Virus record (IMG/VR): IMGVR_UViG_2681813321_000006
DNA: 33,831 nucleotides
Source: a virus
Taxonomy: Duplodnaviria > Heunggongvirae > Uroviricota > Caudoviricetes
Reading direction: 5' to 3' (one strand)
The notes beneath the pieces were generated by a model. That model searched no databases and had not been told where the DNA came from. It worked only from the letters and a program-made list of their open reading frames with translations. How positions within the stretch are numbered: position 1 is the stretch's first letter; the number at the start of each line of letters is the position of its first letter. Positions 1-33,831 of the stretch are shown here, one piece after another. A program made the translations under genes and the position numbers.

Positions 1-147
1 TTTTTTTACGCACTGCGGTTAATGATTTCATGGATAGCGTCCACCATATTTGGTGTCCACTATTCTCTCAGGAATTTCAGGATCTGCCAGACGGTGCTGA
101 GACGACGCTTACTTTTCTTTTTGTGAATAGAAGTATCTGTCCATTTA

Positions 148-864
148 TCAATCTCCAAAAGCAATCCAGTAAGCAAAAGGATTTACTCCTTGCTCAGTCA
201 CAGATGACATCAGGGAAAATTGCGATGGTGAAACAGGTAATGCTGCAAAACTAACCATTGTTGACACACCTGACCGTGCATTATCGTACGATGCAACAAC
301 ACAATAATTGGTATTGCTGAAAGATATCGGCAGGGTGATATTTACAGGTGAGCCTAATGGCCCTGATGCTGATATTCCCATTTGAATGATGGTTCCATCA
401 GGCAATTTTCTCCAGCGATTAGAACTCGGATTTCTTTTCCAGGCAGACATATCCGGTATCTGATTTTCTCCTGTACCCACATCCCTTTTCGCCGCTTCTC
501 CCAAACCAAGGTTTTCGAGAGCCGTTTGCACAGTGCCATCCGATTTGATATCGCCAAACGGATTCTTGCGGCTCAGGTATTCAACAGCAAACCCCGATCC
601 CAGCAATTCAACAAAACCGGGCAGATCACCATTATCAAGCACATCCCGTTGCGTTTTGTCACTTACAAACTGGGCCAGAGCTGCAGCAATAAAGCTGGCC
701 TGTCGAATGGCTTTGTTCACCTGCGCACTGGATGCTTTCCCTGCTGTAAATCCGGATAAAAGCGCAGGCAACGCTTCCCATTCCTCCTGCGACATAACAT
801 TGGCATTTCGATCAGTTGCAAACGCTTTAAAGTCATTTTTCGCCATCAGAGTAATACTCCCCAT
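148..864 (-). CDS. Tail fibre-like protein (short, putative receptor-binding protein)
   Basis: 238-aa ORF, last gene of the baseplate/tail operon. Motif [23 protein letters not shown] resembles conserved tail-fibre motifs (recollection). Ser/Thr/Asn-rich C-terminus. Alternative ATG at 846 overlaps the upstream stop (TGATG). Confidence 0.45.
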
Positions 865-1526
865 GCTCCTACATCAAAACCACTGATGAATTCGTTATCC
901 ATATCAAAACCAAAAAATTTTGAGCCTTCCGATGGGGTTTCCACCGAAGGAGTTTCAATGCCCCCCGCCCATACCCCGGCGGCTTTTACTGTGAGATACC
1001 CCTGTTTAATTGCCGCAATTAACTCACGCGATACATCTGAAATATCAGTATCAGGAAAGACCCAGACCGATATCGTCATGTCCTGGTTATCGACTATCTG
1101 CATTCGCAGCCCGGATCCTGCTGTTGCCGCGTCAAGAATTGCCGGAAGCGAATCATTCCGTCCGTCCCAGTTATTAATCGCAATCTTCGCTTTAAGGATG
1201 ACACGATAAGTTTCATCGCTGAGGTACATGTATCCGGAATCAGGATCGTATGGTCCCTGCCATACACCCTGATCATATCCAAGCCCGTCGGTATCCCAGC
1301 TGAAATAAACACCTGAGATAGGCTGGCTGACAACACGGCTACGTCCGATCCACAATCCCAGAATGTCAAGTTGCACACCAACCGCAGAGTCAATATCAAA
1401 TGCAGTAATCAGCCCTCTGGTGGCCGCCGCAACATCAATAAGCGGCCGGGTCATCAGATCAACATGTGCAAGAAATTTAGGTTTGGTGGCGTGGTAGTTC
1501 GTGATTAGTTCGGTGTATTTGCTCAT
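846..1526 (-). CDS. Baseplate/tail protein (P2 gpI / Mu gp48-like position)
   Basis: 226-aa ORF directly after the J-like baseplate gene; 4-nt overlap with it. Call is from gene order and size only. Confidence 0.4.
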
Positions 1527-2722
1527 GACTCCACCGTTATAACGATATTTTCCGGGGTACAGGACGCAGATTCGTTGTATCTGATATCAATGTTTGATGA
1601 CGACAAAGCCCCCGGAGATTTCCCAATCGTCAGTTCCTGAATATCGTAATAGCGTGCATTCCCGCCACTCACCACGCCAAGATTCGCCGGTGAGTAAATG
1701 CGACTTAAAAGGACCGAATCACCAATCATCAGACTATTGATATAGTCGGAAATAGCCTGCTGGATCTGCTGCCCTATCTGTGAGGTATAACCCGTAAAAA
1801 CTTTTAATTTAATCCGGGCATAAACAGGCACATCACTGGAACGCGAGAATTTGATTACATGGGGATTGCCGTATTTATCCGGAACCGTAACGGATGTTGT
1901 ACCGTGAGTGGCTGTCCCCTGGCCTTTATTCCCTCTGATAGCCTGAGCAATATCCATCACATCACCGCCATCCACAATTACAGCAACAGAGTGTGGCGGT
2001 AACCCGTTACCGTCCTCCGAACCAGTATCGTTTTCATAGAGTTTGTGGCGGGTTACACCGGTAACATTAGAAACAGCACCATCCAGTGCTTCAAATGGGG
2101 TTATTGATGGCAACGCAACACTTTGCGACTGGCGGATACGTAACTCCGCATCAGTTTCTGCCGGAGAGCCAACAGTAGCCGCAGCAGGATTAGTTACCGA
2201 AACCCAGCCACGGGTTGGCGTATTAATTTCAGTGATAGTTCCAGCCAGCGCCGCCACTGCACCACTGACGGAACATGTTGCGGTCGCCATCACTGTACCA
2301 TCCACGCCGACCACCACTGAAGCAGGCAAACGCCATATCACACTATTACTGTCTTTCACGCTGCCATTAATGATGGTTGTTCCGGCAGTTCCTGTAAGAA
2401 GCAAATCAACCGTAGAATTCGTCGCGCCTTTACGTGAAATACCATTTATTTTCACGTTACTGGTCAGTGCGGCCCCATAGCCGGTTGCCGGTGAAAAACA
2501 GTTGTAGACAGTTATCGCAGTATTATTGGCATCATGAATCGCCAGCGCCATCAGAGCCACCATCTGGCCGTCTTTACTATCCGGTTCGAGGTAGGCATCA
2601 CTGCCATAAATCTGCTGAAAATAGCTAATCAGGGTGCTGAGTATCGTCTGATAATCAGGCGCACTGATCCCCTCCGCGGTTACCTTTGCAGATAAACCGA
2701 GAGAATCAAGGTTCAGAGCCAT
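1523..2722 (-). CDS. Baseplate J-like wedge protein
   Basis: 399-aa ORF between a gpW-like and a gpI-like ORF; stop/start overlaps with both neighbours. Size and order typical of baseplate J family. Confidence 0.55.
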   Translation of the reverse strand: MALNLDSLGLSAKVTAEGISAPDYQTILSTLISYFQQIYGSDAYLEPDSKDGQMVALMALAIHDANNTAITVYNCFSPATGYGAALTSNVKINGISRKGATNSTVDLLLTGTAGTTIINGSVKDSNSVIWRLPASVVVGVDGTVMATATCSVSGAVAALAGTITEINTPTRGWVSVTNPAAATVGSPAETDAELRIRQSQSVALPSITPFEALDGAVSNVTGVTRHKLYENDTGSEDGNGLPPHSVAVIVDGGDVMDIAQAIRGNKGQGTATHGTTSVTVPDKYGNPHVIKFSRSSDVPVYARIKLKVFTGYTSQIGQQIQQAISDYINSLMIGDSVLLSRIYSPANLGVVSGGNARYYDIQELTIGKSPGALSSSNIDIRYNESASCTPENIVITVES

Positions 2723-3075
2723 TACGCCTCCGATTTAACAGTCGTTATTCCATAGAGAGTGTCGATTTCAGCGGAAAACATGACACGTCGGGTCGTGGTA
2801 TCCACCGTCGTATTGAAAGAGAGGATTGATTTAACGCCCCGCGTTTCGAGGATGCGCTTACGGATCGCCAGGTTGTAGGTTTCCGGCTTCTGCTTACCGA
2901 GCACAGACTGGATCCACGGGGTCCCTTCGGTGGTGTCGAGAAACCATTGCCCATACCACAATTCAAATCGCGTTTTTACCGCCTGCGCCACGGCCTCCGG
3001 TGAGTTAATCAGCCAGGTGTCATCACCGCTGCCAAAGGTGTAATCGCCATCGGCGTCTTCACGTCTGTATCGCAT
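2722..3075 (-). CDS. Small baseplate protein (gpW/GP46-like)
   Basis: 117-aa ORF between the spike-like and J-like genes, start/stop coupled with both. Positional call. Confidence 0.45.
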   Translation of the reverse strand: MRYRREDADGDYTFGSGDDTWLINSPEAVAQAVKTRFELWYGQWFLDTTEGTPWIQSVLGKQKPETYNLAIRKRILETRGVKSILSFNTTVDTTTRRVMFSAEIDTLYGITTVKSEA

Positions 3076-3827
3076 CAGTTTACCCTATCGGTATTGCTTC
3101 CACCGCGCTGAACACCGCCATGAGTGTGCGTATCATCGATTGGCTTGCCGTTAGCCTTCACGCTCCCCAAAAACTCAACAGCACCAGTGATTTTTGAAGC
3201 CACACCAGAAACCACAGACCCCACCATGCCCCCCATCCAGGTTAACAGGCCATGAATGGTTACTTTCTCAGAAAAATCAGCCAGAGGGGCAACCACATCA
3301 AGACCACCCGGAGCGACAATTTTAATTTTCCTGGTATCAGGATTAAGCTCAAAATAGGTGCTGCCGTCATCACTACGCAACTGTGTGGCACTGGTATTAA
3401 TACCGCTAATCCTCCTTGCCTGCGACTGGGGACCGACAATACAAAACGCATCCGATAAATCATGCATTCTGTCATCGACCGTCTCCTGTATCCCGCCACT
3501 CTGCCACCAGAAATCGATGCAGCGATCGGCAAAAATCACCAGGCATTCATCGCCGGCTTTTACCGGGAAAGTTAACGTGCAGCCGCCGCCGCGCGGAAAT
3601 ACCACCGGCACATCCACCAGCAGCGGGTAATTTTTGGTTACGCGGTTGCCGTCGTTGTCGGTTTCAACCGAACGAATAGCAGGCTGCACAACCGCCGTCA
3701 CCGCGTCAGGATCGAATGACTGAACGATGCCAGGCAAAGCGACGCGGATCTGGTTCTTTGTGGTTTCCCGCTCGGATTTGAATGTTTCGGCAAGGTCGCC
3801 GCTACGAGTCTGGTCTGATATGGCCAT
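3075..3827 (-). CDS. Baseplate spike / gpV-like protein
   Basis: ORF-track start 3860 is a TTG inside a terminator hairpin. First ATG at 3827 is preceded by AGGAG (3836-3840). Motifs LPGIVQSFDPD, VPVVFPRGGG, GDECLVIFADRCID fit the N-terminal domain of phage baseplate spike (gpV/Gp138_N-like) proteins (recollection). Confidence 0.6.
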   Translation of the reverse strand: MAISDQTRSGDLAETFKSERETTKNQIRVALPGIVQSFDPDAVTAVVQPAIRSVETDNDGNRVTKNYPLLVDVPVVFPRGGGCTLTFPVKAGDECLVIFADRCIDFWWQSGGIQETVDDRMHDLSDAFCIVGPQSQARRISGINTSATQLRSDDGSTYFELNPDTRKIKIVAPGGLDVVAPLADFSEKVTIHGLLTWMGGMVGSVVSGVASKITGAVEFLGSVKANGKPIDDTHTHGGVQRGGSNTDRVN

Positions 3828-3841
3828 TTGATAAACTCCTG

Positions 3842-3868
3842 AAAACAAAAAACCCGCCAAGTGGCGGG
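3842..3868 (-). terminator. Intrinsic terminator (minus strand) at the distal edge of the AT-rich baseplate moron
   Basis: Minus-strand RNA reads CCCGCC-ACUU-GGCGGG followed by UUUUUUGUUUU: 6-bp GC stem, 4-nt loop, U-tract. Confidence 0.6.
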
Positions 3869-3889
3869 GCTACAGGAACAACTCTAAGT

Positions 3890-4060
3890 TTATTTTTTCT
3901 GTTTAAAATTGTCCAACTCAGGTTCTTTAACGCTTTCTGTCATGTAATCCAATCCACCAAAAGGTACTTCAAGCATTATACTGCTTTCATAATCAGCCAT
4001 GGATTGCTCTGCTTGCGTTAGCTTGCTTTGCTGTGAGTTGTCATTATTTGATGTTGTCAT
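3890..4060 (-). CDS. Small hypothetical ORF (56 aa) in the AT-rich moron
   Basis: ATG at 4060, TAA at 3890-3892; weak AAGG upstream. Same frame as the upstream membrane ORF, separated by a TAG. Below the ORF-track size cutoff; may be non-coding. Confidence 0.15.
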   Translation of the reverse strand: MTTSNNDNSQQSKLTQAEQSMADYESSIMLEVPFGGLDYMTESVKEPELDNFKQKK

Positions 4061-4063
4061 CAA

Positions 4064-4618
4064 CTATGCCTTATTTATCAAAAGAAAAGTAACCGATAAT
4101 ATGAAAAAACCGAAAGATAACGCAATTCCTTCAAAAAGATAACGAGCGTAAACTGCCTTTTCTTTATGAAGACTTTCGATCAATTCAACAGCTTTACCAT
4201 ACTGAAACATATGGTATCTAAGCGTTTTAATTTTATCACCGTAAAATAAAAAATCATGCTCTTCTTTTCGCTTATGAATAGGCATTTTTGGTATATCTTT
4301 CAGTCCCCAAGTACGCCATAGGAAAAAAAAGCACATAACAATACAAACAAAGCACAGATATGCACAAAGTATAGATAATGTTAAAAACCAATTACTCTTT
4401 AGCCCACTTTTGAAATCAACAGTCCCAAATACAGCCAGTAGAGCAGAGGTTTCTACAGCTAAAATAGCAAGAAGGTAGTTAACTTTGTCCTCAAGACGAC
4501 GATATGTTGATTTTGCTTCCTCATATCTATCTTTATAATATGACGAAATAAAATCAGCGCCTATAGTCTCAATTGCCTTTTGTTCTTCTGTTGTATCTAT
4601 TGACGAACGCTTGCTCAT
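4064..4618 (-). CDS. AT-rich moron membrane protein (about 3 TM helices), unknown function
   Basis: 184-aa ORF. N-terminal charged helical region, then hydrophobic segments LLAILAVETSALLAVFGTV, WFLTLSILCAYLCFVCIVMCFFFLW and IALSFGFFILSVTFLLI. About 30% G+C by hand count versus over 50% in flanking tail genes. Confidence 0.55.
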   Translation of the reverse strand: MSKRSSIDTTEEQKAIETIGADFISSYYKDRYEEAKSTYRRLEDKVNYLLAILAVETSALLAVFGTVDFKSGLKSNWFLTLSILCAYLCFVCIVMCFFFLWRTWGLKDIPKMPIHKRKEEHDFLFYGDKIKTLRYHMFQYGKAVELIESLHKEKAVYARYLFEGIALSFGFFILSVTFLLINKA

Positions 4619-4625
4619 TTCTCAA

Positions 4626-4973
4626 TCAACCAACAACTTTCTTACACGGGAAAGAGCCAATAATTTTCGGAGCATCCATGCTGTTCTGCAACAACTGGAC
4701 GTTCAGGAAACGCGTTTTAGTGCCAGGTCGATGGATATACTCGAACCCATAATTGTTGCCATCTTTGGCAGGCATCAGGTCCATTTTGATCTGCATGCCT
4801 GTACCGTCTTTACCCAACATTTTTACTTTTTGGGACGTTACTGTTTCGCCATTGATTTTAAATAATGAATCAGGGATCGCATCCATACGAAAGTTGCCGC
4901 ATTGCATCGTTATGGTGTTTGCACTTACACCAACAGACACTAATGCCAGCAATGAAAATATCCATCGTTTCAT
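4626..4973 (-). CDS. AT-rich moron secreted/periplasmic protein with signal peptide
   Basis: Refined start ATG 4971-4973 preceded by GAGGA. Product MKRWIFSLLALVSVGVSA|NTI has a classic Sec signal peptide (AXA-like site VSA); two Cys in the mature part. Track start 5054 would overlap the upstream gene. Confidence 0.55.
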   Translation of the reverse strand: MKRWIFSLLALVSVGVSANTITMQCGNFRMDAIPDSLFKINGETVTSQKVKMLGKDGTGMQIKMDLMPAKDGNNYGFEYIHRPGTKTRFLNVQLLQNSMDAPKIIGSFPCKKVVG

Positions 4974-4975
4974 TT

Positions 4976-6040
4976 CTATAATCCTCTCTGAAAAGCAGTG
5001 CTGGATGGCATATCCTGCGCACCGCGCGCTTCGCACATCATATCCATGTACCACGCCTGGCCCCTTGTATCGCCAGTGTACATAATCCCGCGCACAATAT
5101 AAACGCCATCCGTTGCGATGCTGGCAGGCTGCGATGTGGTGCCGCTTAGCGTAATATTTCCGTCCGTGTTCTGGTCGGTGATCTGCCCACCAGCCATAGC
5201 GATATCGTTGTTCGACAACGCGGTGCGATATACGGAAGCCTGATCCAGTTGAATGAGCCCATTAACCCGGATGTTCGGATTAATAAGCGCGCGAACGTTT
5301 ACGCCGTTGCCGATGGTCTGCTGCGGCATGCCAATAAGCCCGGTAGCGCTGTTGAGCACAATCGCTTCGTGAACATATTCATTATTCGCCACCATCTGGC
5401 GCTGACCGTCTACGAATTGCCATGTTGCGCCACATTGCCCGGCTACGTTATCCATTAGATGCCGCGTCATGCCAAAGAGCACCCGCCCCCGGGGGAATAC
5501 AGTAGCAGGCATTTCAGGCGTCAGGCCTTCGGTCGCACCTTTGGCTTCGAAGTCTTTCATCAGCGCACGGTTCACATCAGCGACCGTGTAACCGGCAGCC
5601 AGCGTCTGTGAGGTTATACTGGTGGCAAAAGCCAGATCAGTATCTGCTGCCTGAATCAGGACGTAGGAATCAACCGGACTGTCTTTTCCTGTAACCGAGT
5701 AGCGAATTTCACCGCTGAAAATCAGTCCGTAGTTGCGGCCATCACTCTGGCCCACGTCCGCCGCATCAACCTCCCGCACGATCCCGACGTCGCTTGCCGA
5801 CACCTCCGGCGCGATACCGTCGTAACCCGCAATCAGACGCACTTTCGAAAACTCCCGCCCGGTGATTCGGTTCACAGTATCTGCCGAGAGGTTATAAATT
5901 TTGATAGTCCCTACCCGGGACGCGCTGCTGATGTTGAACCAGTCGATCGTAAAGGTCACTTTAAAATCACTTAGCTCAATTCCCTGACCGTTCCCGTCCA
6001 CAAGCTGCAGCTCGAAATGTCTCATCCAGTTCTGTGACAT
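4976..6040 (-). CDS. Baseplate hub-like tail protein (P2 gpD / Mu gpP position)
   Basis: 354-aa ORF between the post-tape-measure ORFs and the spike gene. Positional/size call only. Confidence 0.4.
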   Translation of the reverse strand: MSQNWMRHFELQLVDGNGQGIELSDFKVTFTIDWFNISSASRVGTIKIYNLSADTVNRITGREFSKVRLIAGYDGIAPEVSASDVGIVREVDAADVGQSDGRNYGLIFSGEIRYSVTGKDSPVDSYVLIQAADTDLAFATSITSQTLAAGYTVADVNRALMKDFEAKGATEGLTPEMPATVFPRGRVLFGMTRHLMDNVAGQCGATWQFVDGQRQMVANNEYVHEAIVLNSATGLIGMPQQTIGNGVNVRALINPNIRVNGLIQLDQASVYRTALSNNDIAMAGGQITDQNTDGNITLSGTTSQPASIATDGVYIVRGIMYTGDTRGQAWYMDMMCEARGAQDMPSSTAFQRGL

Positions 6041-6042
6041 GC

Positions 6043-6345
6043 TTACTCCGTTGATACCAGTAAATGGCTGCGACCGCCCAGGTCAGTTTTTGTGGGGTAA
6101 TCCTGTGTGTTGTCATCACAGACCACCACCAGCTTAAAACCAAGCCCCATACAGGCGTACTGCGCCAGCAGGTCAGCACCAGTGACGAGAGGAATACCGG
6201 AGATTACCGGCTCCCCTCTGTCGTTCTGCAGGTCCATAATCCAGTACAGATCGCGCCATATGATGCTAATCCGCCAGGTAACACCACCCAGGACGATGCT
6301 GAACTGCTGGTTGTCCGCTGTCAGCGGAATTTCCTGAATTGCCAT
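6043..6345 (-). CDS. Tail/baseplate-associated protein, function unassigned
   Basis: 100-aa ORF tightly packed in the tail operon (3-nt gap below, stop/start overlap above). Confidence 0.35.
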   Translation of the reverse strand: MAIQEIPLTADNQQFSIVLGGVTWRISIIWRDLYWIMDLQNDRGEPVISGIPLVTGADLLAQYACMGLGFKLVVVCDDNTQDYPTKTDLGGRSHLLVSTE

Positions 6346-6932
6346 TAGCCGCCCCCCAGTAATGACGCCACGTTACCCGTGATGCTTTTCAGCAGTGAAG
6401 TATCTGGAGGCTTGGTGGTTTTGTTGCCGCTGTTCTGTACCGCCGACGTGCTGGCCCCTTCCTTCATGTTGGTTTTATCCGCGACGGAAATCTGCTGTGT
6501 CCGGGAGATAAGGACCTCCCTCAGGGTGAGGACGGCGGACAGGACGTTTTCGGTTGTCTTGTCCGTCGTCACTTCCAGCGCCCGGATCAACATGTTGCTG
6601 TACAGTCGTTTACCGGTTACCACATCGAAGGGGATACGGCTTTCCTGCAGATCCAGTAGCTCCTGATACGTCTGCTGAGGACTCAGGCCGAGCAGGCTGG
6701 TAGCCGTCAGGTTACTGGCAAAATCCAGCAATGCGCCACCACCGGCGAAACCAACCTCCATCACCACTTCTGACGGTTTTTTATAGGCATGATCAGCGAC
6801 AGCGGCCCCGACCTCTACCGGATGCTCTGTTATTTCAAGCATATCTGTATGCTTCTCTGAAATAACAACACAGGGAACAATCATTCCTATTTTTCTGCTC
6901 TGCTGATGAAAAAGTGTAGAGAGAATATCCAC
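6345..6932 (-). CDS. Tail protein downstream of tape measure, function unassigned
   Basis: 195-aa ORF; start overlaps the tape-measure stop by 1 nt. Positional call. Confidence 0.35.
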   Translation of the reverse strand: MDILSTLFHQQSRKIGMIVPCVVISEKHTDMLEITEHPVEVGAAVADHAYKKPSEVVMEVGFAGGGALLDFASNLTATSLLGLSPQQTYQELLDLQESRIPFDVVTGKRLYSNMLIRALEVTTDKTTENVLSAVLTLREVLISRTQQISVADKTNMKEGASTSAVQNSGNKTTKPPDTSLLKSITGNVASLLGGG

Positions 6933-8920
6933 TAACCCACCCTCACCTGATTACTTCGCATGACCTGAGCATTTGCAGACTGTTGCCGACGTGCAACCTC
7001 ATTACCGACAGCGTGCGGATCTCCACCACCGTAAATGTGGTAGGTATTTTGCTGGTTAACCTCTGTCACTTTGCCACTAATTCCCGCCACGGCAGCCTTA
7101 TTAATCAGCTCCCGAGAATAGATATTTCTTCCATTCTCATGCTGGATAATGCTGCTCATCAATGCTGACATGGTTTGCGGATCGCTCATATTCAGGGCAG
7201 CCCGGGGATCCACTCCCAGTCGTTGCGATACAGCCCTGATATACGCAGTTGTGTTGTTATTATCAGACGCAGGTGCCCAGGTAGAGATAATTTTCTCCAC
7301 ACTGTTTATTCCCCGTCCGGCGTACAGCATTAACTGACGAGCAAGAGCCCGTAATCCATCAAAAGCAGTTTCAAATCTGGCAAATCGCCCGCCCGGGCGT
7401 TCAAGAGAAGCCCCTGCCTGACCAGCAAAATTAAGGTTTCCCGGATTGTTATTCCGTTCTCCTCGTTTCGTAGCCTGTGCATGTTGTTCCGGCTCATCAT
7501 CACCAAACCAGCCGCGTACCGTCCGGCCCACACTGCGGGGATCGAATCCCCAGTGCTCTTTAATCCAGTCGGCAGTACTGTTAGCGCTGTCTGTAACCAT
7601 CGGCATCGCTGACGGATTTTCGCTGCCCTGATTAAGTATCTGTTTGCCGATGCTGACGGCATCAGCCCAGCGGCCATCTTTGATAGCGTTGAGCAGGTCG
7701 GCGATCATGTTCAGCATTTTGCTGAATTCGCCCATCTGGTCGATGAAGTTGCTGAAATCCCACTTCAGGGACCATGATTTGGGGTCAATATTGAGCAGTT
7801 TCGCCAGCGCTTTCACCAGGTCGTTAACGGTCGTTTTAAGGTCACGAACCATCTTCAGCGCGGCATCGACCTCCGGTTTCCACTTGCCCCAGTCAATCAG
7901 GCTGTCGCCGCCTTCCTTCCAGGTCTGATAGTCCTCCCACAGGAGGGCAATACCCGCCGCCAGCGCGGTAATGAGGCCAATCGGCGACATCCAGAACGTA
8001 CTGTTCAGAATGCGCAGCGCAATCGTCAGTGCGCCAAACAGCGAGATCAACTCCCGCGTTTGCTTATCCAGCGATTGCCACCAGGTGATAAGGCCTGATG
8101 TCCCCTCAATCAGTCTGAAGAACAGCCGCCCGATAATATCCCCGAGCGCCAGAATGCCTTTTATGGCTTTCGTCAGGGTCTGCTCGATACGAGGGAAGTT
8201 GTCCAGGATATGGCGGCGCAGGGTGTCCAGCGAACCCGCAAGCCCCCCCGCAAGATTAGAGCCGATTTTGTCACGGGCCATGCCTGCCATCGCGCCAAAC
8301 TCACGCAGGGAGGTCATAAATTTGTTGGAGCTTCTGGCCGCCTCGTCAGCATTGAAGCCGATAGCTTTCGCCATTGCGCTGTACTGCCCGGAGAAGCCAC
8401 CCACACCCCGGCGCATCGCCATAAGGGTATTTTCGTCAATGCCCAGCATCTGCGCATACTGGTTAGCCCGGTAATACGGCATGCTGCTGAGTTTCTGTCC
8501 AACGCCCGTAAAAATAGCGGCCATGTCACGCATGTTACCGCTGGCATCACGGGTCTGTACGCCCAGGCGATTCAGAAAGCCTTCTGCACCGGGATTGTTA
8601 CGAATAAACCGGGATAGGCTTTCCAGAGAAGATCGCGCAGCGTCCACGCTGCCGCCAACCTGCGAAACCGCATAGCCAATAGACTGAATTCCCTGGACTG
8701 TCGCGCCGGTGCGCTGTGACGCCCAGTAAAGATTATCCAGGCCGGAGGCGATCTTAGCCGTGAAGGCCACCACGGACAACGCAGCTCCTTCAACAGCCAG
8801 CCCCATTTTGATGACATTTGCAGTTGTACCGGCGAGGACAGAACCGAACTTTTTCGCTCCTGCATCATCCACACTGAAGCCAAGCGAGACGAGGAAATCT
8901 TTAATAGTTTCAGCGTTCAT
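6932..8920 (-). CDS. Tail tape measure protein
   Basis: Longest ORF in the tail module, between chaperone and baseplate genes. N-terminal Ala/Gly-rich helical region and central hydrophobic segments (LISLFGALTIALRIL, IGLITALAAGIALLW). Track start 8941 is TTG; ATG at 8918-8920 is preceded by GGAGAGAGG. Confidence 0.7.
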   Translation of the reverse strand: MNAETIKDFLVSLGFSVDDAGAKKFGSVLAGTTANVIKMGLAVEGAALSVVAFTAKIASGLDNLYWASQRTGATVQGIQSIGYAVSQVGGSVDAARSSLESLSRFIRNNPGAEGFLNRLGVQTRDASGNMRDMAAIFTGVGQKLSSMPYYRANQYAQMLGIDENTLMAMRRGVGGFSGQYSAMAKAIGFNADEAARSSNKFMTSLREFGAMAGMARDKIGSNLAGGLAGSLDTLRRHILDNFPRIEQTLTKAIKGILALGDIIGRLFFRLIEGTSGLITWWQSLDKQTRELISLFGALTIALRILNSTFWMSPIGLITALAAGIALLWEDYQTWKEGGDSLIDWGKWKPEVDAALKMVRDLKTTVNDLVKALAKLLNIDPKSWSLKWDFSNFIDQMGEFSKMLNMIADLLNAIKDGRWADAVSIGKQILNQGSENPSAMPMVTDSANSTADWIKEHWGFDPRSVGRTVRGWFGDDEPEQHAQATKRGERNNNPGNLNFAGQAGASLERPGGRFARFETAFDGLRALARQLMLYAGRGINSVEKIISTWAPASDNNNTTAYIRAVSQRLGVDPRAALNMSDPQTMSALMSSIIQHENGRNIYSRELINKAAVAGISGKVTEVNQQNTYHIYGGGDPHAVGNEVARRQQSANAQVMRSNQVRVG

Positions 8921-9097
8921 TATCCTCTCTCCATTTCTCAATGCGTCGCTGGTTATCCGCTTTTACCGCCAGATGGTCATTCAAGAGAGCAATGTCATAC
9001 AAATCGACAGAGCCATCTTTAAGTGCTGTATAAGGAATTAACCCGGCGTCAACCGGATTGAGAAGGTAGGACAGCCCGTCCGGCAGGCTGTTAAACG

Positions 9098-9550
9098 TCA
9101 GCCCTGTTGCAGGCTCTGCGTCGTGCTGGTAAGGGGTGTAGGCAAAAAATTTCCCAGCGAATCGGCGACCACCCGCGCCACCAGCTGCAGCATGACCAGC
9201 AAGTCAATATCATCAAACATCAGTTCGCCCTGGGTAAATACCGGCACCCATCCGTCCATATGACGCCGCGATACCACCGCAAGACAGGGATGAATAATCG
9301 CATCGGTGTCATCTTCGGTCAGGGAAGACAGTTCCTCAGCGATACGCGGGAGCATGGTTTCAAACACCGGTTTTAACTGTTCGAATTTCACGGTGTCGAT
9401 TTTGCCGTCAGCAGGCAAACGGGAGCGAATACTCCCGAAATCTGACATCATTCCTGCCAGCACCGGCAGAAGTTTGCGGGTCACTTTCAGCTGGTCAAAA
9501 ACGCTGAGTTTTGCCGTGCGATATTTCACGCCTTTAATTTCGAATTCCAT
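9098..9550 (-). CDS. Tail assembly chaperone (gpG/gpE-like position)
   Basis: 150-aa acidic ORF between the tube and tape-measure genes; contains a TTTTTTG heptamer near its 3' end (see findings). Confidence 0.45.
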   Translation of the reverse strand: MEFEIKGVKYRTAKLSVFDQLKVTRKLLPVLAGMMSDFGSIRSRLPADGKIDTVKFEQLKPVFETMLPRIAEELSSLTEDDTDAIIHPCLAVVSRRHMDGWVPVFTQGELMFDDIDLLVMLQLVARVVADSLGNFLPTPLTSTTQSLQQG

Positions 9551-9553
9551 GCA

Positions 9554-9994
9554 TTAAAACTCCCCGAGAACCTGGTCAATCTTGCCGCAGTCAAACACCC
9601 ACGGCATCGTATTACCGGTTTTAGCGTTGGCGTTATCCGGTTGTTTCTGGAACGCAACACTGCGTGCCGTGATGATGTCGCCGCTGACCTTGTTGCGGAT
9701 CACGATAACGTTATTCCCCCATGTGGCAGAAGACTGGCTCTGTGCGTTATACGCCAGCGACAATTTTTTATTTGTCGGTGATGTCTTCAGAAGGTTAACG
9801 GTAATCGTCCCGCTTTTATCTGCATGGAGACTGTGCATCACTTCGCCATCAGCACCGATGGTCATGGTGTTTTTAGGACCGCCCATCGCAACCACAATCC
9901 CCTCTTCAGAACTTGCCGAACCGTACCCGAGGTCAATCGAACCTGTCGGCCCGGTCAGCGTCGCAGTGACATCCATAAAAGAATAGGTAGACAT
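9554..9994 (-). CDS. Tail tube protein
   Basis: 146-aa ORF immediately downstream of the sheath-sized ORF. Size and order typical for a myovirus tube protein. Confidence 0.5.
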   Translation of the reverse strand: MSTYSFMDVTATLTGPTGSIDLGYGSASSEEGIVVAMGGPKNTMTIGADGEVMHSLHADKSGTITVNLLKTSPTNKKLSLAYNAQSQSSATWGNNVIVIRNKVSGDIITARSVAFQKQPDNANAKTGNTMPWVFDCGKIDQVLGEF

Positions 9995-10004
9995 TCACTT
10001 CCCC

Positions 10005-11150
10005 TTAGCGAACAACGTTAATCTGTACGTCAGCGTAATGAACCGCGCCTGCAAGTTTTATTGCAGCCTGAATCACCGGAGCCTTACGGGCTTCACGTTC
10101 TGATTGAGCCTGTTCATCCAGCGGCTGAGCGTATACGTAATAACCTTTGGGCAGTGTGTCACCTGATGACAACTGACCAAGGTCGCCCCCGTTCCATACG
10201 CCCGGAGCAATCAGTCCATTCTGAACGGCCTGATCCAGTGATTTTTCAACATTTGATAACAGTCGGGTAATACCGGCTTCAGTCTGGGGAACTTTCGTGG
10301 TGCTGGTATAAAGCAGGTTATAGAGGTTGGTCTGCACATAATTCTGTAACCAGTCCAGGCCGTGGCGTTCATCAAAGAAATCGCCGTTAGCCATCACTCC
10401 CTGCTGGAGGATAGCCGTATCATTCTGGTAGTACACGAATACATTGCAGTTTTTTGCATCAAGTGCCGATGCCTGGCTGACTGTCAGTGTTTCATACCCG
10501 ATACCCGGCTCCTGCTTAAACTTGAGCGTAATCGCGGTATTACTGCCATTGAAATTAACCGTGAATGCCCGGCCAAATGCAGATAACGCAGCGTATTTAT
10601 TACCCGATGAATACTGAATAAAACTGCGTGAATATCCGGCGGTTTTCAGTTTTGATGCCAAATCATCGCTGGATGCAGTCTGCAGGCATTTCTCATCGCT
10701 TGTCGTAATCGCCAGAATACGGCTTACAGAAGAGGATTCGATCGCCGCAGCCACTTTCAGCCAGTCTGCATCCTGAATATCTTCATCGTCTGCAATCCCC
10801 AGCCCATACCATGAAGTATAATCAAGCATGGCATTCACAGCCTGCTCCAGCGTCTCAGGCGTGGCCTGTTCGCTGTCTCCCTTCGTTTTCACCCAACGAC
10901 CAACAAAAACCTCCTGAGGTTTCGGTGATTGAGAGAAAAACACCTGCGCAGCCTTATATTCTGGTGATTCCACGCCAAAATCTTTTCCAATATCTTCCGC
11001 GGCAGAATAACGGCGAATGCGCTCACTTACCGGAATGATTGTGGACGGGCCGAGAATGAGTAATGCACCAAAATTTCGCCCTGATGCTGCACGCGGCGAC
11101 ATGATCACATCAACATTAACAACGTTTGATACAGGCAAGCCCTGTGCCAT
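10005..11150 (-). CDS. Contractile tail sheath protein
   Basis: 381-aa ORF preceding the tube ORF and following the head-tail connector cluster. Positional/size call. Confidence 0.55.
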
Positions 11151-11153
11151 AGC

Positions 11154-11720
11154 TTAATCTCCGAAAAAGATGACTGGTGCATCCACCAGCGATTTAATAC
11201 CGTACTCGCGCACAACCTTCCGGCGCAGGCGCACCGTCATATCGTAGCGGCGGACCCATTGCTGATTAATAAGTTCAGGGAAGGGAGTCAGACCTGTGTA
11301 ATCGCCAAGAGACAGCCCCAGCGCATTCAGTGCTGCATTGTTCTGCGGCACAGATATACCGTCACGAAACCGGGACGCATACACCATCCCCGCCGGTCCA
11401 TAAAACGAAGCCATACACTCAATCGTTTCATGCCGCCAGAGCTGAGAGCCATCATCGGTCTGTCTGGTGAATGCCGGACTGTCATCACCTGACCATCCGA
11501 TAACCCCAAACGCACACCAGTTCGTTTCAACCGGTAGCAGTGGCGGCTGCTCTTTCTGCCAGCGCGGGCGAACCATCCCGGCAGACAGACCGGAAACGTT
11601 ACGTATCCACTGGCTTAACAGCCTGTCGAGCGCTTCGTCATAATCCGGATCGCCACTGGTTGGTATTAACCATCCGCGCTCTGTACTGGTGTTATTGCTC
11701 AACCGGAGTTCCCCCATCAA
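11154..11720 (-). CDS. Virion/tail completion protein, unassigned
   Basis: 188-aa ORF in the head-tail connector block; compact spacing. Confidence 0.3.
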   Translation of the reverse strand: MMGELRLSNNTSTERGWLIPTSGDPDYDEALDRLLSQWIRNVSGLSAGMVRPRWQKEQPPLLPVETNWCAFGVIGWSGDDSPAFTRQTDDGSQLWRHETIECMASFYGPAGMVYASRFRDGISVPQNNAALNALGLSLGDYTGLTPFPELINQQWVRRYDMTVRLRRKVVREYGIKSLVDAPVIFFGD

Positions 11721-12081
11721 ACGGCATCAACTCACAATGCGCCTGAACGAATCCGGCCCCATAAGCTGTATACGGGTCGACGAAGGTCACACGGTAATCA
11801 CGGCCCTGATACGTCACGATATCGGCATCACGGCCAGTCTGTCCCTGCGTCAGTCGCTCAGTCGTCACAATCAGAATTGCACCACTGATTACCTGCCCGG
11901 CCTGCATACGACGGTTTTCCAGAGAGCGATCAACAGTAACGACTCCGGCAAACTGCTTTTTAACTTCGCTGTCGCTGCCGATTCCGTCCTCATCCACCGT
12001 TTGCACACGGCGTGTTACCCACAAATTGAAGTCGCAAAAATCGGGGTCAAAAAGCACATCTGTTACATCAAGAGTCGGCAT
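11692..12081 (-). CDS. Head-tail connector protein, unassigned
   Basis: 129-aa ORF; short overlaps with neighbours typical of structural operons. Confidence 0.3.
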   Translation of the reverse strand: MPTLDVTDVLFDPDFCDFNLWVTRRVQTVDEDGIGSDSEVKKQFAGVVTVDRSLENRRMQAGQVISGAILIVTTERLTQGQTGRDADIVTYQGRDYRVTFVDPYTAYGAGFVQAHCELMPFDGGTPVEQ

Positions 12082-12622
12082 CTTTATCCCTCACTACATG
12101 GGTAATAGCTCTGCGATATTGCCCGGTGTCAATTAATGGTTTCGCCAGATCGGTTCCGGGAGATTCGCCAGCAACACGCCGGGCAAGTTCCAGTGTTGCC
12201 CCCTTGCACCCCCGACGAGCCCGGGCTTCAACAGTACTGTCAGCAAGCGGCGTAAAGCCGGTAATGGTCATGTAACGCCTGACGCCATTAACGGCCAGCG
12301 TTCCGGCACGGTTGAGTGCACTTTCTGCTCCCGCAGCATTACCATCAAGTGCAGCCTGCGCCGCGGCTTTAAGCTGCGGCACCGTCTGCTCTTCTGCCGA
12401 TTTAACGCCGGGGACCAGGTGAGGTCGTGGCGGGATGTTCTGCTCTGGTGAGCCGTATTCGTTGAGGTAACCGATGCCCGCATTACCAAACGGAACATCA
12501 TCCCGTTCGCTGTCTTCCGAAGGGATGCCGACCAGCACATCTTTTTTGGTTAACGACCTGAGCGCATCCAGAATGGCCTTAGCGTTATCCACCCTCGTTG
12601 TTACACCGCTTTTGAAACTCAT
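12068..12622 (-). CDS. Head-tail connector/completion protein, unassigned
   Basis: 184-aa ORF in the same block. Confidence 0.3.
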
Positions 12623-13026
12623 AGCTGGCGACCGCCTGCACCGAACATCGTGATCAACTGATAAAATTCAGCGCCATATCGGGTGTTATTCCAGAAACCT
12701 GCATCAGGATTCAGCGTCGCGCTGGTGTCATAGCTGACGCTTACCTTATCCACGGACTTTGAGGACTGAACACCATTGGTTGAACCGCCCGGACCACCAG
12801 CCAGCATCGCTCTGCTGTCAGCCGCCCAGAGCGTCATGTAGTGAGCAACGAACAACCCGGCAAAGTACGGAAACAACTTTTTGCCGGTGACATTTTCGCT
12901 CAGCAGTTCATCGGCCAGATTCAGACGGAACCCGATTTGGGCGTCGGGATATTTTGCCGGGTCAGCAAACTGCGGGAAGTCGCGGCGAAAATCACTTACC
13001 GCTGGCAGACTTTGATTCTTTGACAT
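12619..13026 (-). CDS. Head-tail joining protein (DUF4054-like, tentative)
   Basis: Refined to ATG giving [13 protein letters not shown]...; the longer track ORF overlaps the upstream gene. Family guess from recollection only. Confidence 0.3.
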
Positions 13027-13360
13027 CTTTAGCCCCATTACCGCCAGTCCGGGCGGCAGTAATCTGCGCCTGCAGGCTGTCGTTCTGCTCCTGCAGTTTG
13101 AGCAATGCATCTTTAAGATCGGCAATCAGCTTATCTTTGTCGGCAATCTGCGCTTGCAGGCCGTCGATAATGGGTTGCAGATCATCGGTGTCGCTAATCA
13201 CGCTTTCGGAAAGCTCAGAGTGCGCCTGGGTGAACCAGTGCGACGCGACCTCTTCCGGTACGTTATGCCGTCCCCGGCCAAACTCCTGTTTTGACTGATC
13301 GCCGAGCGTCAGCGTAAACGGGGTGTGAACATGGATGGTAACCAGCTTTTCTTTCGCCAT
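12992..13360 (-). CDS. Small coiled-coil virion protein after the capsid gene
   Basis: Refined start ATG 13358-13360 with AAGGAAA upstream (track start 13591 would overlap the capsid gene). C-terminal heptad-like region [33 protein letters not shown]. Confidence 0.3.
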
Positions 13361-13374
13361 TTCAGTTTCCTTCA

Positions 13375-13390
13375 GGCCCCTTTCGGGGCC
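13375..13390 (-). other. GC-rich GNRA-loop hairpin just after the capsid gene stop
   Basis: Minus-strand RNA GGCCCC-GAAA-GGGGCC: 6-bp stem, GAAA tetraloop, no U-tract. Confidence 0.5.
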
Positions 13391-13400
13391 ATTCTGGTTA

Positions 13401-14342
13401 TCAGATACCGTCCACATAGGACAGAGTTTCTTTATACACTGGCTCGACTGCACCCAGCTTGCCGTAGTAAGTGACGATCTGATACAGGCCGCGATACTGC
13501 ACCGGCACGCTCTGAAGCGGAACCAGCGGGTAGCGGACGTATTTTTTATCGTTGGTGTACGCAACCATGCGATCCTTATTCCCCACACCACGGCCTTTCA
13601 GCCATTTAACCGCGCGGATATTCAGCGGAACACCGTTCTGGTGATAGCTGATGGTGTTGGTCTGAAGGTACGTCAACAGGGACTGGTTACCCGCAGATGA
13701 AACGATGATGCTGGACAACAGAGCAAACTGTTCAGGCGGGATCAGCAAATCACGCGGGACCACAGAGTAACCAGAAGCGGCCCACGCATCAGACAGCACC
13801 TGGTTAATGCTTGCGCGGATTTCGTCCGGTGTTGAGGTTGCCCACGTTTTGGCAGCGTTGTTGACAGGCACGCCGTCCAGGGTAACAAGGCCTTTCAGGT
13901 TTAATGCGGAATCGCCAACATATACCTGTTCATCGTTATCCATCTGCCATTTCAGTTGCATCCCGTCATACTTCTGCGTATCAATCGGGCGGCCGACCTG
14001 CTGAGCAGCCTGCAATTCTATGACCGTCCAGCCAAGTTCCATCCCCCACAGGTTCAGCGGGTTACCGGATTTGCCGGTATCCACGTTCACGCCAGCAATA
14101 GCGGTTGAGTCTTTGCCTACCCAGTTTTTGCCATTCGGATTTGCACCAGTACCCGCAGCGGCGAAGCTGGTATTCGTCCAGCTGGAAATGTCATCTGCGA
14201 TAGAGACATCTTCATGCAACTGAATATCGCGGGTCCAGGTGTACCCCACCAGTGGCAGGTTCAGCGTCTGGTCGAGTCGCTCCAGCTCCCCGATGAGAAA
14301 GGCACCAGAGCTGTCAACGGTTGCCTGATCAAAAGTAATCAT
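13401..14342 (-). CDS. Major capsid protein
   Basis: 313-aa ORF, ATG with AAGGAA upstream; downstream of scaffold/decoration-like ORFs and followed by a stabilising hairpin. Size and order fit a Mu-like major head subunit. Confidence 0.6.
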   Translation of the reverse strand: MITFDQATVDSSGAFLIGELERLDQTLNLPLVGYTWTRDIQLHEDVSIADDISSWTNTSFAAAGTGANPNGKNWVGKDSTAIAGVNVDTGKSGNPLNLWGMELGWTVIELQAAQQVGRPIDTQKYDGMQLKWQMDNDEQVYVGDSALNLKGLVTLDGVPVNNAAKTWATSTPDEIRASINQVLSDAWAASGYSVVPRDLLIPPEQFALLSSIIVSSAGNQSLLTYLQTNTISYHQNGVPLNIRAVKWLKGRGVGNKDRMVAYTNDKKYVRYPLVPLQSVPVQYRGLYQIVTYYGKLGAVEPVYKETLSYVDGI

Positions 14343-14353
14343 TCGTCTGTTCC

Positions 14354-14860
14354 TTAAATCTTCCAGGAAATTTCTGCATTGCCGTTAGCATCACCGGCAC
14401 CTGTGAATTCAGCGTTGGTCAGCACCACATTTTTGCCACTGACTGACGTGGACATGAATCCACCCAGCGGCACTTTGATGGATTCATCAGTGGAGACGAC
14501 AACGTATACCGGGTCGCCTTTTTTGATAGTGCTGGCATCAAAATCAGAACCGAGATTAACGGTCACGTAGCCACGCTTCATGGCGTCGCCCGGGAAGTTC
14601 TTGCCTGTTCCCACCTGGCGAACCATGTCCGGCTGCGACGTGGTCGGATAAGGGCGCACGTAGATCCCCTTCACCTTGTCTGCGGTATCACCATCTGCCA
14701 GCGGCACGAAAAAACCGTCATCATCGTATTTACCAGCCAGCCCATAGGCAGCGAAGGCGTTATCGGATTTAAGGACCACCGGTTCGACGGTTAAGTCCTG
14801 CGGGCGAGAGACAGCCCCGGCAATACCAACAGGCATCCGGTACAGAAATACATTATTCAT
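14354..14860 (-). CDS. Head structural/decoration-like protein
   Basis: 168-aa ORF between scaffold-like and capsid ORFs; ATG with AAGGG upstream. Confidence 0.35.
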   Translation of the reverse strand: MNNVFLYRMPVGIAGAVSRPQDLTVEPVVLKSDNAFAAYGLAGKYDDDGFFVPLADGDTADKVKGIYVRPYPTTSQPDMVRQVGTGKNFPGDAMKRGYVTVNLGSDFDASTIKKGDPVYVVVSTDESIKVPLGGFMSTSVSGKNVVLTNAEFTGAGDANGNAEISWKI

Positions 14861-14863
14861 TTT

Positions 14864-16084
14864 TTACCCTTTACGGTTTGCCCAGAATTCAGCGTTTTGT
14901 TTGTTCAGGGAAGCGATACTGGTCATGCCCATGTTTAGGCGCTGTGCATCGCCGGTGGTGGCGCGGGTGTTTCGCCCTTTGGCAATCTCAGACACGGCAT
15001 TAAACGCCATGTCGACCGATTGTTTCGGCAATTTGCGGATATCCGCATCACCGACTATCTGGCGAACCAGCGTTTTGTCAGCGGAAGCCAGAACCTCGCG
15101 TTTGAACGCGGTCGGTTTCATCTTACGGCTCAGATCGATACCCGGAACAATAACTTCGGCACGCCAGGCTGAGTCACCAGTAATCGTGGTTTCCTCTTCA
15201 TCGTCCTCGCCGTCACCGGTCGGATTATCGTCAGGCTTATTATCGTTATCGCCCGTGGCATTTCCTTCCAGCTTAGCCAGCAGGGCTTTCAGTAATGTTT
15301 TGAGGTCATCATCACTGTCGCCGGTTGGGCCTCCCCCCATCTCTGGTGCTTTGTCCGGTAGTGGTTGCTGCGGGGACAGGTTGATATTGAGATTAACGCC
15401 CTGCGGCAAATCCCCCTCATCTCCTGTAACCGATGCGGGAGCCGACTCCACCAGTTCGTTCATGGTGTCGGCATCTCCTGTCTTGATGGCCGCACGCATG
15501 CGGTTCCACCAGTTTTTCTTTTGATTTGCCATTGTGTCTCTGTCTCCAATTGCACAACGATTTCCGGCTCTGCCTTTAGGGACAAGAGCCACATGGTTTC
15601 CGGTAATATCGACCTGCTCAGCTTTACCTGGCTCGGTCTGCTCGTACTCCGCGTCATAGCCGCACGACACTTCGCGCAGGCCATCTTCGATAAGCTGAAT
15701 GGCGTTTTCGTCTTTGACGATAAGGTCAGCCAGCATCAAATCAGACTGCTCACCCGTCCCGCGCCGGACATTCTGGAGGTGCCCGACAGCAAGCTCTTTC
15801 CAGTTCTCGGGATTTACCAGCCGCACATTCCCGTTTTCATCTTCAGGATGCAGAATCGTGATGCTCATCCCTTCGAATGAGGCAAGCGTGGCCGGATGGA
15901 ATACCTGCTCAGGAGAACGCGTGACGACTATTTCACCGAACTTATCGGGTTTCAGTTTTGGCAGGTCATCAGCACCATAGAGCTGCTTACCTGTTCGTCC
16001 TATCGGCACGTCTCTGCACAGCAACGAGCCGTCAGCCAGCTGATAGCGGGTTTCCCCCAGCCGGGTATTGAAAAAATATTTCAT
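14864..16084 (-). CDS. Scaffold/protease-like head assembly protein with acidic low-complexity region
   Basis: 406-aa ORF between the gpF-like and capsid genes. Central Asp/Glu-rich segment with repeated TGD motifs (PTGDSDDD, ATGDNDNKPDDNPTGDGEDDEEETTITGD). Confidence 0.45.
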   Translation of the reverse strand: MKYFFNTRLGETRYQLADGSLLCRDVPIGRTGKQLYGADDLPKLKPDKFGEIVVTRSPEQVFHPATLASFEGMSITILHPEDENGNVRLVNPENWKELAVGHLQNVRRGTGEQSDLMLADLIVKDENAIQLIEDGLREVSCGYDAEYEQTEPGKAEQVDITGNHVALVPKGRAGNRCAIGDRDTMANQKKNWWNRMRAAIKTGDADTMNELVESAPASVTGDEGDLPQGVNLNINLSPQQPLPDKAPEMGGGPTGDSDDDLKTLLKALLAKLEGNATGDNDNKPDDNPTGDGEDDEEETTITGDSAWRAEVIVPGIDLSRKMKPTAFKREVLASADKTLVRQIVGDADIRKLPKQSVDMAFNAVSEIAKGRNTRATTGDAQRLNMGMTSIASLNKQNAEFWANRKG

Positions 16085-16098
16085 GTGTTACCTGCGAT

Positions 16099-16872
16099 TC
16101 AGGCGGGATAAGATTGGGAGGTGGGAAAAACGATTTCTTTATAACAGCGACAATTCGGGAGCTCGCCAGCGTGACCTGTCATGCCGTCAAGCGTTGGAGG
16201 TTTGCCCCATTCGACAAATTTACCTTCCATTTCCCGATGAGAATGCCTGACGTCACCATCTTCGGCTGTACGCCAGATATAACTATTCGAACCAATTGAC
16301 AGCGCACGCGCCTGATCCAGCGCGCCGGTTGCACGTCCAAGTTCAGTACGGGCAATCAGGTCAGCTCTGGACTTTGCTATATCACCCGATGCGGCTATTT
16401 CTTTAGCAAAATATTCTGCTCTCCCACCGGTCACAACAGCTTCTGTCGCCCGATTCTGGATGTCGTACACCCTGTCAGCCGCCTCGAGGGGGAGCGATTT
16501 GATGTACTTGACCTGTTCGGCGATGATGGATTGCATCACCTGGCCCACAGGAGCGCTTTCCACAAGATTGCGGAGCTCGCGACTGATGTTCTTGCTGTGT
16601 TGCCGCCAAACTTTCTCGTTCTGCCGGGTTAGGTCCGCAGTAAAGTTTTCCGCGACCTTTGTCGCCCAGGGGGTGATGATTTCACTGTAGCGTTCCAGCG
16701 CCTCAATAATTTCCGTGATACTGTCATTTGAACCATCGTAGCGACCATTTACGATGTCTCCGACCGCCCGCGCTATCCTGCGTAGGCTGGTTCGATAGCG
16801 GATTTCCGCCTGACGGTTCCTGCGGTTCGTCATCAGATTCGCCGATGCCGGGCGGCGCTTCATCTTCGGCAT
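16099..16872 (-). CDS. Head morphogenesis protein (Mu gpF / SPP1 gp7-like)
   Basis: 257-aa ORF downstream of the portal. ATG at 16870-16872 has GAGGA upstream. C-terminal ...LPNCRCYKEI fits the conserved C-terminal Cys motif of this family (recollection). Overlaps the portal ORF by about 149 nt. Confidence 0.55.
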   Translation of the reverse strand: MPKMKRRPASANLMTNRRNRQAEIRYRTSLRRIARAVGDIVNGRYDGSNDSITEIIEALERYSEIITPWATKVAENFTADLTRQNEKVWRQHSKNISRELRNLVESAPVGQVMQSIIAEQVKYIKSLPLEAADRVYDIQNRATEAVVTGGRAEYFAKEIAASGDIAKSRADLIARTELGRATGALDQARALSIGSNSYIWRTAEDGDVRHSHREMEGKFVEWGKPPTLDGMTGHAGELPNCRCYKEIVFPTSQSYPA

Positions 16873-18190
16873 TCTCGATGTCCTCGTCGGTAATGGATGC
16901 CCCGATGCCGGTTACGTCAGAATTTTCGCGCAAATCAGTCATAGCGGCTTTCAGTGTCATCAGACCATCACCCAGCGCCGTACTGATTGCGTTGGTAGTG
17001 TTTAACGCCACCGTTGAGCGATCGACATCAGACATTTGCCAGAGCGGGTTAAACTCAAACGTGAAATCGTCCGGCAGCGGCTTGCCAAGCTCCGAACGAT
17101 GCATGATGTCCAGTATCCGCCGCACCGGAAGACGTAAACGCCTCTCCTGTAACGAGCTTACCCGGTCGTAATAGTTGGCAAGGTCTGCATCGCCGGTAGA
17201 AAATCCTTTCGGGGACTGTCCGAACAACCGCACCAGTGGGATACCAACAGCGCCACTAATCTGTTCTGCAAACTGCGAAAGGATGTCATCCAGACCACTG
17301 AAGCTGTACTGATGCGTTTCAAACTTATCCCGCGAGTCCATGAGTGTCATACCTTCATTGCTCTGGAACTGTCGAATCAGGTCGATATTCTTCAGCAACG
17401 CTTCATACGCAGGACCACCAAGTGCGATAAGCTCGCGTAGCTTCTCCACGCTGTAGGTGCGCAGATGCGCCTTGTAGACCAGCTGCGCCGCGCCGACAGT
17501 AGCGCTGTCGAACGCGGTAAGACGATCCCAGATACGCTCTACAACCGACATTCCCCATTCGTTCTCGGTCATCTTCTGCTGAAATGGCAGCGTGACGCCA
17601 TCAAAGCGAATCAGGCGACTGTGATGAATGCGCCAGGCAGGAATTCCCGTTGCTGTGGTCACCACATCGTAAAACTCAGGTTTACCCAGGTCCGGCCCCA
17701 TATCTTTAATGCGGCGGGTCAGTACCGGGTCGATCATCCAGCGGTCGAGCGGGAGAATCCCCTTAAACTTGCCCTTACCGATGGTTTCGGGTCGCAGCGG
17801 GGTCATTGGTGCCTGCCCCTCAATCATGATGAAACCCACCGCGCCGCCGTAGAGGCGCGACCATTTCAGCACGTCATTCAGCGCATCCCAGATTTGCAAC
17901 TCATCCAGTTGTGATTCGAGAATGCCACGATCTTTTGCATCAATTTCCGACGTGATGCGAATGCCTTTGCGGGTCATATCATCCGGGATAGCATCGACTG
18001 CTTCGCCGATGATCCAGGATGAACGATAGGACCATTCCACCAGCATGCGGTTACGACTGGTGAAATTAGCCCGGTAGGTGGATGCTGAGTGCTGGTTAGG
18101 TGTCTGCATCCCTACGCGGGCAATAAAATTCTCATAACCATCAGCTGTGGCCTGCGCAGTTCGCCGCAGGGCTTGTTTGTTTCGTGCCAT
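16724..18190 (-). CDS. Portal protein
   Basis: 488-aa ORF immediately after the large terminase (TGATG stop/start overlap); acidic C-terminal tail. Gene order terminase-portal-gpF. Confidence 0.65.
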   Translation of the reverse strand: MARNKQALRRTAQATADGYENFIARVGMQTPNQHSASTYRANFTSRNRMLVEWSYRSSWIIGEAVDAIPDDMTRKGIRITSEIDAKDRGILESQLDELQIWDALNDVLKWSRLYGGAVGFIMIEGQAPMTPLRPETIGKGKFKGILPLDRWMIDPVLTRRIKDMGPDLGKPEFYDVVTTATGIPAWRIHHSRLIRFDGVTLPFQQKMTENEWGMSVVERIWDRLTAFDSATVGAAQLVYKAHLRTYSVEKLRELIALGGPAYEALLKNIDLIRQFQSNEGMTLMDSRDKFETHQYSFSGLDDILSQFAEQISGAVGIPLVRLFGQSPKGFSTGDADLANYYDRVSSLQERRLRLPVRRILDIMHRSELGKPLPDDFTFEFNPLWQMSDVDRSTVALNTTNAISTALGDGLMTLKAAMTDLRENSDVTGIGASITDEDIENAEDEAPPGIGESDDEPQEPSGGNPLSNQPTQDSAGGRRHRKWSLRWFK

Positions 18191-19812
18191 CAGGCCTGTC
18201 TCCCTAGCAGCTCCCAGATGTTCAGGGCTGAATTCATTGGGGCATAGTTGATCATCACCGAGTCGGCAAGGTTTGGCGATCGGGTTCCATCAGGCTGTTT
18301 ATCAATAACGATTTTTCCCACACCATTAATGGAATAGGTCGGCTGCGAAAGCTCGATGATGAGTTTATCTTTGAGTGCCATGCTACTGCTGATTGAGATG
18401 ATTTCGTCCGGGTTGTAAGCCATACCTTCAACCACGGCGCGCCAGGTATTCTGAAAAAGTTTACGTAACCGCCACCAGCTCTGGGCTTTGGCGTTAGCGA
18501 AGAAGTCCTTGTTCAGACGTGCGGCTTGCCCGTTGTCCCCGCGAACAGCTTCATCATCCGGATCAAATACCGCGCCACTACCTCGAAACGGTGTGGCAAG
18601 TATTGACGGTCGACGCGCAGCGTTACGCAGTTCGTTGATAGCGCGTGCATCGCCGCGAACGCCAGCGCCCAGCCCGTCCTCGTCAAAGCGAAACTCTTCG
18701 AGGTTGTCCTGTTCGCAAAAGCCGAAAACCTTCTCGACGGACTGATAAATGTCGCTGCCCACACCGGACCATTCCCGCACATTTTCCAGGAGGAAGCCAT
18801 GACGGGTGGAAAAGGCATTTTTGTCCCTGCCTTCGTCGGCGACATCCATCGCGCCAAGTCGTTTGCCTGTTGGCTGGATACCCAGTTTGATATGCGCATC
18901 AACGGCAGCCTGTACCCATTCGGATGGAATCAGAACGCCTTCCGCTGATGCGCTGTAGTTCAGATCAAGTTCCTGTGCCACCACCACCGGATTATCGATT
19001 TTCTCGCATTCCCTGCGATACCACTCTTCATCCTTGCGAGGATCATCCCGCCAGTGGAATGTGAATACCGGTATCTTCCCGCCATGACGCTTCTGAGCGA
19101 ACGGGTTAGCCATGCCGTTAACTGAACTCAGGTCGATACGGCAACGCGTCGTTTGTGACAACGCCGCATCAATCAGCAGAGGACGCTGAAGGAATGCAGC
19201 CTCATCAACCAGATAAAGCGTGGTACGGTCACCACGACCAATATTATCGCCAGCCTCGCCTTTGATAACGGCACCAGTTTCAGGAAACTCAACACGCATA
19301 TATGGCGCGTGCTTCTTCTCGCTCCACGAACCGCGAAACTCTACAGGTAGCGTTTCCACGAACTTGCGTGCCTTCCAGAACAATGCTTTCGGGTCACCGG
19401 TGCTGTCGACGTATTCCTCTTTACGGGAGCCGAAACCGATAACCATTTCTTTGTTGAAGAGACAAAGCGAGCAGGCCAGTCCGATCGCGGTCCAACTGAG
19501 CCCCATTTCACGGGATTTTTCGGTAATACCATTCTCCCGATTGCCCCAGCGTTCCATAATCCAGTGGATCCACTCCTCCTGCTTAGGGAAGAGTAAAAAC
19601 GGAATGGTCACCGGCAGGCCATAATCAATATTACGCGGGTCCGTTGTCATGCCCCAGTCGATGATGAACTGAGCCGGATTGGTTCGGTAAAACTGCTTCA
19701 ATACGGGCAATATTTCAGGATTCTGGCGAATGCGCTGTAGGCGTTCCATCCGCCATTCAAAAACCATCTGGTAATCAGGATGTTTAAAATCGAAGGGGAA
19801 TGGTAACGGCAT
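18190..19812 (-). CDS. Terminase large subunit
   Basis: 540-aa ORF between the small terminase and portal. Walker B-like [10 protein letters not shown] present. Confidence 0.8.
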
Positions 19813-19814
19813 AC

Positions 19815-20387
19815 TTAGCCCATCATTTTTCTATACGCCTCTGCAGCCTGCTCCGGCGTTAAGTTGGTAATTTCTGTTCTGACGGGTCCTCCATCAGCGC
19901 CAGTCACTTCATTTTTGACGTTGTCTTTAAACGCCTGAACAGAAACATGACGCCCAAGCAACTCAAGGTTTTTAACCTTATCAGGCCACTTAATCTTTTT
20001 AAGGATCCCGACCATTTCTCTGTCATCTCCTCGCCCCTCAAACATTTCAGCGAGGTTAAATCCACTCAGGTACCGACGCCACGATTCCGGCCACGCAGAC
20101 AGAGGCTTAATACTTAAATCGTCCTCCAGGATGTCAGCCACATCGAGCCTGTCGATCTCAACCAGTCGCATCAGCACATAATTAGCATCAATGCCCAGTT
20201 GATCAATACGCTCCTGCTTTAGCTCGTTAATACGGGCGCGTATCTCAGGTTTACCGTATAGTTCAGCCCCCGTAACATGTGCTCGCCTGGAGACGTAGCC
20301 TGCGCGAATAGCTGCTTGTGTAGCATTCAGATCGACAAGAAACTCGCGACAAAACACCTCGTGTTTTGCTTTCAGCTTCTTAGTCAT
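19815..20387 (-). CDS. Terminase small subunit
   Basis: 190-aa ORF 2 nt upstream of the large terminase. N-terminal [25 protein letters not shown] matches the conserved N-terminal HTH region of P27-type small terminases (recollection). Confidence 0.75.
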
Positions 20388-20448
20388 TTTATTTTCCAGT
20401 TATCAGGTCATTATCGAAGCCCCTCCTGGAAGAGCTTCTGTAATGCTA

Positions 20449-20973
20449 TTACCGGGACTGTTCTATTTGTCGGACACCAGCCAACTGGTTATTCGCCTTC
20501 TCGATGGCTGCCAACAGTGGGTTAATCCACAGAACAGCCTGGCAATATGTCAACGTTCTGGTGGTAGTGGCACGATCACCGGCTGAGTCAATGTCCCCGG
20601 AATCGGCGTGCAATGCGCTGGCGCGTAAACGGTTCGCGTAGTTGAGCAACCCGACAGCAATATCAACAGGAACAGGGAAATCACAGTTCTTTTCACGGAG
20701 CAGAACCTCACGGTATTTGATGACTGTCTTCTCGTGACCGATGTCGACCAGAGAATTTAATCGGCTTGCGTTTTCTGCTATCTGGTTAAAACGATTGAAG
20801 TTTAATGCCTGATTAGCTATCACTTTCCCTTGATATTCAGCTTCACCTTCCGCTTTATCAGCCCGCAACTTTTCTGCCTGATACTTGCTGTGGTAATGGT
20901 TTGCAGACCAGACGAGCGCCCCAAAGGCAGAGAAGAAAAATGCCGCGATGACAATCTTATAAGTCAGCTTCAT
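20449..20973 (-). CDS. Rz: Rz-like i-spanin
   Basis: 174-aa ORF after the endolysin with an N-terminal TM anchor (IVIAAFFFSAFGALVW) and helical periplasmic domain; contains an embedded +1-frame lipoprotein ORF. Confidence 0.65.
   Translation of the reverse strand: MKLTYKIVIAAFFFSAFGALVWSANHYHSKYQAEKLRADKAEGEAEYQGKVIANQALNFNRFNQIAENASRLNSLVDIGHEKTVIKYREVLLREKNCDFPVPVDIAVGLLNYANRLRASALHADSGDIDSAGDRATTTRTLTYCQAVLWINPLLAAIEKANNQLAGVRQIEQSR
20550..20696 (-). CDS. Rz1: Rz1-like o-spanin lipoprotein embedded in Rz (+1 frame)
   Basis: Hand translation of the +1 frame gives (GTG)MKRTVISLFLLILLSGCSTTRTVYAPAHCTPIPGTLTQPVIVPLPPER: lipobox LLSGC, Pro-rich mature part, 48 aa, GAGG upstream. Confidence 0.55.
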   Translation of the reverse strand: MKRTVISLFLLILLSGCSTTRTVYAPAHCTPIPGTLTQPVIVPLPPER

Positions 20974-21433
20974 TTACCACCCCACCAGCATCTTTAAACC
21001 TGGAAATCAGGTCACCGATTTTATGTTCATACTGACCGTAACCTGCACCAGGTAACGACGCCCAGATATTGCTGCAACGGTCGATTGCCTGACGAATATC
21101 GCCACGGTCAATCATCGGTAAAGCGCCACGCTCTTTAATCTGCTGCAGCGCCACAGCGTCCTGACTTTCTGGCGAAAAATCTTTCAGGCCAAGCTGCTTG
21201 CGGTAGGCATCCCACCAGCGTGAAAGAAGCTGATACCGGCCTGCGGCTGTTGATTTAAGCTTCGGGTTTAGCGTGACAAGTTTGCGAGGGTGATCGGAGT
21301 AATCAGTGAACAACTCACCTCCGACGATAACGTCATAACCGTGATTACGTGTCGGTTGTCGCCCGTTATCCGTTCCTTCTGACCATGCCACCATATCCAG
21401 GAAAGCTTTGCGTTGGGAATTTAGTGTCTGCAT
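20957..21433 (-). CDS. R: Endolysin, lambda R-like lytic transglycosylase
   Basis: 158 aa; near-identical over most of its length to my recollection of lambda R (QRKAFLDM.AWSEGTDNGRQ.TRNHGYDVIVGGELFTDYSDHPRKLVTLNPKLKST). Sits between holin and Rz. Confidence 0.85.
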   Translation of the reverse strand: MQTLNSQRKAFLDMVAWSEGTDNGRQPTRNHGYDVIVGGELFTDYSDHPRKLVTLNPKLKSTAAGRYQLLSRWWDAYRKQLGLKDFSPESQDAVALQQIKERGALPMIDRGDIRQAIDRCSNIWASLPGAGYGQYEHKIGDLISRFKDAGGVVNEADL

Positions 21434-21436
21434 GAA

Positions 21437-21778
21437 TTACTCCTTAGAGCCACCAAACTTGTTACCGATTACTCGCATTGCAGCCCCACGAATAGCATCG
21501 ACACCGATCAGCCCAACACCACCACCAATGGCAACAGAAAGAGATTTAGGCCATCCAACATACTCAAGAGCGGATGCAAAGGTCAGCGTCAGAGCACCAC
21601 AGAGCAAAATCTCAAGCGTTTTTCGTTTCCAGCCGCCGCCACCGCCAAAATAGGCAATGCGCAAGCCAGCCATAACAATTGACATAACCACTGCGCCCAA
21701 CGGCGTATCTCCACGCCACCAACTTTGTAAGAGTTCCAGTAAGTCAGGCCAGGAATGAGGAGCATTGTGCATTTTCAT
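21437..21778 (-). CDS. Class I holin with dual-start (Met-Lys-Met) motif
   Basis: Three predicted TM segments. Track start 21796 lacks an RBS; ATG-AAA-ATG at 21778-21770 is preceded by GGAGGTG, mirroring the lambda S dual-start arrangement. Confidence 0.65.
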   Translation of the reverse strand: MKMHNAPHSWPDLLELLQSWWRGDTPLGAVVMSIVMAGLRIAYFGGGGGWKRKTLEILLCGALTLTFASALEYVGWPKSLSVAIGGGVGLIGVDAIRGAAMRVIGNKFGGSKE

Positions 21779-21878
21779 ACTTCCCACCTCCGCCATTACG
21801 GGGTGTTGTTGAAAGGCGGGCCCTGCGTATACGCCCGTAGGATTGGGTTATGAGCCGTCCTTCGGTGGGCCCTGAATA

Positions 21879-21902
21879 CAAAAAAAGTTCGCCATAGCGA
21901 AC
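21879..21902 (-). terminator. Intrinsic terminator upstream of the holin (late-operon leader, tR'-like)
   Basis: Minus-strand RNA GUUCGC-UAUG-GCGAAC followed by UUUUUUUGUAUUC. Confidence 0.65.
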
Positions 21903-22129
21903 CTTGTTAAATTTGTTAAAAAAGGAAGTTATTTAACATAATGTACGTTATAGGAACCACACGATCCCCGCTCGCAATAGATTTGCGATGAAAGGCCTAT
22001 TTAATCAACTTAAGTGGTCCAGAATGACGAAATTCGAGTGAATAAAAGGTGCATAAAAAAGGGCAAAAACTGCATAGCGTTTTTTCGCAGCGAAAGCCCT
22101 GTTTTATTAGCTTTTCCCCAGAATGGGGC

Positions 22130-22156
22130 AATAAAAAAGGCCCCCTTGCGGAAGCC
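22130..22156 (-). terminator. Intrinsic terminator between Q region and lysis genes
   Basis: Minus-strand RNA GGCUUCC-GCAA-GGGGGCC (7-bp stem with two G.U pairs, GNRA loop) followed by UUUUUUAUU. Confidence 0.55.
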
Positions 22157-22223
22157 TCTTCGTGATGAACTGTTTTCAACAGATATCAGGCTAATCGGCT
22201 TTTTGGAATTCCACAACTATTTT

Positions 22224-22388
22224 TTATCTTACCTTGATGCCTGATGCCGTCAGATGTTTACGACAGTCCTGAATACCTTCGTTATAACCCGCATCGTAGA
22301 AGCTATCCGGCTTTGCCTTCAGCGCAGGAAGCGTAACGCTGGTAGCTCTTCGTTCGGCCAGAACACCTGCCTGAAAGAGTGTCCACAT
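22224..22388 (-). CDS. Small hypothetical protein (54 aa), second of a coupled pair downstream of Q
   Basis: ATG at 22386-22388 overlaps the stop of the upstream small ORF (TGATG). Product MWTLFQAGVLAERRATSVTLPALKAKPDSFYDAGYNEGIQDCRKHLTASGIKVR. Confidence 0.3.
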   Translation of the reverse strand: MWTLFQAGVLAERRATSVTLPALKAKPDSFYDAGYNEGIQDCRKHLTASGIKVR

Positions 22389-22564
22389 CAACTGAACTGC
22401 TGAATCACAGTAAGTAACATCTTCACTGTACAATTCTCGTTCAATCCGATGCCAAGTTGAGCCTTCATTGATGCGCCAATATTACCTTTGACCTGCAACG
22501 ACAGGTCTGGGTACCTCTGTTCCATGAAGCTTTCAAATCTGTTGCGAACGCTGATCAGAGCCAT
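22388..22564 (-). CDS. Small hypothetical protein (58 aa) immediately downstream of Q
   Basis: ATG at 22562-22564 with AAGGGA upstream, 31 nt after the Q stop. Product MALISVRNRFESFMEQRYPDLSLQVKGNIGASMKAQLGIGLNENCTVKMLLTVIQQFS. Below track cutoff; hand-translated. Confidence 0.3.
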   Translation of the reverse strand: MALISVRNRFESFMEQRYPDLSLQVKGNIGASMKAQLGIGLNENCTVKMLLTVIQQFS

Positions 22565-22595
22565 CTGGTTCCCTTACGTGATTGATTGCTGGATA

Positions 22596-23018
22596 TTATG
22601 CCGCCGAGCAGCTCCTACGCAAAGTCCTGATAGCCTGAGGCTTTGACTGAACCGACTGATCCATTTCGAGCACCACATCCAGCATGGCTAAGCAACCGTC
22701 AATAAATCCCTCTGCCGCCTGAAGCCTCTTCAGAACGTGGGTGTGAGATACGCCGAGCTTCTCACCCATCGCCCGCACGGGCATGGCCTGGACGTAATGC
22801 CACTCAAGGAGCGTGCACAGATACGGATCTTTTTTCTTCAGGCAGCTCATAGCGGAGTTGATGATAAGACCGTCATTGTCACTGCATTTCAGCCTTCCAG
22901 ACTGCGTCGCGGGTAGCAGATTCTTAAACCCGGCTGCAACAGGAGGAAAGTAGACGCTACCACCTTCACTCGCTGCCCAGCCACCCCAGCGCTCTAAAAC
23001 CTGTTGAATATTACGCAT
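22596..23018 (-). CDS. Q: Late-gene antiterminator, lambdoid Q-like
   Basis: 140 aa; N-terminal MRNIQQVLERWGGWAA... and overall pattern match my recollection of Phage_antitermQ-type proteins. Lies upstream of intrinsic terminators and the lysis cassette. ATG with GAGGT upstream. Confidence 0.75.
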   Translation of the reverse strand: MRNIQQVLERWGGWAASEGGSVYFPPVAAGFKNLLPATQSGRLKCSDNDGLIINSAMSCLKKKDPYLCTLLEWHYVQAMPVRAMGEKLGVSHTHVLKRLQAAEGFIDGCLAMLDVVLEMDQSVQSKPQAIRTLRRSCSAA

Positions 23019-23146
23019 AGCTCTGACCTCTACGTTTTGCTACGAAAAAATTTTCTGAGAACCACGTCTGTTTATCCGTGGGTGTGGATAACGCAGTTCC
23101 GATTCGCTTATTACACGCTGTTATGTGCAAAAAATTCCTTGTTCGG

Positions 23147-23319
23147 CCTGTACCAATCTGTACCCACCTGTACCAGCTCTTTTCAAACCTTTTCCCCAAG
23201 CGACTTATATATATATATGGGGTTCTTAGTAATTAGGTTGGTACAGATGGTACAGTTGGTACTGACCTTTAAATTCAATTAGTTAAAATGTACCAACCTC
23301 TATTTTGAGGCTGGTACAG
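23147..23319. repeat. Iteron-like array of the 7-mer CTGTACC/GGTACAG flanking a (TA)n tract; putative replication origin or regulator binding array
   Basis: Direct copies at about 23148, 23158, 23168 (10-bp phasing) and 23289; inverted copies at about 23240, 23249, 23258 (9-bp phasing) and 23313; TATATATATATAT at 23206-23218 between the arrays. Confidence 0.55.
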
Positions 23320-25492
23320 GTTGGGACACCGCCTCAAAAATTCGAGTCATTTTCCCCCCAATTCGCCTTTGGGCACGCTTATACCCGCAATTTTGCAAAA
23401 CATTACTAATTCGCATTTCTTCGCGTTTTCCGATGCGGTCAGGATTTAGCCCAATCGCATCACGCAAAACATCACTTGCGCGTAAAAATTCGCAATTTCG
23501 CGGAAGTTCATTAGTCATCAGGTCTGGCGTGTCGAGCCATTTCTCTACCGTTTCAAGCCAAGCATCCTTGATGGTGTACTGTTCATGGACACTCGCTGCC
23601 AGTTGTTCAGCCTCACGGAACTGGATACCCCCCAGACGCTGAAACACCTCACGAGCCTCAGCCCAAAGTAAAAGGAGATCTCTTTTTATCGCTTTCACGT
23701 CGACTTTCGACACTTCCACGGGGAGCCAGCGACGGTTACCAGTCTTGTCCGCAAGGAATTCGTCCTCATTGGTGGTACCAACGAACACCAGGCGACGAGG
23801 AAACTGGGTGGCGAACTCCCGGTATTTCGGGATCCAGTTTTCGTGAGTACGCGTCACAAACGCTTTGATTGACTCCAGCTCTTTGGTATTAAGTCCGCGC
23901 AGTTCACCAATCTCTGCCACCAGCCGACCACGCATTTTTCGAGCGAGATCATCGTCTTTTTCGGCAAAAGAGATTTCAGTAAAAAACGCAGGATCAGGGC
24001 TCAGTGCCTCCACTCCGGAAGACTTACCGCAGCCCTGCGGACCAACGAGGATCGGCACCATATCCGCTTTGATGCCTGGCTCCAGTACTCGCCCCGCCAA
24101 CGCGGTCCACATGTACATAGACACCGCACGGGTATAAGGCGTGTCGGCTGTACCGAAGTGCGTATGGTAGAAACATTCGATGCGCGGCACGCCATCCCAC
24201 TCCAGCCCGTTCAGCCAGGTAATCGCTGAATCGAATGGTTGTTCATCGGCTGCAAGTAACACCACATCGCGAATAAGTTCACGACCAACAGGTTTAAATC
24301 CCCGCTTTTCCATCGTGATGCGCAGGCGCGCATAATCCGCATCGGTGAATGCTCGCCATTGTCCGGATCCTGCAGAGGCAAACATGATTTCGTCGCGGAA
24401 CTGGTCAAAGCGAATATCGATGTCCACAAAATCAGGGCGTACTACTGCTTTGGCTGCGTTGCTGATGGTTGCCTCGATACGCCCCCATTTATCACGCTCG
24501 AAAGCAGGCAGCGGTAAAGGTTCCGCCACTTCGGTGCTGGTCAGATCTTCGAAATCGTCGTTGCGGATCCCGATGGCATTAAGGAAATCTCCGTCATCAC
24601 GATGCGCACAACTGGCATGCAGGCATTTAAAATGCCCCTGCTCAAAGCCCGCGGTTCCCGCAGGAAAATAAGCTGTGCTTGTTGGATCGCCCCCGCTACT
24701 GTGGCCGTCTTCAAACGGACAGCGGATATATCGTTCACCATTTGCGCCATCCAGCAGCGTCCAGCCATTGGCATCAAGATATTCAGCTGTATCATCCGTC
24801 GCGCCGGGCGTGAATGCTGATCGGTCGCGCATCTTCGTGTTGCCCGCTTCGGTGGTTACCGACACAGGGAGTTGTTCAGCCAGGCGCTGCCACAGCGTTT
24901 CAAGCTGCTCACCAGTAATAGCCGGAGGTTCATCCGGCAAACCACCGTCCCATTCAATACGCGCGCCGCTGCTGTGCGTACCACAGGCAACGAACTGCTG
25001 CCCGTTCGCCAGCAACTCGATAATGCCCATATCCCCCGCCAGGCGATGGATACGCTTACAGAAATCACCATCAACGGCCAGCAGATACAGACACTTATTA
25101 CTGTTTGCTCGCCAGCGTCGCGGCGGCAACTCCCCCAGAAGTTGCACAAGCGTTTTGCGAATATCTGCCTGAATGTCTTCATCTTCGCTATCGCAGTCCA
25201 GCGCCAGCCAGCCATGGCCTGTACGCACGCAGATGCCATAATCCGGTTCATTCGACCAGCGGGCAAAATCATGCTCAGTAACAACATACCCGGTCCATTG
25301 AGCAATACCGGTGACCTGGCGGTCCCGGTTATAGCGACTTGGCGTCTTACCCAGCGCTTTCAGTTTACTATCAGGGGATATGGTCGCACCGGGGTTACAT
25401 ACAACTGGGAGAAGATGATCAGTTCTCCCCAATACCAGGTCGAAATGAAACCACTCATCAGGCGTAGCTCCCCATGGTTTGCTATCGGACAT
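23300..25492 (-). CDS. Primase-helicase (N-terminal prim-pol-like domain, C-terminal P-loop D5/VirE-type ATPase)
   Basis: 730 aa. Walker A GPQGCGKS and Walker B-like RRLVFVGTTNEDE in the C-terminal half. N-terminal LALDCDSED (DxD) and CGTHSSG motifs fit AEP prim-pol domains. Start coupled 3 nt after the cro-like stop. Confidence 0.7.
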   Translation of the reverse strand: MSDSKPWGATPDEWFHFDLVLGRTDHLLPVVCNPGATISPDSKLKALGKTPSRYNRDRQVTGIAQWTGYVVTEHDFARWSNEPDYGICVRTGHGWLALDCDSEDEDIQADIRKTLVQLLGELPPRRWRANSNKCLYLLAVDGDFCKRIHRLAGDMGIIELLANGQQFVACGTHSSGARIEWDGGLPDEPPAITGEQLETLWQRLAEQLPVSVTTEAGNTKMRDRSAFTPGATDDTAEYLDANGWTLLDGANGERYIRCPFEDGHSSGGDPTSTAYFPAGTAGFEQGHFKCLHASCAHRDDGDFLNAIGIRNDDFEDLTSTEVAEPLPLPAFERDKWGRIEATISNAAKAVVRPDFVDIDIRFDQFRDEIMFASAGSGQWRAFTDADYARLRITMEKRGFKPVGRELIRDVVLLAADEQPFDSAITWLNGLEWDGVPRIECFYHTHFGTADTPYTRAVSMYMWTALAGRVLEPGIKADMVPILVGPQGCGKSSGVEALSPDPAFFTEISFAEKDDDLARKMRGRLVAEIGELRGLNTKELESIKAFVTRTHENWIPKYREFATQFPRRLVFVGTTNEDEFLADKTGNRRWLPVEVSKVDVKAIKRDLLLLWAEAREVFQRLGGIQFREAEQLAASVHEQYTIKDAWLETVEKWLDTPDLMTNELPRNCEFLRASDVLRDAIGLNPDRIGKREEMRISNVLQNCGYKRAQRRIGGKMTRIFEAVSQPVPASK

Positions 25493-25495
25493 GGG

Positions 25496-25708
25496 TTAAG
25501 CCTTTTTATCGTTTTGTGAGCCATACAACAGCCAATTAGGGTCGCAATCCAATGCTATAGACATTTCAAGAAGATAACGTGGCCGAGCAATAACACCACT
25601 TTCAATTCTGTTTATTGCCTGCTGGCTCACTCCTGTGAGCTCAGCCAACGTAACTTGCGTCATTTTGAGTTCTTTACGTCGTTCTTTTACTCGGGTCGCT
25701 AAGGTCAT
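25496..25708 (-). CDS. Cro-like HTH regulator (XRE family)
   Basis: Track start 25726 is TTG; ATG 25706-25708 has GAGGTG upstream. HTH MTQVTLAELTGVSQQAINRIESG. Divergent from the CI-like gene. Confidence 0.65.
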   Translation of the reverse strand: MTLATRVKERRKELKMTQVTLAELTGVSQQAINRIESGVIARPRYLLEMSIALDCDPNWLLYGSQNDKKA

Positions 25709-25828
25709 TGCTTTCACCTCATACAATTTTAGTGGTATTTAGCAACAACAAATGAGGTTTGTCAAATACAACAAAAATTGTTTTTAATGTGGGTATACAC
25801 ATTAATACAACCCAGAAGGACTAATCCC
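25709..25828. promoter_or_regulatory. Divergent cro/cI control region with operator-like repeats
   Basis: 120-bp AT-rich intergenic region. Perfect inverted repeat TTAATGTG-ggtata-CACATTAA at 25784-25805. ATACAA recurs at about 25721, 25766 and 25805. Confidence 0.5.
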
Positions 25829-26452
25829 ATGTCTCTCGCAGCCCGTTTTAAAGCACGTCGTTTGGAATTAGGAATGACTCAAGTGGAAGTAGCGAATTCT
25901 GCAGGGGTTAGCCAACAATCCATAGAATCCATCGAAAGTGGACGAACCAGAAAGCCACGCAATCTTCTGGATCTGGCTAAGGCCTTGAAATGTAGCCCAG
26001 ACTGGCTACTGAACGGTAAAAATATTATGCCTCTCGCGGAGATAAGTACCAGACGCATACCTATATTAAGTTACGTTCAGGCAGGAGAGCTTACAGAAGC
26101 AAGAGACATAACAGATCTGACAGGGGAATTTGAATATATTTTGGCAGACTCTGACATTCCAGAAACATGCTTCGCATTACGTATTGATGGCGACAGCATG
26201 CAACCAGAGTTTAAAGAAGGAGACATTGTTATCATCGATCCTGATCTATGTCCTGCACCAGGGGAGTTTGTTGTCGCCAAAAACGACGGTCACGAAGCTA
26301 CATTTAAAAAATACCGTCCATTAGGAATCGGCATCGACGACTTTGAATTAATCCCCCTAAATCCTGATTACCCTATTTTTCGTAGTGCAGATATGAACTT
26401 ACAGATCATAGGTGTAATGATCGAACACCGTATTTACCGCCGTAAACGTTAG
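25829..26452 (+). CDS. CI-like repressor (HTH plus S24/LexA-type autopeptidase domain)
   Basis: Refined ATG 25829 with GAAGGA upstream. N-terminal HTH MTQVEVANSAGVSQQSIESIESG; C-terminal GDSM (catalytic Ser) and downstream Lys (VVAKNDGHEATFKKY) as in lambda CI/LexA. Confidence 0.8.
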   Translation: MSLAARFKARRLELGMTQVEVANSAGVSQQSIESIESGRTRKPRNLLDLAKALKCSPDWLLNGKNIMPLAEISTRRIPILSYVQAGELTEARDITDLTGEFEYILADSDIPETCFALRIDGDSMQPEFKEGDIVIIDPDLCPAPGEFVVAKNDGHEATFKKYRPLGIGIDDFELIPLNPDYPIFRSADMNLQIIGVMIEHRIYRRKR

Positions 26453-26471
26453 TATTCCCACCGTAAATATC

Positions 26472-26491
26472 GGGAGGCGTAACAGCCTCCC
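26472..26491 (+). terminator. Stem-loop downstream of cI (terminator-like, weak U-tract)
   Basis: GGGAGGC-gtaaca-GCCTCCC, 7-bp perfect stem, 20 nt after the cI stop; followed by TTACCCCATTTG rather than a clean T-run. Confidence 0.4.
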
Positions 26492-26498
26492 TTACCCC

Positions 26499-26518
26499 AT
26501 TTGTAAAGTCTTACAAAT
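26499..26518. promoter_or_regulatory. 20-bp palindromic operator-like site ATTTGTAA-agtc-TTACAAAT
   Basis: 8-bp perfect inverted arms, 4-bp spacer, immediately after the cI-distal hairpin and upstream of the rightward replication operon. A related inverted repeat ATACAA-N6-TTGTAT lies at about 26587-26604. Confidence 0.45.
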
Positions 26519-26774
26519 TAAATTCACTTAAATATCAATAAAGTAGTATTCACACCCCACAAAATACCACGTTTGCGGTTTACACAATACAACTCAAATT
26601 GTATCTTTAGCCACAAGTCGAACGGCGCGACTCTAAACCATGCGTCGGGACCGTGGCGGGACAGGATGTCGGCAATACGGGTCAGTAAGTTCCCTTTGGG
26701 GTGCGGCGAAGCACTGCCTACTGATACAAGTCGAAGCCGCCGAACCACCAAAGTGAACTGAATGAGGAAACGGC

Positions 26775-26969
26775 GTGAAAACATATAAACCGCTCAAAGG
26801 TGAATGCCCTGCTTGCCAAACACAGCTTCAGACACCAAAGCCAAAACGATACCAAATCAACGAATGTTATGAGCACTGCCCTGGATGTGGTGCTTTCCTG
26901 CATACCATTGCAACGCACTGGCGTGTCCGCTTCAACCTTGTGGTACCACGTACGCACAATACCAACTGA
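26775..26969 (+). CDS. Small zinc-ribbon-like protein
   Basis: 64-aa ORF, GTG start with GAGGA upstream. Two CxxC pairs (CPAC, CPGC) about 20 residues apart; followed by an intrinsic terminator. Confidence 0.4.
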   Translation: MKTYKPLKGECPACQTQLQTPKPKRYQINECYEHCPGCGAFLHTIATHWRVRFNLVVPRTHNTN

Positions 26970-27000
26970 ATCATCCATGTAATTGCTGTGTGTAGTCTTT

Positions 27001-27026
27001 GCCCGCCGCAAGTGACGGGCTTTTTT
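27001..27026 (+). terminator. Intrinsic terminator after the zinc-ribbon ORF
   Basis: GCCCG...CGGGC stem followed by TTTTTTAT. Confidence 0.5.
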
Positions 27027-27085
27027 ATGTCTGAAAGCGCACTCGCAACAGCGCGCTCCCCGATATGAAAAAAGGAATACAACCG

Positions 27086-27235
27086 ATGAAACCTGAACAC
27101 CTCTATCGACTGACGGGGCGCGATGTTCTCCGTTATCGCCGTAAAAACTTCGATTTGATGACCGGTCTGGCCGTTGCCACTGCGCTCGGTCTGATCATCA
27201 CTTTCATTCTCCTTGTTGCGAGGACCACAGTATGA
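27086..27235 (+). CDS. Small single-pass membrane peptide (49 aa), translationally coupled to the next gene
   Basis: ATG 27086 with AAGGA upstream. Product [49 protein letters not shown] has a basic N-terminus and one C-terminal TM helix. Stop TGA overlaps the ATG of the 300-aa ORF (ATGA). Below track cutoff. Confidence 0.3.
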   Translation: MKPEHLYRLTGRDVLRYRRKNFDLMTGLAVATALGLIITFILLVARTTV

Positions 27236-28134
27236 GTTTAGAAACCAGTCTCGAACTTAATAATCAACTTCTGGCACAACATAATGCGCTGCTTGAACGT
27301 CTTATCCGCACAATGGCATCAGGTATTGTTATGCATCCTGACACGATTTCACGAGTGCAGGAATGTCGGGATACAGCAACTGAAACTGAAAATATGTCAG
27401 CGGCAATGACACTGGATGATCTGGAGTTCAGCGACGTTATCGCACTGGCTGGTTTCTACCCGGTAGCCACCCCTATCACAGAAGACATGCTGCAACGTGC
27501 TGTTGCCTACCGTGATGCTGAAGGCGATAAACGAGTAGTTCAGATTGATCCTCTCGACAGCGCATTGCAGGGCGTCAAACGAGCCAGGGCACTGCATAAA
27601 CCCGCTCTTCTGGACCTGTCCCGTAACATTCTTAAGTTCTGGGACGACCTGCCAACCATCGGCGAGCGACGTGCTTTTGCCGAGCAACTACTTGATGCAC
27701 CTGCAGATGGGCGTGATGAAGTTAAGCCGAAAAAGGCCAGTAACAAAGATGGAGAACGCACGGGGCCGTTTTACGTCAAAAATGTATCCGGCACAGCAGC
27801 CAGTGAACTCCACACCTTACGCAAGTTGAACGAGATGCTTAAAAAAGGCCATATCGAGATCAACCGTGTTGAGTACCTTCAGCTGCAGGAAGAATTTGCA
27901 CGCAGAGACGCAGCAAATTCCAGCCAGAATAATGACGCCAAAGATGACCATACAATTGATTTCGCGGCACTACGCAAACAAGCTGAAGGGTTGATCCTCC
28001 AGTTAGCAAAAGGGGGTTACCGGGCAGAAGCTATTGCAATTCTGGAAAAACAGGGAGCCAGGAAACTTGGTGAAGTAACGGATGAAAATCTCGCTGAAGT
28101 AATCACCCTGGCTGAAAAAGCACTGGAGGGTTAA
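27232..28134 (+). CDS. Hypothetical protein heading the replication operon (unknown function)
   Basis: 300-aa ORF, mostly helical and acidic by composition; 2-nt gap to the nuclease gene. No motif recognised. Confidence 0.45.
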
Positions 28135-28136
28135 TC

Positions 28137-29438
28137 ATGCCAGACGTTCATGCACAACTTTCTCCATCATCAGCGCATCGATGGATGCGCTGCCCAGGAA
28201 GTCTGGCGCTGGAGGCCACACAACCGGATAAAGAAACAACTTTTGCAATCGAGGGCACTGCAGCGCACGCGCTTGCTGAAAAAGTTCTACGAAACAGGCA
28301 AAGCCACCCGGAACACTACGCCGGATGCAATGTTTCTATGTTTCTCGGCTCATACCCCCTTCGCGAAAATCCTGATGATACATCTGGCCCACAGGTGGAT
28401 GATGAAATGGTCGAAGCCGTTGGCCGGTATGTTGATACGGTCTGGACTCTTGCACAGAATAATGAACTATTGGTTGAACAACGTGTTGATTTCTCACATA
28501 TAACGGGGGTGGAAGAATCTTTCGGAACTGCCGACGGCATAATCATCGCTGGTAACGAATTACAAATCCACGACCTGAAATATGGCAAAGGCGTCCGCAT
28601 TGATGCAGAACAAAATGAGCAACTACAACTGTATGCTCTGGGTGCGCTCGAACAATTCAGCATGCTGTATGACTTTGAGACTGTAAGATTATTTATTCAC
28701 CAGCCAAGGCTCAACCACGTTTCAGAATGGTCGTTAACCGTACAGGAACTTCAGTCTTTCGGTGAACGGGCACAGGAGGCCGCAACCAGTGCGATCCTTG
28801 TTCTCAATATTGCTGAATGCGAAGGCATTGAGACACTACCGCTGGAAAACTTCATACCTGGAGAAAAACAGTGCCGCTTCTGTAAAGCAAAAGCTATTTG
28901 CACTGCCCAGAAAATGCAGCATTTACAAACAGCGGCCAGCGATTTTGAAGATCTGACAAAGCCTGTCAGCGAAATAATCACCAATGCCAGCGCACGTGTA
29001 CCTCTGTTAACCATTGAGCAGCTTGCGGAGATCTATAGCCAGGCCGACTTTATTGAATCCTGGCTAAAGGCAGTACGGGACCGGGTTCACAATGAACTCA
29101 ATGCCGGACATCCGGTACCGGGGTTTAAACTGGTAACAGGAAAACAAGGTAACCGGGCCTGGAGTGATGAAGAGGCAGCTCGCGCACTTCTGAAGGACCA
29201 GTTCAGGTACAAAACTGAAGAAGTATTCGACTTTAAACTTATTAGTCCCACAAAAGCCGAAAAACTTATCAAAAAGGCCAGTCCACGCCGTTGGTCAAAA
29301 GTCGAGGCACTGATAACACGAGCTGATGGTAAACCAACCGTCATTCCCGAGTCAGACCCACGCCCCGCACTCAATATCAACCCTGTAAATGATTTCGACG
29401 ACGTATCCGACGATACGCTAACCGCAGACCTCATCTGA
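28137..29438 (+). CDS. PD-(D/E)XK nuclease, Cas4/RecB-like with Fe-S cysteines (DUF2800-like)
   Basis: 433 aa. Motifs GTADGIII (D), IHDLKYGKG (D-x-K), QLQLYALG (QxxxY); N-terminal Cys (WMRCPGS) plus C-terminal C-x2-C-x5-C ([10 protein letters not shown]) match the Cas4-type 4-Cys cluster. Confidence 0.65.
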
Positions 29439-29453
29439 TTTAAGGAAATACCC

Positions 29454-30002
29454 ATGAAACTGAAGCTGAACAATGTTCGTCTGGCCTTCCCGTCTCTGTT
29501 TGAAGCTAAAACTGTAAACGGCGAAGGCGATCCGCGTTTCTCCGCAGTATTTTTAATGTCTCCCAAACACCCACAACTGGAAGAAATCCGTAAAGCTATG
29601 AAGCAGGTAGCGAAGGAAAAATGGGGAGAGAAGTGGGAGCCCATTTATAACCAGCTGGAGAAAAAACTCAATCTGTGCCTGCATGATGGTGATGAAAAAG
29701 CAGAGTATGAAGGCTTCCCCGGTAATTTCTTCCTGAATGCTGCTAACAAAGCGCGCCCAGCTGTTCTTGATCGCGATCGTTCGCCACTTATTCAGGCTGA
29801 CGGACGTCCCTATGCAGGGTGCTATGTAAACGCCGTTATCGATATCTGGGCACAGGACAATAATTTCGGTAAACGCATTAATGCCTCACTCGGCGGAGTC
29901 CAGTTCCTGCGAGACGGCGATGCATTCGCTGGCGGCGGAGTGGCAAGCGCTGACGATTTCGACGATATCAGCGAAGGTGCTGATGCTGAAGCACTAATTT
30001 AA
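29454..30002 (+). CDS. DUF2815-like phage protein (putative ssDNA-binding/replication accessory)
   Basis: 182 aa; N-terminal MKLKLNNVRLAFPSLFE... resembles DUF2815 proteins that accompany DUF2800 nucleases and family-A polymerases (recollection). Confidence 0.5.
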   Translation: MKLKLNNVRLAFPSLFEAKTVNGEGDPRFSAVFLMSPKHPQLEEIRKAMKQVAKEKWGEKWEPIYNQLEKKLNLCLHDGDEKAEYEGFPGNFFLNAANKARPAVLDRDRSPLIQADGRPYAGCYVNAVIDIWAQDNNFGKRINASLGGVQFLRDGDAFAGGGVASADDFDDISEGADAEALI

Positions 30003-30017
30003 CCCTACTTCATAGAC

Positions 30018-30036
30018 GCCCGGTTAAACACCGGGC
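30018..30036. other. Hairpin between convergent genes (no U-tract)
   Basis: GCCCGG-ttaaaca-CCGGGC, 6-bp stem, between the DUF2815-like gene (+) and the AT-rich membrane gene (-). Confidence 0.4.
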
Positions 30037-30054
30037 TACTGATTAGGCGTATAA

Positions 30055-30684
30055 TCACTCAGGAATCTTAATCTTTCTCAATTCTTTATTTAGTTCACAG
30101 ATCTTTTTCTTAGACGGGAAAGTATCATACATCCAAAAACCAACAGTCTCTAAAACTATTATCATAACCATATACACAAGATAATTTAAAAGGCCTTCAT
30201 TTTGCCCTATGGAAATAATGCAGATAATAGAAAAAAGGGTAAACAGCACAAAACACAGAAAGGAAAACAGACGACTAATAATAAATAAAAAACCTGAAAA
30301 ATCAACATTAATAAAAAACACTCCGTTATCTTTCTCTATATAATTCTGAAGCTTAATCAACTGATTTATATACTGTCTTTTTTCTAATCTATTGCAAATG
30401 TAAATAACATCTCTTCGGTTATAAGATGATTGCAATTTCAGCGCATCACGAATAATTTTATCATTTATTCTTTTTTCTATGGCACTCTTATCCTCCTCAT
30501 CCAGATAACGTTCATACTTAACTAAATATAAAATTAACTTCTTAACATATTTAGGCTCTTTATACTTATAATTAAAAATGATCTTTCTTATCCAGACTCC
30601 CATAACAATCAAACATGAAAAAATATATCCAGCTATTTTCTCCAGATGCTCTGTATGGTCAATCAAGTATTGGATCATATGCAT
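30055..30684 (-). CDS. AT-rich multi-pass membrane protein inserted antisense in the replication operon (moron; candidate exclusion/abortive-infection effector)
   Basis: 209-aa ORF at about 28-30% G+C (hand count) versus about 60% in the flanking polymerase gene. Hydrophobic segments IAGYIFSCLIVMGVWI, FLFIISRLFSFLCFVLFTLFSIICIISI, LLNYLVYMVMIIVLETVGFW; Lys/Tyr-rich cytoplasmic region. Opposite strand to both neighbours. Confidence 0.55.
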   Translation of the reverse strand: MHMIQYLIDHTEHLEKIAGYIFSCLIVMGVWIRKIIFNYKYKEPKYVKKLILYLVKYERYLDEEDKSAIEKRINDKIIRDALKLQSSYNRRDVIYICNRLEKRQYINQLIKLQNYIEKDNGVFFINVDFSGFLFIISRLFSFLCFVLFTLFSIICIISIGQNEGLLNYLVYMVMIIVLETVGFWMYDTFPSKKKICELNKELRKIKIPE

Positions 30685-30730
30685 AATTAATCTTTTAATC
30701 AGTTAATAGAATAAAAACCAAGGTAAACAC

Positions 30731-32794
30731 ATGTCCAATATACTATGGGGCGACCTGGAAACCTATTGCGAAATCCCTATTACGAACGGTACCCATGCGT
30801 ATGCCGAAGGCGTTGAAGTGATGCTTTTCGCATGGGCTATCAACGACGGGCCAGTAAACGTGTGGGATATCACTGCCGGTGGTGGTATTCCACACGGCTT
30901 ATACGAAGCAATCGCAGACCCTGAAACCCTGCTTTATTTCCATAACTCTCACTTCGACCGCACCGTTCTGCGTTATGCAATGCCGCGCCTGGCACCGCCA
31001 GTCGAACGTTGGCGCGACACAATGGTGCAGGCGCTGGCGCACGGTCTCCCGGGGTCTCTGGGGGAACTCTGCGAAGTACTAGGCGTCCCGCAAGACAAAG
31101 CGAAGGACAAAGAAGGTAAAGCGCTGATCCAGCTGTTCTGTAAGCCACGCCCGAAAAACAGCAAACTGCGCCGGGCCACCAGCAAAACCCACCCGGAAGA
31201 ATGGCGGCGCTTTGTTGCTTACGCCGGACTGGATATCGAGGCAATGCGCGAAGTCTATAAACGTCTGCCGAAGTGGAATTATCAGGGGACAGAACTGGCG
31301 CTCTGGCATCGTGATCAGCAGATCAATGACCGGGGCGTCTGCATGGACGTGGAACTCGCACGCGCTGCGATCGACGCGGTAGACCAGGAACAAAAGCGCC
31401 TGGCAAAGCGTACACAGGAAATGACTGATGGCGAAGTGCAGGCAGCCACACAACGAGACGCGTTGATTAAGCACATTGTTGAATCCTACGGTGTGGAGCT
31501 ACCAGACATGCAACGCAGTACTCTGGAACGTCGTATTGCCGACCCCGATTTACCATCTGCCGTGAAAGAACTGCTGGCTATCCGCCTGCAGGCCAGTACT
31601 ACCAGCACCAGTAAATACAAGGCACTGATGAAAGGCGTAAGCCACGACGGGCGCTTACGCGGTACGCTACAGTTCTGCGGGGCGTCACGTACCGGTCGTT
31701 GGGCCGGACGGCTATTCCAGCCCCAGAACCTTCCCCGCCCTTCACTAAAACAGGAACAAATAGACGAAGGCATCGAAGCACTGAAAGCCGGATGTGCAGA
31801 CCTGCTGTTTGACAATATCATGGAACTAACCAGTTCAGCGTTACGTGGCTGCATTATCGCGCCAACAGGCAAAAAGCTGGTGGTAAGTGACTTGTCGAAC
31901 ATTGAAGGCCGTATGCTGGCATGGCTGGCGGGAGAAGAATGGAAACTGAATGCATTCAGAGAGTACGACGCCGGAACGGGTCCGGACTTATATAAACTGG
32001 CGTATGCAAAAGCTTTCGATATTGCACCAGATGATGTTGATAAACACATGCGTCAGATCGGTAAAGTCATGGAACTCGGTCTGGGTTATGGTGGTGGTGT
32101 GTCGGCCTTCATCACTTTTGCACTGGTTTACGGTCTCGATCTCGACGAGCTGGCGAACGCCGCACTACCAAACATTCCCCGCGATGTTATCCGCGAGGCG
32201 AAAAGCTGGTACGACGAATCGGTTAAACGCAAGTCAACCTACGGGCTTTCTGAACGGGTATTTATCGCCTGCGACTCACTTAAACGTCTCTGGCGCCGGG
32301 CGCATCCCGCGACCTGTGATTTCTGGTACGAACTGGAGCGCACCGTCCGCACTGCAATCGCCACACCGCAAAAAACATTGTATTGCGGTTATCTTAAAAT
32401 CCGCCGCGATGGCGCGTGGCTGCGCATACAGCTACCATCCGGACGCGCTGTATGCTACCCGTCTCCGGTTATCGAAAAAGGGAATATCACCTACATGGGG
32501 GTTAACTCTTATTCGCGTAAATGGCAACGACTCAAAACCTACGGCGGAAAGCTGGTGGAGAACATCACCCAGGCGGCCGCCCGCGACATTCTGGCCGGAA
32601 ACATGCCGCTTATCGAAGATGCCGGTTACAGCATTGTGCTGACGGTACACGACGAGGTGATCACCGAAGCACCTGACACAGAAGATTTCAACGATAAAGC
32701 GCTTTCCGCGCTTCTCTCCACTGACCCCGAATGGGCGCCCGATATCCCACTGAACGCTGGCGGTTTTGAGGCGTACCACTACAAAAAAGATTGA
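30731..32794 (+). CDS. Family A DNA polymerase with N-terminal 3'-5' exonuclease domain
   Basis: 687 aa. Exo motifs: GDLETYCE (DxE), [17 protein letters not shown]. Pol motifs: [15 protein letters not shown] (motif A-like), [16 protein letters not shown] (motif B, K...YG), LTVHDEV (motif C HDE). AAGG RBS. Confidence 0.85.
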
Positions 32795-32858
32795 TATAAC
32801 TCACCTTATCGAGCTATGGCGACATGCTGAATTCGAGTAAATTAAAGGAACAATACTT

Positions 32859-33620
32859 ATGCAGGAACTAACTGAAATGCCGATCACCTATCCATACCCG
32901 AGAGAAACTTTTCCTGACTTTTTGAGGGAGTGTGGGTTCACCAATTTTTCCCACGAACAGCGTGAGACTTGTGACTGCTATCGTTTAACGAATGGCGTAA
33001 TTGTTAACCTTTACACCACCCGGACCATTCAGTTTCAAGGTAACCCTCAAGAACGTCCCAATGTTGAAACTGCAATAATGACCCATTTAGGAACGCCGCC
33101 CACGGCAACACCACTAGCCGTAGAACAGCCATCTGAGCTCCCCAAAAAGATATTCATTGTTCACGGCCATGACCATACTGCAAAGGAGCAACTTGAGCTA
33201 ATCCTTCATAAACTTGGATTACCAGACCATTTCATTTTGCAGAATACGGGAGGGACTGGACTCACCATTATTGAAGAGCTTGAACGTGAAATTGGGCAAG
33301 GACAAACTGCTACCCGTTTCGGGATTGTTCTTTTGACACCTGATGATATGGGATACTCAAAGCGCGCCGGTGAAGCAGAAATCCAACCCCGCGCAAGACA
33401 GAACGTTGTACTCGAGATGGGTATGCTTCTTTCGTCCTTAGGGCGCAGCAATGTAGCAATCCTTCAGAAACAGCACCTAGAACAGCCTTCTGATGCTAAC
33501 GGGATTTTGTATCTGAATTTCAACGACCATGTACGTGAAACAGTTCCTCGTCTAGTGCAACGGTTACAAAATTCTGGTTTCGAATTTACACAAGCTCAAA
33601 TAGCTAACGCTTCCTCGTAA
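32859..33620 (+). CDS. Two-domain protein: unknown Cys-containing N-terminal domain plus C-terminal TIR-like (COG4271-type) domain
   Basis: 253 aa, AAAGGAA RBS. C-terminal region KKIFIVHGHD...RFGIVLLTPDD...RARQNVVLEMGML matches my recollection of the TIR-like nucleotide-binding family signature. N-terminal about 95 aa with ETCDCYR. Assignment not verified by search. Confidence 0.5.
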   Translation: MQELTEMPITYPYPRETFPDFLRECGFTNFSHEQRETCDCYRLTNGVIVNLYTTRTIQFQGNPQERPNVETAIMTHLGTPPTATPLAVEQPSELPKKIFIVHGHDHTAKEQLELILHKLGLPDHFILQNTGGTGLTIIEELEREIGQGQTATRFGIVLLTPDDMGYSKRAGEAEIQPRARQNVVLEMGMLLSSLGRSNVAILQKQHLEQPSDANGILYLNFNDHVRETVPRLVQRLQNSGFEFTQAQIANASS

Positions 33621-33643
33621 TTACCCCTTATTGTTGATTACAA

Positions 33644-33668
33644 CCCTGCATCGCGGGGTTTTTTATTT
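33644..33668 (+). terminator. Intrinsic terminator after the TIR-like gene
   Basis: CCCTGC-atc-GCGGGG stem (one G.U pair) followed by TTTTTTATTT. Confidence 0.6.
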
Positions 33669-33747
33669 GGGAATAAAAACCCTATGTCATTTAAATACCG
33701 GGACAGTCCGCTTTATTGTAAGCGACTCGTCAGAACCGTATTGATAT

Positions 33748-33831
33748 TTACTGAGAGCTCAGATCAACTTTCCAGGGCAACAGATCGCGTACCCGGTTTG
33801 CCGGCCAGTCCTGGATATGTTCAATGACGTA
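33748..33831 (-). CDS. 3' end of an unidentified minus-strand gene running off the window
   Basis: Open frame from the window edge to TAA at 33748-33750; visible C-terminus ...YVIEHIQDWPANRVRDLLPWKVDLSSQ. Too short to assign. Confidence 0.2.
   Translation of the reverse strand, partial: YVIEHIQDWPANRVRDLLPWKVDLSSQ

Follow-up and report, generated by a model that had tools for sequence, protein, structure and literature searches.

Several phages, among them T5 (Llp), phi80, N15 and T1 (the Cor lipoproteins) and T4 (Spackle), encode small exported exclusion proteins beside their tail or receptor-binding genes. The morons of lambdoid phages, and HK97 gene 15 in particular, were reportedly described by Juhala and colleagues in 2000 and by Cumby and colleagues in 2012. 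HK97 gp15 is a small inner-membrane moron product that blocks genome injection, and both it and Lom of phage lambda are envelope proteins from structural operons; Cor is mentioned in the same paper (PMC3594210). In P2-like prophages and P4-like satellites, defense hotspots consist of a fixed junction at which many unrelated systems are exchanged (Rousset et al. 2022, PMC9122126).

We analyzed a 33,831-nucleotide stretch of DNA, referred to as the window, that corresponds to a temperate myovirus prophage of the SEN34-like type in Escherichia coli and matches O103:H2 12009 at 99.9%. Part of its baseplate operon resembles a moron in that extra DNA of deviant G+C content (here 3869–4625, which excludes the neighboring gene sp115) separates tail genes that lie next to each other in relatives and, as in HK97 gene 15, encodes a predicted small inner-membrane protein and is followed by a terminator within a Q-dependent late operon. 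It differs in containing two genes, in having no promoter that a crude scan could find and in its strong terminator, which is common to all cargos and kept at empty sites. The locus also resembles the P2 and P4 hotspots, with variable genes, including validated and candidate anti-phage genes, between conserved flanks. Here, however, the lineage is SEN34-like (genus Brunovirus), and the junction separates a gene for a predicted exported protein from the spike gene, midway through the baseplate operon. A first-pass annotation of this DNA had held that structural operons rarely encode envelope proteins, a statement that overlooks HK97 gp15 and lambda Lom, as well as T5 Llp and the Cor lipoproteins.

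A variable slot with a conserved terminator

All features described here are on the minus strand. The left-hand conserved neighbor of the segment is the baseplate hub gene (4976–6040; 354 aa), which matches PHROG 196 "baseplate hub" (E = 8e-89) and, weakly, Pfam E217_GP41, and whose identity to its counterparts in 46 loci ranges from 45 to 99%. On the right is the baseplate spike gene (3075–3827), recognized by a Pfam N-terminal spike domain (E = 7e-44) and a GpV Apex motif. Three ORFs separate them: sp115 (4626–4973), for a predicted exported protein of 115 aa; tm184 (4064–4618), for a three-transmembrane (TM) protein of 184 aa; and orf56 (3890–4060), for an acidic 56-aa peptide with the RefSeq accession WP_000213605.1. 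None of the three products has a match in Pfam, NCBIfam or PDB-sequence searches.

This region was originally read as one AT-rich segment of about 30% G+C, bounded by the hub stop codon and position 3842. BLASTN comparison places the boundaries elsewhere. Homology with relatives that have other cargo breaks at 4626–4635 and at 3868, and the truly variable DNA is the 757 bp from the sp115 stop codon to the terminator stem (3869–4625). The unusual composition stands, at a different figure. G+C content is 34.5% in the cargo, compared to 54% in the hub gene, 53% in the spike gene and a window mean of 50.4% (z = -3.5), and is as low in only 1.1% of equal-sized windows; it is 42.3% in sp115 alone and 37.3% across 3842–4975.

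The same slot in related loci is between 0 and 1.8 kb long, about 45 slots contain 38 protein clusters, and the relatives carry more than 30 unrelated cargos. They include a PD-Lambda-1-like gene (L030; E = 2.8e-82), a TM protein that carries an Mrr nuclease domain (L022; Mrr/ZorD-like), PDC-S42 (L031), the YafO toxin (L043), DUF2335 and T5orf172 proteins and a recurrent two-gene module encoding 243 and 142 aa, while most of the remaining cargos have no annotation. The isolated phages SEN34 and Mulock have an identical layout with different cargo. Because relatives carry so many unrelated cargos, defense genes among them, we consider the slot to be an accessory and defense hotspot. In our account, recombination is concentrated where the sp115 stop codon meets the terminator, with unrelated accessory genes swapped via the conserved flanks. 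The cargo studied here was found in 21 of 5,426 E. coli genomes, compared to 353 for the flanks, and is 99–100% identical among those 21 genomes, which belong to different serotypes. Against the DEC5B prophage, only 2 of 1,148 nucleotides differ in the block 3828–4975, amid a spike gene that is 93.8% identical and a hub gene that is 97.1% identical, a pattern that points to recent lateral exchange. Literature searches based on the accessions of the proteins, on the names STY1065/STY2022 and Brunovirus, and on a hotspot in the baseplate region returned no description. By that search, neither the slot nor the tm184–orf56 pair has been described previously; the general type of prophage feature is familiar.

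The slot ends in an intrinsic terminator hairpin (3843–3868), identified in a terminator scan. Its stem (3868–3853) has six G-C pairs and a loop of four nucleotides (CCCGCC-ACTT-GGCGGG), and the T-run that follows stops about 15 nucleotides upstream of the spike start codon. Across the operon's first 20 kb, the coding strand has no other strong canonical terminator. Although the hairpin was initially assigned to the inserted segment, 41 of 47 unique relatives have it at the corresponding position, independent of cargo. It is found where sp115 is the only intervening gene (L047) and also in L039, L045 and L049, in which hub and spike are directly adjacent; in most other relatives sp115 lies between those two genes. 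Pairing is kept despite changes on both arms in 4 of 29 unique hairpins, and the stem core is almost invariant. This distribution marks the terminator as probably belonging to the site and not to a cassette; it forms the conserved right-hand edge of the hotspot.

A terminator ahead of the spike gene had been taken to require either read-through or an internal promoter. The first option has an ordinary explanation in a Q-family antiterminator ("antiterminator Q family protein," WP_001244506.1), encoded at 22598–23020. Downstream of this gene, on the same strand, are all of the lysis, head and tail genes. During lytic growth, Q-modified RNA polymerase would pass the terminator and allow spike and the wedge genes to be expressed. 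The lysogen may also express the cargo, and there the terminator would halt any transcription coming from the cargo. A promoter-like site at 3915–3887 was considered for the spike gene and rejected, as it sits upstream of the terminator and cannot drive spike. A minus-strand scan for consensus sigma-70 promoters, a crude method that may miss weak or non-sigma-70 promoters, found none upstream of sp115 or tm184, and tm184 starts only 7 nucleotides past the sp115 stop codon; expression from a repressed prophage is therefore unsupported. Such expression is expected of a defense or conversion gene.

The tm184–orf56 pair

The prediction of a three-TM protein with a charged helical N-terminus was borne out by hydropathy and structural modeling. 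tm184 contains hydrophobic 19-mers at residues 49–67, 81–99 and 163–181 behind that N-terminus, its charges fit an N-in topology and its AlphaFold2 model is all-helical (mean pLDDT 80.5). There is no sequence relation to HK97 gp15/YebO. Only 12 close homologs were found among 5.8e9 proteins, and all those checked occupy the same slot. The family alignment has 23 invariant residues, and a YRRLEDK motif is conserved immediately before TM1.

A profile search extended the family to 78 distant relatives. PADLOC models for PycTM are matched by 21 of the 73 relatives scanned (best E = 1e-8). tm184 itself gives weak matches to PycTM (E = 2.6e-4, 19 bits) and to a CBASS 2TM effector model (E = 7e-3), and these PycTM and 2TM matches fall on hydrophobic helices, where composition can inflate scores. 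The CARF-TM model of PADLOC is also among the matches of tm184 or its distant relatives. The remote likeness to PycTM and to the 2TM/SLATT-like effectors of CBASS covers the juxtamembrane helix, TM1 and TM2, and both kinds of effector are, like tm184, small, all-helical and found in mobile defense contexts. Unlike a Pycsar effector, however, tm184 has neither an adjacent pyrimidine cyclase nor a nucleotide-binding domain, and its partner is a small peptide. In contrast to CBASS, there is no CD-NTase or SMODS neighbor and no SLATT match in Pfam. More broadly, neither tm184 nor its 73 scanned relatives contain a Pfam domain, including SLATT and cyclic-nucleotide-binding domains, and no cyclase gene is present in any tm184 context examined; the neighbors here are sp115, orf56 and spike. 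Distant homologs occur outside phages, both in chromosomal islands and as cargo of a Tn7-like element; another adjoins UvrD-like and DUF4760 genes.

The 56-aa ORF, which had been offered as a possibility, is real: it is annotated in RefSeq and conserved after every 184-aa homolog checked. Its product is hydrophilic, with a pI of 4.3. An ORF of 34–65 aa follows every tm184 homolog examined, either overlapping it or at most 13 nucleotides away, and these small ORFs share the motif VPFGxL...TES. The synteny is kept down to 26–39% identity in Citrobacter, Klebsiella and Serratia. Furthermore, some distant homologs carry the peptide as a fused C-terminal tail. A profile of the small ORFs matched both the ORF downstream of a distant homolog (E = 2e-4) and the tail of a fused one (E = 0.016). 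With reversed sequences as a control, no match fell below E = 1. Synteny and profile matches thus indicate that the true pair is tm184 with orf56, and not sp115 with tm184. The fused forms pose a puzzle of topology. The positive-inside rule places the C-terminus of tm184, and hence the fused tails, in the periplasm, whereas the separate peptides have no signal sequence.

These features suggest that tm184–orf56 most likely acts at the membrane in anti-phage exclusion or abortive infection, and that the pair probably protects its host against other phages. tm184 would be an inner-membrane protein distantly related in form to the Pycsar and CBASS membrane effectors, and orf56 may regulate it. In response to a phage-derived cue, tm184 would perturb the inner membrane, preventing the entry of DNA or causing the infected cell to die, and the lysogen population would be protected.

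Alternatively, the pair could serve the phage that carries it, as a toxin/antidote addiction module, a holin-like accessory in lysis timing or a means of conditioning the membrane for its own tail tip, expressed as part of the late operon. The tight coupling of its start to sp115, with no promoter of its own found, fits this idea, as does the resemblance of a small partner gene beside a membrane protein to toxin-antitoxin organization. The confinement of close homologs to the slot in this phage lineage also agrees with it. We nevertheless consider a phage-serving role unlikely. Only 21 of the 353 E. coli prophages of this type (6%) have the pair, which gives way to unrelated genes elsewhere and so is not needed for the life cycle. 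In addition, the prophage already encodes a lambda-family holin and an endolysin, and the homologs in Tn7 cargo and chromosomal islands lie outside phages altogether. On general defense, we also note that finding close homologs of tm184 only in this slot could mean that its role is tied to the biology of the phage itself.

sp115, a backbone gene beside the tail tip

The sp115 start codon lies 2 nucleotides past the hub stop codon, and the two genes are translationally coupled. A homolog with 29–98% identity is found directly 3′ of hub in about 43 of 50 loci (about 85%). In seven of these loci (L033, L034, L037, L038, L041, L042 and L047), it is the sole gene between hub and spike. Homologs form at least 386 protein clusters in a search of 5.8e9 proteins, and the protein matches PHROG 3443. 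In newer RefSeq versions, sp115 (WP_000832849.1) is named "STY1065/STY2022 family phage-derived protein," a functionally uninformative label, and the accession has no match in the NCBIfam release 20 library. We conclude that sp115 belongs to the backbone of the SEN34-like temperate myoviruses and is neither insert nor cargo.

As the first reading had proposed, sp115 begins with a hydrophobic, signal-like stretch and contains two cysteines. A signal-like N-terminus is found in all 40 unique family members, of which 35 have exactly two cysteines, and lipobox variants are present. In the AlphaFold2 model (mean pLDDT 81), the protein forms an eight-stranded β-barrel, with the two conserved cysteines placed to close the barrel by a disulfide. 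This fold is common to periplasmic inhibitor and immunity proteins. There is weak similarity to the fold of a phage lipoprotein in BFVD (E = 0.018) and no match to the PliC/MliC lysozyme inhibitor family profile. A second signal-peptide, two-cysteine protein is part of the cargo in L003. We considered it as a tandem duplicate of sp115 and rejected this origin, as the two do not cluster by BLASTP.

From these properties, we infer that sp115 is exported to the periplasm, has its site of action at the envelope, in the lysogen or the infected cell, and does not form part of the virion. It would be translated together with hub and reach the periplasm as a small, disulfide-closed β-barrel, or as a lipoprotein in some relatives. 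There it may, for example, exclude phages that have the same tail tip. T5 Llp, the Cor proteins and T4 Spackle, which are likewise small exported proteins or lipoproteins encoded beside tail-tip genes, are plausible analogs, but they have no sequence similarity to sp115.

A different role for sp115, in which it works together with hub and spike, either in assembling the tail tip or as a minor component of the virion, would explain its fixed place between those genes and its coupling to hub. It would also fit six minimal clusters that adjoin primase genes and lack the rest of the tail genes, yet keep sp115 in the order Dit, plug, hub, sp115 and spike. Even so, we think such a role improbable. 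Virion assembly is cytoplasmic, whereas the universal signal-like N-terminus, the cysteine pair conserved for a disulfide and the lipoprotein variants all suit a protein outside the cytoplasm. sp115 is missing from three otherwise complete tail modules and is therefore dispensable for the virion. It also diverges much faster than hub, with identities of 52–61%, for example, where hub is 95–96% identical. The first reading had stated that homologs conserved as virion components in related phages would count against it; sp115 does show that conservation, and nothing suggests that it is a virion component.

Two further comparisons were made. Co-variation between sp115 and spike types would be expected if sp115 bound spike; we observed no such pattern, with identities of 92% for sp115 and 78% for spike in L005 and of 53% and 90% in L016. 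A Pfam SLT domain is found in the tape-measure protein of L008 and L023, but not in that of this prophage or of the three loci without sp115.

The initial interpretation had been that the whole of 3842–4975 is a single inserted cassette with its own terminator, in which sp115 and tm184 form an effector-immunity or exclusion pair. Its overall G+C content (37%), which is below that of the window, and the near-identity to DEC5B of sp115, cargo and terminator as one block between differing flanks are what such a cassette would produce. Synteny contradicts this view, and we regard it as very unlikely. More than 30 other cargos are found beside sp115, which can also occur without any, and tm184 in Serratia and Klebsiella follows a different first gene, which encodes a lipoprotein of 224 or 296 aa. 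The terminator, too, is present at empty sites, and the breakpoints fall inside the proposed cassette. Least probable of all is that the cargo serves neither phage nor host and is a neutral hitch-hiker, or selfish or decaying DNA in a site that tolerates insertions: it is rare, AT-rich and foreign in composition, but both ORFs are intact and remain paired in different genera at identities between 98% and 26%, the family retains its 23 invariant residues and the 21 genomes of different serotypes share 99–100% identical copies.

Two layers at the baseplate locus

Overall, we favor a two-layer account, with a probability of roughly 0.6, in which sp115 belongs to the phage backbone and the adjoining hotspot holds tm184–orf56 as a membrane-acting protective module. 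The earlier proposal of an envelope exclusion or conversion module inside the baseplate operon holds to the extent that the DNA is exchanged, accessory and envelope-directed, and exclusion or defense is the best reading of it; the suggested effector/immunity pair does not hold. With this corrected anatomy, the functional unit to consider is tm184 with orf56, not sp115 with tm184.

A more ambitious joint reading, which we put forward only tentatively, is that tm184 and orf56 may be the first example of an undescribed two-component membrane defense system. Its effector would be PycTM-like but cyclase-free, and would be controlled by a short acidic peptide, either separate or fused. Such a system would have spread in prophage hotspots, Tn7-like elements and chromosomal islands. 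By the same reading, the slot would be an unrecognized defense hotspot, and sp115 would be an exclusion factor matched to the tail tip.

Prophage hotspots are a productive source of new anti-phage systems. This one occupies an unusual place, inside the baseplate operon of a phage group that E. coli, Salmonella and Klebsiella commonly carry, and at least one validated type of defense gene is already among its contents. The tm184–orf56 pair and the 243 + 142-aa module are concrete candidates. For its part, sp115 is a widespread phage protein that is predicted to be exported and could explain exclusion among these prophages.

Composite structure of the hub-to-spike segment

All genes of the segment lie on the minus strand. 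The hub gene (4976-6040) is followed by sp115 (4626-4973), a 115-aa ORF whose ATG lies 2 nt past the hub stop codon, by tm184 (4064-4618), a 184-aa ORF that starts 7 nt past the sp115 stop codon, and by orf56 (3890-4060), which encodes a 56-aa peptide. Next come a hairpin with a T-run, CCCGCC-ACTT-GGCGGG (3868-3843), a ribosome-binding site and the spike gene (3075-3827). sp115 has one hydrophobic segment, at its N-terminus, orf56 has none, and tm184 has three, with a charge pattern that fits an N-in topology. ORF order, hydropathy and charge thus bear out the features listed in the first-pass annotation: a signal-peptide protein, a three-TM protein, a 56-aa ORF and a hairpin. Its figure of about 30% G+C was an overstatement, as we measured 37.3% over the interval it described (3842-4975) and 34.5% over the variable 757-bp cargo alone (3869-4625), compared with 42.3% in sp115, 54% in the hub gene and 50% in the window. 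Only 1.1% of equal-sized windows reach so low a value as the cargo (z = -3.5). A second low-G+C island in the replication module (29659-31066) holds the lowest 757-nt window (start 29989, 29.7% G+C). The island takes in a hypothetical gene on the opposite strand (about 30652-31281), located between those for DUF2815 and DNA polymerase, and may be another accessory insertion.

The segment had been read as a single inserted cassette. The comparison covered 46 loci with hub relatives, taken from a single genome of each species, plus four E. coli variants and nine more loci. An sp115 homologue (29-98% identity) lies directly 3' of the hub gene in about 43 of 50 loci and is the sole gene between hub and spike in seven; the two genes are adjacent without it in three. 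Nucleotide homology with relatives carrying other cargo (E. coli, Citrobacter and others) ends at 4626-4635, the sp115 stop codon, and restarts at 3868, the first base of the terminator stem. Exchange of accessory DNA therefore stands, but not a one-unit cassette with its own terminator. Among 5426 complete E. coli genomes, 353 contain the hub-to-spike region, 283 sp115-like DNA and only 21 the 757-bp cargo. In a comparison with O55:H7 DEC5B, only 2 of 1148 positions differ in the block of sp115, cargo and terminator, against 93.8% and 97.1% identity in the spike and hub genes. Such near-identity between more divergent flanks suggests that larger blocks are also swapped, through recombination in flanking genes.

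The hairpin belongs to the site, being present regardless of cargo. Its core, ACCCGC(C)-loop-(G)GCGGGT plus a T-run, occurs in 41 of 47 unique relatives, ending 15-29 nt before the spike start codon, and is kept whatever lies upstream, including at a locus with sp115 only (L047) and at the three loci with hub directly before spike. Pairing is preserved despite changes on both arms in four of 29 unique hairpins (L014, L021, L025 and L043). The hairpin is absent from six more distant loci in which sp115 abuts the spike gene. Over the operon's first 20 kb, the coding strand has no other strong canonical terminator. We conclude, with a probability of about 90%, that the segment consists of a backbone gene for a predicted exported protein and a hotspot bounded by a shared terminator.

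The prophage and its predicted exported protein

The window is 99.9% identical to a chromosomal prophage of E. coli O103:H2 12009, and a prophage of ETEC H10407 also matches it. In the RefSeq annotation, the late genes form a single long minus-strand operon: Q-family antiterminator, lambda-family holin, endolysin, terminase, head, sheath, tube, tape measure, baseplate and fibre. RefSeq also marks a 'phage minor head protein' gene (about 16099-16834) as frameshifted, so the prophage may not produce virions. The tail fibre gene (148-864) shares only 66.7% identity with its counterpart in the DEC5B prophage, compared with 98% for the neighbouring wedge genes, and just left of the window RefSeq annotates a frameshifted pinE invertase gene with alternative fibre and assembly genes. 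The region is one of host-range switching. RefSeq names near-identical copies of the tape-measure protein (6932-8941) 'lytic transglycosylase'. The Pfam SLT domain is clear in some relatives (L008 2040-4106; L023 2084-4087), and none scored above threshold in the window protein.

sp115 corresponds to PHROG 3443, whose function is unannotated, and its family comprises at least 386 clusters at 90% identity, all from Enterobacterales. Isolated phages with a homologue include Salmonella phage SEN34 (genus Brunovirus), Klebsiella phage Mulock and Yersinia phage YP3. All 40 unique proteins from the compared loci have a signal-like N-terminus, 35 have exactly two cysteines and five a lipobox; C25 and C110 are invariant. 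The predicted structure (mean pLDDT 81) begins with a signal helix, after which eight strands form a barrel; its first and last strands bear the two cysteines. Where the hub is 95-96% identical, sp115 is only 52-61% identical and so evolves faster; we saw no co-variation with the spike across the compared loci. Its predicted export, together with dispensability and fast evolution, speaks for a putative accessory role at the envelope, possibly exclusion, for which T5 Llp, Cor and T4 Spackle would be analogues.

K. aerogenes, Serratia and Rouxiella have longer post-hub proteins (224-379 aa, lipoprotein-type signal) that group with the sp115 family (L055 4098-4988; L058 4147-4821; L023 6068-7207; L024 6071-6811). 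The first three match a strict lipobox, and in the 296-aa K. aerogenes form (L055) the sp115 domain is the C-terminal part. In six relatives, from Rahnella, Acerihabitans, Serratia and Pantoea stewartii, the only tail genes form a short tail-tip cluster, at about 4000-7200 in each of L033, L034, L037, L038, L041 and L042, in the order Dit-like, plug, hub, sp115, spike. The Dit-like gene was not detected in L033, nor the plug in L033, L041 and L042. Sheath, tube and tape-measure genes are lacking upstream of these clusters, as are wedge genes downstream. For L033, L037 and L041, the three loci that we checked, the large upstream ORF is a P4-like primase (Toprim, Zn-ribbon, DUF927 or D5_N). They may be satellite-like elements with their own tail-tip genes.

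Cargo of the slot and the tm184-orf56 pair

The sp115-spike junction is a hotspot for accessory and defence genes: about 45 slots, 0 to 1.8 kb long, yielded non-overlapping ORFs that group into 38 clusters. L030 carries a PD-Lambda-1-like protein (E 2.8e-82), L022 a TM protein with an Mrr-type nuclease domain, L031 PDC-S42 and L043 a YafO toxin. Further cargo comprises DUF2335, DUF4236, T5orf172, a Clp-protease-like protein and several signal-peptide or membrane proteins without annotation. The viable phages SEN34 and Mulock share the layout hub, sp115, one other gene, spike. A two-gene cargo of about 243-273 and 126-142 aa recurs in five genera (L006 and L007, both 6547-7706; L012 5216-6366; L024 6991-8155; L026 6519-7704), although by BLASTP the pairs of L024 (in part) and L026 fall outside the cluster of the others. 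The smaller protein has no match in Pfam or PADLOC and contains SRAYY..YH, an R-x6-H pattern reminiscent of HEPN domains. The two genes are a candidate defence pair. In one E. coli variant (L003 2395-2760, minus strand) the cargo is another protein that has a signal peptide and two cysteines, 121 aa long. It begins '...FKCGDD' and ends '...KTCTKM', superficially like sp115; it does not cluster with sp115 by BLASTP and could be a very divergent duplicate.

The signal-peptide protein had been paired with the three-TM protein, yet shared synteny identifies tm184 and orf56 as the conserved pair. Only 12 tm184 homologues were found among 5.8 billion proteins. The three checked (58%, 54% and 39% identity; metagenome, Klebsiella aerogenes and Serratia) all occupy the same slot, each followed by a 52-57-aa ORF and then the terminator, and a Citrobacter locus has a 26%-identical homologue and a 65-aa ORF there. 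In the family alignment 23 residues are invariant, among them Y-RRLEDK immediately ahead of TM1. The small ORFs encode hydrophilic peptides with a Lys-rich end, and the motif VPFGxL...TES is common to the close ones.

Searching 1.84 billion representatives with a profile added 78 distant relatives, mostly 160-190 aa with the same three hydrophobic segments and none with a Pfam family. PADLOC PycTM models matched 21 of the 73 scanned (best E 1e-8) and tm184 itself (E 2.6e-4); a few relatives matched CBASS 2TM, CARF-TM or RT-SLATT models. Each of the three whose contexts were read is followed by an overlapping 34-53-aa ORF; one sits in a Tn7-like element, at its cargo end, and another adjoins DUF4760 and UvrD-like genes. 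About fourteen have a hydrophilic tail of 40-85 aa past TM3 instead of a separate ORF. Searched with the small-ORF profile, the ORF downstream of P0136 scored E 2e-4, and the tails of P0160, P0196 and P0188 scored between E 0.016 and 0.56; the reversed-sequence control yielded nothing below E 1. These matches lend modest support to the orf56-type peptide being a split-off tail of a tm184-like protein. The tail of P0160 starts with an internal Met, as though a stop codon had been lost. Topology poses a puzzle in P0137, P0145, P0148, P0159, P0160, P0188, P0196 and P0204: by the positive-inside rule the C-terminus past TM3 is periplasmic and fused tails would be too, at odds with homologous separate peptides that have no signal sequence.

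A putative membrane-acting module

The chance that tm184 and orf56 function against phages is, in our estimate, just short of even. They would form a membrane-acting module that either keeps phage DNA from entering or damages the membrane in abortive infection, and the orf56 peptide may be its regulator. In the lysogen, the terminator would shield downstream baseplate genes from cargo transcription. In lambdoid late operons, Q-modified polymerase reads through terminators during lytic growth; a Q gene heads the late operon here, and we infer that Q would likewise override the hairpin. Several points weigh against the overall reading. A promoter scan found none, and the start of tm184 is closely tied to sp115. 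The resemblance to effectors is weak and falls on TM helices, and close homologues occur in this slot only. The topological conflict over the tails also counts against it, as does retention of sp115 in the six minimal tail-tip clusters adjoining primase genes.

The slot follows the same logic as the P2/P4 hotspots (PMC9122126) and the moron concept (PMC3594210), and we found no description of the sp115-spike junction as a hotspot in the literature searched. The segment is a prophage moron or defence hotspot, a known kind of system, with two uncharacterised protein families inside it, both of which deserve testing.

Follow-up and report, generated by a model that had tools for sequence, protein, structure and literature searches.

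In phage lambda, a constitutive late promoter beside Q (pR') is followed by a short terminated leader, the 6S RNA, which ends at the single terminator tR' at +194, and Q-dependent read-through leads to S-R-Rz (10.1101/651190). Lambda Q belongs to Pfam family PF03589, and PF06530 comprises the Q proteins of the Q21/Q933W family (10.1101/651190). A member of the latter group controls the Stx phages, with a Q of 144 aa, for which the PR' start of prophage Sp5 was mapped by dRNA-seq and Term-seq to a site 258 nt upstream of tR', and the leader was shown experimentally to be an RNase E-processed sRNA (PMC7547250). Q-to-holin spacers with several terminators are annotated in phi24B and HK639, the latter with four between a Q-like gene and the holin in its GenBank record. 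Other phage operon leaders carry structured cis-acting RNAs of ~55-125 nt, the HK022 put and HK639 putL-like RNAs. Mimics of tRNA are also found in mRNAs, as in the thrS operator, or as RNase P substrates such as phage phi80 M3 RNA.

The stretch analyzed here (the window, 33,831 nt, IMG/VR record IMGVR_UViG_2681813321_000006) is an Escherichia coli prophage in which the relevant genes are all on the minus strand. They are ordered VapE-type primase, Q, accessory gene, spacer, holin, endolysin, spanin, and the terminase genes terS and terL, with a lambda-R-like endolysin and the late genes directly 3' of the leader. The features discussed below are as follows.

25492-23300, minus strand: VapE-type primase gene
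23018-22596, minus strand: gene for a 140-aa Q antiterminator of the Q21/Q933W family (Pfam PF06530)
22564-22224, minus strand: small accessory gene, split in the window copy by a frameshift into ORFs of 58 aa and 69 aa
22223-21797, minus strand: Q-to-holin spacer, 427 nt
22216-22180, minus strand: putative late promoter pR', with -35 TTGTGG (22216-22211), a 17-nt spacer, and -10 TAGCCT (22193-22188)
22157-22133, minus strand: T1, promoter-proximal intrinsic terminator, at about +24 to +48 of the predicted pR' transcript
22128-22116, minus strand: small hairpin CCCCA-UUC-UGGGG, between T1 and the conserved module
22114 (to 22122)-21912: conserved module of ~210 nt, about half of the spacer, between T1 and T3
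21905-21880, minus strand: T3, second intrinsic terminator, ~300 nt from the pR' start, found by a consensus scan
21872-21818, minus strand: Y element, a 55-nt three-way-junction RNA, from predicted fold and covariation
21805-21785, minus strand: predicted hairpin over the holin Shine-Dalgarno sequence GGAGGUG (21791-21785)
21778-21437, minus strand: holin gene, lambda S family, with a Met-Lys-Met dual start (ATG at 21778 and 21772)

The spacer occurs in 139 of 5,426 complete E. coli genomes, in one copy per genome, and in induced phages such as vB_EcoM-611R5. Judged from sequence comparison, it is probably a composite late-operon leader of a Q933W/Q21-type temperate phage that works by Q-dependent antitermination. 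The architecture of the leader matches the Stx-phage PR' region, and terminators bypassed by Q are therefore the most economical reading; we infer the start site, termination efficiency, and Q dependence for the window phage. The logic is that of lambda. The window differs from lambda in its Q family and in having two or three terminators and two further conserved modules.

The Q assignment is based on a match to PF06530 with an E value of 5e-42 that covers 118 of 118 profile positions. Identity to the Q of Stx phages (144 aa) is 42-46%, and the direct match of the protein to the Q21 structures 6P18 and 6JNX is weak. Situated 3' of Q and 5' of the late promoter, the accessory gene matches no Pfam family. 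An intact 113-aa version is present in at least 15 related loci, and in phage 611R5 the gene is deleted with both flanks unaffected. The Q-proximal small ORFs of the preliminary description belong here, between Q and the promoter, and are outside the leader.

That description also held that the late promoter could not be identified by eye, but it can be located by homology to the mapped Sp5 PR'. In an alignment of the window, Sakai Sp5, and eight relatives (alignment A5, ten sequences), the T, A, and final T of the -10 hexamer are invariant in all ten, as is a G-N-TA after it. The sequence AAAAATAGTT upstream of pR' is common to the window and Sp5, and the motif TGATAAGAGTGGTTAC follows the annotated pR' of phi24B and is also present in Sp5. 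Both hexamers match consensus at only three of six positions, the -35 being weak and the -10 keeping the key A and final T. In Sp5, the distance counted back from its terminator gives a start 6-7 nt past TATCAT, and the window transcript would correspondingly begin at ~22182-22180 (~22181). A second conserved TA-hexamer (TATCTG in the window, TAAGAG in relatives) straddles this predicted start, and no clear -10-like element of the sigma-dependent pause type was seen further 3' of it. CATAAT at the Q stop codon (22600-22595) was considered as the late promoter and dropped, as homology places the promoter 3' of the accessory gene.

Relatives from IMG/VR whose Q is 50-71% identical to that of the window share a layout after Q, consisting of a short palindrome, ~15 nt, TG-N-TA, ~35-45 nt, and a terminator. 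In the window, the 10-bp palindrome TGGAATTCCA (22213-22204, about -32 to -23) partly coincides with the -35 and is a candidate site for Q binding. It differs by Q clade (TGTAATTACA, TGCGGYCCGCA, or TGCGCTACGCA), and IAI1-type phages carry TGCGCTACGC twice near the promoter. In phage 21, Q binds a TGAGCA direct repeat at -25 to -12 (PMC6606751); no repeat of the TGAGCA type was found in or near the window pR'.

Both minus-strand terminators of the preliminary description are real, with slightly different limits. T1, reported at 22130-22156 with a GNRA loop, G.U pairs, and a U-tract, consists of AGGCUUCC-GCAA-GGGGGCCU (22157-22138) with two G.U pairs, then U6 (22138-22133), and has a ΔG of -17.1 kcal/mol (z -2.5). 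It begins 30 nt past the pR' -10, and Sp5 has a hairpin with U7 (ACCCGC-CGATG-GCGGGT) at 31 nt. At the same position, the stems are swapped among relatives with pairing kept, as AGCUCCAA/UUGGGGCU in IAI1, GGCUCCC/GGGGGCC in Sx181, ACCUCGC/GCGGGGU in L026, and ACCCGC/GCGGGU in Sp5, each followed by a T-run. Replaced stems that still pair, always with a T-run, were also found in L025, L087, L099, and others. A search of Rfam at E values up to 10 gave only weak terminator-type matches at T1, on the minus strand. T3, reported at 21879-21902 with a U-tract, is AAGGUUCGC-UAUG-GCGAACUUU (21905-21884) with U7 (21886-21880); its ΔG is -10.4 (z -4.0), and none of 200 shuffles was equally stable. Close relatives replace it with GGCUCGC/GCGGGCC or GGCUGCGC/GCGUGGCC and keep the T-run. 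A consensus scan found six terminator-like sites in 6 kb, where 6.5 are expected, and missed T1; the bare motifs are thus not above chance, and it is comparison with relatives that shows T1, T3, and the palindrome near the holin to be under selection. The small hairpin between T1 and the module has compensated variants in relatives (CCCC/GGGG, CCCG/CGGG, and CUCC/GGGG), with the exception of IAI1, where GCTCTATTCTCAGT is unpaired.

The T1/T3 pair mirrors the arrangement in Sp5. The Sp5 hairpin equivalent to T1 is not the mapped 3' end, which lies at +258 (PMC7547250). Because the Sp5 transcript ends at the second terminator, T3 may be the main tR', giving a lysogenic leader of ~300 nt, and T1 is possibly an inefficient terminator, since RNA polymerase evidently passes the T1-like hairpin of Sp5 without Q. 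Of the earlier proposal of Q antitermination with a short leader like lambda 6S RNA, the antitermination part is supported by the PF06530 Q and the homology to Sp5; in place of a ~50-nt 6S analogue, the leader may be ~300 nt and end at T3. Besides the Q family, the homologous promoter with its invariant -10 pattern, and the upstream AAAAATAGTT, the Stx-phage StxS leader (Sp5, 933W, and phi24B) shares with the window a hairpin and U-run 30-31 nt past the -10, a second terminator 260-300 nt downstream, and late genes reached only by read-through. Sequence similarity to the Stx leader is confined to the promoter, and the body of the window leader is a different conserved module. The window also differs from the Stx phages in having no tRNA or stx genes and in carrying the Y element ahead of the holin. 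HK639 resembles it in filling the spacer with non-coding elements, but those are tRNA genes and an STnc100-like segment, with neither the module nor the Y element.

The module contains an inverted repeat, T2 (AAAACAGGGC/GCCCUUUUUU, also written AAAACAGGGC/GCCCUGUUUU; 22105-22055), which is terminator-like, and the direct repeats TTATGCAC/TTATTCAC, 11 bp apart (22056-22038). Its most conserved part is the core TTATGTTAAAT (21941-21931), with GTAAC 8 nt upstream, and it also holds TTTTTTAACAAAT. A copy of the module with 78% identity is present in a prophage whose lysis cassette is different and whose Q is only 44% identical. Two independent sub-motifs, used as queries, located the module in more than 100 IMG/VR contigs and in three contexts: 3' of Q and T1 and 5' of a lambda-S holin; 3' of a 91-aa HTH gene and 5' of structural genes, where the phages share the VapE primase but lack Q; and between terS and terL. 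The 91-aa HTH protein has no homologue in the window and matches no Pfam family. The leader model put forward earlier therefore covers this stretch only in part, as the half of the spacer at 22122-21912 is also found in phages without Q and between terS and terL, beyond what a leader model alone accounts for.

Several identities for the module were rejected. A structured RNA is not indicated, since no consensus fold was found on either strand (RNAalifold ~-7 kcal/mol, few pairs), nor any Rfam match. The copies between terS and terL suggested a cos or pac site, but the module occurs in three terminase situations and SEN34, with a TerL 95.6% identical, has no module; the terminase relatives, of the 9NA type, are headful packagers. 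A plus-strand micro-ORF of 16 aa (MYVIGTTRSxL...) has no three-base periodicity (1.14/1.17/1.24 bits) and has no ATG in one group. The length of this micro-ORF is consistent across module members. A CI/Cro operator was discarded because the module repeats bear no relation to the operators of the immunity region (TTAATGTG-N6-CACATTAA). TTATKCAC occurs in the window at chance frequency. Readings of the core as a sigma-28 (GCCGATAA) or sigma-54 promoter were made by eye, and the motifs are not conserved across the family.

Late transcripts might nonetheless start 3' of T1, because the module has promoter-like sequences on both strands and occurs without Q and T1. On the sense strand, the real late promoter could be within the module, with CATTAT (21943-21938) as its -10 followed by G-TTAAAT, T3 as its terminator, and T1 ending the early/Q operon. 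The module is directly upstream of late genes where Q and T1 are missing and upstream of terL in the third group, and CATTAT-G-TTAAAT with a hairpin 31-37 nt on echoes pR' (TAGCCT-GA-TATCTG, hairpin at 30 nt). The best hairpin starts 34-40 nt past the core in 37 of 83 distinct family segments, which have it at that spacing, and a T-run follows it in only about 10, which come from the window clade and from three close relatives. Position 2 (A) and position 6 (T) are kept in nearly all variants of the hexamer. There is no conserved -35 and no TG extension, however, and the segment upstream of T1 is the one that aligns with the experimentally mapped PR'; a promoter working without Q and 3' of pR' would also make the late genes Q-independent unless T3 stopped it. 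We consider this reading unlikely. The plus strand could instead encode an antisense sRNA with TTGTTA-18-CATAAT (21913-21942) as promoter, a start at ~21949, and T2 (~22055-22112) as terminator, converging on T1. Within the spacer, only this sequence matches a consensus promoter (9/12), its hexamers are invariant in close relatives while 8 nt of the intervening spacer vary, and the C.A mismatch of Sx181-type T2 on the sense strand is a G.U pair on the plus strand. The module moreover travels between contexts as a self-contained cassette, and Q-to-holin spacers are a hot spot for phage sRNA genes (bioRxiv 10.64898/2026.05.13.724894). Against such a gene, conservation of the -35 does not extend to the wider family, the last T of the -10 is altered in a few members, the plus-strand fold of T2 is the poorer one (z -1.87 versus -2.97), and neither a consensus structure nor an Rfam match was found. 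We accordingly give the antisense gene only a small chance, and retain the homology-located pR' as the preferred late promoter.

Downstream of T3, the preliminary description had noted a perfect palindrome at about 21825-21834 in a GC-rich context, which is GCGTATACGC (21834-21825, minus strand), flanked on both sides by GGGCCC and containing GTATAC. It had been proposed as an RNA-structure or protein-binding element. RNA structure is the part that stands, since the palindrome forms one helix of a covarying fold, and a protein site or independent element is not borne out. In the predicted Y element, P1 pairs GGGCCC with GGGCCC (21872-21867 with 21823-21818), the long arm (21865-21835) is made up of CCG/CGG, AGGA/UCCU, and GG-CUCAUAA-CC with its loop at 21854-21848, and the palindrome is P3, GCG-UAUA-CGC (21834-21825). 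All 126 of 126 alignment cells pair in close relatives, compared with 26-49% when partners are slid, and three pairs are compensatory, with the double changes GGGCUC/GAGCCC, CUG/CAG, and CGGA/UCCG. Elements of the SfV type have the same junction, a longer P1 (24-27 bp), and a variable P3; 98.4% of their cells are paired and six pairs are changed on both sides. In a species-level set, double changes are seen at 16 of 22 pairs, with 98% of cells paired versus 30-50% in slid controls, in an alignment fitted to a covariance model, which favours pairing. A covariance model built from the SfV type only, with the window clade excluded, finds the window copy with an E value of 1.6e-5 and has no match in HK022, HK639, SEN34, or phi24B. 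G.U pairs occur on the sense strand only, and the fold is more stable there (z -2.65 versus -1.30 for the antisense).

At its tip, the long arm has a hairpin with 12-14 nt in common with the anticodon arm of the E. coli initiator tRNA metZ. SfV-type members share 14 nt (CGGGCTCATAACCC), in keeping with the initiator-tRNA anticodon stem-loop of three G:C pairs and a CUCAUAA loop, and the window has GGCTCATAACCC, which gives two G:C pairs. Some members have GCCA past P1 (L087). No member has a D arm or a T loop. In the modelled fold, the P1/P3 stack resembles an acceptor/T-arm minihelix and the long arm imitates the initiator-tRNA anticodon stem-loop, so that the element shares with the tRNA-like mimics a leader-embedded anticodon-arm look-alike and a stacked minihelix, and differs from them in the missing D arm and T loop. 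A tRNA gene or known RNA family was rejected at both gathering and permissive thresholds: ARAGORN found no tRNA or tmRNA gene in the window and none at the motif loci in 17 genomes, the element has no match in Rfam 15 at the gathering score, and the SfV copy has no relevant match. It is likewise not an RNA of the HK022 put or HK639 putL type, with which it has no sequence or motif similarity; those RNAs form two stem-loops in a V shape with a triplex and no three-way junction, and they precede their terminators, whereas the Y element follows its adjacent one. The 'M3-like RNA' of HK639 is unrelated in sequence. No description of the element was found in the searchable literature.

Two further accounts of the Y element were weighed against a conserved RNA. 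It could be the decaying remnant of a phage tRNA gene without present function, for real tRNA genes are found at the same position in relatives (L080, HK639, and phi24B), and 12-14 nt are common to the element and the tRNA-fMet anticodon arm. This is very unlikely, as ARAGORN detects no tRNA, the D arm and T loop are absent from all members, 16 of 22 pairs are compensated across ~14 genera while the loop is constant, and the same fold is maintained in two unrelated genomic contexts. The palindrome could also act at the DNA level, as the site of a dimeric protein or a target of the restriction type, given that it is perfect over 10 bp in the window and contains GTATAC. In its place, relatives have GCGCTTGCGC, GCGG-N6-CCGC, GCTG..CAGC, or hairpins of 30-45 nt, so that pairing is conserved while the sequence and length of the palindrome vary, and we regard a DNA site as highly improbable.

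More than 120 IMG/VR contigs contain the 17-mer GGCTCATAACCCAATCC of the Y element, as do 62 GenBank phages, among them SfV, SfII, SfIV, mEp460, cdtI, ST64B, and Stx2c phages, and the Y model is matched by 28 species-representative genomes from ~14 genera of Enterobacterales. Exact 17-mer matches in non-enterobacterial genomes (~30 of 60 hits) were discarded as chance, for which ~70 hits are estimated in 596 Gb; hits in other phyla are not tRNA genes, and nearly all fail the Y model. P1 borders directly on a T-run of 4 or more in 85 of the 120 distinct contexts, and in 106 of the 120 a Shine-Dalgarno sequence and ORF start 20-80 nt past P1. These contexts indicate a 5'-leader module that is transcribed only by polymerases passing the adjacent terminator. 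SfV and mEp460 carry the element 3' of cI in the early-left operon, ~40 nt upstream of its first gene, and because SfV-type copies sit there, a holin-specific role is excluded. This position in SfV and LLS, which have no N, is close to that of HK022 putL, in the early-left leader, 3' of cI and before the first gene. Phage LLS carries a partial match. It has no N, and its authors suggest a put-like RNA that is not yet identified (PMC12315714).

The Y element could be a 5' module for processing and stabilization that tRNA-handling enzymes such as RNase P recognize; a decoy for VapC-type toxins, which cut the anticodon arm of tRNA-fMet; or a put-like RNA that modifies RNA polymerase in phages without N. 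With low confidence, we suggest a cis role on the late mRNA, in which the element would be a tRNA-like 5' module for processing and stabilization, dividing the leader from the coding part. A bolder reading is that the Y element is a functional, tRNA-like mimic of initiator tRNA that itself has no D arm, placed just after a terminator to head the read-through operons of temperate enterobacterial phages, and that the 210-nt module is an autonomous late-control cassette common to phages with and without Q; we put this forward as speculative and, on balance, rather unlikely.

At the downstream end of the spacer, the holin matches Pfam PF05106 (E value 1.2e-27) and is annotated by RefSeq in identical prophages as a 342-nt CDS, 'phage holin, lambda family'. 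The hairpin over its Shine-Dalgarno sequence has a predicted ΔG of -11.9 and makes up 70% of the predicted ensemble. The Met-Lys-Met start, the PF05106 holin, and the occluding hairpin are alike to lambda S and its sdi structure, the likeness in structure being one of predicted folds.

Taken together, these features suggest a sigma-70 late promoter just 3' of Q and the accessory gene, whose transcripts would meet T1 after ~25 nt, then T2, and then T3 at ~300 nt. In the lysogen the promoter would be constitutive and RNA would stop at T1 or T3, leaving a leader RNA either ~50 nt long or, as with the StxS-L of Stx phages, ~300 nt long. On induction, Q would load on RNA polymerase at pR' and carry it past all three sites to the holin, endolysin, spanin, terminase, and structural genes. 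The 55-nt Y RNA, 3' of T3, would be present only in read-through transcripts, the sdi-like hairpin may tune the two holin start codons, and the ~210-nt module would form a cassette inside the leader with conservation of its own.

The terminators are ordinary for a Q933W-type late leader, a switch of the textbook kind. The Y RNA and the 210-nt module are conserved, widespread, and apparently undescribed, as judged from Rfam 15 and the searchable literature. The occurrence of the Y family in the early-left leader of lambdoid phages without N makes the question of a put-like RNA in such phages directly testable. The module marks the start of the late cluster in phages with quite different regulators, a hint that late control may involve a signal independent of Q.

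The window prophage is a mosaic. Its packaging module (18190-20387) is similar to that of Brunovirus SEN34, with TerL 95.6% identical, whereas the early regions of the two differ, the VapE primase and the Q933W-type Q antiterminator being features of the window. Sequence features of the early, immunity and late-control regions are as follows:

22116-22128, minus strand: small hairpin CCCCA-UUC-UGGGG, between the promoter-proximal terminator T1 and the conserved 210-nt module
22204-22213: 10-bp palindrome TGGAATTCCA, overlapping the late-promoter -35
22224-22564, minus strand: accessory small gene after Q, split by a frameshift into ORFs of 58 aa and 69 aa
23020-23300: GGTACA/GGTACC repeats either side of an (AT)n run, in the gap that separates the VapE primase gene from Q
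25780-25830: immunity-region palindrome TTAATGTG-TATACC-CACATTAA, with the repressor gene on one side and the cro-like gene on the other

The palindrome in the immunity region is a likely operator, and the segment of repeats and (AT)n looks like a replication origin. Phage 611R5 has GGTGACGG iterons at the equivalent position instead (6400-6700). The accessory gene is cleanly deleted in the same phage. It is unbroken in at least 15 related loci, where it encodes a product of 113 aa (MALISVRNRFESFMEQRYPDLSLQVKG...YNEGIQDCRKHLTASGIKVR) for which no Pfam family was found.

The palindrome at the late promoter is a candidate Q-binding element. The sequence at this position changes with the Q clade, relatives having TGTAATTACA, TGCGGYCCGCA or TGCGCTACGCA there instead. 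IAI1-type phages carry two copies of TGCGCTACGC with a spacing of 16 bp. Downstream, the hairpin between T1 and the module is kept in relatives through compensated stems (CCCG/CGGG and CUCC/GGGG).

The Y element is a three-way-junction RNA also found in SfV-type phages. In SfV, the segment directly upstream of the element (2400-2507) bears a weak similarity to Rfam STnc100, in the 3' half of that family (25 bits, E = 9e-4, below the gathering threshold), and the core of this segment, CACCGGGAGGCACCCGGCACCA, recurs in the late leader of phage HK639 at about 44890-44920. The Y-element model has a weak second match in the window (18893-18954, minus strand; 22 bits, E = 0.011), which lies within the terL coding region and is probably spurious.

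The 210-nt module also occurs in other contexts. Two IMG/VR contigs (L278 and L285) have it filling the terS-terL intergenic gap, about 35-235 nt past the terS stop. The terS of these contigs encodes 336 aa and their terL is a homologue of the one in the window, where terS and terL are only 2-3 nt apart. The module in L285 is followed by an IS-like transposase gene. Yersinia phage vB_YpM_39 (3020-3120) has a higB2-type toxin-antitoxin operon inserted immediately after the conserved core GCCGATAACGTCCATTATGTTAAAT, with its own promoter (TTGAAA-17-TATAGT) and operators (ATAACC..GGTTAT). Within the module core of the window, ACAUUAUG (21936-21943, minus strand) matches the RNase E motif RN|WUU. 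By analogy with the processing of StxS, the Stx-phage leader sRNA, an RNase E cut at this site would release a 3' fragment of ~60 nt that begins with the invariant core and ends at the second terminator, T3.

Follow-up and report, generated by a model that had tools for sequence, protein, structure and literature searches.

The repeat array at positions 23149-23328 is very probably the lytic replication origin of a temperate phage, which would be recognised by the phage's own Prim-Pol/SF3-helicase initiator, VapE, via a winged helix. This iteron-origin reading, already put forward in the original prediction, is supported by computed evidence, namely the linkage of the array to VapE, the co-variation of the wing with the repeated word, the homology with SaPI Rep and the low stability of the duplex. 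We conclude that the array would be an origin of the SaPI/PICI and pRN1/BPP-1 type, i.e., of a kind which is already known, to which we add a proposed exchangeable cassette and the assignment for this prophage family and for APSE. Among the papers searched, none had described the array before, either in this prophage family or in APSE.

The window (the whole stretch of DNA analysed, 33,831 nucleotides) is part of an E. coli prophage. Its segment 22900-23500 (601 bp, spanning the array) is 100% identical to FDAARGOS_1059, where the prophage adjoins yfhL (identity was checked over these 601 bp), and of 5426 complete E. coli genomes, 140 carry prophages that match this segment. The element has terminase, portal, capsid, sheath, tube, baseplate and lysis genes, and a divergent operon with DUF2800, DUF2815 and DNA polymerase A, to which the FDAARGOS_1059 record adds VRR-NUC, a DEAD-box helicase and an integrase. 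Beyond the DNA polymerase gene there is a TIR-domain gene, possibly anti-phage defence cargo, and the relative in ETEC-2264 has different cargo beyond its polymerase gene. In the FDAARGOS_1059 record, two virion genes (L001 2079-3142 and 11966-13185, approx. window 4978-6041 and 14865-16084) and an ANR-family regulator gene are annotated as frameshifted, so this prophage copy may be defective (the identity of the window to the record being verified over 601 bp). The genes around the array are as follows, the gap between VapE and Q being 281 bp and the lysis and virion genes lying beyond Q on the minus strand:

25778-26452, plus strand: S24 repressor gene, divergent (from the prophage gene order).
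25496-25726, minus strand: Cro-like HTH gene (from the prophage gene order).
23300-25492, minus strand: initiator gene for a 730-aa Prim-Pol/VapE helicase/winged-helix protein (Pfam, PHROG, PDB match and AF2).
22596-23018, minus strand: Q antiterminator gene, the downstream neighbour, outside the origin module (PF06530, E 5e-42).

VapE contains a Prim-Pol domain (PF09250, E 3.2e-9, 37.9 bits versus the curated cut-off of 22.8, also precomputed for close homologues) and a VapE/D5-like helicase core (PF05272, E 2e-60), it matches the helicase and primase families of PHROG, and its residues 384-657 match 7pds_A, i.e., SaPI1 Rep, described as 'similar to D. nodosus vapE' (phmmer, E 7e-34). For the C-terminal region there is no Pfam match; a winged helix is predicted there by an AF2 model of residues 625-730 with moderate confidence (pLDDT 77), in which the strands of the wing hairpin, residues 80-87 and 90-97 of the modelled fragment, correspond to VapE residues 704-711 and 714-721. 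A Foldseek search with the winged-helix model gave no significant match (best E 0.04), and a P4 alpha chain was found neither above the sequence threshold nor among the structural matches listed. The second strand of the hairpin is of particular concern here:

23330-23353, minus strand: second wing strand beta3, codons 714-721 (KMTRIFEA), a class-specific segment which co-varies with the iteron word.

The overlap of the array with the 3' end of the primase-helicase gene, which had been claimed from the outset, is confirmed: the reading frame ends with the TAG at 23302-23300, the array straddles this stop codon, and iterons 1 and 2 (23309-23328, direct, 10 bp apart) lie inside the last nine VapE codons. 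The array is composed of nine 10-mers with the consensus TGTACCAACC (six exact in the 7-mer and three with one mismatch), and its order in gene sense is two direct iterons and one inverted, an AT spacer, three direct iterons (9 bp), an AT-rich core of approx. 57 bp and three inverted iterons (10 bp):

23319-23328, minus strand: iteron 1, TGTCCCAACC (degenerate), inside the VapE reading frame.
23309-23318, minus strand: iteron 2, TGTACCAGCC, inside the VapE reading frame; left arm of the stop-codon hairpin.
23289-23298, plus strand: iteron 3, TGTACCAACC, inverted with respect to iterons 1 and 2; right arm of the stop-codon hairpin.
23265-23288: AT-rich spacer A, 24 bp, 83% A+T, separating the iterons at the stop codon from the left arm.
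23236-23263, minus strand: iterons 4-6 (AGTACCAAC, TGTACCATC and TGTACCAACC), direct in gene sense with 9-bp spacing, pointing to the TA tract.
23179-23235: central AT-rich core, a candidate DNA-unwinding element, in gene sense TAATTACTAAGAACCCCATATATATATATAAGTCGCTTGGGGAAAAGGTTTGAAAAGA; 57 bp, 66% A+T, with (TA)6 at 23206-23218.
23149-23178, plus strand: iterons 7-9 (TGTACCAATC, TGTACCCACC and TGTACCAGCT on the plus strand), inverted with respect to iterons 4-6, with 10-bp spacing, pointing back to the TA tract.

The exact 7-mer CTGTACC/GGTACAG occurs at 23148, 23158 and 23168 on the plus strand, which are the three direct copies at 10-bp spacing expected in the right arm, and at 23240, 23249 and 23313 on the minus strand, while GGTACTG at 23258, ATGTACC at 23288/9 and GGGACAC at 23322 have one mismatch each. 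The repeat cluster is real, although the "eight or more" copies of the original prediction amount to six exact ones, the other three being one-mismatch copies. Three inverted copies at 9-bp spacing are likewise present in the left arm (the third, at 23258, with its one mismatch), and the TA-repeat TATATATATATAT was found where it had been placed, at 23206-23218. Six exact copies within 172 bp (23148-23319) compare with 2.27 +/- 1.58 expected from shuffles for the whole 33.8-kb window, and with up to one mismatch allowed there are nine matches within 200 bp, versus a mean of 3.5 and a maximum of six in 200 Markov-simulated windows.

The array is the only iteron cluster in the window. Isolated exact copies of CTGTACC lie outside it at 471, 1556, 2293, 4799, 6435, 14839, 18910 and 24148 (n = 8, which is above chance, since the shuffles expect approx. 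2 window-wide). All five copies within the part that aligns to the ETEC-2264 prophage, which has a different iteron word, are unchanged there, and on this ground the scattered copies were rejected as a second cis site (like crr of P4); they are probably a matter of compositional or coding bias and not binding sites.

Regarding duplex stability, 23205-23305 ranks fourth from the bottom among the 100-bp stretches of the window (z = 3.3), with only the low-GC cargo region at approx. 30 kb being lower, and the 20-bp window 23269-23289 (spacer A) has a stability z of 3.1. The least stable DNA of the window lies in a strongly AT-rich cargo block (noted together with the TIR-domain gene at 30050-30720 and 32859-33620), which overlaps an opposite-strand hypothetical gene, as placed by offset from L001. 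The cumulative GC skew of the window falls steadily through the array and levels off only beyond approx. 28 kb; it turns neither at the array nor at cI/cro and is uninformative.

The array was compared among 80 IMG/VR relatives with VapE proteins 72-100% identical, which represent 66 distinct downstream regions. Among the 66 distinct relatives the commonest orientation pattern is >><>>><<<, mostly with 7-10 iterons; the equivalent of the left arm (iterons 4-6) has 9-bp spacing in 105 of 107 adjacent pairs, and the equivalent of the right arm (iterons 7-9) has 10-bp spacing in 50 of 67. The start-to-start distance of the arms across the core is constant at 68-74 bp in the loci inspected individually, and the AT-rich core is conserved across iteron classes in the enterobacterial relatives. 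When compared with a relative of the same class whose VapE is approx. 77% identical, the iteron positions are 92% identical versus 69-72% elsewhere. With respect to the phasing of the 7-mer in relatives, the 9-bp and 10-bp spacing and the orientation are kept, but the word itself varies, in at least nine classes.

Across these approx. 80 relatives, distant phages and a small plasmid, the array travels with VapE and not with Q. The same layout is present 3' of the homologous gene in APSE-8 (a Hamiltonella phage), in Yersinia YeP4, in Acidovorax ACF1 (protein 57% identical over the C-terminal half) and in Caulobacter Jess A (protein 45% identical), which is classified in the BPP-1 genus. These four phages differ in their virion modules, which are annotated as sheath/tube/baseplate here, as P22-type portal in APSE and as Rauchvirus for Jess A. 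In APSE-8 (LR794148, L002 4830-5120), TGTACCAACC iterons lie between the VapE gene and Q, and the array has grown to a double unit, nearly palindromic, with a TATATATATA tract at its centre. In the APSE-8 record, a 'putative origin' is placed in the repressor-cro interval (L002 2265-2365), which we traced to originX; because originX is an oligomer-skew tool, with no experiment behind the call, this annotation was discounted as counter-evidence.

The plasmid pLAO97 (NZ_OP242302, 10.2 kb, E. coli, non-mobilizable) encodes a 461-aa VapE protein without the Prim-Pol domain, and the features examined include no other obvious gene for replication. At 2648-2990, 3' of the VapE gene, there are a separate terminator-like hairpin, approx. 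seven direct GTTCCACCC iterons, approx. 110 bp of AT-rich DNA and inverted copies, which is suggestive of a plasmid replicating on VapE and its ori alone. Approx. 25 similar plasmids of 10-33 kb, from Serratia, Klebsiella, Yersinia, Citrobacter, Enterobacter, Arsenophonus and E. coli, look like an untyped replicon family of the same design. As the array follows VapE across phages and a plasmid, it goes with the replication gene, rather than with the immunity region, the packaging module or Q. A packaging (pac) or partition site would also be expected to show repeated words for protein binding in a non-coding gap; however, the array is tied to the replication gene across differing structural and packaging modules, partition genes are not present, and the gene for the terminase small subunit is approx. 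2.6 kb off, so such a site is highly improbable.

The single strand of the array folds at -33.1 kcal/mol (z = -4.8 vs. shuffles), and the origin could in principle act by extruding a large stem-loop or cruciform, which has been proposed for pRN1 and BIP-1/BPP-1, the 'iterons' then being merely the arms of an inverted repeat. In pRN1, whose rep gene encodes a Prim-Pol/SF3/winged-helix protein, a stem-loop of 100 nt on the 3' side of this gene is necessary and sufficient and is the likely origin, and in BIP-1 similar stem-loops are predicted 3' of the rep gene, a large one and a small one containing the gene end (PMC4234260). Jess A, as a member of the BPP-1 genus, provides a connection, since it shows the layout of the array. 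However, good single-strand folding follows trivially from the iterons being opposed, while the spacing of 9 bp in one arm and 10 bp in the other, which is kept from E. coli to Caulobacter phages, would put bulges into any hairpin and fits the geometry of a protein on duplex DNA better than it fits hairpin extrusion. In addition, selection acts on the word in all copies, including copies in the same orientation that are unable to pair, and the homologous SaPI Reps bind duplex iterons. The pRN1 element is described as a stem-loop without iterons, the evidence for BIP-1 is folding prediction only, and the repeated word, its spacing and the wing co-variation argue for iterons here. We regard an extruded stem-loop as unlikely.

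In RNA, iterons 2 and 3 form a hairpin (23289-23318, minus strand) of 12 bp with a 6-nt loop containing the VapE stop codon (-23.5 kcal/mol), after which follows UUUUAAC. It is plausible that this is a weak terminator which could attenuate transcription into Q. A scan of the VapE-Q gap found no promoter on the gene strand, and the single plus-strand match (23262-23289) is within chance expectation; as Q has no convincing promoter of its own beyond the array, its transcription probably comes by read-through across the array. An Rfam scan of 22400-23900 gave a chance-level match only (c4-a1b1, E 0.42). Both the hairpin and the missing Q promoter would suit an array that binds VapE without being an origin, i.e., for autoregulation, copy-number control ('handcuffing') or as a roadblock or terminator that times Q, with initiation elsewhere. 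In iteron plasmids the same repeats also act in control, and since a second helicase and further replication genes are present in the phage, it may initiate at another site. On the other hand, the T-run after the hairpin is missing in GGAACC, the commonest class (CCTTGCAGACC), and the six iterons 4-9 are located past the hairpin, on either side of the AT-rich core, an arrangement for which a terminator has no need. Moreover, relatives with a downstream gene other than Q keep this array, and a comparable one lies 3' of the VapE gene of the small plasmid. It is quite unlikely that the array binds VapE for such purposes only; a secondary terminator or timing role of the stop-codon hairpin, beside the origin function, is possible.

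The Q leader holds a perfect DnaA box, TTATCCACA, at 23083-23091 (minus strand), 56 bp beyond iteron 9, which is the only one in the 33.8-kb window. Of the 23 distinct downstream regions of the Q type among the relatives, 13 have a perfect box, and of the 41 relatives with another downstream gene, 40 lack it, and so it belongs to the Q-leader module and not to the iteron cassette. Its role may be in host DnaA help at the origin or in the control of Q.

The iteron words found among the relatives (at least nine) are TGTACCA, TGGAACC, TGTAACC, TGTTACC, TGTATCC, TAGACAA, TAGACCA, TGTCCCA and TGTCCCC, and within each phage all copies share one word. The wing motif (residues 715-719 in beta3, after a conserved GK) fits the word in 76 of 76 loci when conservative variants are allowed, with MTRIF paired with GTACCA, KCKVW with GGAACC, VQRVW with GTAACC, LMKVW with GTTACC, VLKVW with GTATCC, QQRVF with TAGACAA, QIRVW with TAGACCA and KMRIF with GTCCCA. 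Mutual information between the columns of the VapE alignment and the iteron class peaks at residues 699-730. Neither the Cro type nor the downstream gene (Q or an unrelated 91-aa ORF) follows the word: one Cro type occurs with eight iteron classes and one downstream-gene type with eight of the nine. On a tree of VapE residues 1-690, approx. 32 changes of iteron class are needed versus a minimum of eight, which means that the cassette moved many times. The most direct comparison is with the ETEC-2264 prophage, which is 97.6% identical over 30 kb and shares its CI, Cro and Q accessions with the FDAARGOS_1059 prophage:

23104-23349: specificity cassette, 246 bp, the only block diverged from ETEC-2264 across Q, VapE, cro and cI.

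This block holds 86 of the 99 mismatches of 22500-26500 and contains the beta3 wing codons together with all nine iterons, with TGTACC being replaced by TGGAACC in ETEC-2264.

The original prediction had offered, as an alternative to an origin, a multi-site binding array for a regulator in front of Q, and in a wider form the array would be an operator for CI, Cro, Q or another DNA-binding protein of the phage that controls Q. The position upstream of Q is the only point in its favour. CI, Cro and Q were rejected as the iteron binder, because identical proteins coexist with different iterons, as in the two prophages above, which differ in all nine. The array is unchanged where the downstream gene is not Q and is altered where Q and its leader are identical, and the regulator alternative does not survive this. 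One Cro type and one downstream-gene type each accompany many words, as given above, the array follows VapE in phages and in a plasmid without Q, and the cI-cro intergenic region has no copy of the iteron word. An operator array of this kind is extremely doubtful.

With the array assigned to VapE, the question is what sets its word. The wing codons end 2 bp before iteron 1, and because of this adjacency, with recombination crossing only in conserved flanks, part of the 1:1 association of wing and word could be hitch-hiking. A universal wing-to-word code was rejected, since APSE-8 combines the TGTACCAACC word with another wing (VCRVW). It is well possible, although we stop somewhat short of calling it probable, that the beta3 strand (residues 715-720) and the three central iteron bases form a natural exchangeable specificity cassette, giving at least nine orthogonal initiator/origin pairs in near-identical enterobacterial prophages, which would be kept by selection against cross-firing of co-resident phages or against satellite piracy.

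At the level of sequence, the element shows each of the features expected of a SaPI/PICI replicon, within a complete phage. It is known that SaPI Reps, which have been characterised by experiment, are self-loading helicases whose C-terminal winged helix binds 6-12 iterons directly 3' of rep, and that these iterons surround an AT-rich centre, with at least two per side in opposite directions (PMC9371898); PICIs of E. coli have the same origin layout, and the pri-ori module of EcCICFT073 supports plasmid maintenance (PMC6092414). Correspondingly, VapE has an SF3-type hexameric helicase of the Rep type (by the PF05272 and 7pds_A matches given above) and a predicted C-terminal winged helix, the iterons are directly 3' of the reading frame (23328 to 23149, with the stop at 23300-23302), opposed sets (4-6 and 7-9) surround the AT-rich centre 23179-23235, and primase and helicase are fused, as in PriRep5. 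The differences are that this is a complete temperate phage with virion genes and not a helper-dependent satellite, i.e., a PICI-like replicon but not a PICI, that the primase domain is a Prim-Pol (AEP type), that the first iterons overlap the reading frame and encode its tail, and that there is a conserved 9/10-bp arm asymmetry with an extra convergent iteron group at the stop codon. With pRN1 ORF904 and BPP-1/BIP-1, VapE shares the same order of three domains (Prim-Pol, SF3 helicase and winged helix), the Prim-Pol being N-terminal here as well, and the cis element is directly 3' of the gene, with a small hairpin at the gene end followed by a large inverted repeat.

In the lambdoid phages, the iterons of ori-lambda adjoin an AT-rich tract within or at the gene for the initiator, where the early transcript passes, and related phages swap their initiator-iteron specificity as a module; the array described here is alike in these points, its specificity module being a proposed one. 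However, O of the lambdoid phages is neither a helicase nor a primase, it recruits the host DnaB through P, its DNA binding is N-terminal and its iterons are mid-gene, whereas here the initiator is a primase-helicase with a C-terminal class-specific segment, and the system does not conform to the lambda-O type. P4 needs two separated cis regions, ori and crr, while one iteron cluster only is present in this window, and the winged helix of P4 alpha reportedly reads an octamer iteron (type I, ori/crr). P4 alpha resembles VapE as one polypeptide with primase, SF3-like helicase and C-terminal winged-helix origin-binding domain, but its primase is of the bacterial Toprim type in contrast to Prim-Pol here (PMC4234260).

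From homology and co-variation, we infer the binding, melting, double-hexamer assembly, priming and direction of replication as follows. The early rightward-type transcript of cro, VapE and Q would yield VapE, whose C-terminal winged helix would bind the TGTACCAACC iterons, with the conserved flanks (TG...CC/ACC) probably read by the invariant recognition helix and the variable central bases probably by the beta3 strand (715-720). Since iterons 4-6 and 7-9 are opposed across approx. 57 bp of AT-rich DNA with (TA)6, two helicase rings would assemble head-to-head and melt the centre. Priming would be performed by the Prim-Pol domain and extension by the phage DNA polymerase A of the divergent operon. 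Iterons 1-3 at the stop codon would represent an extra convergent site and, as RNA, a plausible weak terminator before Q.

The origin position is hereby assigned, at the strength given at the outset, for a widespread enterobacterial prophage family, and extended to APSE, the defensive phage of aphid symbionts. The origin layout regarded as 'PICI-specific' (PMC6092414) is common to this prophage family, APSE, BPP-1-like phages and small plasmids, which joins SaPI Rep, pRN1/BPP-1 and these VapE proteins in one initiator-origin design. As an extension, with Q behind the origin and the hairpin, occupancy of the origin could couple late-gene timing to replication. The cassette swaps provide a clean hypothesis for the wing setting the iteron specificity, with nine candidate orthogonal origin/initiator pairs, and if it is true, the wing/iteron cassette would be a compact, readable protein-DNA recognition code and a ready set of orthogonal replicons.

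Follow-up and report, generated by a model that had tools for sequence, protein, structure and literature searches.

Early regions of related temperate phages

In prophages of lambda and 434, the genes are arranged in the order int-xis, left operon, cI, cro, replication genes, Q, lysis genes, and virion genes. The cI gene is located upstream of the pL operon in the same orientation, and the cI transcript is distinct from the pL transcript. The early-gene order of the APSE phages is common to BPP-1, Bcep phages, Xfas53, and YeP4, as reported along with the APSE gene table (PMC8579659).

We analyzed a window of 33,831 nucleotides (IMG/VR record IMGVR_UViG_2681813321_000006), the early architecture of which had been called unusual in the first-pass annotation. 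A synteny comparison, which that annotation had proposed, showed instead that the order primase (−), cro (−), cI (+), DUF2800, DUF2815, PolA, VRR-NUC, helicase, xis, and int, with other genes interspersed on the cI side, recurs in YeP4, BPP-1, APSE-1, Xfas53, BcepC6B, and Acinetobacter phage 4316. Judging from the annotations of these six phages and the published order (PMC8579659), the BPP-1/APSE/BcepC6B/Xfas53/YeP4 group normally has its early genes in this arrangement, an outcome that the first-pass annotation had named as refuting its claim; in the window, a myovirus virion module accompanies this early region. The PolA of the window is 57–73% identical to those of YeP4, BPP-1, APSE, BcepC6B, and Xfas53; the DUF2800 protein is 43–59% identical to those of YeP4, BPP-1, APSE-1, Xfas53, and phage 4316; and the DUF2815 protein is 55–66% identical to those of the group members. 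The region is very probably the immunity and early centre of an integrating temperate phage with lambda/434-like divergent early operons, in which the polymerase module would be the CI-repressed equivalent of the pL operon.

APSE-1 and the other APSE phages (Sendosyvirus; Hamiltonella) provide the most complete match to the arrangement described in the first-pass annotation. On the cI side of APSE-1, the P1 repressor gene is co-oriented with P53, P51 (DUF2800), P50 (SSB), and P45 (PolA), followed distally by the P44 nuclease, P41 helicase, P40 xis, and P38 int; on the cro side, P2 (cro) is co-oriented with P3 (VapE helicase), P5 (Q), and the lysis and virion genes. The PolA of APSE is 61–65% identical to that of the window. 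The APSE phages differ in having a P22-like podovirus virion module, a toxin cassette after Q, another host, and another immunity, and also in an HNH endonuclease ORF (P46) annotated inside the PolA gene; in some variants, the PolA match falls into two parts.

The Bordetella phage BPP-1 (Rauchvirus; grouped here with BMP-1 and BIP-1) is alike in early order, including the VRR-NUC-type endonuclease, helicase, xis, and int, with identities of 67% for PolA, 66% for the SSB, and 46% for the nuclease. However, it carries a podovirus virion module with a diversity-generating retroelement, its cro and primase genes are separated by a methylase, and neither Q nor a lambda-type lysis cassette follows the primase gene. 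Its immunity specificity is unrelated (AATGCG-N4-CGCATT), and its primase is distant (26% over 189 aa). In the Yersinia phages YeP4/5/6, the Xylella phage Xfas53, the Burkholderia phage BcepC6B, and Acinetobacter phage 4316, the genes for primase, cro, cI, nuclease, SSB, PolA, helicase, and int likewise keep this order and orientation, but the immunity regions differ from that of the window. YeP4, described as a podovirus, is the closest of these phages (PolA 73%, primase 73%).

Three Escherichia phages, vB_EcoM-606R2, 611R5, and 689R2 (ON470579, ON470588, and ON470582), are 97.5% identical to the window at the nucleotide level over the Q, replication-module, and TIR parts, and have the same virion genes and the same RprA-like element; a literature search found no paper describing them. 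They differ in the immunity cassette, where cI is 26% identical, cro has no match, and the operators are different, and in the diverged N-terminal half of the primase.

Gene organization of the early region

Profile searches of the ORFs, all of which were intact in the window, placed cro, the prim-pol/VapE helicase gene, Q, and the lysis and virion genes on the minus strand, and the genes for the S24 CI repressor, DUF2800 nuclease, DUF2815 SSB, and family-A polymerase on the plus strand. Every gene named in the first-pass annotation was thus recovered in the orientation given there.

On the minus strand, the cro-like HTH regulator (25496–25708; HTH_3, E 2e-14) is a 70-aa CDS according to PGAP, and the ORF list carries its start out to 25726. 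The primase-helicase gene (23300–25492), located 3 nt downstream of cro, encodes a 730-aa protein in which a prim-pol (AEP) domain (PF09250, aa 77–188, E 3e-9) is fused to a VapE/D5-type helicase (PF05272, aa 427–639, E 2e-60); the protein matched phrog_256/1156 and the VapE-like structure PDB 7pds (E 7e-34). The last regulator of the cro-side operon is a Q-type late antiterminator (22596–23018; PF06530, E 5e-42), downstream of which lie a holin-endolysin-Rz cassette and the late genes, a lambda-family holin, a GH24 endolysin, and a terminase being present in the annotation.

On the plus strand, the gene for the CI repressor (25829–26452), which combines a 434-type HTH (PF01381, HTH_3) with an S24 autopeptidase (PF00717, Peptidase_S24), precedes the replication genes. 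The first conserved gene of the replication operon is orf49 (27086–27235; 49 aa; phrog_11981, E 9e-37), a CDS in PGAP. It is followed by a gene for a 300-aa protein without an assigned function (27232–28134; phrog_6784, E 1e-179) in the position of APSE P53; the C-terminal 57 aa are 56–71% identical to the corresponding ORFs of APSE-1 and YeP4. The next genes encode a DUF2800 PD-(D/E)XK (Cas4-like) exonuclease (28137–29438; PF10926, E 1e-109; PF12705), a DUF2815/Enc34-type (gp2.5-like) ssDNA-binding and annealing protein (29454–30002; PF10991, E 8e-44; phrog_112), and a family-A DNA polymerase with a 3′-5′ exonuclease region (30731–32794; PF00476; phrog_17, E 2e-127). A minus-strand accessory ORF (30055–30684; 209 aa; GC 0.36; phrog_10579, function unassigned) breaks into this module; it sits between the SSB and PolA genes in a slot whose length differs among relatives, and gave no matches in PADLOC and Pfam searches.

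CI repressor and its operators

The CI protein is 38% identical to the phage 434 repressor over the full length (E 6e-43). The QQSIE recognition helix is identical in the alignment, and the Ala-Gly site, the Ser of GDSM, and the Lys of VAK line up. The CI-like gene carries all hallmarks of an SOS-cleavable lysogeny repressor, in line with the first-pass annotation.

Operator scans and a collinear alignment with OR1-3/pR/pRM of 434 delimited a right operator/promoter region at 25709–25828. It contains OR1 (25723–25736, ACAATTTTAGTGGT), a degenerate OR2 (25744–25757), and OR3 (25768–25781, ACAACAAAAATTGT), together with the back-to-back −35 hexamers TTGACA (minus strand, 25760–25765) and TTGTCA (plus strand, 25759–25764). 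The 14-mer GTTTGTCAAATACA is identical between this region and the annotated 434 sequence. The extended palindrome ATACAA-N6-TTGTAT with at most two mismatches occurs three times in 33.8 kb, at 25721, 25766, and 26587, and a scan of the window found perfect ACAA-N6-TTGT only at 25768 and 26589. The operators are therefore confined to two places, the cro-cI gap and a site downstream of cI.

At the latter site, OL1 (26589–26602, ACAACTCAAATTGT) lies in the spacer and −10 of a predicted plus-strand pL-like promoter (26579–26607, TTTACA-17-TATCTT) that aligns with pL/oL1 of 434; the −35 hexamer starts 126 bp, and OL1 137 bp, after the cI stop codon. OL1 is the only good left operator, the positions matching oL2 and oL3 of 434 being degenerate. 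The OR/OL repeat match was reached by none of 200 shuffles of the window. Because a generic promoter scan was at chance level (11 sites vs 11.3 expected from shuffles), the pL assignment is based on the operator overlap and the 434 alignment.

A hairpin directly 3′ of cI on the plus strand (26472–26491; −16.1 kcal/mol, z −3.1) is a candidate terminator of the cI transcript; its U tract is weak (UUACCCCAUUU), and terminators occupy the equivalent position in YeP4 and 606R2. The first ORF past the pL-like promoter is an unannotated 64-aa ORF with two CxxC motifs (26775–26969, plus strand), with a GAGGAA Shine-Dalgarno sequence and a GTG start. Its zinc-ribbon Pfam matches were all below threshold, and it is retained at 89–98% identity beside differing cI types in IMG/VR contigs; it is only tentatively a gene.

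The same pattern was found around unrelated immunity regions. In each of 606R2, YeP4, and BPP-1, a distinct operator-like palindrome occurs in the cro-cI gap and again at a promoter-like site downstream of cI, which in 606R2 and YeP4 comes after a terminator-like hairpin and in BPP-1 is near-consensus (TTGACA-18-CATAAT). The observed OR/OL match was reached by 4 of 200 shuffles for 606R2, 7 of 200 for YeP4, and 0 of 200 for BPP-1; in Xfas53 and phage 4316, the OR/OL repeat did not reach significance.

RprA-like element

An element resembling the 3′ module of the host sRNA RprA (26985–27027, plus strand; AATTGCTGTGTGTAGTCTTTGCCC) precedes the polymerase genes and ends in a terminator-like hairpin with a T6 run (27001–27027). 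Positions 26985–27008 are identical to nt 59–82 of K-12 rprA (24 of 24). The matched part corresponds to the portion retained in processed RprA (its last 47 nt): the conserved 3′ single-stranded block and the intrinsic terminator are present, the latter at the equivalent position but with another inner stem, whereas the 5′ two-thirds of RprA, which pairs with rpoS, narP, and hdeD, is not conserved. The Rfam RF00034 score was 48.2 bits, below the gathering score of 70, and none of 15 other phage loci with the motif reached this threshold. The element is widespread in phages; in 229 viral contigs containing its core, all detected CI-like genes (144) were upstream on the same strand. StxS provides a precedent for a phage sRNA that is produced when a regulated phage transcript terminates early (PMC7547250).

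Transcription of the polymerase module

A left early operon repressed by CI, rather than a cI co-transcript, is the most likely reading of the polymerase module; the module would be co-oriented with cI because it is the equivalent of the pL operon. CI would bind ACAA-N6-TTGT at OR in the cro-cI gap and at OL1 inside the pL-like promoter, and the post-cI hairpin would end the cI transcript ahead of this promoter. Both early promoters would be shut in the lysogen and released by RecA-stimulated self-cleavage of CI. The right promoter would then express cro, the prim-pol/VapE helicase gene, and Q, and Q would in turn allow expression of the lysis and virion genes. From the left promoter, the small zinc-ribbon ORF would be transcribed and, by read-through of the RprA-like terminator, also the DUF2800 nuclease, DUF2815 SSB, and PolA genes, and in intact copies also the VRR-NUC, DEAD-box helicase, and excisionase genes.

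Searches of the window recovered no N-like protein, boxA, or other antitermination element: boxA (at most two mismatches) was absent near either early promoter, Rfam gave no antitermination matches, and the zinc-ribbon ORF, the first after the pL-like promoter, has no arginine-rich motif. In contrast, the leader past the pL-like promoter of YeP4 contains a boxA-like CGCTCTTTAACAA. The candidate RprA-like terminator sits between the pL-like promoter and the replication genes and would have to be passed by transcription to the polymerase genes, which counts against this reading; a non-canonical antitermination system may operate.

The negative search for antitermination in the window gives some weight to a CI-independent promoter or regulator belonging to the module itself, with transcripts from the promoter at 26579–26607 covering only the leader, the zinc-ribbon ORF, and the RprA-like end, and stopping at 27027. 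The terminator-like hairpin with T6 would fit such a stop, and a homology breakpoint at about 26973, relative to relatives with other immunity regions, implies that ~110 bp of upstream sequence moves together with the replication module. We nevertheless consider this arrangement unlikely. The hairpin is modest (−8.2 kcal/mol), no sigma-70-like promoter was predicted between 27028 and 27085, and the operator-flanked sites downstream of cI in 606R2, YeP4, and BPP-1, which point at the replication genes, argue that the promoter at 26579–26607 is the promoter of the operon.

A single operon transcribed from the cI maintenance promoter, with replication proteins made in the lysogen, would be the literal meaning of the co-orientation noted in the first-pass annotation but is very improbable, even though cI and the module share a strand and the weak U tract after cI might permit some read-through. 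Two hairpin/terminator elements and a 630-bp spacer separate cI from orf49, with an operator-occluded promoter in between; the homologous 434/lambda arrangement has separate transcripts; and constant prophage expression of a nuclease and a polymerase would be costly.

Relationship to lambda, 434, and Mu

The contrast with canonical lambdoid phages drawn in the first-pass annotation was overstated, since cI of lambda and 434 is likewise upstream of and co-oriented with the pL operon. The locus shares with them the prophage order, the tripartite OR, the overlapping divergent −35 hexamers, the position of oL1 in pL downstream of cI, and, with 434, the ACAA-N6-TTGT operators. It differs in gene content. 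In the left operon, a polymerase/helicase module stands in place of Red/kil/gam, at the position of lambda exo-bet-xis-int, with the PD-(D/E)XK nuclease and annealing-type SSB in the exo/bet position; the prim-pol helicase replaces O/P on the right arm, so that the replication genes, unlike those of lambda and 434, are split across both arms. By strict lambdoid definitions, a CI/Cro switch with OR and OL/pL and a Q gene followed by lysis and late genes are present, but O/P or DnaB/DnaC-type genes are missing from the cro-side operon; searches of the window recovered neither O/P nor cII, and no N/nut antitermination.

The description of replication as neither lambda- nor Mu-like holds for the genes, which are neither lambda O/P nor the Mu transposase; the only transposase among the window ORFs examined was an IS66 end. 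The element had also been described as a mosaic with a Mu-like head and a P2/Mu-like baseplate. Its mosaic nature was borne out, with Mu-like character limited to a Mu-F domain (PF04233) and P2/Mu-like character to Baseplate_J; the virion module overall is of the type of the SEN34/yong1/Mulock temperate myophages. The parts combined in it are a myovirus virion module like that of SEN34/Mulock, an early module of BPP-1/APSE type, and an immunity region resembling that of 434.

Distal end of the left arm

The plus-strand arm, which had been bounded at 32794, continues past PolA with a TIR-domain gene (32859–33620, plus strand; PF10137, E 3e-31; PADLOC PDC-S35, E 7e-109), a candidate defence gene of the left operon. 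In this strain, an IS66-family (ISCro1-like) insertion, whose end occupies 33718–33831 (minus strand), interrupts the arm at 33718; the inserted end encodes a transposase C-terminus, is 100% identical to the end of the ISCro1 copy in pABWA45_1, and is absent from the otherwise identical intact prophage of E. coli FDAARGOS_1059 (100% identity over window positions 25400–33717). The VRR-NUC, DEAD/SNF2 helicase, excisionase, and integrase genes are not in the window but were found in FDAARGOS_1059 and 606R2. In FDAARGOS_1059, the arm continues beyond the TIR gene with VRR-NUC, a DEAD-box helicase, an excisionase-like HTH protein, and an integrase adjoining yfhL; the integrase of the intact copies is a tyrosine integrase. 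A strain-specific rearrangement or decayed prophage, as the IS66-family insertion might suggest, is scarcely credible as the source of the layout: the window ORFs are all intact, phages isolated as particles (606R2/611R5/689R2, YeP4, BPP-1, APSE-1, and Xfas53) have this gene order, and so do at least 179 of 5426 complete E. coli genomes.

Genes and gene order of the early region

The window is an E. coli prophage. Positions 25400-33717 were 100% identical to the intact prophage of E. coli strain FDAARGOS_1059, which is integrated beside yfhL, and the Q, replication and TIR parts shared 97.5% identity with the induced phages vB_EcoM-606R2, 611R5 and 689R2. A literature search on the vB_EcoM phages yielded nothing relevant, and no tRNA genes were found in the window.

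Pfam, phrog and PDB matches confirmed every gene named in the first-pass annotation in the orientation given there. The minus strand carries Q (22596-23018; PF06530, E 5e-42), a 730-aa primase-helicase (23300-25492) and cro (25496-25708). The 730-aa protein combines a Prim-Pol domain at its N-terminus (PF09250, E 3e-9, passing the curated cut-off) with a VapE-type helicase domain (PF05272, E 2e-60; PDB 7pds, E 7e-34). The plus strand carries CI (25829-26452; HTH_3 and Peptidase_S24), followed by the left module: 49-aa and 300-aa ORFs to which no function was assigned, a DUF2800/PD-(D/E)XK nuclease (28137-29438), a DUF2815/Enc34-type SSB (29454-30002), a family-A polymerase (30731-32794) and a protein with a CAP12/Pycsar-effector-type TIR domain (32859-33620). 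NCBIfam gave no further information on the replication proteins. The TIR protein matched PADLOC PDC-S35 (E 7e-109), a candidate single-gene defence system, and its gene lies directly after PolA, inside the left early operon.

The plus-strand module runs on past the end coordinate of the first-pass annotation: the TIR gene and, in intact copies, further genes (VRR-NUC, DEAD-box helicase, excisionase-like HTH and integrase) continue it. The left arm of the window stops at 33718, cut off by the terminal part of an IS66-family (ISCro1-like) element (33718-33831), with the transposase C-terminus on the minus strand and a GTAAGCG... inverted repeat. Inserted behind the TIR gene, this element stands, in the window's strain, between PolA and the genes for VRR-NUC, helicase, xis and int; the FDAARGOS_1059 prophage, otherwise identical, lacks it.

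The nearest PolA homologues among 50,697 phage records were those of YeP4 (73%) and BPP-1/BMP-1/BIP-1 (67%), followed by the APSE phages (61-65%), Acinetobacter phage 4316 (64%), BcepC6B (57%) and Xfas53 (57%). The annotated early regions of YeP4, BPP-1, APSE-1, Xfas53, 4316 and BcepC6B, also compared by tblastn, all (6/6) have primase and cro on the minus strand and cI on the plus strand, with the cI side continuing into DUF2800 nuclease, DUF2815 SSB, PolA, a VRR-NUC-type nuclease, helicase, and excisionase and/or integrase, with other genes interspersed. APSE-1, reportedly sequenced in 1999, corresponds point for point to the annotated layout, down to the Q, lysis and virion genes that follow the primase-helicase. 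In the APSE genomics paper the genes are tabulated and the early-gene order is given as common to BPP-1, the Bcep phages, Xfas53 and YeP4 (PMC8579659). The layout, which had been flagged as an unusual architecture, is thus standard for a described phage group because these six phages and that paper show the same early-gene order; it is already known, and its topology is lambdoid. As stated, the layout finding changes little beyond removing a false flag. The virion modules differ within the group, that of APSE being P22-like and YeP4 being a podovirus; the module of the window, which includes a Mu-F domain and a Baseplate_J protein, is that of the SEN34/yong1/Mulock-type temperate myophages. 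The shared early order and the differing virion modules therefore uphold the description of the element as a mosaic, and its replication genes were rightly called neither lambda- nor Mu-like.

CI, its operators and the pL-like promoter

CI aligned over its full length with the phage 434 repressor (38% identity, E 6e-43) and has the same recognition helix, QQSIE. The residues typical of LexA-type autopeptidases also align: the Ala-Gly site of cleavage, the serine of GDSM and the lysine of VAK, whose roles are established in LexA and lambda CI. The 434 operators are ACAA-N6-TTGT according to the 434 annotation and sequences. Allowing at most two mismatches, ATACAA-N6-TTGTAT occurred three times in the 33.8-kb window (25721, 25766 and 26587), where about 1.2 sites were expected. 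The sites at 25721 and 25766 lie in the cro-cI gap, and that at 26587 is a perfect copy 135 bp past the cI stop; perfect ACAA-N6-TTGT occurred only at 25768 and 26589. The cro-cI gap is collinear with OR1-OR2-OR3 of 434 and shares the identical 14-mer GTTTGTCAAATACA, on which the -35 hexamers of pR and pRM overlap in 434. On the other side of cI, a region aligns with oL1/pL of 434, with a common TTTACA -35 and the operator within the spacer and -10. This region coincides with the sole predicted plus-strand promoter of the interval (26579-26607), in a generic promoter scan that overall performed no better than chance. OL1 was the only good operator on this side. The cI gene is followed by a stable hairpin (26472-26491; -16.1 kcal/mol, z -3.1).

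In both 434 and lambda, cI is followed on the same strand by oL/pL and a left early operon ending in xis-int. Lambda has exo and bet where the window has its PD-(D/E)XK exonuclease and gp2.5-like annealing SSB, the first enzymes of the left arm. Given the 434-like CI, the operators, the oL1/pL alignment and the same cI-pL order, the plus-strand polymerase module is best read as a putative equivalent of the pL operon. In a lysogen, CI would repress this module, and SOS cleavage of CI would release it together with the cro-side operon.

The same plan was found in phages with unrelated immunity regions. 606R2, YeP4 and BPP-1 each have an operator-like palindrome of their own, present in the cro-cI gap and again past cI, the latter copy lying at a promoter-like site that faces the replication genes. 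In BPP-1, AATGCG-N4-CGCATT adjoins TTGACA-18-CATAAT; in YeP4, TATGC-N6-GCATA lies inside TTGACC-18-TATAAA; and in 606R2 the promoter-like sequence is TTGACG-17-TATAAA. A terminator-like hairpin precedes the promoter-like site in 606R2 and YeP4. The OR/OL similarity was reached by 0 of 200 shuffles for the window and for BPP-1, by 4 of 200 for 606R2 and by 7 of 200 for YeP4; for Xfas53 and Acinetobacter phage 4316 the repeat test fell short of significance.

As an annotation rule, a DUF2800-DUF2815-PolA-helicase arm would be taken as the lambdoid pL-operon equivalent, with CI as its repressor acting at an operator past the cI gene. With 434-type operators assigned, the regulation of this prophage family can also be mapped in a form open to direct testing; the family occurs in about 3% of complete E. 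coli genomes and has candidate defence genes, including the TIR protein (PADLOC PDC-S35), in its early operon.

Transcription into the polymerase genes

The pL-like promoter is separated from the first replication gene by a terminator-like element (27001-27027). We considered a strong classical terminator at this position; the generic scan missed it and its hairpin was only -8.2 kcal/mol, and it is therefore called terminator-like only. No N, boxA or other antitermination device was found in the window: a boxA/nut search gave five chance-level matches, none near the early promoters, and Rfam at gathering thresholds gave no match over the whole window. The 428-nt leader fold was no more stable than shuffles (z +0.23). 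The main alternative, that the replication genes are driven by their own promoter downstream of 27030, is unlikely. Genuine co-transcription of the polymerase module with cI, with which it shares a strand, is highly improbable and was rejected because of the hairpin after cI, the operator-bearing promoter and the 434 homology. A rearrangement artefact is barely credible as the source of an order annotated in six other phages.

A boxA-like sequence, (C/A)GCTCTTTAACAA, which we take to match the rrn/lambda boxA consensus, stands just after the pL-like promoter in YeP4 (L003, about 9664-9676) and 606R2 (L001, about 24796-24808) and is absent from the window leader. The YeP4 and 606R2 leaders share a second motif downstream of it, CCTGGCAAAA(C/T)GAAAT(A/G)GC. 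Together, the two motifs suggest that the left operon of YeP4 and 606R2 may use Nus-dependent antitermination. The first ORF after the pL-like promoter of the window (26775-26969, plus strand) encodes 64 aa with two zinc-ribbon-like CxxC pairs. It starts at GTG behind a good Shine-Dalgarno sequence and is unannotated, PGAP making no call. In lambda, N holds this position. Among IMG/VR contigs, this ORF was 89-98% identical beside different cI types.

An RprA-like element in the left leader

Rfam matched positions 26921-27030 to the host sRNA RprA over its full length with 48.2 bits, below the gathering score of 70. The 5' part of the match is weak, and positions 26985-27008 (AATTGCTGTGTGTAGTCTTTGCCC) are identical to nt 59-82 of K-12 rprA (24 nt). 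A hairpin and T-run follow in the rprA register, with a different inner stem and loop; the element thus spans 26985-27027 (plus strand). The part of rprA matched is "processed RprA", the last 47 nt, which persists in vivo (PMC9262595).

In IMG/VR, the 24-mer occurred in 64 viral contigs, each of two 18-nt halves in more than 120, and the RprA-like element in more than 200. Among the matches listed, the block ATTGCTGTGTGTAGTCTT was at least 90% conserved over 160 unique instances, with sharp edges and random flanks, a conservation due in part to the search patterns. The stem after the block varied freely (38 different 5' arms), 90 of 118 unique variants folded into a hairpin with a T-run behind it, and a CI-like gene, detected at 144 of 229 loci, was upstream on the same strand in all 144, at a median of 548 nt, again among the matches listed. 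Further examples are L034 4051-4100 (a cII-bearing lambdoid contig), L044 8432-8478, L243 3501-3526 and L244 2501-2547. In Cronobacter phage phiES15 the element lies between the repressor and kil/gam, and copies of the motif follow thyA in N4-like Erwinia phages and are present in jumbo Erwinia/Dickeya phages. The Rfam RprA threshold was reached by none of 15 loci of this kind, which are therefore not rprA genes. The prophage version was present in about 179 of 5426 complete E. coli genomes. No description of the element was found in the searchable literature, either under phage RNAs resembling RprA or under the motif sequence itself.

The complete E. coli genome scan also gave 27 plasmid places with an RprA-like block. 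On plasmid pABWA45_1 (L010, about 4001-4061), a one-mismatch block, AATAGCTGTGTGTAGTCTTTGCCC, and a terminator stand at the 3' end of a hypothetical gene; the copy on large E. coli plasmids adjoins a RES/Xre toxin-antitoxin pair and umuDC.

The element may be a portable terminator only or an RprA-mimicking, Hfq-binding sRNA. It is possible, if rather doubtful, that ATTGCTGTGTGTAGTCTT and its terminator define a large, apparently undescribed family of phage RprA 3'-modules, in which the first terminator of the left operon yields an Hfq-binding sRNA acting on the host. In temperate enterobacterial phages, the element would provide the first site of termination in the left early operon under CI control; upon induction or infection, early-terminated left transcripts would be trimmed to the RprA-mimicking RNA, which would act on the host by analogy with StxS, a product of the late promoter of Stx phages. 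StxS offers a precedent for sRNA production in a phage when a regulated phage transcript terminates early (PMC7547250). A search inside the phage for a target of the block gave at best a sense-strand duplex of -22.6 kcal/mol in the sheath-like gene, which was unconvincing. As an explanation of the block, an attachment-site duplicate was rejected because the block is in the middle of the prophage, a long way from the integrase, and the prophage is at yfhL. If functional, the element would be a widespread case of phages in which a segment of a host stress sRNA occupies a fixed regulatory position; if true, its occurrence also in virulent phages, both N4-like and jumbo Erwinia/Dickeya ones, would mean capture of this host sRNA module by phages at large. 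The RprA-like module is a lead worth following within these coordinates.

Leaders of other contigs and accessory-gene slots

In the lambdoid contig L044 (8340-8660), the leader after a pL-like promoter contains several boxB-like hairpins with GAAAGA-type loops (GCCCG-GAAAGA-CGGGC and similar); the RprA-like terminator and a second terminator are interspersed among them. In L034, about 490 nt (3560-4050), GC-rich and with no long ORF, lie between a pL-like promoter and the RprA-like terminator; this stretch had no Rfam match at the gathering threshold and may be a long structured leader RNA.

The slot between SSB and PolA (30003-30730) holds a minus-strand 209-aa ORF (30055-30684; GC 0.36) with predicted hydrophobic stretches and no assigned function; PADLOC and Pfam gave no match for it or for the 300-aa ORF. 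The slot varies in length by more than 2 kb among relatives, so it has the look of a hot spot for accessory genes. Another island of low GC (0.37) lies among the tail/baseplate genes at 4064-4618 on the minus strand, with a 184-aa ORF that matched 2TM/PycTM effector models of PADLOC weakly (E 3e-4) and may be another accessory or defence gene.

Follow-up and report, generated by a model that had tools for sequence, protein, structure and literature searches.

What controls entry into the replication operon of a temperate phage from the side of its repressor gene? The question is raised by a 33,831-nt Caudoviricetes stretch (IMGVR_UViG_2681813321_000006, hereafter the window), in which the present annotation of the region between cI and the replication operon is empty save for one 49-aa ORF. 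The initial annotation had placed six features there, all of which exist within 2 nt of where they were drawn, and had read them as a second control checkpoint whose layout is not the canonical lambdoid one. We find that the region also holds promoter hexamers, a put RNA, a leader hairpin, an RprA-like 3′ UTR and a further hairpin behind the terminator (Table 1), and that, judged by homology and layout, it is very likely the repressor-controlled early OL/PL arm of an HK022-type temperate phage, put RNA included. What stands of the proposed checkpoint is a separate regulated start, predicted in the gap between cI and the operon, and a terminator before the operon. What falls is the unusual layout, given that the order of repressor gene, pL, putL and first early gene is common to five other phages (HK022, O276, phiEt88, UPF_BP1 and APC_JM3.2). 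The initial annotation also missed the put RNA, which is predicted to determine if the terminator gates the operon at all. The region is matched in 153 of 5426 complete genomes, and for 36 of these the match spans the greater part of it. The closest diverged relative is syntenic and comes from Enterobacter bugandensis (L292), with a dS of about 0.5 at the synonymous sites of the neighbouring genes. An attP/attB relic at the locus was ruled out: the prophage end with its integrase and yfhL junction is 10 kb off, and the element sits within the operon.

Table 1. Features in and around the control region between cI and the replication operon, with positions in the window
Feature	Position	Strand	Remarks
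Two OR operator copies, cro/cI intergenic region	25721-25783	.	sites 25721-25738 and 25766-25783
CI-like repressor gene cI	25829-26452		
Early control region	26453-27235		between cI and the replication operon
GC-rich hairpin	26472-26491	+	GGGAGGC-gtaaca-GCCTCCC; 20 nt past the cI stop codon
AT-rich palindrome	26499-26518	.	ATTTGTAA-agtc-TTACAAAT, perfect; no function supported
Conserved spacer with candidate OL3 and OL2	26532-26581	.	weak operator-like sites
Predicted early promoter, PL equivalent	26579-26607	+	-35 TTTACA 26579-26584, 17-bp spacer, -10 TATCTT 26602-26607
Predicted operator OL1	26587-26604	.	perfect ATACAA-N6-TTGTAT across promoter spacer and -10
put (polymerase utilization) antiterminator RNA homologue, putL type	26614-26685	+	blastn, covariation, covariance model
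Equivalents of put key residues	26648; 26641		G35 = 26648, U28 = 26641
Long leader hairpin	26690-26757	+	between put and the Shine-Dalgarno of the 64-aa ORF; -23.7 kcal/mol, z = -2.3
64-aa Cys-rich ORF	26775-26969	+	first early-operon gene; GTG start; N/nun position
RprA-like 3′ UTR	26970-27026	+	26981-27004 identical to RprA; includes the terminator
Intrinsic terminator	27001-27026	+	GCCCGCC-gcaagt-GACGGGC + T6; stem 27001-27020, T6 27021-27026
Small hairpin	27036-27057	+	between terminator and Shine-Dalgarno of the 49-aa gene; -8.7 kcal/mol, z = -1.6
49-aa single-pass membrane peptide	27086-27235	+	ATG 27086; PGAP-annotated
300-aa gene, first large replication-operon gene	27232-28134	+	phrog_6784, E = 1e-179

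At the operon end, the 300-aa gene is followed by DUF2800, DUF2815 and a DNA polymerase; the early operon is a polymerase A/DUF2800/DUF2815 replication module, unlike that of HK022 with its lambdoid recombination genes. The 49-aa peptide is a full-length match to phrog_11981 (E = 9e-37) with a dN/dS of 0.27 against L292. Its stop does overlap the next start, as ATGA at 27232-27235, which predicts that it is translationally coupled to the 300-aa gene. An alternative ATG at 27065 is missing in relatives, and at the position of the small hairpin the diverged relatives carry, by our own reading of the alignment, a hairpin of other sequence.

Transcription that is to reach these genes meets the intrinsic terminator, which is present as first described with one mismatch in its stem. 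It was not reported by a simple terminator scanner, which we attribute to the scanner's rule: with the stem taken as its perfect 5 bp, the loop is too long. Across homologues the terminator stems vary by compensatory changes. The sequence leading into the terminator is identical to the host stress small RNA RprA at 24 of 24 nt (26981-27004, AATTGCTGTGTGTAGTCTTTGCCC) from the processing site onward, its 3′ domain being that of processed RprA (AUUGCUGUGUGUAGUCUUU), and chromosomal K-12 rprA aligns to 26981-27026. Processed RprA consists of the last 47 nt, cut at GA↓AUU (PMC9262595; PMC5222698), and the phage module has an RNase E-like UA↓AUU at the same place. The Rfam RprA model (RF00034) scores the window at 48.2 bits (E = 8e-5) without reaching its gathering score of 70, and related phage and plasmid copies, at 50-63 bits, all stay below threshold as well. 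The phage copy thus shares with the 47-nt form the 24 nt, the GC hairpin, the U-tail and the place of processing. It differs in the sequence of its terminator hairpin and in that the 5′ stem-loops are absent, as is most of the region that pairs with rpoS/csgD/hdeD; upstream of 26981, at the coding end of the 64-aa ORF, no similarity to the 5′ stem-loops or the central rpoS-pairing region was found. It also differs in setting, since it lies in a 3′ UTR under a promoter predicted to be CI-repressed, whereas the gene for RprA lies between ydiK and ydiL and is controlled by Rcs.

This module is not peculiar to the window. When loci were collected through the 300-aa protein, an anchor unbiased with respect to the module, 31 of 37 distinct upstream regions carried it (hand count), with a nearly invariant seed, variable flanks and a variable terminator loop. 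An RprA end plus terminator recurs, unannotated, in many unrelated phages and plasmids, including temperate phages, P1-like phage-plasmids, large Klebsiella/Raoultella conjugative plasmids and lytic Erwinia phages; in temperate phages it is typically the first terminator past the immunity repressor gene. The first terminator of HK022, unlike that of the window, does not bear it. The literature searches gave no paper on an RprA-like RNA, on the seed in phages or on a phage-encoded RprA, and the RprA-like module is potentially the new part of this locus.

Given that the 5′ sequence, the UA↓AUU, the GC hairpin and the U-tail are as in processed RprA, terminated transcripts could yield an Hfq-type small RNA mimicking RprA. 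Tentatively, and with less than even confidence, we read the terminator as one member of a large mobile-element small-RNA family that copies processed RprA, with put splitting the fates of polymerase and induction feeding the host Rcs/RprA network; in this family a 20-nt seed stays invariant while the terminator attached to it varies freely. Small RNAs cut from an mRNA end and sharing its terminator have precedent in 3′-UTR-derived Hfq small RNAs such as CpxQ (Chao et al. 2017, PMC5222698). Prophage RNAs acting in host small-RNA networks have precedent in DicF, AgvB and AsxR (Tree et al. 2014, PMC4104026). However, the latter two are anti-small-RNAs and imitate targets (PMC4104026), whereas the phage element would copy the small RNA itself.

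It is also possible, if somewhat doubtful, that the stretch is merely an efficient, mobile terminator module whose identity to RprA stems from shared ancestry or recombination, with no role in trans, the conserved 20 nt before the hairpin serving termination or the stability of the RNA 3′ end. Consistent with this, a hairpin and U-run always accompany the module, it sits at module junctions (e.g. the mosaic joint at 26973), polymerase carrying put would read past it, and all copies fall under the Rfam threshold. In addition, a search for targets of the seed within the phage (RNAduplex) gave a best value of -21.9 kcal/mol, with shuffled seeds averaging -21.0 kcal/mol, so that nothing stands out. 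If put works well, few transcripts would end at the terminator, which argues against a high small-RNA output from PL. A plain terminator does not readily account for two features, however: the hairpin drifts freely while the single-stranded 20 nt before it are near-invariant across unrelated contexts, which is the pattern of a base-pairing seed, and the conserved part starts exactly at the RNase E site that generates mature RprA. As a separate matter, an internal promoter for the RprA-like RNA within the 64-aa ORF was considered and rejected, the candidate (TTCAAC-N18-CACAAT) being weak and not kept in E. bugandensis.

Upstream of the module lies the 64-aa ORF, whose two CxxC pairs (C11xxC14 and C35xxC38, with C31 in addition) were correctly noted. 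Against L292, 16 synonymous and 17 non-synonymous changes give a dN/dS of 0.24, there are 0 indels, all five Cys are invariant and the other two frames are closed, and a GAGGAA Shine-Dalgarno stands 6 nt before the GTG. As to the zinc-ribbon reading, the two CxxC knuckles are invariant, the Pfam scores for zf-IS66 and Zn_ribbon_TFIIB lie below their cut-offs, and the AF2 model is helical. The leader hairpin that precedes the ORF also exists in L292, where one pair has changed in compensation, one mismatch is repaired and the apex carries an 11-nt insertion. We consider it unlikely that the ORF is no gene and that a long structured leader happens to be open by chance. Such a view could draw on the lack of a PGAP call, on homologues confined to 3 protein clusters in 5.8 billion, on polymorphisms among E. 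coli copies of 6 synonymous to 12 non-synonymous, on an AF2 model of low confidence (pLDDT 62.5) and on Pfam matches that stay under their cut-offs (zf-IS66, 24.3 against 27.3; Zn_ribbon_TFIIB, 19.9 against 22), but it does not fit the pattern of change against L292, the closed alternative frames or the placed Shine-Dalgarno. The 64-aa ORF is thus a predicted gene that is real and conserved, as is the 49-aa one, both of which the initial annotation had put forward.

We turn to the start of transcription. The 7-bp-stem hairpin behind cI is present (-16.1 kcal/mol, z = -4.4), and L292 has at the same place a hairpin of different sequence (-14.3 kcal/mol), i.e. structure is kept and sequence is not. 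It presumably marks where the cI (PRM) transcript ends or is terminated; since it is without a clean, canonical U-tract, the mechanism by which it would terminate is something we infer. Farther on, the predicted -35 and -10 align base for base with the annotated pL hexamers of HK022 and O276, and the -10 in L292 still fits the TAnnnT pattern. The inverted repeat noted at about 26587-26604 is indeed there, as a perfect ATACAA-N6-TTGTAT. This sequence occurs with 0 mismatches at PL and with 1 mismatch at each of the two cro/cI sites, and these three are the only sites with one mismatch or fewer in the 33.8 kb; therefore the repeat is related to the OR operators, and not to the palindrome as had been supposed. 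A 29-nt direct repeat (family D1) also connects the two regulatory regions. Two weak operator-like sites, at 26532-26549 (3 mismatches) and 26564-26581 (4 mismatches), are candidates for OL3 and OL2, and the spacer that holds them is about 92% identical to L292 (hand count on the alignment). With a cro/cI-type operator inside the promoter, the arm is a canonical lambdoid OL/PL arm, and the identity of operator sequence implies the same repressor rather than a second specificity. The predicted CI repressor is thereby implied to control PL via OL1 as it would at the cro/cI operators.

The palindrome, for its part, is perfect as described, and it was the ground for proposing a second DNA-binding specificity. 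On that proposal another DNA-binding protein, perhaps the Cys-rich product or Cro, would act there to gate the operon as a non-canonical second checkpoint. The chance of one such palindrome in the 161-nt spacer is about 2%, its arms are unchanged among E. coli copies and a small Cys-rich protein is encoded close by. Those E. coli copies are near-identical, however, and in E. bugandensis L292 4 of the 20 positions differ and the symmetry is broken, whereas conservation over the following 60 nt is about 92%. Furthermore, some 60 bp separate the palindrome from the -35 downstream of it, palindromes of this type show no enrichment in the window (7 observed against 4.6 expected by chance), inspection by eye gave no convincing match to the IHF-site or promoter consensus, and the operator embedded in the promoter is of the cI/OR type in a canonical layout. 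We therefore regard a separate gate at the palindrome as very improbable and the claim of a second specificity as not borne out, and retain control of PL by the CI-like repressor as the preferred reading.

Directly past this promoter after cI, with position 1 located 7 nt past the -10, comes the put homologue, i.e. in the same place as putL of HK022 (King et al. 1996; Banik-Maiti et al. 1997; Hwang et al. 2022, PMC9378689) and likewise with an intrinsic terminator downstream. By blastn it is a 79% match to putL of HK022, HK75 and O276. Its length and two-stem architecture equal those of HK022 putL, and it fits the fold of about 70 nt made up of a 5′ duplex (3-7/15-19), stem I (10-14/30-34) and stem II (36-72), in the residue numbering of Hwang et al. 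2022 (PMC9378689). The stem I core (6-37), which holds A9, G35, U28 and the sigma-pause-like AACCAT, departs from HK022 only at position 17, where the partner of A5 has changed in compensation, and at position 20, which is inert (PMC9378689). Also common to both is the non-canonical G42-U65, G43-A64, C44-A63 block, and A9, G35, U28, AACCAT, G42-G43-C44 and A63-A64-U65 are all kept. The -10-like AACCAT at +23 to +28 (26636-26641) fits NANNAT, an element at these positions that is specific to putL (PMC9378689). Mutations that inactivate putL affect the A3-G7 duplex, A9, U28, G35, G45 and A64 (PMC9378689); the residues essential in putL are all present here, with A5 replaced by U and offset by the change of U17 to A. 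The changes relative to HK022 are A5-U17 to U-A, G38-C70 to C-G, C41-G66 to U-A and U20C, together with the loss of one pair, on both strands, from upper stem II; the stem II variant of the window reads GGGACCGUGG..., and its differences from HK022 at three pairs are all compensatory. Deletion of U68, the unpaired wedge of lower stem II, abolishes HK022 antitermination (PMC9378689), and the equivalent here is a G that still forms an unpaired bulge.

Covariation agrees with this homology. When 18 distinct put sequences were placed on the cryo-EM pairs, 96.7% of cells were paired and 7 pairs had changed on both sides; neither this percentage nor the covariation score was equalled by any of 500 shuffles, and slid controls were 23-50% paired. 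Folding energy is uninformative for put, being no better than that of shuffles (z = +0.7), so that support comes only from homology and covariation. A covariance model scores the element at 90.1 bits (E = 5e-16, window search), and no second put or putR was found on either strand of the window, the next best hit reaching 9.2 bits (E = 1.5). In contrast to HK022, the window has this single put, no putR on the Cro arm and no nun. Homologues occur in Erwinia phiEt88, in Salmonella UPF_BP1 and S9-5, and in prophages of Morganella, Providencia, Gilliamella, Pantoea and Kluyvera; King and colleagues reportedly found put homologues by sequence in enterobacterial prophages in 2011. It is scarcely credible that put is a non-functional relic carried with the promoter: U68 has become G and apical stem II has lost one pair relative to HK022, but the element is 100% identical in L292 where neighbouring synonymous sites have a dS of about 0.5, its differences from HK022 are compensatory, and a terminator separates it from essential replication genes. 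We infer from this that the element is a functional put-type antiterminator, which would act in cis via the beta-prime zinc-binding domain.

The following mechanism would fit these parts. In a lysogen, the CI-like repressor on OL1, and maybe on the two weaker upstream sites too, would shut the promoter, and the cI transcript would stop at the hairpin behind cI, so that PL and put would be shielded from lysogenic transcription. Upon induction, RNA polymerase would start near 26613-26615, and the first 72 nt would fold as put and bind the beta-prime zinc-binding domain of the very polymerase that made them, rendering it resistant to pausing and termination. Polymerase so modified would run through the 64-aa gene, past the terminator and into the 49-aa peptide gene and the replication operon. 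Polymerase without put would halt at the terminator, giving transcripts with a 3′ UTR whose last ~45 nt (26982-27026) match processed RprA. Two fates would thus be set by put, with unmodified polymerase releasing an RprA mimic and modified polymerase reading on into the operon. The logic is that of lambda N/nut and tL1, i.e. an early promoter, a polymerase-modifying signal, a first small gene and a terminator that stops all but modified polymerase, except that the window has no N protein or nut site and the predicted modification is by RNA alone.

A region that was nearly blank can now be labelled as PL/OL, put RNA, small Cys-rich gene and terminator, and these labels offer an explanation of what turns on the replication operon in a widespread E. 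coli prophage family. Rfam reported nothing in the whole window at gathering thresholds, and nothing overlapping put in the region at E up to 10. Since Rfam lacks a put family, such RNAs go unreported; the covariance model built in this analysis finds them cleanly. If the RprA-like module is expressed, mobile elements would have taken the active part of a core regulatory RNA as their model instead of its targets, repeatedly and in unrelated phages and plasmids, which would also provide a direct handle on the role of processed RprA (Brosse et al. 2022). Should the mimic reading be true, induction of the prophage would inject an RprA-like signal into the Rcs/RprA network of its host.

We show here that the interval between cI and the 49-aa ORF, in which PGAP annotates nothing, carries a put element, that is, a polymerase utilization antiterminator RNA of the HK022 putL type. 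In a sensitive blastn search of the region against phage genomes, positions ~26603-26687 matched putL of HK022, HK75 and O276 at 79%, as well as phiEt88, UPF_BP1, S9-5 and APC_JM3.2, and in every one of those phages the match comes after the repressor gene. With residues numbered after the cryo-EM structure (Hwang et al. 2022, PMC9378689), stem I (residues 6-37) departs from HK022 only at position 20 and at position 17, which pairs with A5 and carries the compensating change. In HK022 putL, A9 and G35 form the platform for the beta-prime zinc-binding domain and U28 inserts into a beta-prime pocket (Hwang et al. 2022, PMC9378689); all three are retained in the window, as are the -10-like AACCAT at +23 to +28 and the non-canonical block G42-U65, G43-A64, C44-A63. 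The differences from HK022 are A5-U17 to U-A, G38-C70 to C-G, C41-G66 to U-A, one base fewer per strand in upper stem II with the remaining pair flipped, U20 to C at a position reported to be inert, and U68 to G, which leaves the bulge in place.

In an alignment of 18 distinct put sequences, 96.7% of cells are paired as in the cryo-EM structure, with both partners substituted in seven pairs; none of 500 shuffles matched the observed percentage paired or the covariation score, and pairing falls to 23-50% in slid controls. From the same alignment we built a covariance model, which gives a single credible match in the window (90.1 bits, E = 5e-16). The next best scores 9 bits, and thus there is no second put (putR) on the Cro arm. 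A strong intrinsic terminator (12-bp stem and T-run), between the Prim-Pol/VapE and Q antiterminator genes, precedes the Q gene on the leftward early path. The put interval has remained unannotated because Rfam has no match there even at E = 10. By free-energy folding put is indistinct from shuffles (z = +0.7), a weak signal that we attribute to non-canonical and tertiary contacts formed on the polymerase. With one genome scanned per species, other prophage puts, in which stem II is further diverged, were found in Morganella, Providencia, Gilliamella, Symbiopectobacterium, Pantoea, Kluyvera, Siccibacter and Winslowiella.

Features of the prophage by position in the window
Feature	Position	Strand
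Q-family antiterminator	22596-23018	-
Intrinsic terminator, Cro arm	23289-23318	-
Prim-Pol/VapE protein	23300-25492	-
Cro-like HTH protein	25496-25726	-
Palindrome upstream of cI	25784-25805	
CI-like repressor, HTH + S24 peptidase	25829-26452	+
Hairpin after cI	26472-26491	
Palindrome after cI	26499-26518	
Candidate OL3	26532-26549	
Polymorphic segment	26558-26578	
Candidate OL2	26564-26581	
PL -35 TTTACA	at 26579	
OL1, putative operator	26587-26604	
PL -10 TATCTT	ending 26607	
put, covariance-model match	26614-26685	+
Leader hairpin	26690-26757	
RprA model match	26921-27030	
RprA-like intrinsic terminator	27001-27026	
Hairpin after terminator	27036-27057	
49-aa peptide gene	27086-27235	
300-aa gene	27232-28134	+
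DUF2800, DUF2815, DNA polymerase		+
209-aa hydrophobic ORF	30055-30684	-

A consensus scan places the hexamers of an early promoter, PL, 17 bp apart, and a repeat finder pairs 26574-26602 with 25753-25781, between cro and cI, as direct repeats at 76%. A direct search for ATACAA-N6-TTGTAT at no more than one mismatch returned three sites in the whole window, a perfect one within PL and two in the cro/cI region. Because its only sister sites sit there, we infer that the PL site is an operator with the specificity of OR, the operators of that region; as judged from its sequence, it is positioned to block PL. OL3 and OL2 may be represented by two weaker matches, which fall in a stretch ~92% conserved in comparison with a diverged relative. 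The segment CCACAAAATACCAC(G/A)TTTG(C/T)GG is polymorphic among E. coli copies, most of which have a better inverted repeat (ACCACATTTGTGGT) abutting the -35; it is imperfect in the window copy. In phage O276, which has an annotated, HK022-derived immunity region, CI, the pL -35/-10, putL and nun follow in the same order. The initial annotation had taken the region for a second control checkpoint outside the canonical lambdoid layout. The control point is genuine, but given the identical order in O276 it is canonical: the repressor specificity is the same, and an RNA antiterminator had been overlooked.

The window, an E. coli prophage, matches strain FDAARGOS_1059 at 100% identity and the O55:H7 CB9615 copy, which adjoins yfhL, at 99.6%. 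L292, a diverged Enterobacter bugandensis prophage, has the same gene order. Synonymous divergence from it is ~0.5 in the two small genes and saturated in cI, while put is 100% identical and OL1 identical bar its last base; the near-invariance of put, OL1 and the RprA-like stretch against this divergence indicates strong constraint. The -10 changes from TATCTT to TAGATT, retaining TAnnnT. The hairpin after cI folds stably (-16.1 kcal/mol, z = -4.4), and in L292 the fold persists with a different sequence (-14.3 kcal/mol). The stem of the leader hairpin is retained there: one pair has changed in compensatory fashion, one mismatch is repaired and 11 nt are inserted at the apex. This hairpin and the one after the terminator, one ahead of each small gene's RBS, keep pairing with changed sequence in diverged relatives. 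The cI proteins of the window and L292 (1544-2167) are 93% identical, yet dS is ~3.5 (saturated), and the PL-put DNA just downstream is nearly identical, which reflects either a mosaic junction or unusually strong constraint.

All the elements first listed (hairpin, palindrome, inverted repeat, 64-aa ORF, terminator and 49-aa ORF) are present, and the palindrome after cI and the inverted repeat in PL are both perfect. The second DNA-binding specificity read from that palindrome is unsupported, as the palindrome decays in L292 (of its 20 nt four are changed, and only 6 of the 8 arm positions remain symmetric) and the PL operator has the OR sequence. Palindromes with 8-nt arms are not enriched window-wide (7 observed, 4.6 expected), and the local chance of one is ~2%. 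Unlike put, OL1 and the RprA-like stretch, it is not demonstrably constrained. Just upstream of the cI start is a second perfect palindrome, TTAATGTG-ggtata-CACATTAA, which differs from the ATACAA-N6-TTGTAT operators; the cro/cI palindrome with which the first had been compared is probably this one.

Comparison with related prophages, as had been proposed, indicates that both small ORFs are conserved genes. The 64-aa ORF (GTG start after a GAGGAA Shine-Dalgarno) differs from the E. bugandensis copy by 16 synonymous and 17 non-synonymous changes (dN/dS 0.24), with zero indels, all five cysteines invariant and other frames closed; near-identical E. coli copies give a less convincing 6 to 12. Its distribution is very narrow (three clusters among 5.8 billion proteins). 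The two CxxC pairs make the zinc ribbon originally assigned plausible, but not established, since Pfam zinc-finger matches are below cut-off and the AF2 model is helical with low confidence. The stop codon of the 49-aa peptide gene overlaps the start of the 300-aa gene as ATGA, and the peptide aligns end to end with phrog_11981 (E = 9e-37; dN/dS 0.27). Its start and Shine-Dalgarno are retained in relatives whose 300-aa protein is 62-76% identical, in which an upstream ATG at 27065 is lost. Antisense within the rightward replication operon, a 209-aa hydrophobic ORF (phrog_10579) with several promoter-like sites looks like a moron-type insert.

The terminator, GCCCGCC-gcaagt-GACGGGC followed by T6, resembles RprA, a host stress small RNA. 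In a permissive Rfam search the 3' domain of RprA aligned at 48.2 bits (E = 8e-5), below the gathering score of 70, and by Rfam's threshold the element does not qualify as an RprA gene. In blastn against 5426 E. coli genomes, chromosomal rprA matches 26981-27026 in essentially every genome; with K-12 rprA, 24 consecutive bases are identical (AATTGCTGTGTGTAGTCTTTGCCC, 26981-27004), running into a hairpin whose sequence differs from rprA's. Processing of RprA leaves its last 47 nt (Brosse et al. 2022, PMC9262595) and is carried out by RNase E, which cuts between GA and AUU (Chao et al. 2017, PMC5222698); the identity therefore begins at the processing site, where the window has UA and AUU. RprA's 5' two-thirds, including the rpoS, csgD and hdeD pairing region, is missing.

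This module, an RprA-like 20-nt seed plus terminator, also occurs in related E. coli phages sharing with the window only DNA from 26973 onward, in a P1-like phage-plasmid, in Erwinia N4-like and jumbo phages, Cronobacter phiES15 and Escherichia phage LLS, in at least 120 IMG/VR contigs (~85 different sequence contexts) and in ~100 large Klebsiella and Raoultella conjugative plasmids. Because this mobile-element search held the seed fixed, the 300-aa protein was used as a second, unbiased anchor. Counted by eye in the alignment, 31 of the 37 distinct regions upstream of its gene carry the module; only three variants of the seed occur, each differing by a single base, while the 5' flanks form several classes unrelated to one another and the hairpin loop varies. 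Across the family the stems covary (GCCCG/CGGGC, GCCCA/TGGGC, GCCCC/GGGGC, GCCTG/CAGGC) and a T-run nearly always follows. In other phage groups it lies a few hundred bases past the repressor gene, ahead of early genes. No copy is annotated because all those tested score 50-63 bits, below the RprA threshold, and we found no publication describing the module on mobile elements in a literature search of incomplete coverage. Put and module occur together in 19 of the loci compared (the CB9615 copy of this prophage and 18 others), 267-909 nt apart, and the seed lies within 2.5 kb of put in 0 of 15 species-representative put loci; the two are independent of each other. Escherichia phage vB_EcoM-606R2 (L004, 1500-2500) is a relative whose immunity region differs, and its repressor gene is followed by another GC-rich leader. 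Shortly before the module it has gained a minus-strand gene and carries ACTGTAGGGGT in two direct copies; the arrangement may represent another kind of antitermination device.

Homology, structure and order are demonstrated for PL/OL, put and terminator, and we infer repression, put and readthrough activities from HK022. CI would repress PL via OL; on induction, polymerase would transcribe put, which would modify that same polymerase and let it pass the terminator into the membrane-peptide gene and replication operon, and unmodified polymerase would halt there. Hypothetically, the terminated 3' UTR could be processed into an RprA mimic acting on host mRNAs. In its favour are the conserved seed with its variable stem and the fact that the identity begins at the RNase E site, but output would be limited, since efficient antitermination would leave few terminated transcripts. 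The L292 alignment revealed no conserved private promoter for such an RNA, and no target of the seed was found within the phage. The cassette joins the HK022-type PL-put family as a new member, and its RprA-like terminator makes it a variant meriting experimental follow-up.

Follow-up and report, generated by a model that had tools for sequence, protein, structure and literature searches.

The window, by which we mean the whole stretch of 33,831 nucleotides under analysis, is an E. coli prophage that is present in 159 of 5426 complete genomes. The locus of interest consists of two genes lying in the same frame and separated by a gap of 15 nt, with an AAGGA ribosome-binding site ahead of the second (Table 1). 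An earlier sequence-only reading had placed both frames, of 433 and 182 aa, exactly where we find them, and RefSeq already labels the two genes DUF2800 and DUF2815. Together with the polymerase gene further downstream they form a series on one strand, in the order nuclease, gp2.5-like ssDNA-binding protein (SSB) and family-A polymerase, which is broken only by a 209-aa open reading frame (ORF) on the minus strand. This is the order of the duf2800-gp2.5-polA module, and, as in that module, there is no separate ssb gene: no second one is annotated within the prophage stretch examined. The polymerase has 3'-5' exonuclease and polymerase domains, and no 5' nuclease domain was detected in it. The start codon of the nuclease gene lies 2 nt past the stop codon of a 300-aa ORF, to which it is apparently translationally coupled and which has no matches in Pfam, NCBIfam or PADLOC. 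A VapE-type primase-helicase gene, divergent from the nuclease gene, belongs to the same replication module, and a TIR candidate-defence gene is found among the neighbours of the pair. An Rfam search of the whole window returned nothing, and a scan of positions 26400-33831 for promoters and terminators gave counts at the level of shuffled sequence.

Table 1. Positions of genes, predicted functional residues and tail motifs in the window
Feature	Position	Strand	Remarks
VapE-type primase-helicase	23300..25492	-	Pfam VapE-like E=2.3e-60; PHROG 256 and 1156; RefSeq annotation
300-aa ORF directly 5' of nuclease	27232..28134	+	phrog_6784 E=1.1e-179
DUF2800 nuclease gene	28137..29438	+	433 aa; N-terminal RecB/AdnA/Cas4-fold PD-(D/E)XK domain, C-terminal domain, acidic tail
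Cys19, N-terminal ligand of predicted four-Cys metal 'staple'	28191..28193	+	147/151; invariant in distant alignment
Predicted catalytic core D133, D146-L-K148, Q162-x3-Y166	28533..28634	+	all five residues 151/151
C246-x2-C249-x5-C255, three C-terminal ligands of predicted staple	28872..28901	+	151/151
Internal motif copy, ends at residue 270	28932..28958	+	F at column in 135/150 sequences
Nuclease C-terminal domain, aa 276-410	28962..29366	+	conserved; G324, G329, K331, R340, W342, S370, P371, W386 (nearly) invariant
Nuclease acidic tail motif	29382..29435	+	F at column 138/149; matches cognate SSB tail
DUF2815/Enc34 ORF6-type (T7 gp2.5-like) SSB and predicted annealing protein gene	29454..30002	+	182 aa; PF10991, PHROG 112, solved relatives
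SSB tail motif	29946..29999	+	same 15-aa register as nuclease tail: DFDD[VI]S-x6-[DA]LI
Family-A DNA polymerase	30731..32794	+	Pfam DNA_pol_A; PHROG 17 E=2.3e-127; third member of trio

Profile searches, the check that the sequence-only reading had proposed for its two family assignments, bore out both of them. The 433-aa protein matches the Pfam family DUF2800 (PF10926) over profile positions 1-368 of 368, with 367.1 bits against a cut-off of 21 (E=1.4e-109), and is also recovered by PDDEXK_1 in Pfam (E=2.2e-10) and by PHROG 69, annotated 'exonuclease' (E=2e-135); NCBIfam has no model that matches either this protein or its partner. Its sequence reads E39-G-T-A-A-H44, D133, D146-L-K148 and Q162-L-Q-L-Y166 at the expected motifs. 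In a MAFFT alignment of the query with 150 representatives at 40-60% identity, D133, D146, K148, Q162 and Y166 are found in every sequence and H44 in all except one (150/151). These residues and the four cysteines of the predicted metal staple also show no variation in an alignment of 12 sequences, among them ones from Streptococcus, Clostridioides and Bacteroides phages. The D, D-x-K and QxxxY residues are accompanied by a restriction-endonuclease-like alpha/beta fold, as is characteristic of the PD-(D/E)XK/RecB-like superfamily, and structural comparison ranks end-resection nucleases (AdnA) first; a sequence search of the PDB gave only a chance match (E=0.07). The protein is a full-length DUF2800 PD-(D/E)XK nuclease, with its activity predicted from these features.

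The active site is flanked by one N-terminal cysteine and a C-x2-C-x5-C cluster, reading C246-R-F-C249-K-A-K-A-I-C255, which is the arrangement of the 'iron staple' proteins AddB and Cas4 (PMC3466216). The two other cysteines of the nuclease, C64 and C228, are not conserved in the 151-sequence alignment. The four ligands are predicted to bind a metal, as either Fe-S or Zn, and a related phage-type DUF3799 nuclease (3L0A) has Zn in its crystal. Every residue of the RecB/Cas4-type signature listed in the sequence-only reading (D, D-x-K, QxxxY and the 1 + C-x2-C-x5-C cysteines) is in place and conserved in 147-151 of 151 sequences. Its term 'Cas4-like' is true at the level of the superfamily and fold but does not extend to the Cas4 family proper, outside which this nuclease falls: no Cas4 family in Pfam matches at E<=0.01, and the PADLOC Cas4 model reaches 15.8 bits (E=0.003), and none of the individual stretches passes by itself. 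There are no cas genes in the window or its flanks, and hence no association with Cas1 or Cas2; the context is that of a prophage replication module. A role on or against host immunity, whether by skewing CRISPR spacer acquisition in the manner of Cas4 or by degrading the DNA of the host or of competitors, could be read from the Cas4-family fold, the nearby TIR gene and a Cas4-like protein of a Campylobacter phage that stimulates the uptake of host-derived spacers (PMC5704561). We regard it as very improbable, given that the nuclease is not of the Cas4 family proper and is always set among replication genes, linked to an annealase and PolA in about 250 loci, whatever the CRISPR type of the host. 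Further, the sole recorded link to immunity runs in the reverse direction, with retron IX sensing a DUF2800 nuclease. No support for a function in CRISPR adaptation was found in this analysis, and PADLOC gave no convincing defence-model match for the nuclease or the SSB.

Beyond the catalytic region, structure prediction models residues 276-410 (about 135 aa) as a confident folded domain, leaving only about the last 25 aa flexible. This differs from the published description of the Bas14 DUF2800 protein, in which the post-catalytic region is disordered. No structural relative of the modelled domain was recovered from the PDB.

The 182-aa partner, which had been described as DUF2815-like, matches PF10991 (the former DUF2815, now 'Enc34_ssDNA-bd') over positions 1-172 of 176 with 149.9 bits against a cut-off of 26 (E=7.6e-44), as well as PHROG 112, 'Gp2.5-like ssDNA binding and annealing protein' (E=6.2e-57). 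Its solved relatives (4JG2, 5ODJ/K/L and 4KLK, E=1e-13 to 1e-16) indicate homology to the OB-fold. The last 29 aa constitute an acidic unstructured tail with a net charge of -9, ending ...SADDFDDISEGADAEALI. It is a DUF2815/Enc34-type (T7 gp2.5-like) SSB, for which ssDNA binding and annealing are predicted from its homologs.

The association of these genes is widespread. The SSB gene lies directly 3' of the nuclease gene on the same strand in 162 of 163 loci, the exception being a locus whose contig stops at the nuclease, in 80 of 80 loci of a Gram-positive-type clade and in 8 of 8 isolate phages. PolA follows downstream on the same strand in 223 of 250 related loci, and the nuclease-annealase-PolA linkage spans Gram-negative, Gram-positive and Bacteroides phages in about 250 loci. 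DUF2800 itself comprises 17,297 cluster representatives at 50% identity, and 1763 of 50,697 phage records (~3.5% of sequenced phages) contain a homolog. The recurrent pairing with a family-A polymerase had been recognized in the sequence-only reading and is on record in the literature: an exonuclease of this type was paired with Gp2.5-like annealases, together with in vivo annealing by the phi12 Gp2.5-like protein (Lopes 2010, PMC2896510), and the duf2800-gp2.5-polA module was later named as one without a separate ssb gene (Steczkiewicz 2021, PMC8093625). With the structural work on Enc34 ORF6 and the retron IX preprint discussed below, the earlier statement that the mechanism is poorly defined is too strong. 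Since the RefSeq labels, the 2010 and 2021 literature and the retron IX trigger were already on record, finding the pair is in itself ordinary; it is a common, already annotated phage module that was known before.

Apparently the sole feature not yet reported is a peptide of 'DDF' type that is shared by the two C-terminal tails and co-varies between them; we found no report of it in the literature searched, outside which most subscription-journal papers fall. A common consensus, [DE][DE]F[DE]D[LIV][ST], covers both tails as well as a further copy inside the nuclease; in many cases an acidic amphipathic D-L-[VI] comes after it at the terminus. Within the final 25 aa, the form [DE][DE][FW] is present in 82 of 159 distinct nuclease tails and 132 of 147 distinct SSB tails; the background, taken from the remaining ORFs of these loci with a length of 150 aa or more, is 21 of 2029 (~1%). 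The internal copy sits in a lower-confidence linker (pLDDT ~75, residues 261-280) that joins the nuclease domain to the C-terminal domain, and [DE]F is found no further than 35 aa after the Cys cluster in 217 of 225 nucleases. Internal 8-mers resemble the tail 8-mers of their own proteins with a mean BLOSUM score of 13.6; the corresponding figures are -7.1 with random 8-mers and 11.2 when the pairs are shuffled (z=5.4). This copy may be a mere structural element packing on the nuclease. Two further possibilities were considered and rejected. Gene conversion or recent duplication as the origin of the matching tails does not fit the nucleotide sequences, which are identical at 27 of 48 nt and use different serine codons (TCC versus AGC). 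A third module protein that routinely carries the tail was not recovered either, with the threshold reached by 3 of 86 PolA, 0 of 43 VapE, 2 of 73 VRR-NUC and 1 of 31 SNF2 helicase sequences. The SNF2-like helicase of Chivirus YSD1 ends in ...GVWDDEE, which looks real and is an isolated case.

From one phage clade to another the motif shifts concertedly in the two proteins, giving F, W and DL variants, with only two or three independent departures from the F type. In the window the nuclease reads NDFDDVS and the SSB DDFDDIS; the corresponding pairs are GAWDDEDDDEV and DAWDEDEEWEDEV in Chivirus YSD1, ATDEDLSNE and CSDEDLDNDE in Dhillonvirus, ATDDDLAN and ATDSDLDDD in Kagunavirus, DFQDLSDM and DFEDLSNV in Xfas53, and SDFEEV and DDFEAV in ZQG1. 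In permutations that ignore phylogeny, cognate nuclease-SSB tails are more similar than shuffled ones with z=6.1 (n=56) and z=5.2 (n=40), and at the level of 50%-identity clusters (n=12) with z=2.8 (p=0.004); a test anchored at the C-terminus gave p values of ~2e-4 to 2e-3. The cognate SSB tail is the single best match of its nuclease in just 2 of 56 cases, and the baseline is already high, with a shuffled mean of 22.6 against a cognate mean of 26.7. The latter would be expected if the likeness were compositional, the tails being generic acidic SSB-like ones or mimics of the host SSB C-terminus that tap SSB-interacting proteins. Acidity and an aromatic residue are common to all SSB tails, and the DFDD of the window looks like the tip of the E. 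coli host SSB, whose C-terminus is DFDDDIPF. However, phages whose enterobacterial hosts are related, with highly conserved SSB tips, show the F, W and DL changes jointly in the two proteins. Moreover, two DUF2800 nucleases followed by a gene for something other than DUF2815 are without the acidic motif; these two phages make up the negative control. Given also its rarity in other ORFs and the excess of cognate over shuffled similarity at z=5-6, we consider a purely compositional likeness improbable. Because the motif co-changes across clades, the nuclease and SSB most likely dock on one common phage-encoded site.

We favor, with a probability of roughly 0.6, the reading that the pair is the exonuclease and annealase/SSB core of a recombination-dependent replication/repair module with the polymerase, coupled through the shared docking peptide. 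In this scheme the metal-stapled DUF2800 enzyme would degrade the 5' strand at double-strand ends or 5' flaps, a polarity that we infer from its fold and from the 5'-3' relatives Cas4, AddB and Dna2; indeed, 5'-3' polarity is on record both for Cas4 Sso0001, an exonuclease, and for the nuclease AddB (PMC3466216). The gp2.5-type OB-fold protein would coat the exposed 3' single strand and anneal complementary strands, and the phage polymerase would presumably extend the annealed 3' end. As an alternative, the nuclease could be a replisome-maturation enzyme comparable to Dna2 or T7 gp6, which removes RNA primers and 5' flaps from the lagging strand, with a purely replicative SSB and recombination as a secondary matter. 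We hold this to be unlikely, as primers can be removed by host Pol I and RNase H, it was linkage to annealases that led to the discovery of the family, in vivo annealing is on record for the phi12 partner and the best structural matches are the end-resection nucleases (AdnA). Bas14 also survives truncations of its homolog, the DUF2800 gene; a phage can thus do without this nuclease under laboratory conditions, a point that counts against the favored reading as well.

With respect to the docking site in the exonuclease-annealase module, the nuclease and SSB peptides would bind one candidate phage-encoded surface, for which we favor the concave beta-sheet or ssDNA-binding face of the SSB, since SSB tails sit there in four crystal structures. 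Such docking would tether the nuclease to the SSB and pass the nascent ssDNA directly to it. The polymerase is an alternative candidate, by analogy with T7, whose gp2.5 tail makes contact with both the polymerase and the helicase. Only tentatively, then, do we propose that the three motif copies per gene pair, and a fourth on the SNF2-like helicase in Chi-like phages, dock on a single phage-encoded hub, which would probably be the SSB concave/ssDNA-binding face. If so, the partner enzymes would carry the 'SSB tail' and the SSB would be the receptor, reversing the logic of the bacterial SSB C-terminus and resembling eukaryotic RPA70N, which docks acidic peptides. Such a hub would account for the handover from resection to the annealase and give a handle on the nuclease C-terminal domain. 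The shared motif, if real, would show how the nuclease, annealase and polymerase of a widespread module stay together, and it could help in making gp2.5-type recombineering tools, in which cognate exonuclease-annealase coupling counts.

Among characterized systems, Bas14_0045 ('B14T') is like the window nuclease in being a full-length member of the Pfam family with a D/K active site and an AdnA/RecB-like fold, encoded beside a gp2.5-like SSB and PolA. It triggers retron type IX in a manner that needs the D/K active site, D177A/K179A abolishing the triggering (bioRxiv 10.64898/2026.07.14.737667, a preprint). As a homolog of the window nuclease is such a trigger, the prophage may carry a latent retron trigger in ~3% of E. 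coli genomes. Identity with the Dhillonvirus relative KarlBarth is 31%, and Dhillonvirus tails are of the DEDL variant as opposed to the DF variant of the window. Enc34 ORF6 and other DUF2815 proteins (5ODJ/5ODK/5ODL, 4JG2 and 4KLK) share with the window SSB the family, the OB-fold, the acidic C-terminal tail and a gene position between nuclease and PolA; Enc34 ORF6 is a solved ssDNA-binding protein whose tail lies in the concave sheet of a neighboring molecule in four crystal structures (PMC5686142). The tails themselves are clade-specific, with DDFDDIS...ALI in the window and AWDEDEEWEDEV in the Chivirus YSD1 homolog, a relative of Enc34.

AddB, AdnAB, Dna2, Cas4 (SSO0001) and Exo5 resemble the window nuclease in their RecB-type core and Cys1 + C-x2-C-x5-C arrangement and are good structural matches to it. 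Unlike these 'iron staple' nucleases it is without a helicase domain or a Cas1/Cas2 context, and its sequence similarity to Cas4 models is marginal. In comparison with the two-component phage recombinases lambda Exo-Red beta and RecE-RecT, the annealase is of the OB-fold gp2.5 type and not the Rad52 type, the nuclease is monomer-like, with a predicted Cys4 metal staple and an extra C-terminal domain, and the proposed coupling would use a shared short linear motif in place of a folded-domain interface. A close parallel to that coupling is the T7 replisome, in which several DNA-metabolism proteins have a similar acidic-aromatic C-terminal peptide for one basic site: gp2.5 has an acidic tail with a terminal Phe, and gp4 carries a similar acidic tail. 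Besides its interactions with polymerase and helicase, the gp2.5 tail is a competitor of ssDNA for the OB cleft (PMC10359462). In the module described here, the second carrier of the tail is the nuclease, not the helicase as in T7.

Two adjacent plus-strand genes of the window, encoding a DUF2800 nuclease and a DUF2815/Enc34-type, T7 gp2.5-like ssDNA-binding protein (SSB), lie in a common frame with a spacing of 15 nt. An AAGGA ribosome-binding site precedes the SSB gene, and an upstream 300-aa ORF stops 2 nt short of the nuclease ATG. The sequence-only reading had placed both ORFs exactly, and the nuclease signature that it described (D, D-x-K, QxxxY and cysteines arranged as 1 + C-x2-C-x5-C) was recovered as C19, D133, D146-L-K148, Q162-LQL-Y166 and C246-RF-C249-KAKAI-C255, together with E39-GTAA-H44. 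Profile searches upheld both proposed family assignments far above chance: the nuclease matched Pfam DUF2800 over the entire profile (E=1.4e-109) as well as PDDEXK_1 (E=2.2e-10), and the SSB matched PF10991, the former DUF2815, renamed for the Enc34 ssDNA-binding protein (E=7.6e-44). The corresponding PHROG matches were PHROG 69 'exonuclease' and PHROG 112 'Gp2.5-like ssDNA binding and annealing protein'.

This interpretation is essentially correct, yet it re-describes a module that is of low interest in itself because it is already known and annotated. RefSeq carries the labels 'DUF2800 domain-containing protein' and 'DUF2815 family protein'. Gp2.5-like proteins were found through linkage to a 'recE-like' exonuclease in 19 phages, and the phi12 homolog performs single-strand annealing in vivo (Lopes et al. 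2010, PMC2896510). The duf2800-gp2.5-polA module was named explicitly in phages of Gram-positive and Gram-negative hosts, where it occurs without a separate ssb gene (Steczkiewicz et al. 2021, PMC8093625). An exhaustive HMMER search (E<=1e-3) recovered 17,297 cluster representatives of the nuclease family at 50% identity, and by tblastn 1763 of 50,697 phage records carry a homolog, mostly from phages of Salmonella, Escherichia, Streptococcus, Bacteroides, Klebsiella and Staphylococcus. Among about 250 related loci assembled from IMG/VR and GenBank, the nuclease gene was followed by a same-strand SSB gene in 162/163, 80/80 and 8/8 loci of three sets; in the lone exception, from the first set, the contig runs no further than the nuclease.

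Coordinates of the features discussed, in the window and in related phage loci
Sequence	Feature	Coordinates	Strand	Length (aa)
Window	VapE primase-helicase	23300-25492	-	
Window	Protein upstream of nuclease	27232-28134	+	300
Window	DUF2800 nuclease	28137-29438	+	433
Window	DUF2815/Enc34-type SSB	29454-30002	+	182
Window	AT-rich ORF	30055-30684	-	209
Window	Family-A DNA polymerase (PolA)	30731-32794	+	
Window	TIR-domain protein	32859-33620	+	253
Window	Terminator-like hairpin	33642-33660		
Salmonella phage YSD1 (Chi-like; L164)	SNF2-like helicase	9183-10742		
Vibrio phage 1.009.O (L251)	Gene after nuclease	6144-6938		
Morganella phage Henu15 (L252)	Gene after nuclease	6086-7006		
Pseudomonas phage ZQG1 (L253)	DUF2815 SSB	7511-8098		

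Integrated next to yfhL, the E. coli prophage that makes up the window matches strain FDAARGOS_1059 at 100% identity and three induced phages (vB_EcoM-606R2 and relatives) at 98%; of 5426 complete E. coli genomes, 159 carry it. The module comprises a cro-like gene, the VapE primase-helicase, a CI/LexA-like repressor, the 300-aa protein, nuclease, SSB, the 209-aa ORF, PolA and the TIR protein, with a VRR-NUC protein, a DEAD/SNF2 helicase and an integrase outside the window. The 300-aa protein matches phrog_6784 of unknown function (E=1.1e-179) and no family from Pfam, NCBIfam or PADLOC; its place 5' of the nuclease is kept in close relatives. The antisense 209-aa ORF has a GC content of ~0.36 against ~0.5 in its neighbors and a hydrophobic C-terminal half, matches phrog_10579 (function unknown) and nothing in Pfam or PADLOC, and looks like a moron insertion; close relatives typically share the ~720-nt gap from SSB to PolA. 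The TIR protein, directly 3' of PolA and followed by the hairpin, matches the PADLOC candidate single-gene defense family PDC-S35 (E=6.8e-109) and Pfam CAP12/Pycsar TIR (E=2.9e-31), and is probably a prophage-borne defense gene.

In an alignment of the nuclease with 150 representatives at 40-60% identity, D133, D146, K148, Q162, Y166, C246, C249 and C255 are each conserved in 151/151 sequences, H44 in 150/151 and C19 in 147/151; the remaining two cysteines, C64 and C228, are not conserved. These conserved residues are invariant also across 12 sequences that include Gram-positive and Bacteroides phages. AddB and Cas4, 'iron staple' nucleases of 5'-3' polarity, share the 1+3 cysteine layout of this nuclease, and the phage-type relative 3L0A holds zinc at the equivalent site (PMC3466216). 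Judged by sequence, the four cysteines are very likely metal ligands compatible with Fe-S and Zn alike, and the earlier Fe-S claim should be softened, as should the 'Cas4' label. The 'Cas4-like' label holds for fold and superfamily: the structural matches (figures in brackets) are AdnA (15.3 and 14.1), Dna2 (12.3), ACE1 of the Cas4 family (11.2), MGME1 (11.0), Cas4-Cas1 (11.0), SSO0001 Cas4 (10.6), DUF3799 (3L0A; 10.4), RecE (10.2), AddA (9.7), lambda Exo (9.1) and RecB (8.7). It fails for the Cas4 family proper, with no match to Pfam Cas4 and only 15.8 bits against the PADLOC Cas4 model, and the suggested role in CRISPR adaptation finds no support in the present analysis.

Residues ~276-410 of the nuclease are predicted as a folded domain with pLDDT >90, which scores 89.6 when modeled on its own and has no structural relative in the PDB. 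In contrast, the stretch beyond the catalytic domain was called disordered in the DUF2800 protein of phage Bas14, the trigger of retron type IX, which requires its D/K active site for this (July 2026 preprint, bioRxiv 10.64898/2026.07.14.737667). This predicted domain is a modest new lead that can be tested.

From activities shown for homologs only, we infer that at the window locus the nuclease would resect the 5' strand at DNA ends or flaps, the SSB/annealase would coat and pair the 3' strand, and PolA would extend the annealed end, leading to recombination-dependent replication, concatemer formation and break repair. The main rival role, Dna2/gp6-like removal of primers and flaps, draws on the strong structural match to Dna2 and on the window PolA, which has no 5' nuclease domain by Pfam profiles and RefSeq annotation; we regard it as unlikely.

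The SSB ends in ...SADDFDDISEGADAEALI, in identical register with the final 18 residues of the nuclease, giving the common pattern DFDD[VI]S-x6-[DA]LI. Recent DNA exchange was rejected as the source of this likeness, only 27/48 nt being identical and the Ser codons differing (TCC vs AGC). Within the final 25 residues [DE][DE][FW] occurs in 82 of 159 distinct nuclease tails and 132 of 147 distinct SSB tails, against just 21 of 2029 other ORFs (>=150 aa) of the same loci. An internal copy lies around residue 270 of the nuclease, in a lower-confidence linker just past the Cys cluster, with F in 135/150 sequences at its F column; paired with the tail 8-mer of its own protein, the internal 8-mer reaches a mean BLOSUM of 13.6, where random 8-mers give -7.1 and shuffled pairs 11.2 (z=5.4). 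No earlier report of the shared motif was found in the searchable literature. Some DUF2800 nucleases (locus L152; representatives P0180 and P0202) carry a conserved C-terminal ...HPFR[QDS] beyond DDFxDLT that is absent from the cognate SSB and may be a second, distinct docking motif.

C-terminal tails of cognate nuclease and SSB pairs
Clade or phage	Nuclease tail	SSB tail
Window clade	NDFDDVS	DDFDDIS
Chivirus YSD1	GAWDDEDDDEV	DAWDEDEEWEDEV
Dhillonvirus KarlBarth	ATDEDLSNE	CSDEDLDNDE
Kagunavirus St162	ATDDDLAN	ATDSDLDDD
Xfas53	DFQDLSDM	DFEDLSNV
ZQG1	SDFEEV	DDFEAV
RcBigEagle	DDFDDLD	DDFDELED
Gram-positive-type clade	...TAKDDFSEE	...RAEDDFATxDDDDFLx

In permutations that ignore phylogeny, the tails of cognate partners resembled each other more closely than those of shuffled pairs, both by local alignment (z=6.1 with n=56; z=5.2 with n=40; z=2.8 and p=0.004 for 12 clusters at 50% identity) and in a C-terminus-anchored test (p ~2e-4 to 2e-3). 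Other-ORF tails score 14 at the median and 26 at the 99th percentile, the cognate mean being ~27; shuffled nuclease-SSB pairs also reach high scores, a nuclease tail rarely has its cognate SSB tail as single best match, and there are few independent departures from the F-type motif. The main rival reading of the tails, that they are generically acidic or mimic the host SSB tip, is quite improbable, given their clade-specific co-variation in both partners and a natural negative control (n=2, Vibrio 1.009.O and Morganella Henu15), in which the next gene is not DUF2815 and the nucleases lack the acidic motif. The unannotated downstream proteins of these two phages (264 or 306 aa, ending ...GFLPNGQ or ...GFLAGNGQYA) may form an alternative SSB/annealase partner family. 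The YSD1 helicase ends in its clade's motif (...KNKGVWDDEE), and helicase, nuclease and SSB may there be three enzymes with one docking peptide; the helicase of the window's prophage has no tail motif. The SSBs of KarlBarth (L163) and St162 (L170), 231-265 aa long, bear long alternating acidic/basic low-complexity extensions past DEDL/DSDL (e.g. ...DDEDDEDDDEDEAPRKRRRR), the tails elsewhere being short and acidic. The ZQG1 SSB (E=5.5e-34 against the SSB profile made here) appears mis-annotated in GenBank as 'Cas4 nuclease superfamily protein'.

Because the motif is common to both proteins, nuclease and SSB would dock on one common phage-encoded site. We favor the concave, DNA-binding face of the SSB itself, an arrangement that would keep the nuclease tethered to the SSB and permit direct hand-off; in four crystal structures SSB tails lie in the concave sheet of neighboring SSB molecules (PMC5686142). 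Enc34 ORF6 (DUF2815), whose structure was solved in the same work, binds ssDNA and has an acidic tail (Cernooka et al. 2017, PMC5686142). This putative co-varying docking motif is a modest but testable new lead. PolA is the alternative site, modeled by analogy on the gp2.5-polymerase contact of T7, where the gp2.5 tail contacts polymerase and helicase and competes with the OB domain (PMC10359462). The proposed tether on the SSB would serve a purpose like that of the lambda Exo-Red beta complex, and the chemistry of tail docking would resemble that of RPA70N-binding acidic peptides.

Follow-up and report, generated by a model that had tools for sequence, protein, structure and literature searches.

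The window analyzed here, a stretch of 33,831 nucleotides, is a prophage of E. coli that belongs to the SEN34-like myoviruses. Two of its backbone genes, both on the plus strand, frame the locus of interest: a gene for a DUF2815/Enc34-type ssDNA-binding protein at 29454-30002 (Pfam PF10991 Enc34_ssDNA-bd, E=7.6e-44) and a family-A DNA polymerase gene at 30731-32794 (Pfam DNA_pol_A, E=3.4e-14; the RefSeq annotation agrees). Between them, on the minus strand and hence antisense to both neighbors, as the initial annotation had described, lies an ATG-started open reading frame at 30055-30684 encoding a predicted inner-membrane protein of 209 amino acids with three transmembrane (TM) segments. An identical gene is present in RefSeq as a "hypothetical protein" (WP_000551017.1), and a PHROG scan assigns the product to phrog_10579 (E=2.9e-108). 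Met1 is supported as the start by distant full-length homologs (23-43% identity) that align from residues 1-4, while the PHROG models begin at Met28; the Shine-Dalgarno sequence of the gene is weak, and homologs elsewhere possess strong ones.

Analysis of GC content and codon positions bore out the earlier impression of a strongly AT-rich, atypical gene: G+C is 0.289 in the reading frame and 0.299 over 30003-30730, as compared with 0.502 for the whole window, 0.492 for the DUF2815 gene and 0.543 for the polymerase gene, and GC3 is 0.31 versus 0.57 in the polymerase gene. The figure of about 60% G+C given previously for the polymerase was too high, the measured value being 54%. The reading frame is the lowest-GC 630-bp stretch of the window (minimum 0.279 at 30085) and falls approximately 4.5 standard deviations below the 630-bp mean (0.5035, sd 0.048). 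Sharp edges of composition had been placed at 30003 and 30730; the right one is indeed sharp (approximately 30730-30750), but the left one lies nearer 30050, because 30001-30050 has 52% GC owing to a hairpin. Comparison with related prophages delimits an inserted cassette of 694 bp (30037-30730): homology to prophages with other cargo ends at 30036 and resumes at 30731, the ATG of the polymerase gene.

The hairpin (30018-30036, plus strand) exists as reported, with a 7-bp GC stem and a 5-nt loop (z = -2.7 to -3.5 against shuffled sequences), but it is not part of the cassette. In our alignment B379 and 89-3156 show TTTT(T)G directly after the same hairpin, and in the window and Rb-50 cassette sequence comes next; in the window the hairpin has no T-run on either strand. 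Judged from folding and this alignment, it is the stem of a backbone terminator placed after the DUF2815 gene, which has lost its T-run at the cassette junction and lies outside the cassette. A terminator scan and folding of the region found no intrinsic terminator for the cassette gene itself. At the opposite end, the 46-bp spacer (30685-30730) common to the gene and the divergent polymerase was correctly described, and a promoter-like site, TGGACA-18-TATTCT, extends on the minus strand from this spacer (30685-30737 altogether) so that its -35 element overlaps the polymerase ATG. The site matches the sigma-70 consensus at 9 of 12 positions and is only suggestive of a promoter for the cargo gene, as the five such sites in the region do not exceed chance (3.8 +/- 1.9 in shuffled sequences). 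Iterons, tandem repeats, Rfam families and tRNAs were all absent from the region.

The slot between the DUF2815 and polymerase genes, and the protein family

The junction is occupied differently from prophage to prophage. In strain B379 the slot is empty, the distance from the DUF2815 gene to the polymerase gene being 76 bp; in Rb-50 its occupant is a SIR2 protein, a defense candidate hit by the PADLOC model PDC-S25 (E=3.9e-157), and other related prophages carry Nmad5, BRO-N or other antisense genes, so that at least six distinct contents can be counted. Three divergent alleles of the family of the 209-aa protein also occur here, each of them in antisense orientation and directly next to the start of the polymerase gene. 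The 209-aa allele was found in 67 of 5426 complete E. coli genomes and the 199-aa allele in 13, that is, 80 of 5426 (approximately 1.5%) for both allele groups together; the carriers include O55:H7 and O103:H2 strains as well as commensal lineages, and IAI1 and FDAARGOS_1059 are among the lysogens. The 199-aa alleles, located in the same place and orientation, are remote homologs of the protein studied here (hhalign probabilities of 96.6%, E=6.6e-10, and 97.2%, E=4e-11). Moreover, dS is 0.017-0.06 within the cassette and up to 0.19 in the flanks, and the lower value in the cassette is consistent with its spread by recombination. Sequence comparison thus identifies the DUF2815-polymerase junction as a recombinational cargo hotspot, a description of which we did not find in the literature searched.

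An adjacent slot, 2 kb from the cargo gene, carries a TIR-domain gene matching PDC-S35 (E=6.8e-109). A functional coupling between the cargo gene and this downstream TIR gene was rejected, since each is found without the other. Overall, the replication module of SEN34-like prophages possesses three cargo slots, the contents of which include SIR2/PDC-S25, TIR/PDC-S35, Nmad5 and several membrane proteins.

The proposal of a moron, an extra gene gained by horizontal transfer, is supported by the empty junction in B379, by the other cargo in relatives and by the AT-rich islands that family members form in other mobile elements. HK97 gp15 and P2 Orf30 are examples of morons as Hendrix and colleagues use the term. 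Like them, the present gene is inserted between genes that are adjacent in a relative, is atypical in composition and is dispensable, the last property following from a nonsense allele, E63*, in E. coli O55:H7 DEC5B. Morons also have a promoter and terminator of their own, which allow expression from the repressed prophage; here the promoter is putative, and the only hairpin at the cassette belongs to the backbone. P2 Orf30, which occupies the gpS|gpV type of slot, is not homologous to the 209-aa protein.

The family is small, confined to Enterobacterales and annotated in PHROG (phrog_10579) as of unknown function. A word-indexed search of 5.8 billion proteins returned near-identical copies only, an exhaustive phmmer search of 1.84 billion representatives revealed the family, and a profile re-search added solely the Xenorhabdus members. 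Rahnella, Serratia, Pantoea/Erwiniaceae and Xenorhabdus encode homologs of approximately 210 aa, and the full-length ones keep both length and architecture at 23-43% identity. Using tblastn, we detected the gene in three vB_EcoM phages only (606R2, 611R5 and 689R2) within the phage collection, and found no match in the plasmid collection. Family members reside in a P2-like prophage, at its gpS|gpV moron site, on an integrative and conjugative element (ICE), in a phage contig, where the gene lies antisense with PAPS-reductase on one side and RecT on the other, and in a lambdoid prophage, where its neighbors are a type II restriction-modification pair and a dGTPase defense gene (E=5.5e-144), within a cluster that additionally contains GAPS4-like genes. 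At least three Xenorhabdus species carry the homolog in the chromosome, at one fixed position upstream of thrS that is not part of a prophage. No neighboring gene is shared across these contexts. The dN/dS ratio is 0.07-0.12 among the Xenorhabdus orthologs and 0.23-0.81 among the E. coli alleles.

Predicted architecture and the search for known relatives

The predicted protein (21 Lys, 15 Tyr) begins with an acidic N-terminal tail of 16 residues, predicted to be periplasmic, followed by TM1 (residues 17-33; 30586-30636, minus strand, as are all segments below), which was recognized by hydropathy and family charge counts and corresponds to an AlphaFold2 helix at residues 11-36. Residues 34-129 (30298-30585) form a Lys/Tyr-rich helical domain, predicted from charge counts (+21/-14) to be cytoplasmic, in which the AlphaFold2 model places helices at 45-56, 63-82, 90-99 and 103-111 and a terminal beta-hairpin (strands within 116-125); its conserved motifs in the family read YL.KY..YLS..DK.YIK..I..EIM. 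Hydropathy, charge and AlphaFold2 then agree on a TM2-TM3 helical hairpin (residues 130-159 and 165-186 by hydropathy, helices 132-160 and 165-188 in the model; 30127-30297) with a periplasmic turn of 4-6 residues. A basic residue opens TM2, and 8 of the 11 members in the alignment, the 199-aa alleles not among them, have a Glu in TM3. The basic C-terminal tail (residues 187-209; 30058-30126), predicted to be cytoplasmic, contains the best conserved motif of the family, P-x4-I-x3-N-x-E-L-x-K, with N199 and L202 invariant and I195, E201 and K204 nearly so.

The predicted topology is hence N-out/C-in, with TM1, a cytoplasmic domain of approximately 95 aa, the TM2-TM3 hairpin and the basic tail, its orientation being derived from positive-inside charge counts across the family. 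The AlphaFold2 model built from a 14-sequence alignment is of moderate quality (pLDDT 75.7, pTM 0.58), and the one from the single sequence is poor (pLDDT 55). The N-terminal TM helix and the Lys/Tyr-rich region proposed in the initial annotation are therefore retained by these predictions, whereas of the "two or three" C-terminal TM helices both hydropathy and AlphaFold2 give two, not three.

The earlier remark that the sequence resembles nothing recognized was corroborated by remote homology searches, in which phrog_10579 was the only match and SLATT, Abi, holin, SieA, SieB, Imm and PADLOC homology was not detected. In Pfam, the best score of the 209-aa protein was E=0.51 (DUF5325), with no SLATT, SieB, Imm, RexB, Abi or holin match, and 14 family members scored nothing better than E=0.0048 (DUF2207_C), in a model set that did not contain the SieA family (PF26849). 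Besides phrog_10579, PHROG gave a holin match only at E=0.37; NCBIfam returned only noise for the protein and 13 relatives; the sequence profile search of the PDB remained at E>1; the models of CBASS/Pycsar TM effectors were not matched; and structure comparison of the model found no informative fold. Searching PADLOC-DB v2.0.0 with the same protein and 13 relatives gave no match apart from a weak and unconfirmed one of a single relative, P0010, whose residues 18-94 align to PDC-S47 (E=4.2e-4). In the literature, neither the accession nor the phage or PDC names led to anything on expression or phenotype.

Possible roles of the cargo gene

Protection of the lysogen against other phages is, in our view, the most likely role of the protein. 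The closest parallel is offered by P22 SieA, a superinfection-exclusion protein expressed from the prophage that blocks DNA injection by related phages; it spans the inner membrane with three TM segments and has a conserved cytoplasmic C-terminal motif, FxRYPxEAxxFNK (Leavitt et al., 2024; PMC10883804). Like sieA (G+C 0.337 versus 0.499 in the neighboring gene 16), the present gene is an AT-rich, single, stand-alone prophage gene antisense to the adjacent operon, and its product is predicted to have the same order of parts, in which TM1 is followed by a basic helical stretch on the cytoplasmic side, then by the TM2-TM3 hairpin and finally by a short, basic C-tail. Each family is best conserved in a motif of this predicted cytoplasmic tail (FNKEF.K for SieA, LNKEL.K here), although only a core of hydrophobic-N-K-E-hydrophobic-x-K is common to the two and FxRYPxEAxxFNK as such is absent here. 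The cytoplasmic domain also differs in size (approximately 95 aa versus approximately 50 aa in SieA), and the carrier, unlike P22, is a myovirus, which has a contractile tail and lacks ejection proteins of the P22 type. Homology to SieA was not detected: hhalign of the family alignment against a 10-sequence alignment of SieA types A-C gave a probability of 0.2%, as did the single-sequence comparison. We postulate that the cargo gene has a promoter of its own, is read antisense to the replication operon and would thus be expressed in the lysogen, and that its product, a functional analog rather than a detectable homolog of SieA, may guard the lysogen, and with it the prophage, at the inner membrane, most likely by interfering with the delivery of incoming genomes across it. 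To this reading, SieA-analogous exclusion encoded by cargo in a hotspot, we assign a probability of roughly 40%.

Several observations touch on the exclusion reading from either side. For the superinfection-exclusion or abortive-infection effector suggested in the initial annotation, the arguments are those of context and architecture, namely the SIR2 candidate in the same slot, the homolog beside dGTPase and restriction-modification genes and the SieA-like layout. The promoter-like site not exceeding chance, the weak Shine-Dalgarno sequence, the E63* allele and the lack of detectable homology to Sie, Abi or defense families argue against exclusion. Silencing by H-NS is a common fate of AT-rich genes in E. 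coli and also counts against it. Moreover, the predicted topology puts nearly all of the soluble part in the cytoplasm, a layout that suits intracellular sensing, as in abortive infection, at least equally well.

Possibly, then, the protein is an abortive-infection effector whose cytoplasmic domain would sense a phage product or process and whose TM2-TM3 hairpin would oligomerize and depolarize or permeabilize the inner membrane, so that the cell dies before phage release. The positive-inside rule turns both the 96-aa domain and the C-tail toward the cytoplasm, and the short-turned hairpin, with its basic residue at the start of TM2 and its TM3 Glu, would suit such a mechanism; in addition, the SIR2 protein (PDC-S25/ThsA-like) found in the slot of another strain belongs to a family of abortive-infection-type effectors, and the nonsense allele and relaxed dN/dS in E. 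coli are compatible with a costly gene. As a small helical inner-membrane protein carried by mobile elements near defense genes, it also resembles lambda RexB, SLATT proteins and the TM effectors of CBASS/Pycsar, but unlike these it lacks a partner sensor gene, and neither their models nor those of Abi proteins are matched. Given also that the TM3 Glu is missing from the 199-aa alleles and that Xenorhabdus has long kept a lone chromosomal copy, under strong purifying selection and with no visible regulator or antitoxin, we regard abortive infection as possible yet on the whole unlikely.

The fixed Xenorhabdus homolog, a further point against exclusion, could mean a role in host physiology, which leads to a rather improbable alternative, an accessory membrane protein of lysogenic conversion unrelated to phage defense and serving envelope physiology, stress tolerance, colonization or the exclusion of conjugative elements. 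The thrS-linked site with its low dN/dS, the family member on an ICE and the lack of homology to defense families are all in line with it. On the other side, the slot alternates with a SIR2 defense candidate and lies near the TIR gene, one homolog sits inside the dGTPase/restriction-modification/GAPS4-like cluster, and several divergent alleles at one locus are typical of arms-race genes.

A function intrinsic to the phage, such as a membrane anchor of the replisome or a timer of lysis and lysogeny, seems highly improbable: its position between the ssDNA-binding protein and polymerase genes, and that of one homolog between PAPS-reductase and RecT genes, would fit, but the slot lacks a gene in B379 and holds unrelated cargo in other prophages, DEC5B carries the nonsense allele, homologs are found in slots among tail genes or upstream of Q, in an ICE and in the chromosome of Xenorhabdus, and the antisense orientation and foreign composition likewise speak against it. 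Finally, the AT-rich stretch might be a spacer with a spurious reading frame, a replication origin or a pseudogene in decay, as AT-rich DNA with few GC-rich stop-free constraints, the weak Shine-Dalgarno sequence and the Met28 start of the PHROG models might have suggested; this is effectively refuted by conservation, i.e., by divergent homologs of constant length and architecture, strong Shine-Dalgarno sequences among them and evident purifying selection, and, for an origin or RNA, by the absence of iterons, tandem repeats and Rfam matches in the region; the gene is real.

Should the exclusion or defense role hold true, the protein would represent a new and very compact (209-aa, single-gene) family of phage-excluding or defense membrane proteins; such genes bear on the host range in phage therapy and on competition between prophages. 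A bolder and doubtful extension is that the cytoplasmic domain and C-tail of a new single-gene immunity family recognize a component of phage or conjugative DNA entry or of early replication and then gate the TM hairpin or block the entry channel, that the family acts on contractile-tailed phages, and that the three slots form an undescribed defense-hotspot system. To our knowledge, no inner-membrane exclusion protein of such type has been characterized for contractile-tailed phages. At the same time, AT-rich hypothetical membrane morons are very common in prophages, and no unprecedented principle is indicated here.

The slot itself recalls the P2/P4 defense hotspots of temperate phages and satellites, reportedly described by Rousset et al. 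in 2022. As there, core genes flank interchangeable, mostly AT-rich cargo that includes defense candidates (SIR2/PDC-S25 and TIR/PDC-S35), but here a SEN34-like myovirus provides the backbone and the slot is part of the replication module, the three previously undescribed cargo slots of which could be mined for further defense and counter-defense genes.

The variable slot between the DUF2815 and polymerase genes

The AT-rich membrane gene is an ATG-initiated ORF of 630 nt (209 aa; 30055-30684, minus strand), which lies, as the initial annotation had described, antisense between the genes for a DUF2815/Enc34-type ssDNA-binding protein (29454-30002, plus strand; Pfam E=7.6e-44) and a family-A DNA polymerase (30731-32794, plus strand). 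RefSeq lists its product as a hypothetical protein (WP_000551017.1), and PHROGs assigns it to phrog_10579, of unknown function. With a G+C content of 0.289, against 0.502 for the window, 0.492 for the DUF2815 gene and 0.543 for the polymerase gene, the ORF is the minimum-GC 630-bp stretch of the 33.8 kb, about 4.5 sd under the mean; its GC3 is 0.31, compared with 0.57 in the polymerase gene. The low G+C reported for the ORF is thus real, but the polymerase gene has 54% and not about 60%, and the sharp left boundary that had been placed at 30003 falls near 30050 by composition. The GC hairpin at 30018-30036 (7-bp stem) and the 46-bp divergent spacer upstream of the membrane gene were both found as claimed.

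One or both flanks of this slot are present in 159 of 5426 complete E. coli genomes, and the membrane gene in only 67. We sampled the slot contents of flank-bearing E. coli genomes that do not carry the membrane gene. The slot is empty in B379 (76 bp, with a hairpin and T-run terminator as sole content), encodes in Rb-50 a 493-aa SIR2 protein matching PADLOC PDC-S25 (E=3.9e-157) and ThsA-type SIR2, and holds Nmad5 alone in BH100 and Nmad5 with an antisense 89-aa two-TM protein in CAU16175 and UPEC 26-1. An antisense 229-aa soluble protein adjoins the polymerase in M-17, where an intact Nmad5 precedes it, and in EH2252, where Nmad5 is an IS1-truncated remnant and DUF2815 is absent. An antisense 199-aa protein occurs in 13E0725 (13 genomes in all), and another of that length, together with BRO-N, in 89-3156. 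Alignment of the left junction revealed that the hairpin is followed by TTTT(T)G in B379 and 89-3156, forming an intrinsic terminator, and that cargo replaces the T-run in the window and in Rb-50. The alignment shows the hairpin (30018-30036 in the window; also located at L027:3917-3945) to be a backbone element, the stem-loop of the terminator after DUF2815; hence, the cassette spans 30037-30730, ending exactly at the polymerase ATG. Cargo insertion may have altered read-through into the polymerase gene. Collectively, the cassette is shown to be horizontally acquired cargo in a hotspot, dispensable to the phage, so that the earlier reading as a moron is well supported and sharpened.

Protein anatomy, alleles and the wider family

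The cassette was shown to encode a conserved, stand-alone protein with three predicted TM helices. Hydropathy, family-wide positive-inside charge counts and an AlphaFold2 model from a 14-sequence alignment (pLDDT 75.7, pTM 0.58) all agree on the topology: an acidic, predicted periplasmic N-tail of 16 aa, TM1 (residues 17-33), a strongly basic cytoplasmic domain (residues 34-129) predicted to contain four helices and a beta-hairpin, a TM2-TM3 helical hairpin (residues 130-159 and 165-186, with a 4-6 residue turn) and a basic, predicted cytoplasmic C-terminal tail. The N-terminal TM helix suggested initially was recovered, and of the "two or three" C-terminal ones, hydropathy and AlphaFold2 retain two. 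Conservation peaks in the C-terminal tail (N199 and L202 invariant; I195, E201 and K204 nearly so), and L54 is likewise conserved across the family. Eight of the 11 aligned members have a Glu within TM3, which is absent from the 199-aa alleles.

The two antisense 199-aa slot proteins share 68% identity and match the family profile in hhalign with probabilities of 96.6% (E=6.6e-10, 190 columns) and 97.2% (E=4e-11). Both are thus remote homologues of the window protein, and the one slot houses three alleles of the family that have diverged widely; all are antisense, with starts 26-46 bp away from the polymerase ATG. The E. coli 209-aa copies have a dN/dS of 0.23-0.81; DUF2815 has 0-0.10 and the polymerase 0.06-0.21. 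Since dS in the cassette (0.017-0.06) is lower than in the flanks (up to 0.19), the comparison suggests that the cassette spread among already-diverged backbones. The copy in O55:H7 DEC5B (L010:3656-4285), unannotated in that genome, carries the nonsense allele E63* and is a natural knockout.

A word-indexed search with the window protein returned near-identical proteins only; phmmer, run exhaustively over 1.84 billion representatives, gave ten matches, and a profile search then added Xenorhabdus species. The members (~210 aa) are found in Escherichia and other Enterobacteriaceae, Rahnella/Rouxiella, Serratia, Pantoea/Erwiniaceae and Xenorhabdus. Their alignments begin at residues 1-4, in favour of Met1 as the start over the Met28 of the PHROG model. 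With one exception, the members are AT-rich (28-32% G+C) in surroundings of 40-57% G+C. The gene occupies the gpS|gpV moron slot of a Rahnella P2-like prophage, a site just upstream of Q in an Erwiniaceae lambdoid prophage (L015:1-7743), an ICE, an antisense position between the PAPS-reductase and RecT genes of a phage contig, and a position adjoining phage remnants in X. hominickii; comparison of the family contexts revealed no shared neighbouring gene. The Erwiniaceae homologue adjoins a dGTPase defence gene (E=5.5e-144) and a type II cytosine methyltransferase with an HNH endonuclease, in a defence cluster just upstream of the homologue and the Q antiterminator that also includes GAPS4-like PD-(D/E)XK genes and an unannotated 424-aa protein. 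The copies of Xenorhabdus indica (L022:8001-8639), X. innexi (L028:4001-4639) and X. cabanillasii (L029:4001-4639) are chromosomal. Homologues in at least three Xenorhabdus species occupy a fixed site upstream of thrS, between it and an SLT-domain gene, at ~30% G+C, with dN/dS of 0.07-0.12 at dS up to 1.5, so that a gene mobile elsewhere has here been kept vertically over a long time. This constraint, along with the varied contexts that have no common neighbour, shows that the family protein is real, functional and stand-alone.

Possible function of the membrane protein

No family member significantly matched Pfam, PADLOC, NCBIfam or PDB sequences, except for a weak match (E=4.2e-4) of P0010, one of 13 relatives scanned, to PDC-S47, in line with the initial remark that the sequence resembled nothing recognised. 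Fold searches gave generic helical matches only, and P2 Orf30 proved unrelated. The protein is a new family in a well-known kind of element. The negative Pfam scans are no test of SieA membership, since the local Pfam copy fails to recognise P22 SieA, for which precomputed annotations list PF26849.

In form, the nearest known counterpart is P22 SieA, a superinfection-exclusion protein (PMC10883804). We verified that sieA runs antisense to gene 16 and has a low G+C (0.337 vs 0.499), as the window gene is antisense and AT-rich; the order of parts also matches, and the C-terminal tails read FNKEFIKTIK in SieA and LNKELRKIKI in the window protein. Profile-profile comparison of the two families, however, gave a homology probability of 0.2%; the likeness is one of design and not of demonstrated membership. 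The exclusion or abortive-infection role suggested initially is plausible. The gene would be expressed during lysogeny from its own promoter (the upstream region yielded just a weak promoter-like site), antisense to the replication operon, and its product would act at the inner membrane to shield the lysogen against incoming phages. We tentatively favour a SieA-like block of genome delivery (probability roughly 0.4). Abortive infection via a membrane effector with a cytoplasmic sensor, favoured mainly because the soluble domain is predicted to lie in the cytoplasm, is conceivable but doubtful, and a role unrelated to phage defence is unlikely. A phage-intrinsic function seems highly improbable, and an artefact or non-functional ORF can practically be dismissed. 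The family is of interest as a candidate and as a marker for an undescribed hotspot, if unsurprising to specialists.

The host prophage and its further slots

A chromosomal prophage of E. coli FDAARGOS_1059 matches the region at 100% identity. Identity exceeds 99% with prophages of strains such as IAI1 and O55:H7 CB9615, and is 99.3% with three induced phages, vB_EcoM-606R2, -611R5 and -689R2; the structural module of the region resembles that of Salmonella phage SEN34 (contractile-tailed, temperate). Two more slots behave like the DUF2815-polymerase one, and B379 is empty at all three. The second, directly after the polymerase, holds a TIR-domain gene in the window (32859-33620, plus strand; Pfam CAP12-PCTIR_TIR, E=2.9e-31; PADLOC candidate PDC-S35, E=6.8e-109) and, in relatives, BRO-N, an antisense ATPase with a weak DrmA-like match, a hypothetical gene with YfbU, or nothing. 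The TIR and membrane genes occur independently. The third, between VRR-NUC and helicase, lies ~3.6 kb past the window's right end (L001:10450-11247, minus strand; equivalents at L006:7970-8557, L025:6835-7767 and L005:9263-9583) and carries antisense hypotheticals that differ by strain, with G+C of 0.33-0.45 where measured. The encoded proteins are two multi-TM ones of 265 and 195 aa and two others of 310 and 106 aa; the 265-, 195- and 106-aa proteins had no match in PADLOC, nor the 265-aa one in Pfam.

A LexA/S24-type repressor gene (25778-26452, plus strand) shares its strand with the replication genes; after it comes a ~600-bp gap without a convincing gene (26453-27064). An ANR-family regulator gene that starts in the window (33684-33831, plus strand) is marked by RefSeq as frameshifted in the identical prophage. 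A second low-GC island (~3731-4850; 400-bp windows down to 0.33), whose ORFs 4064-4618 and 4626-5054 (both minus strand) have no Pfam match, has a gpV-like spike gene (3075-3860) and genes for tail fibres as its neighbours, and may represent a further cargo or host-range cassette.
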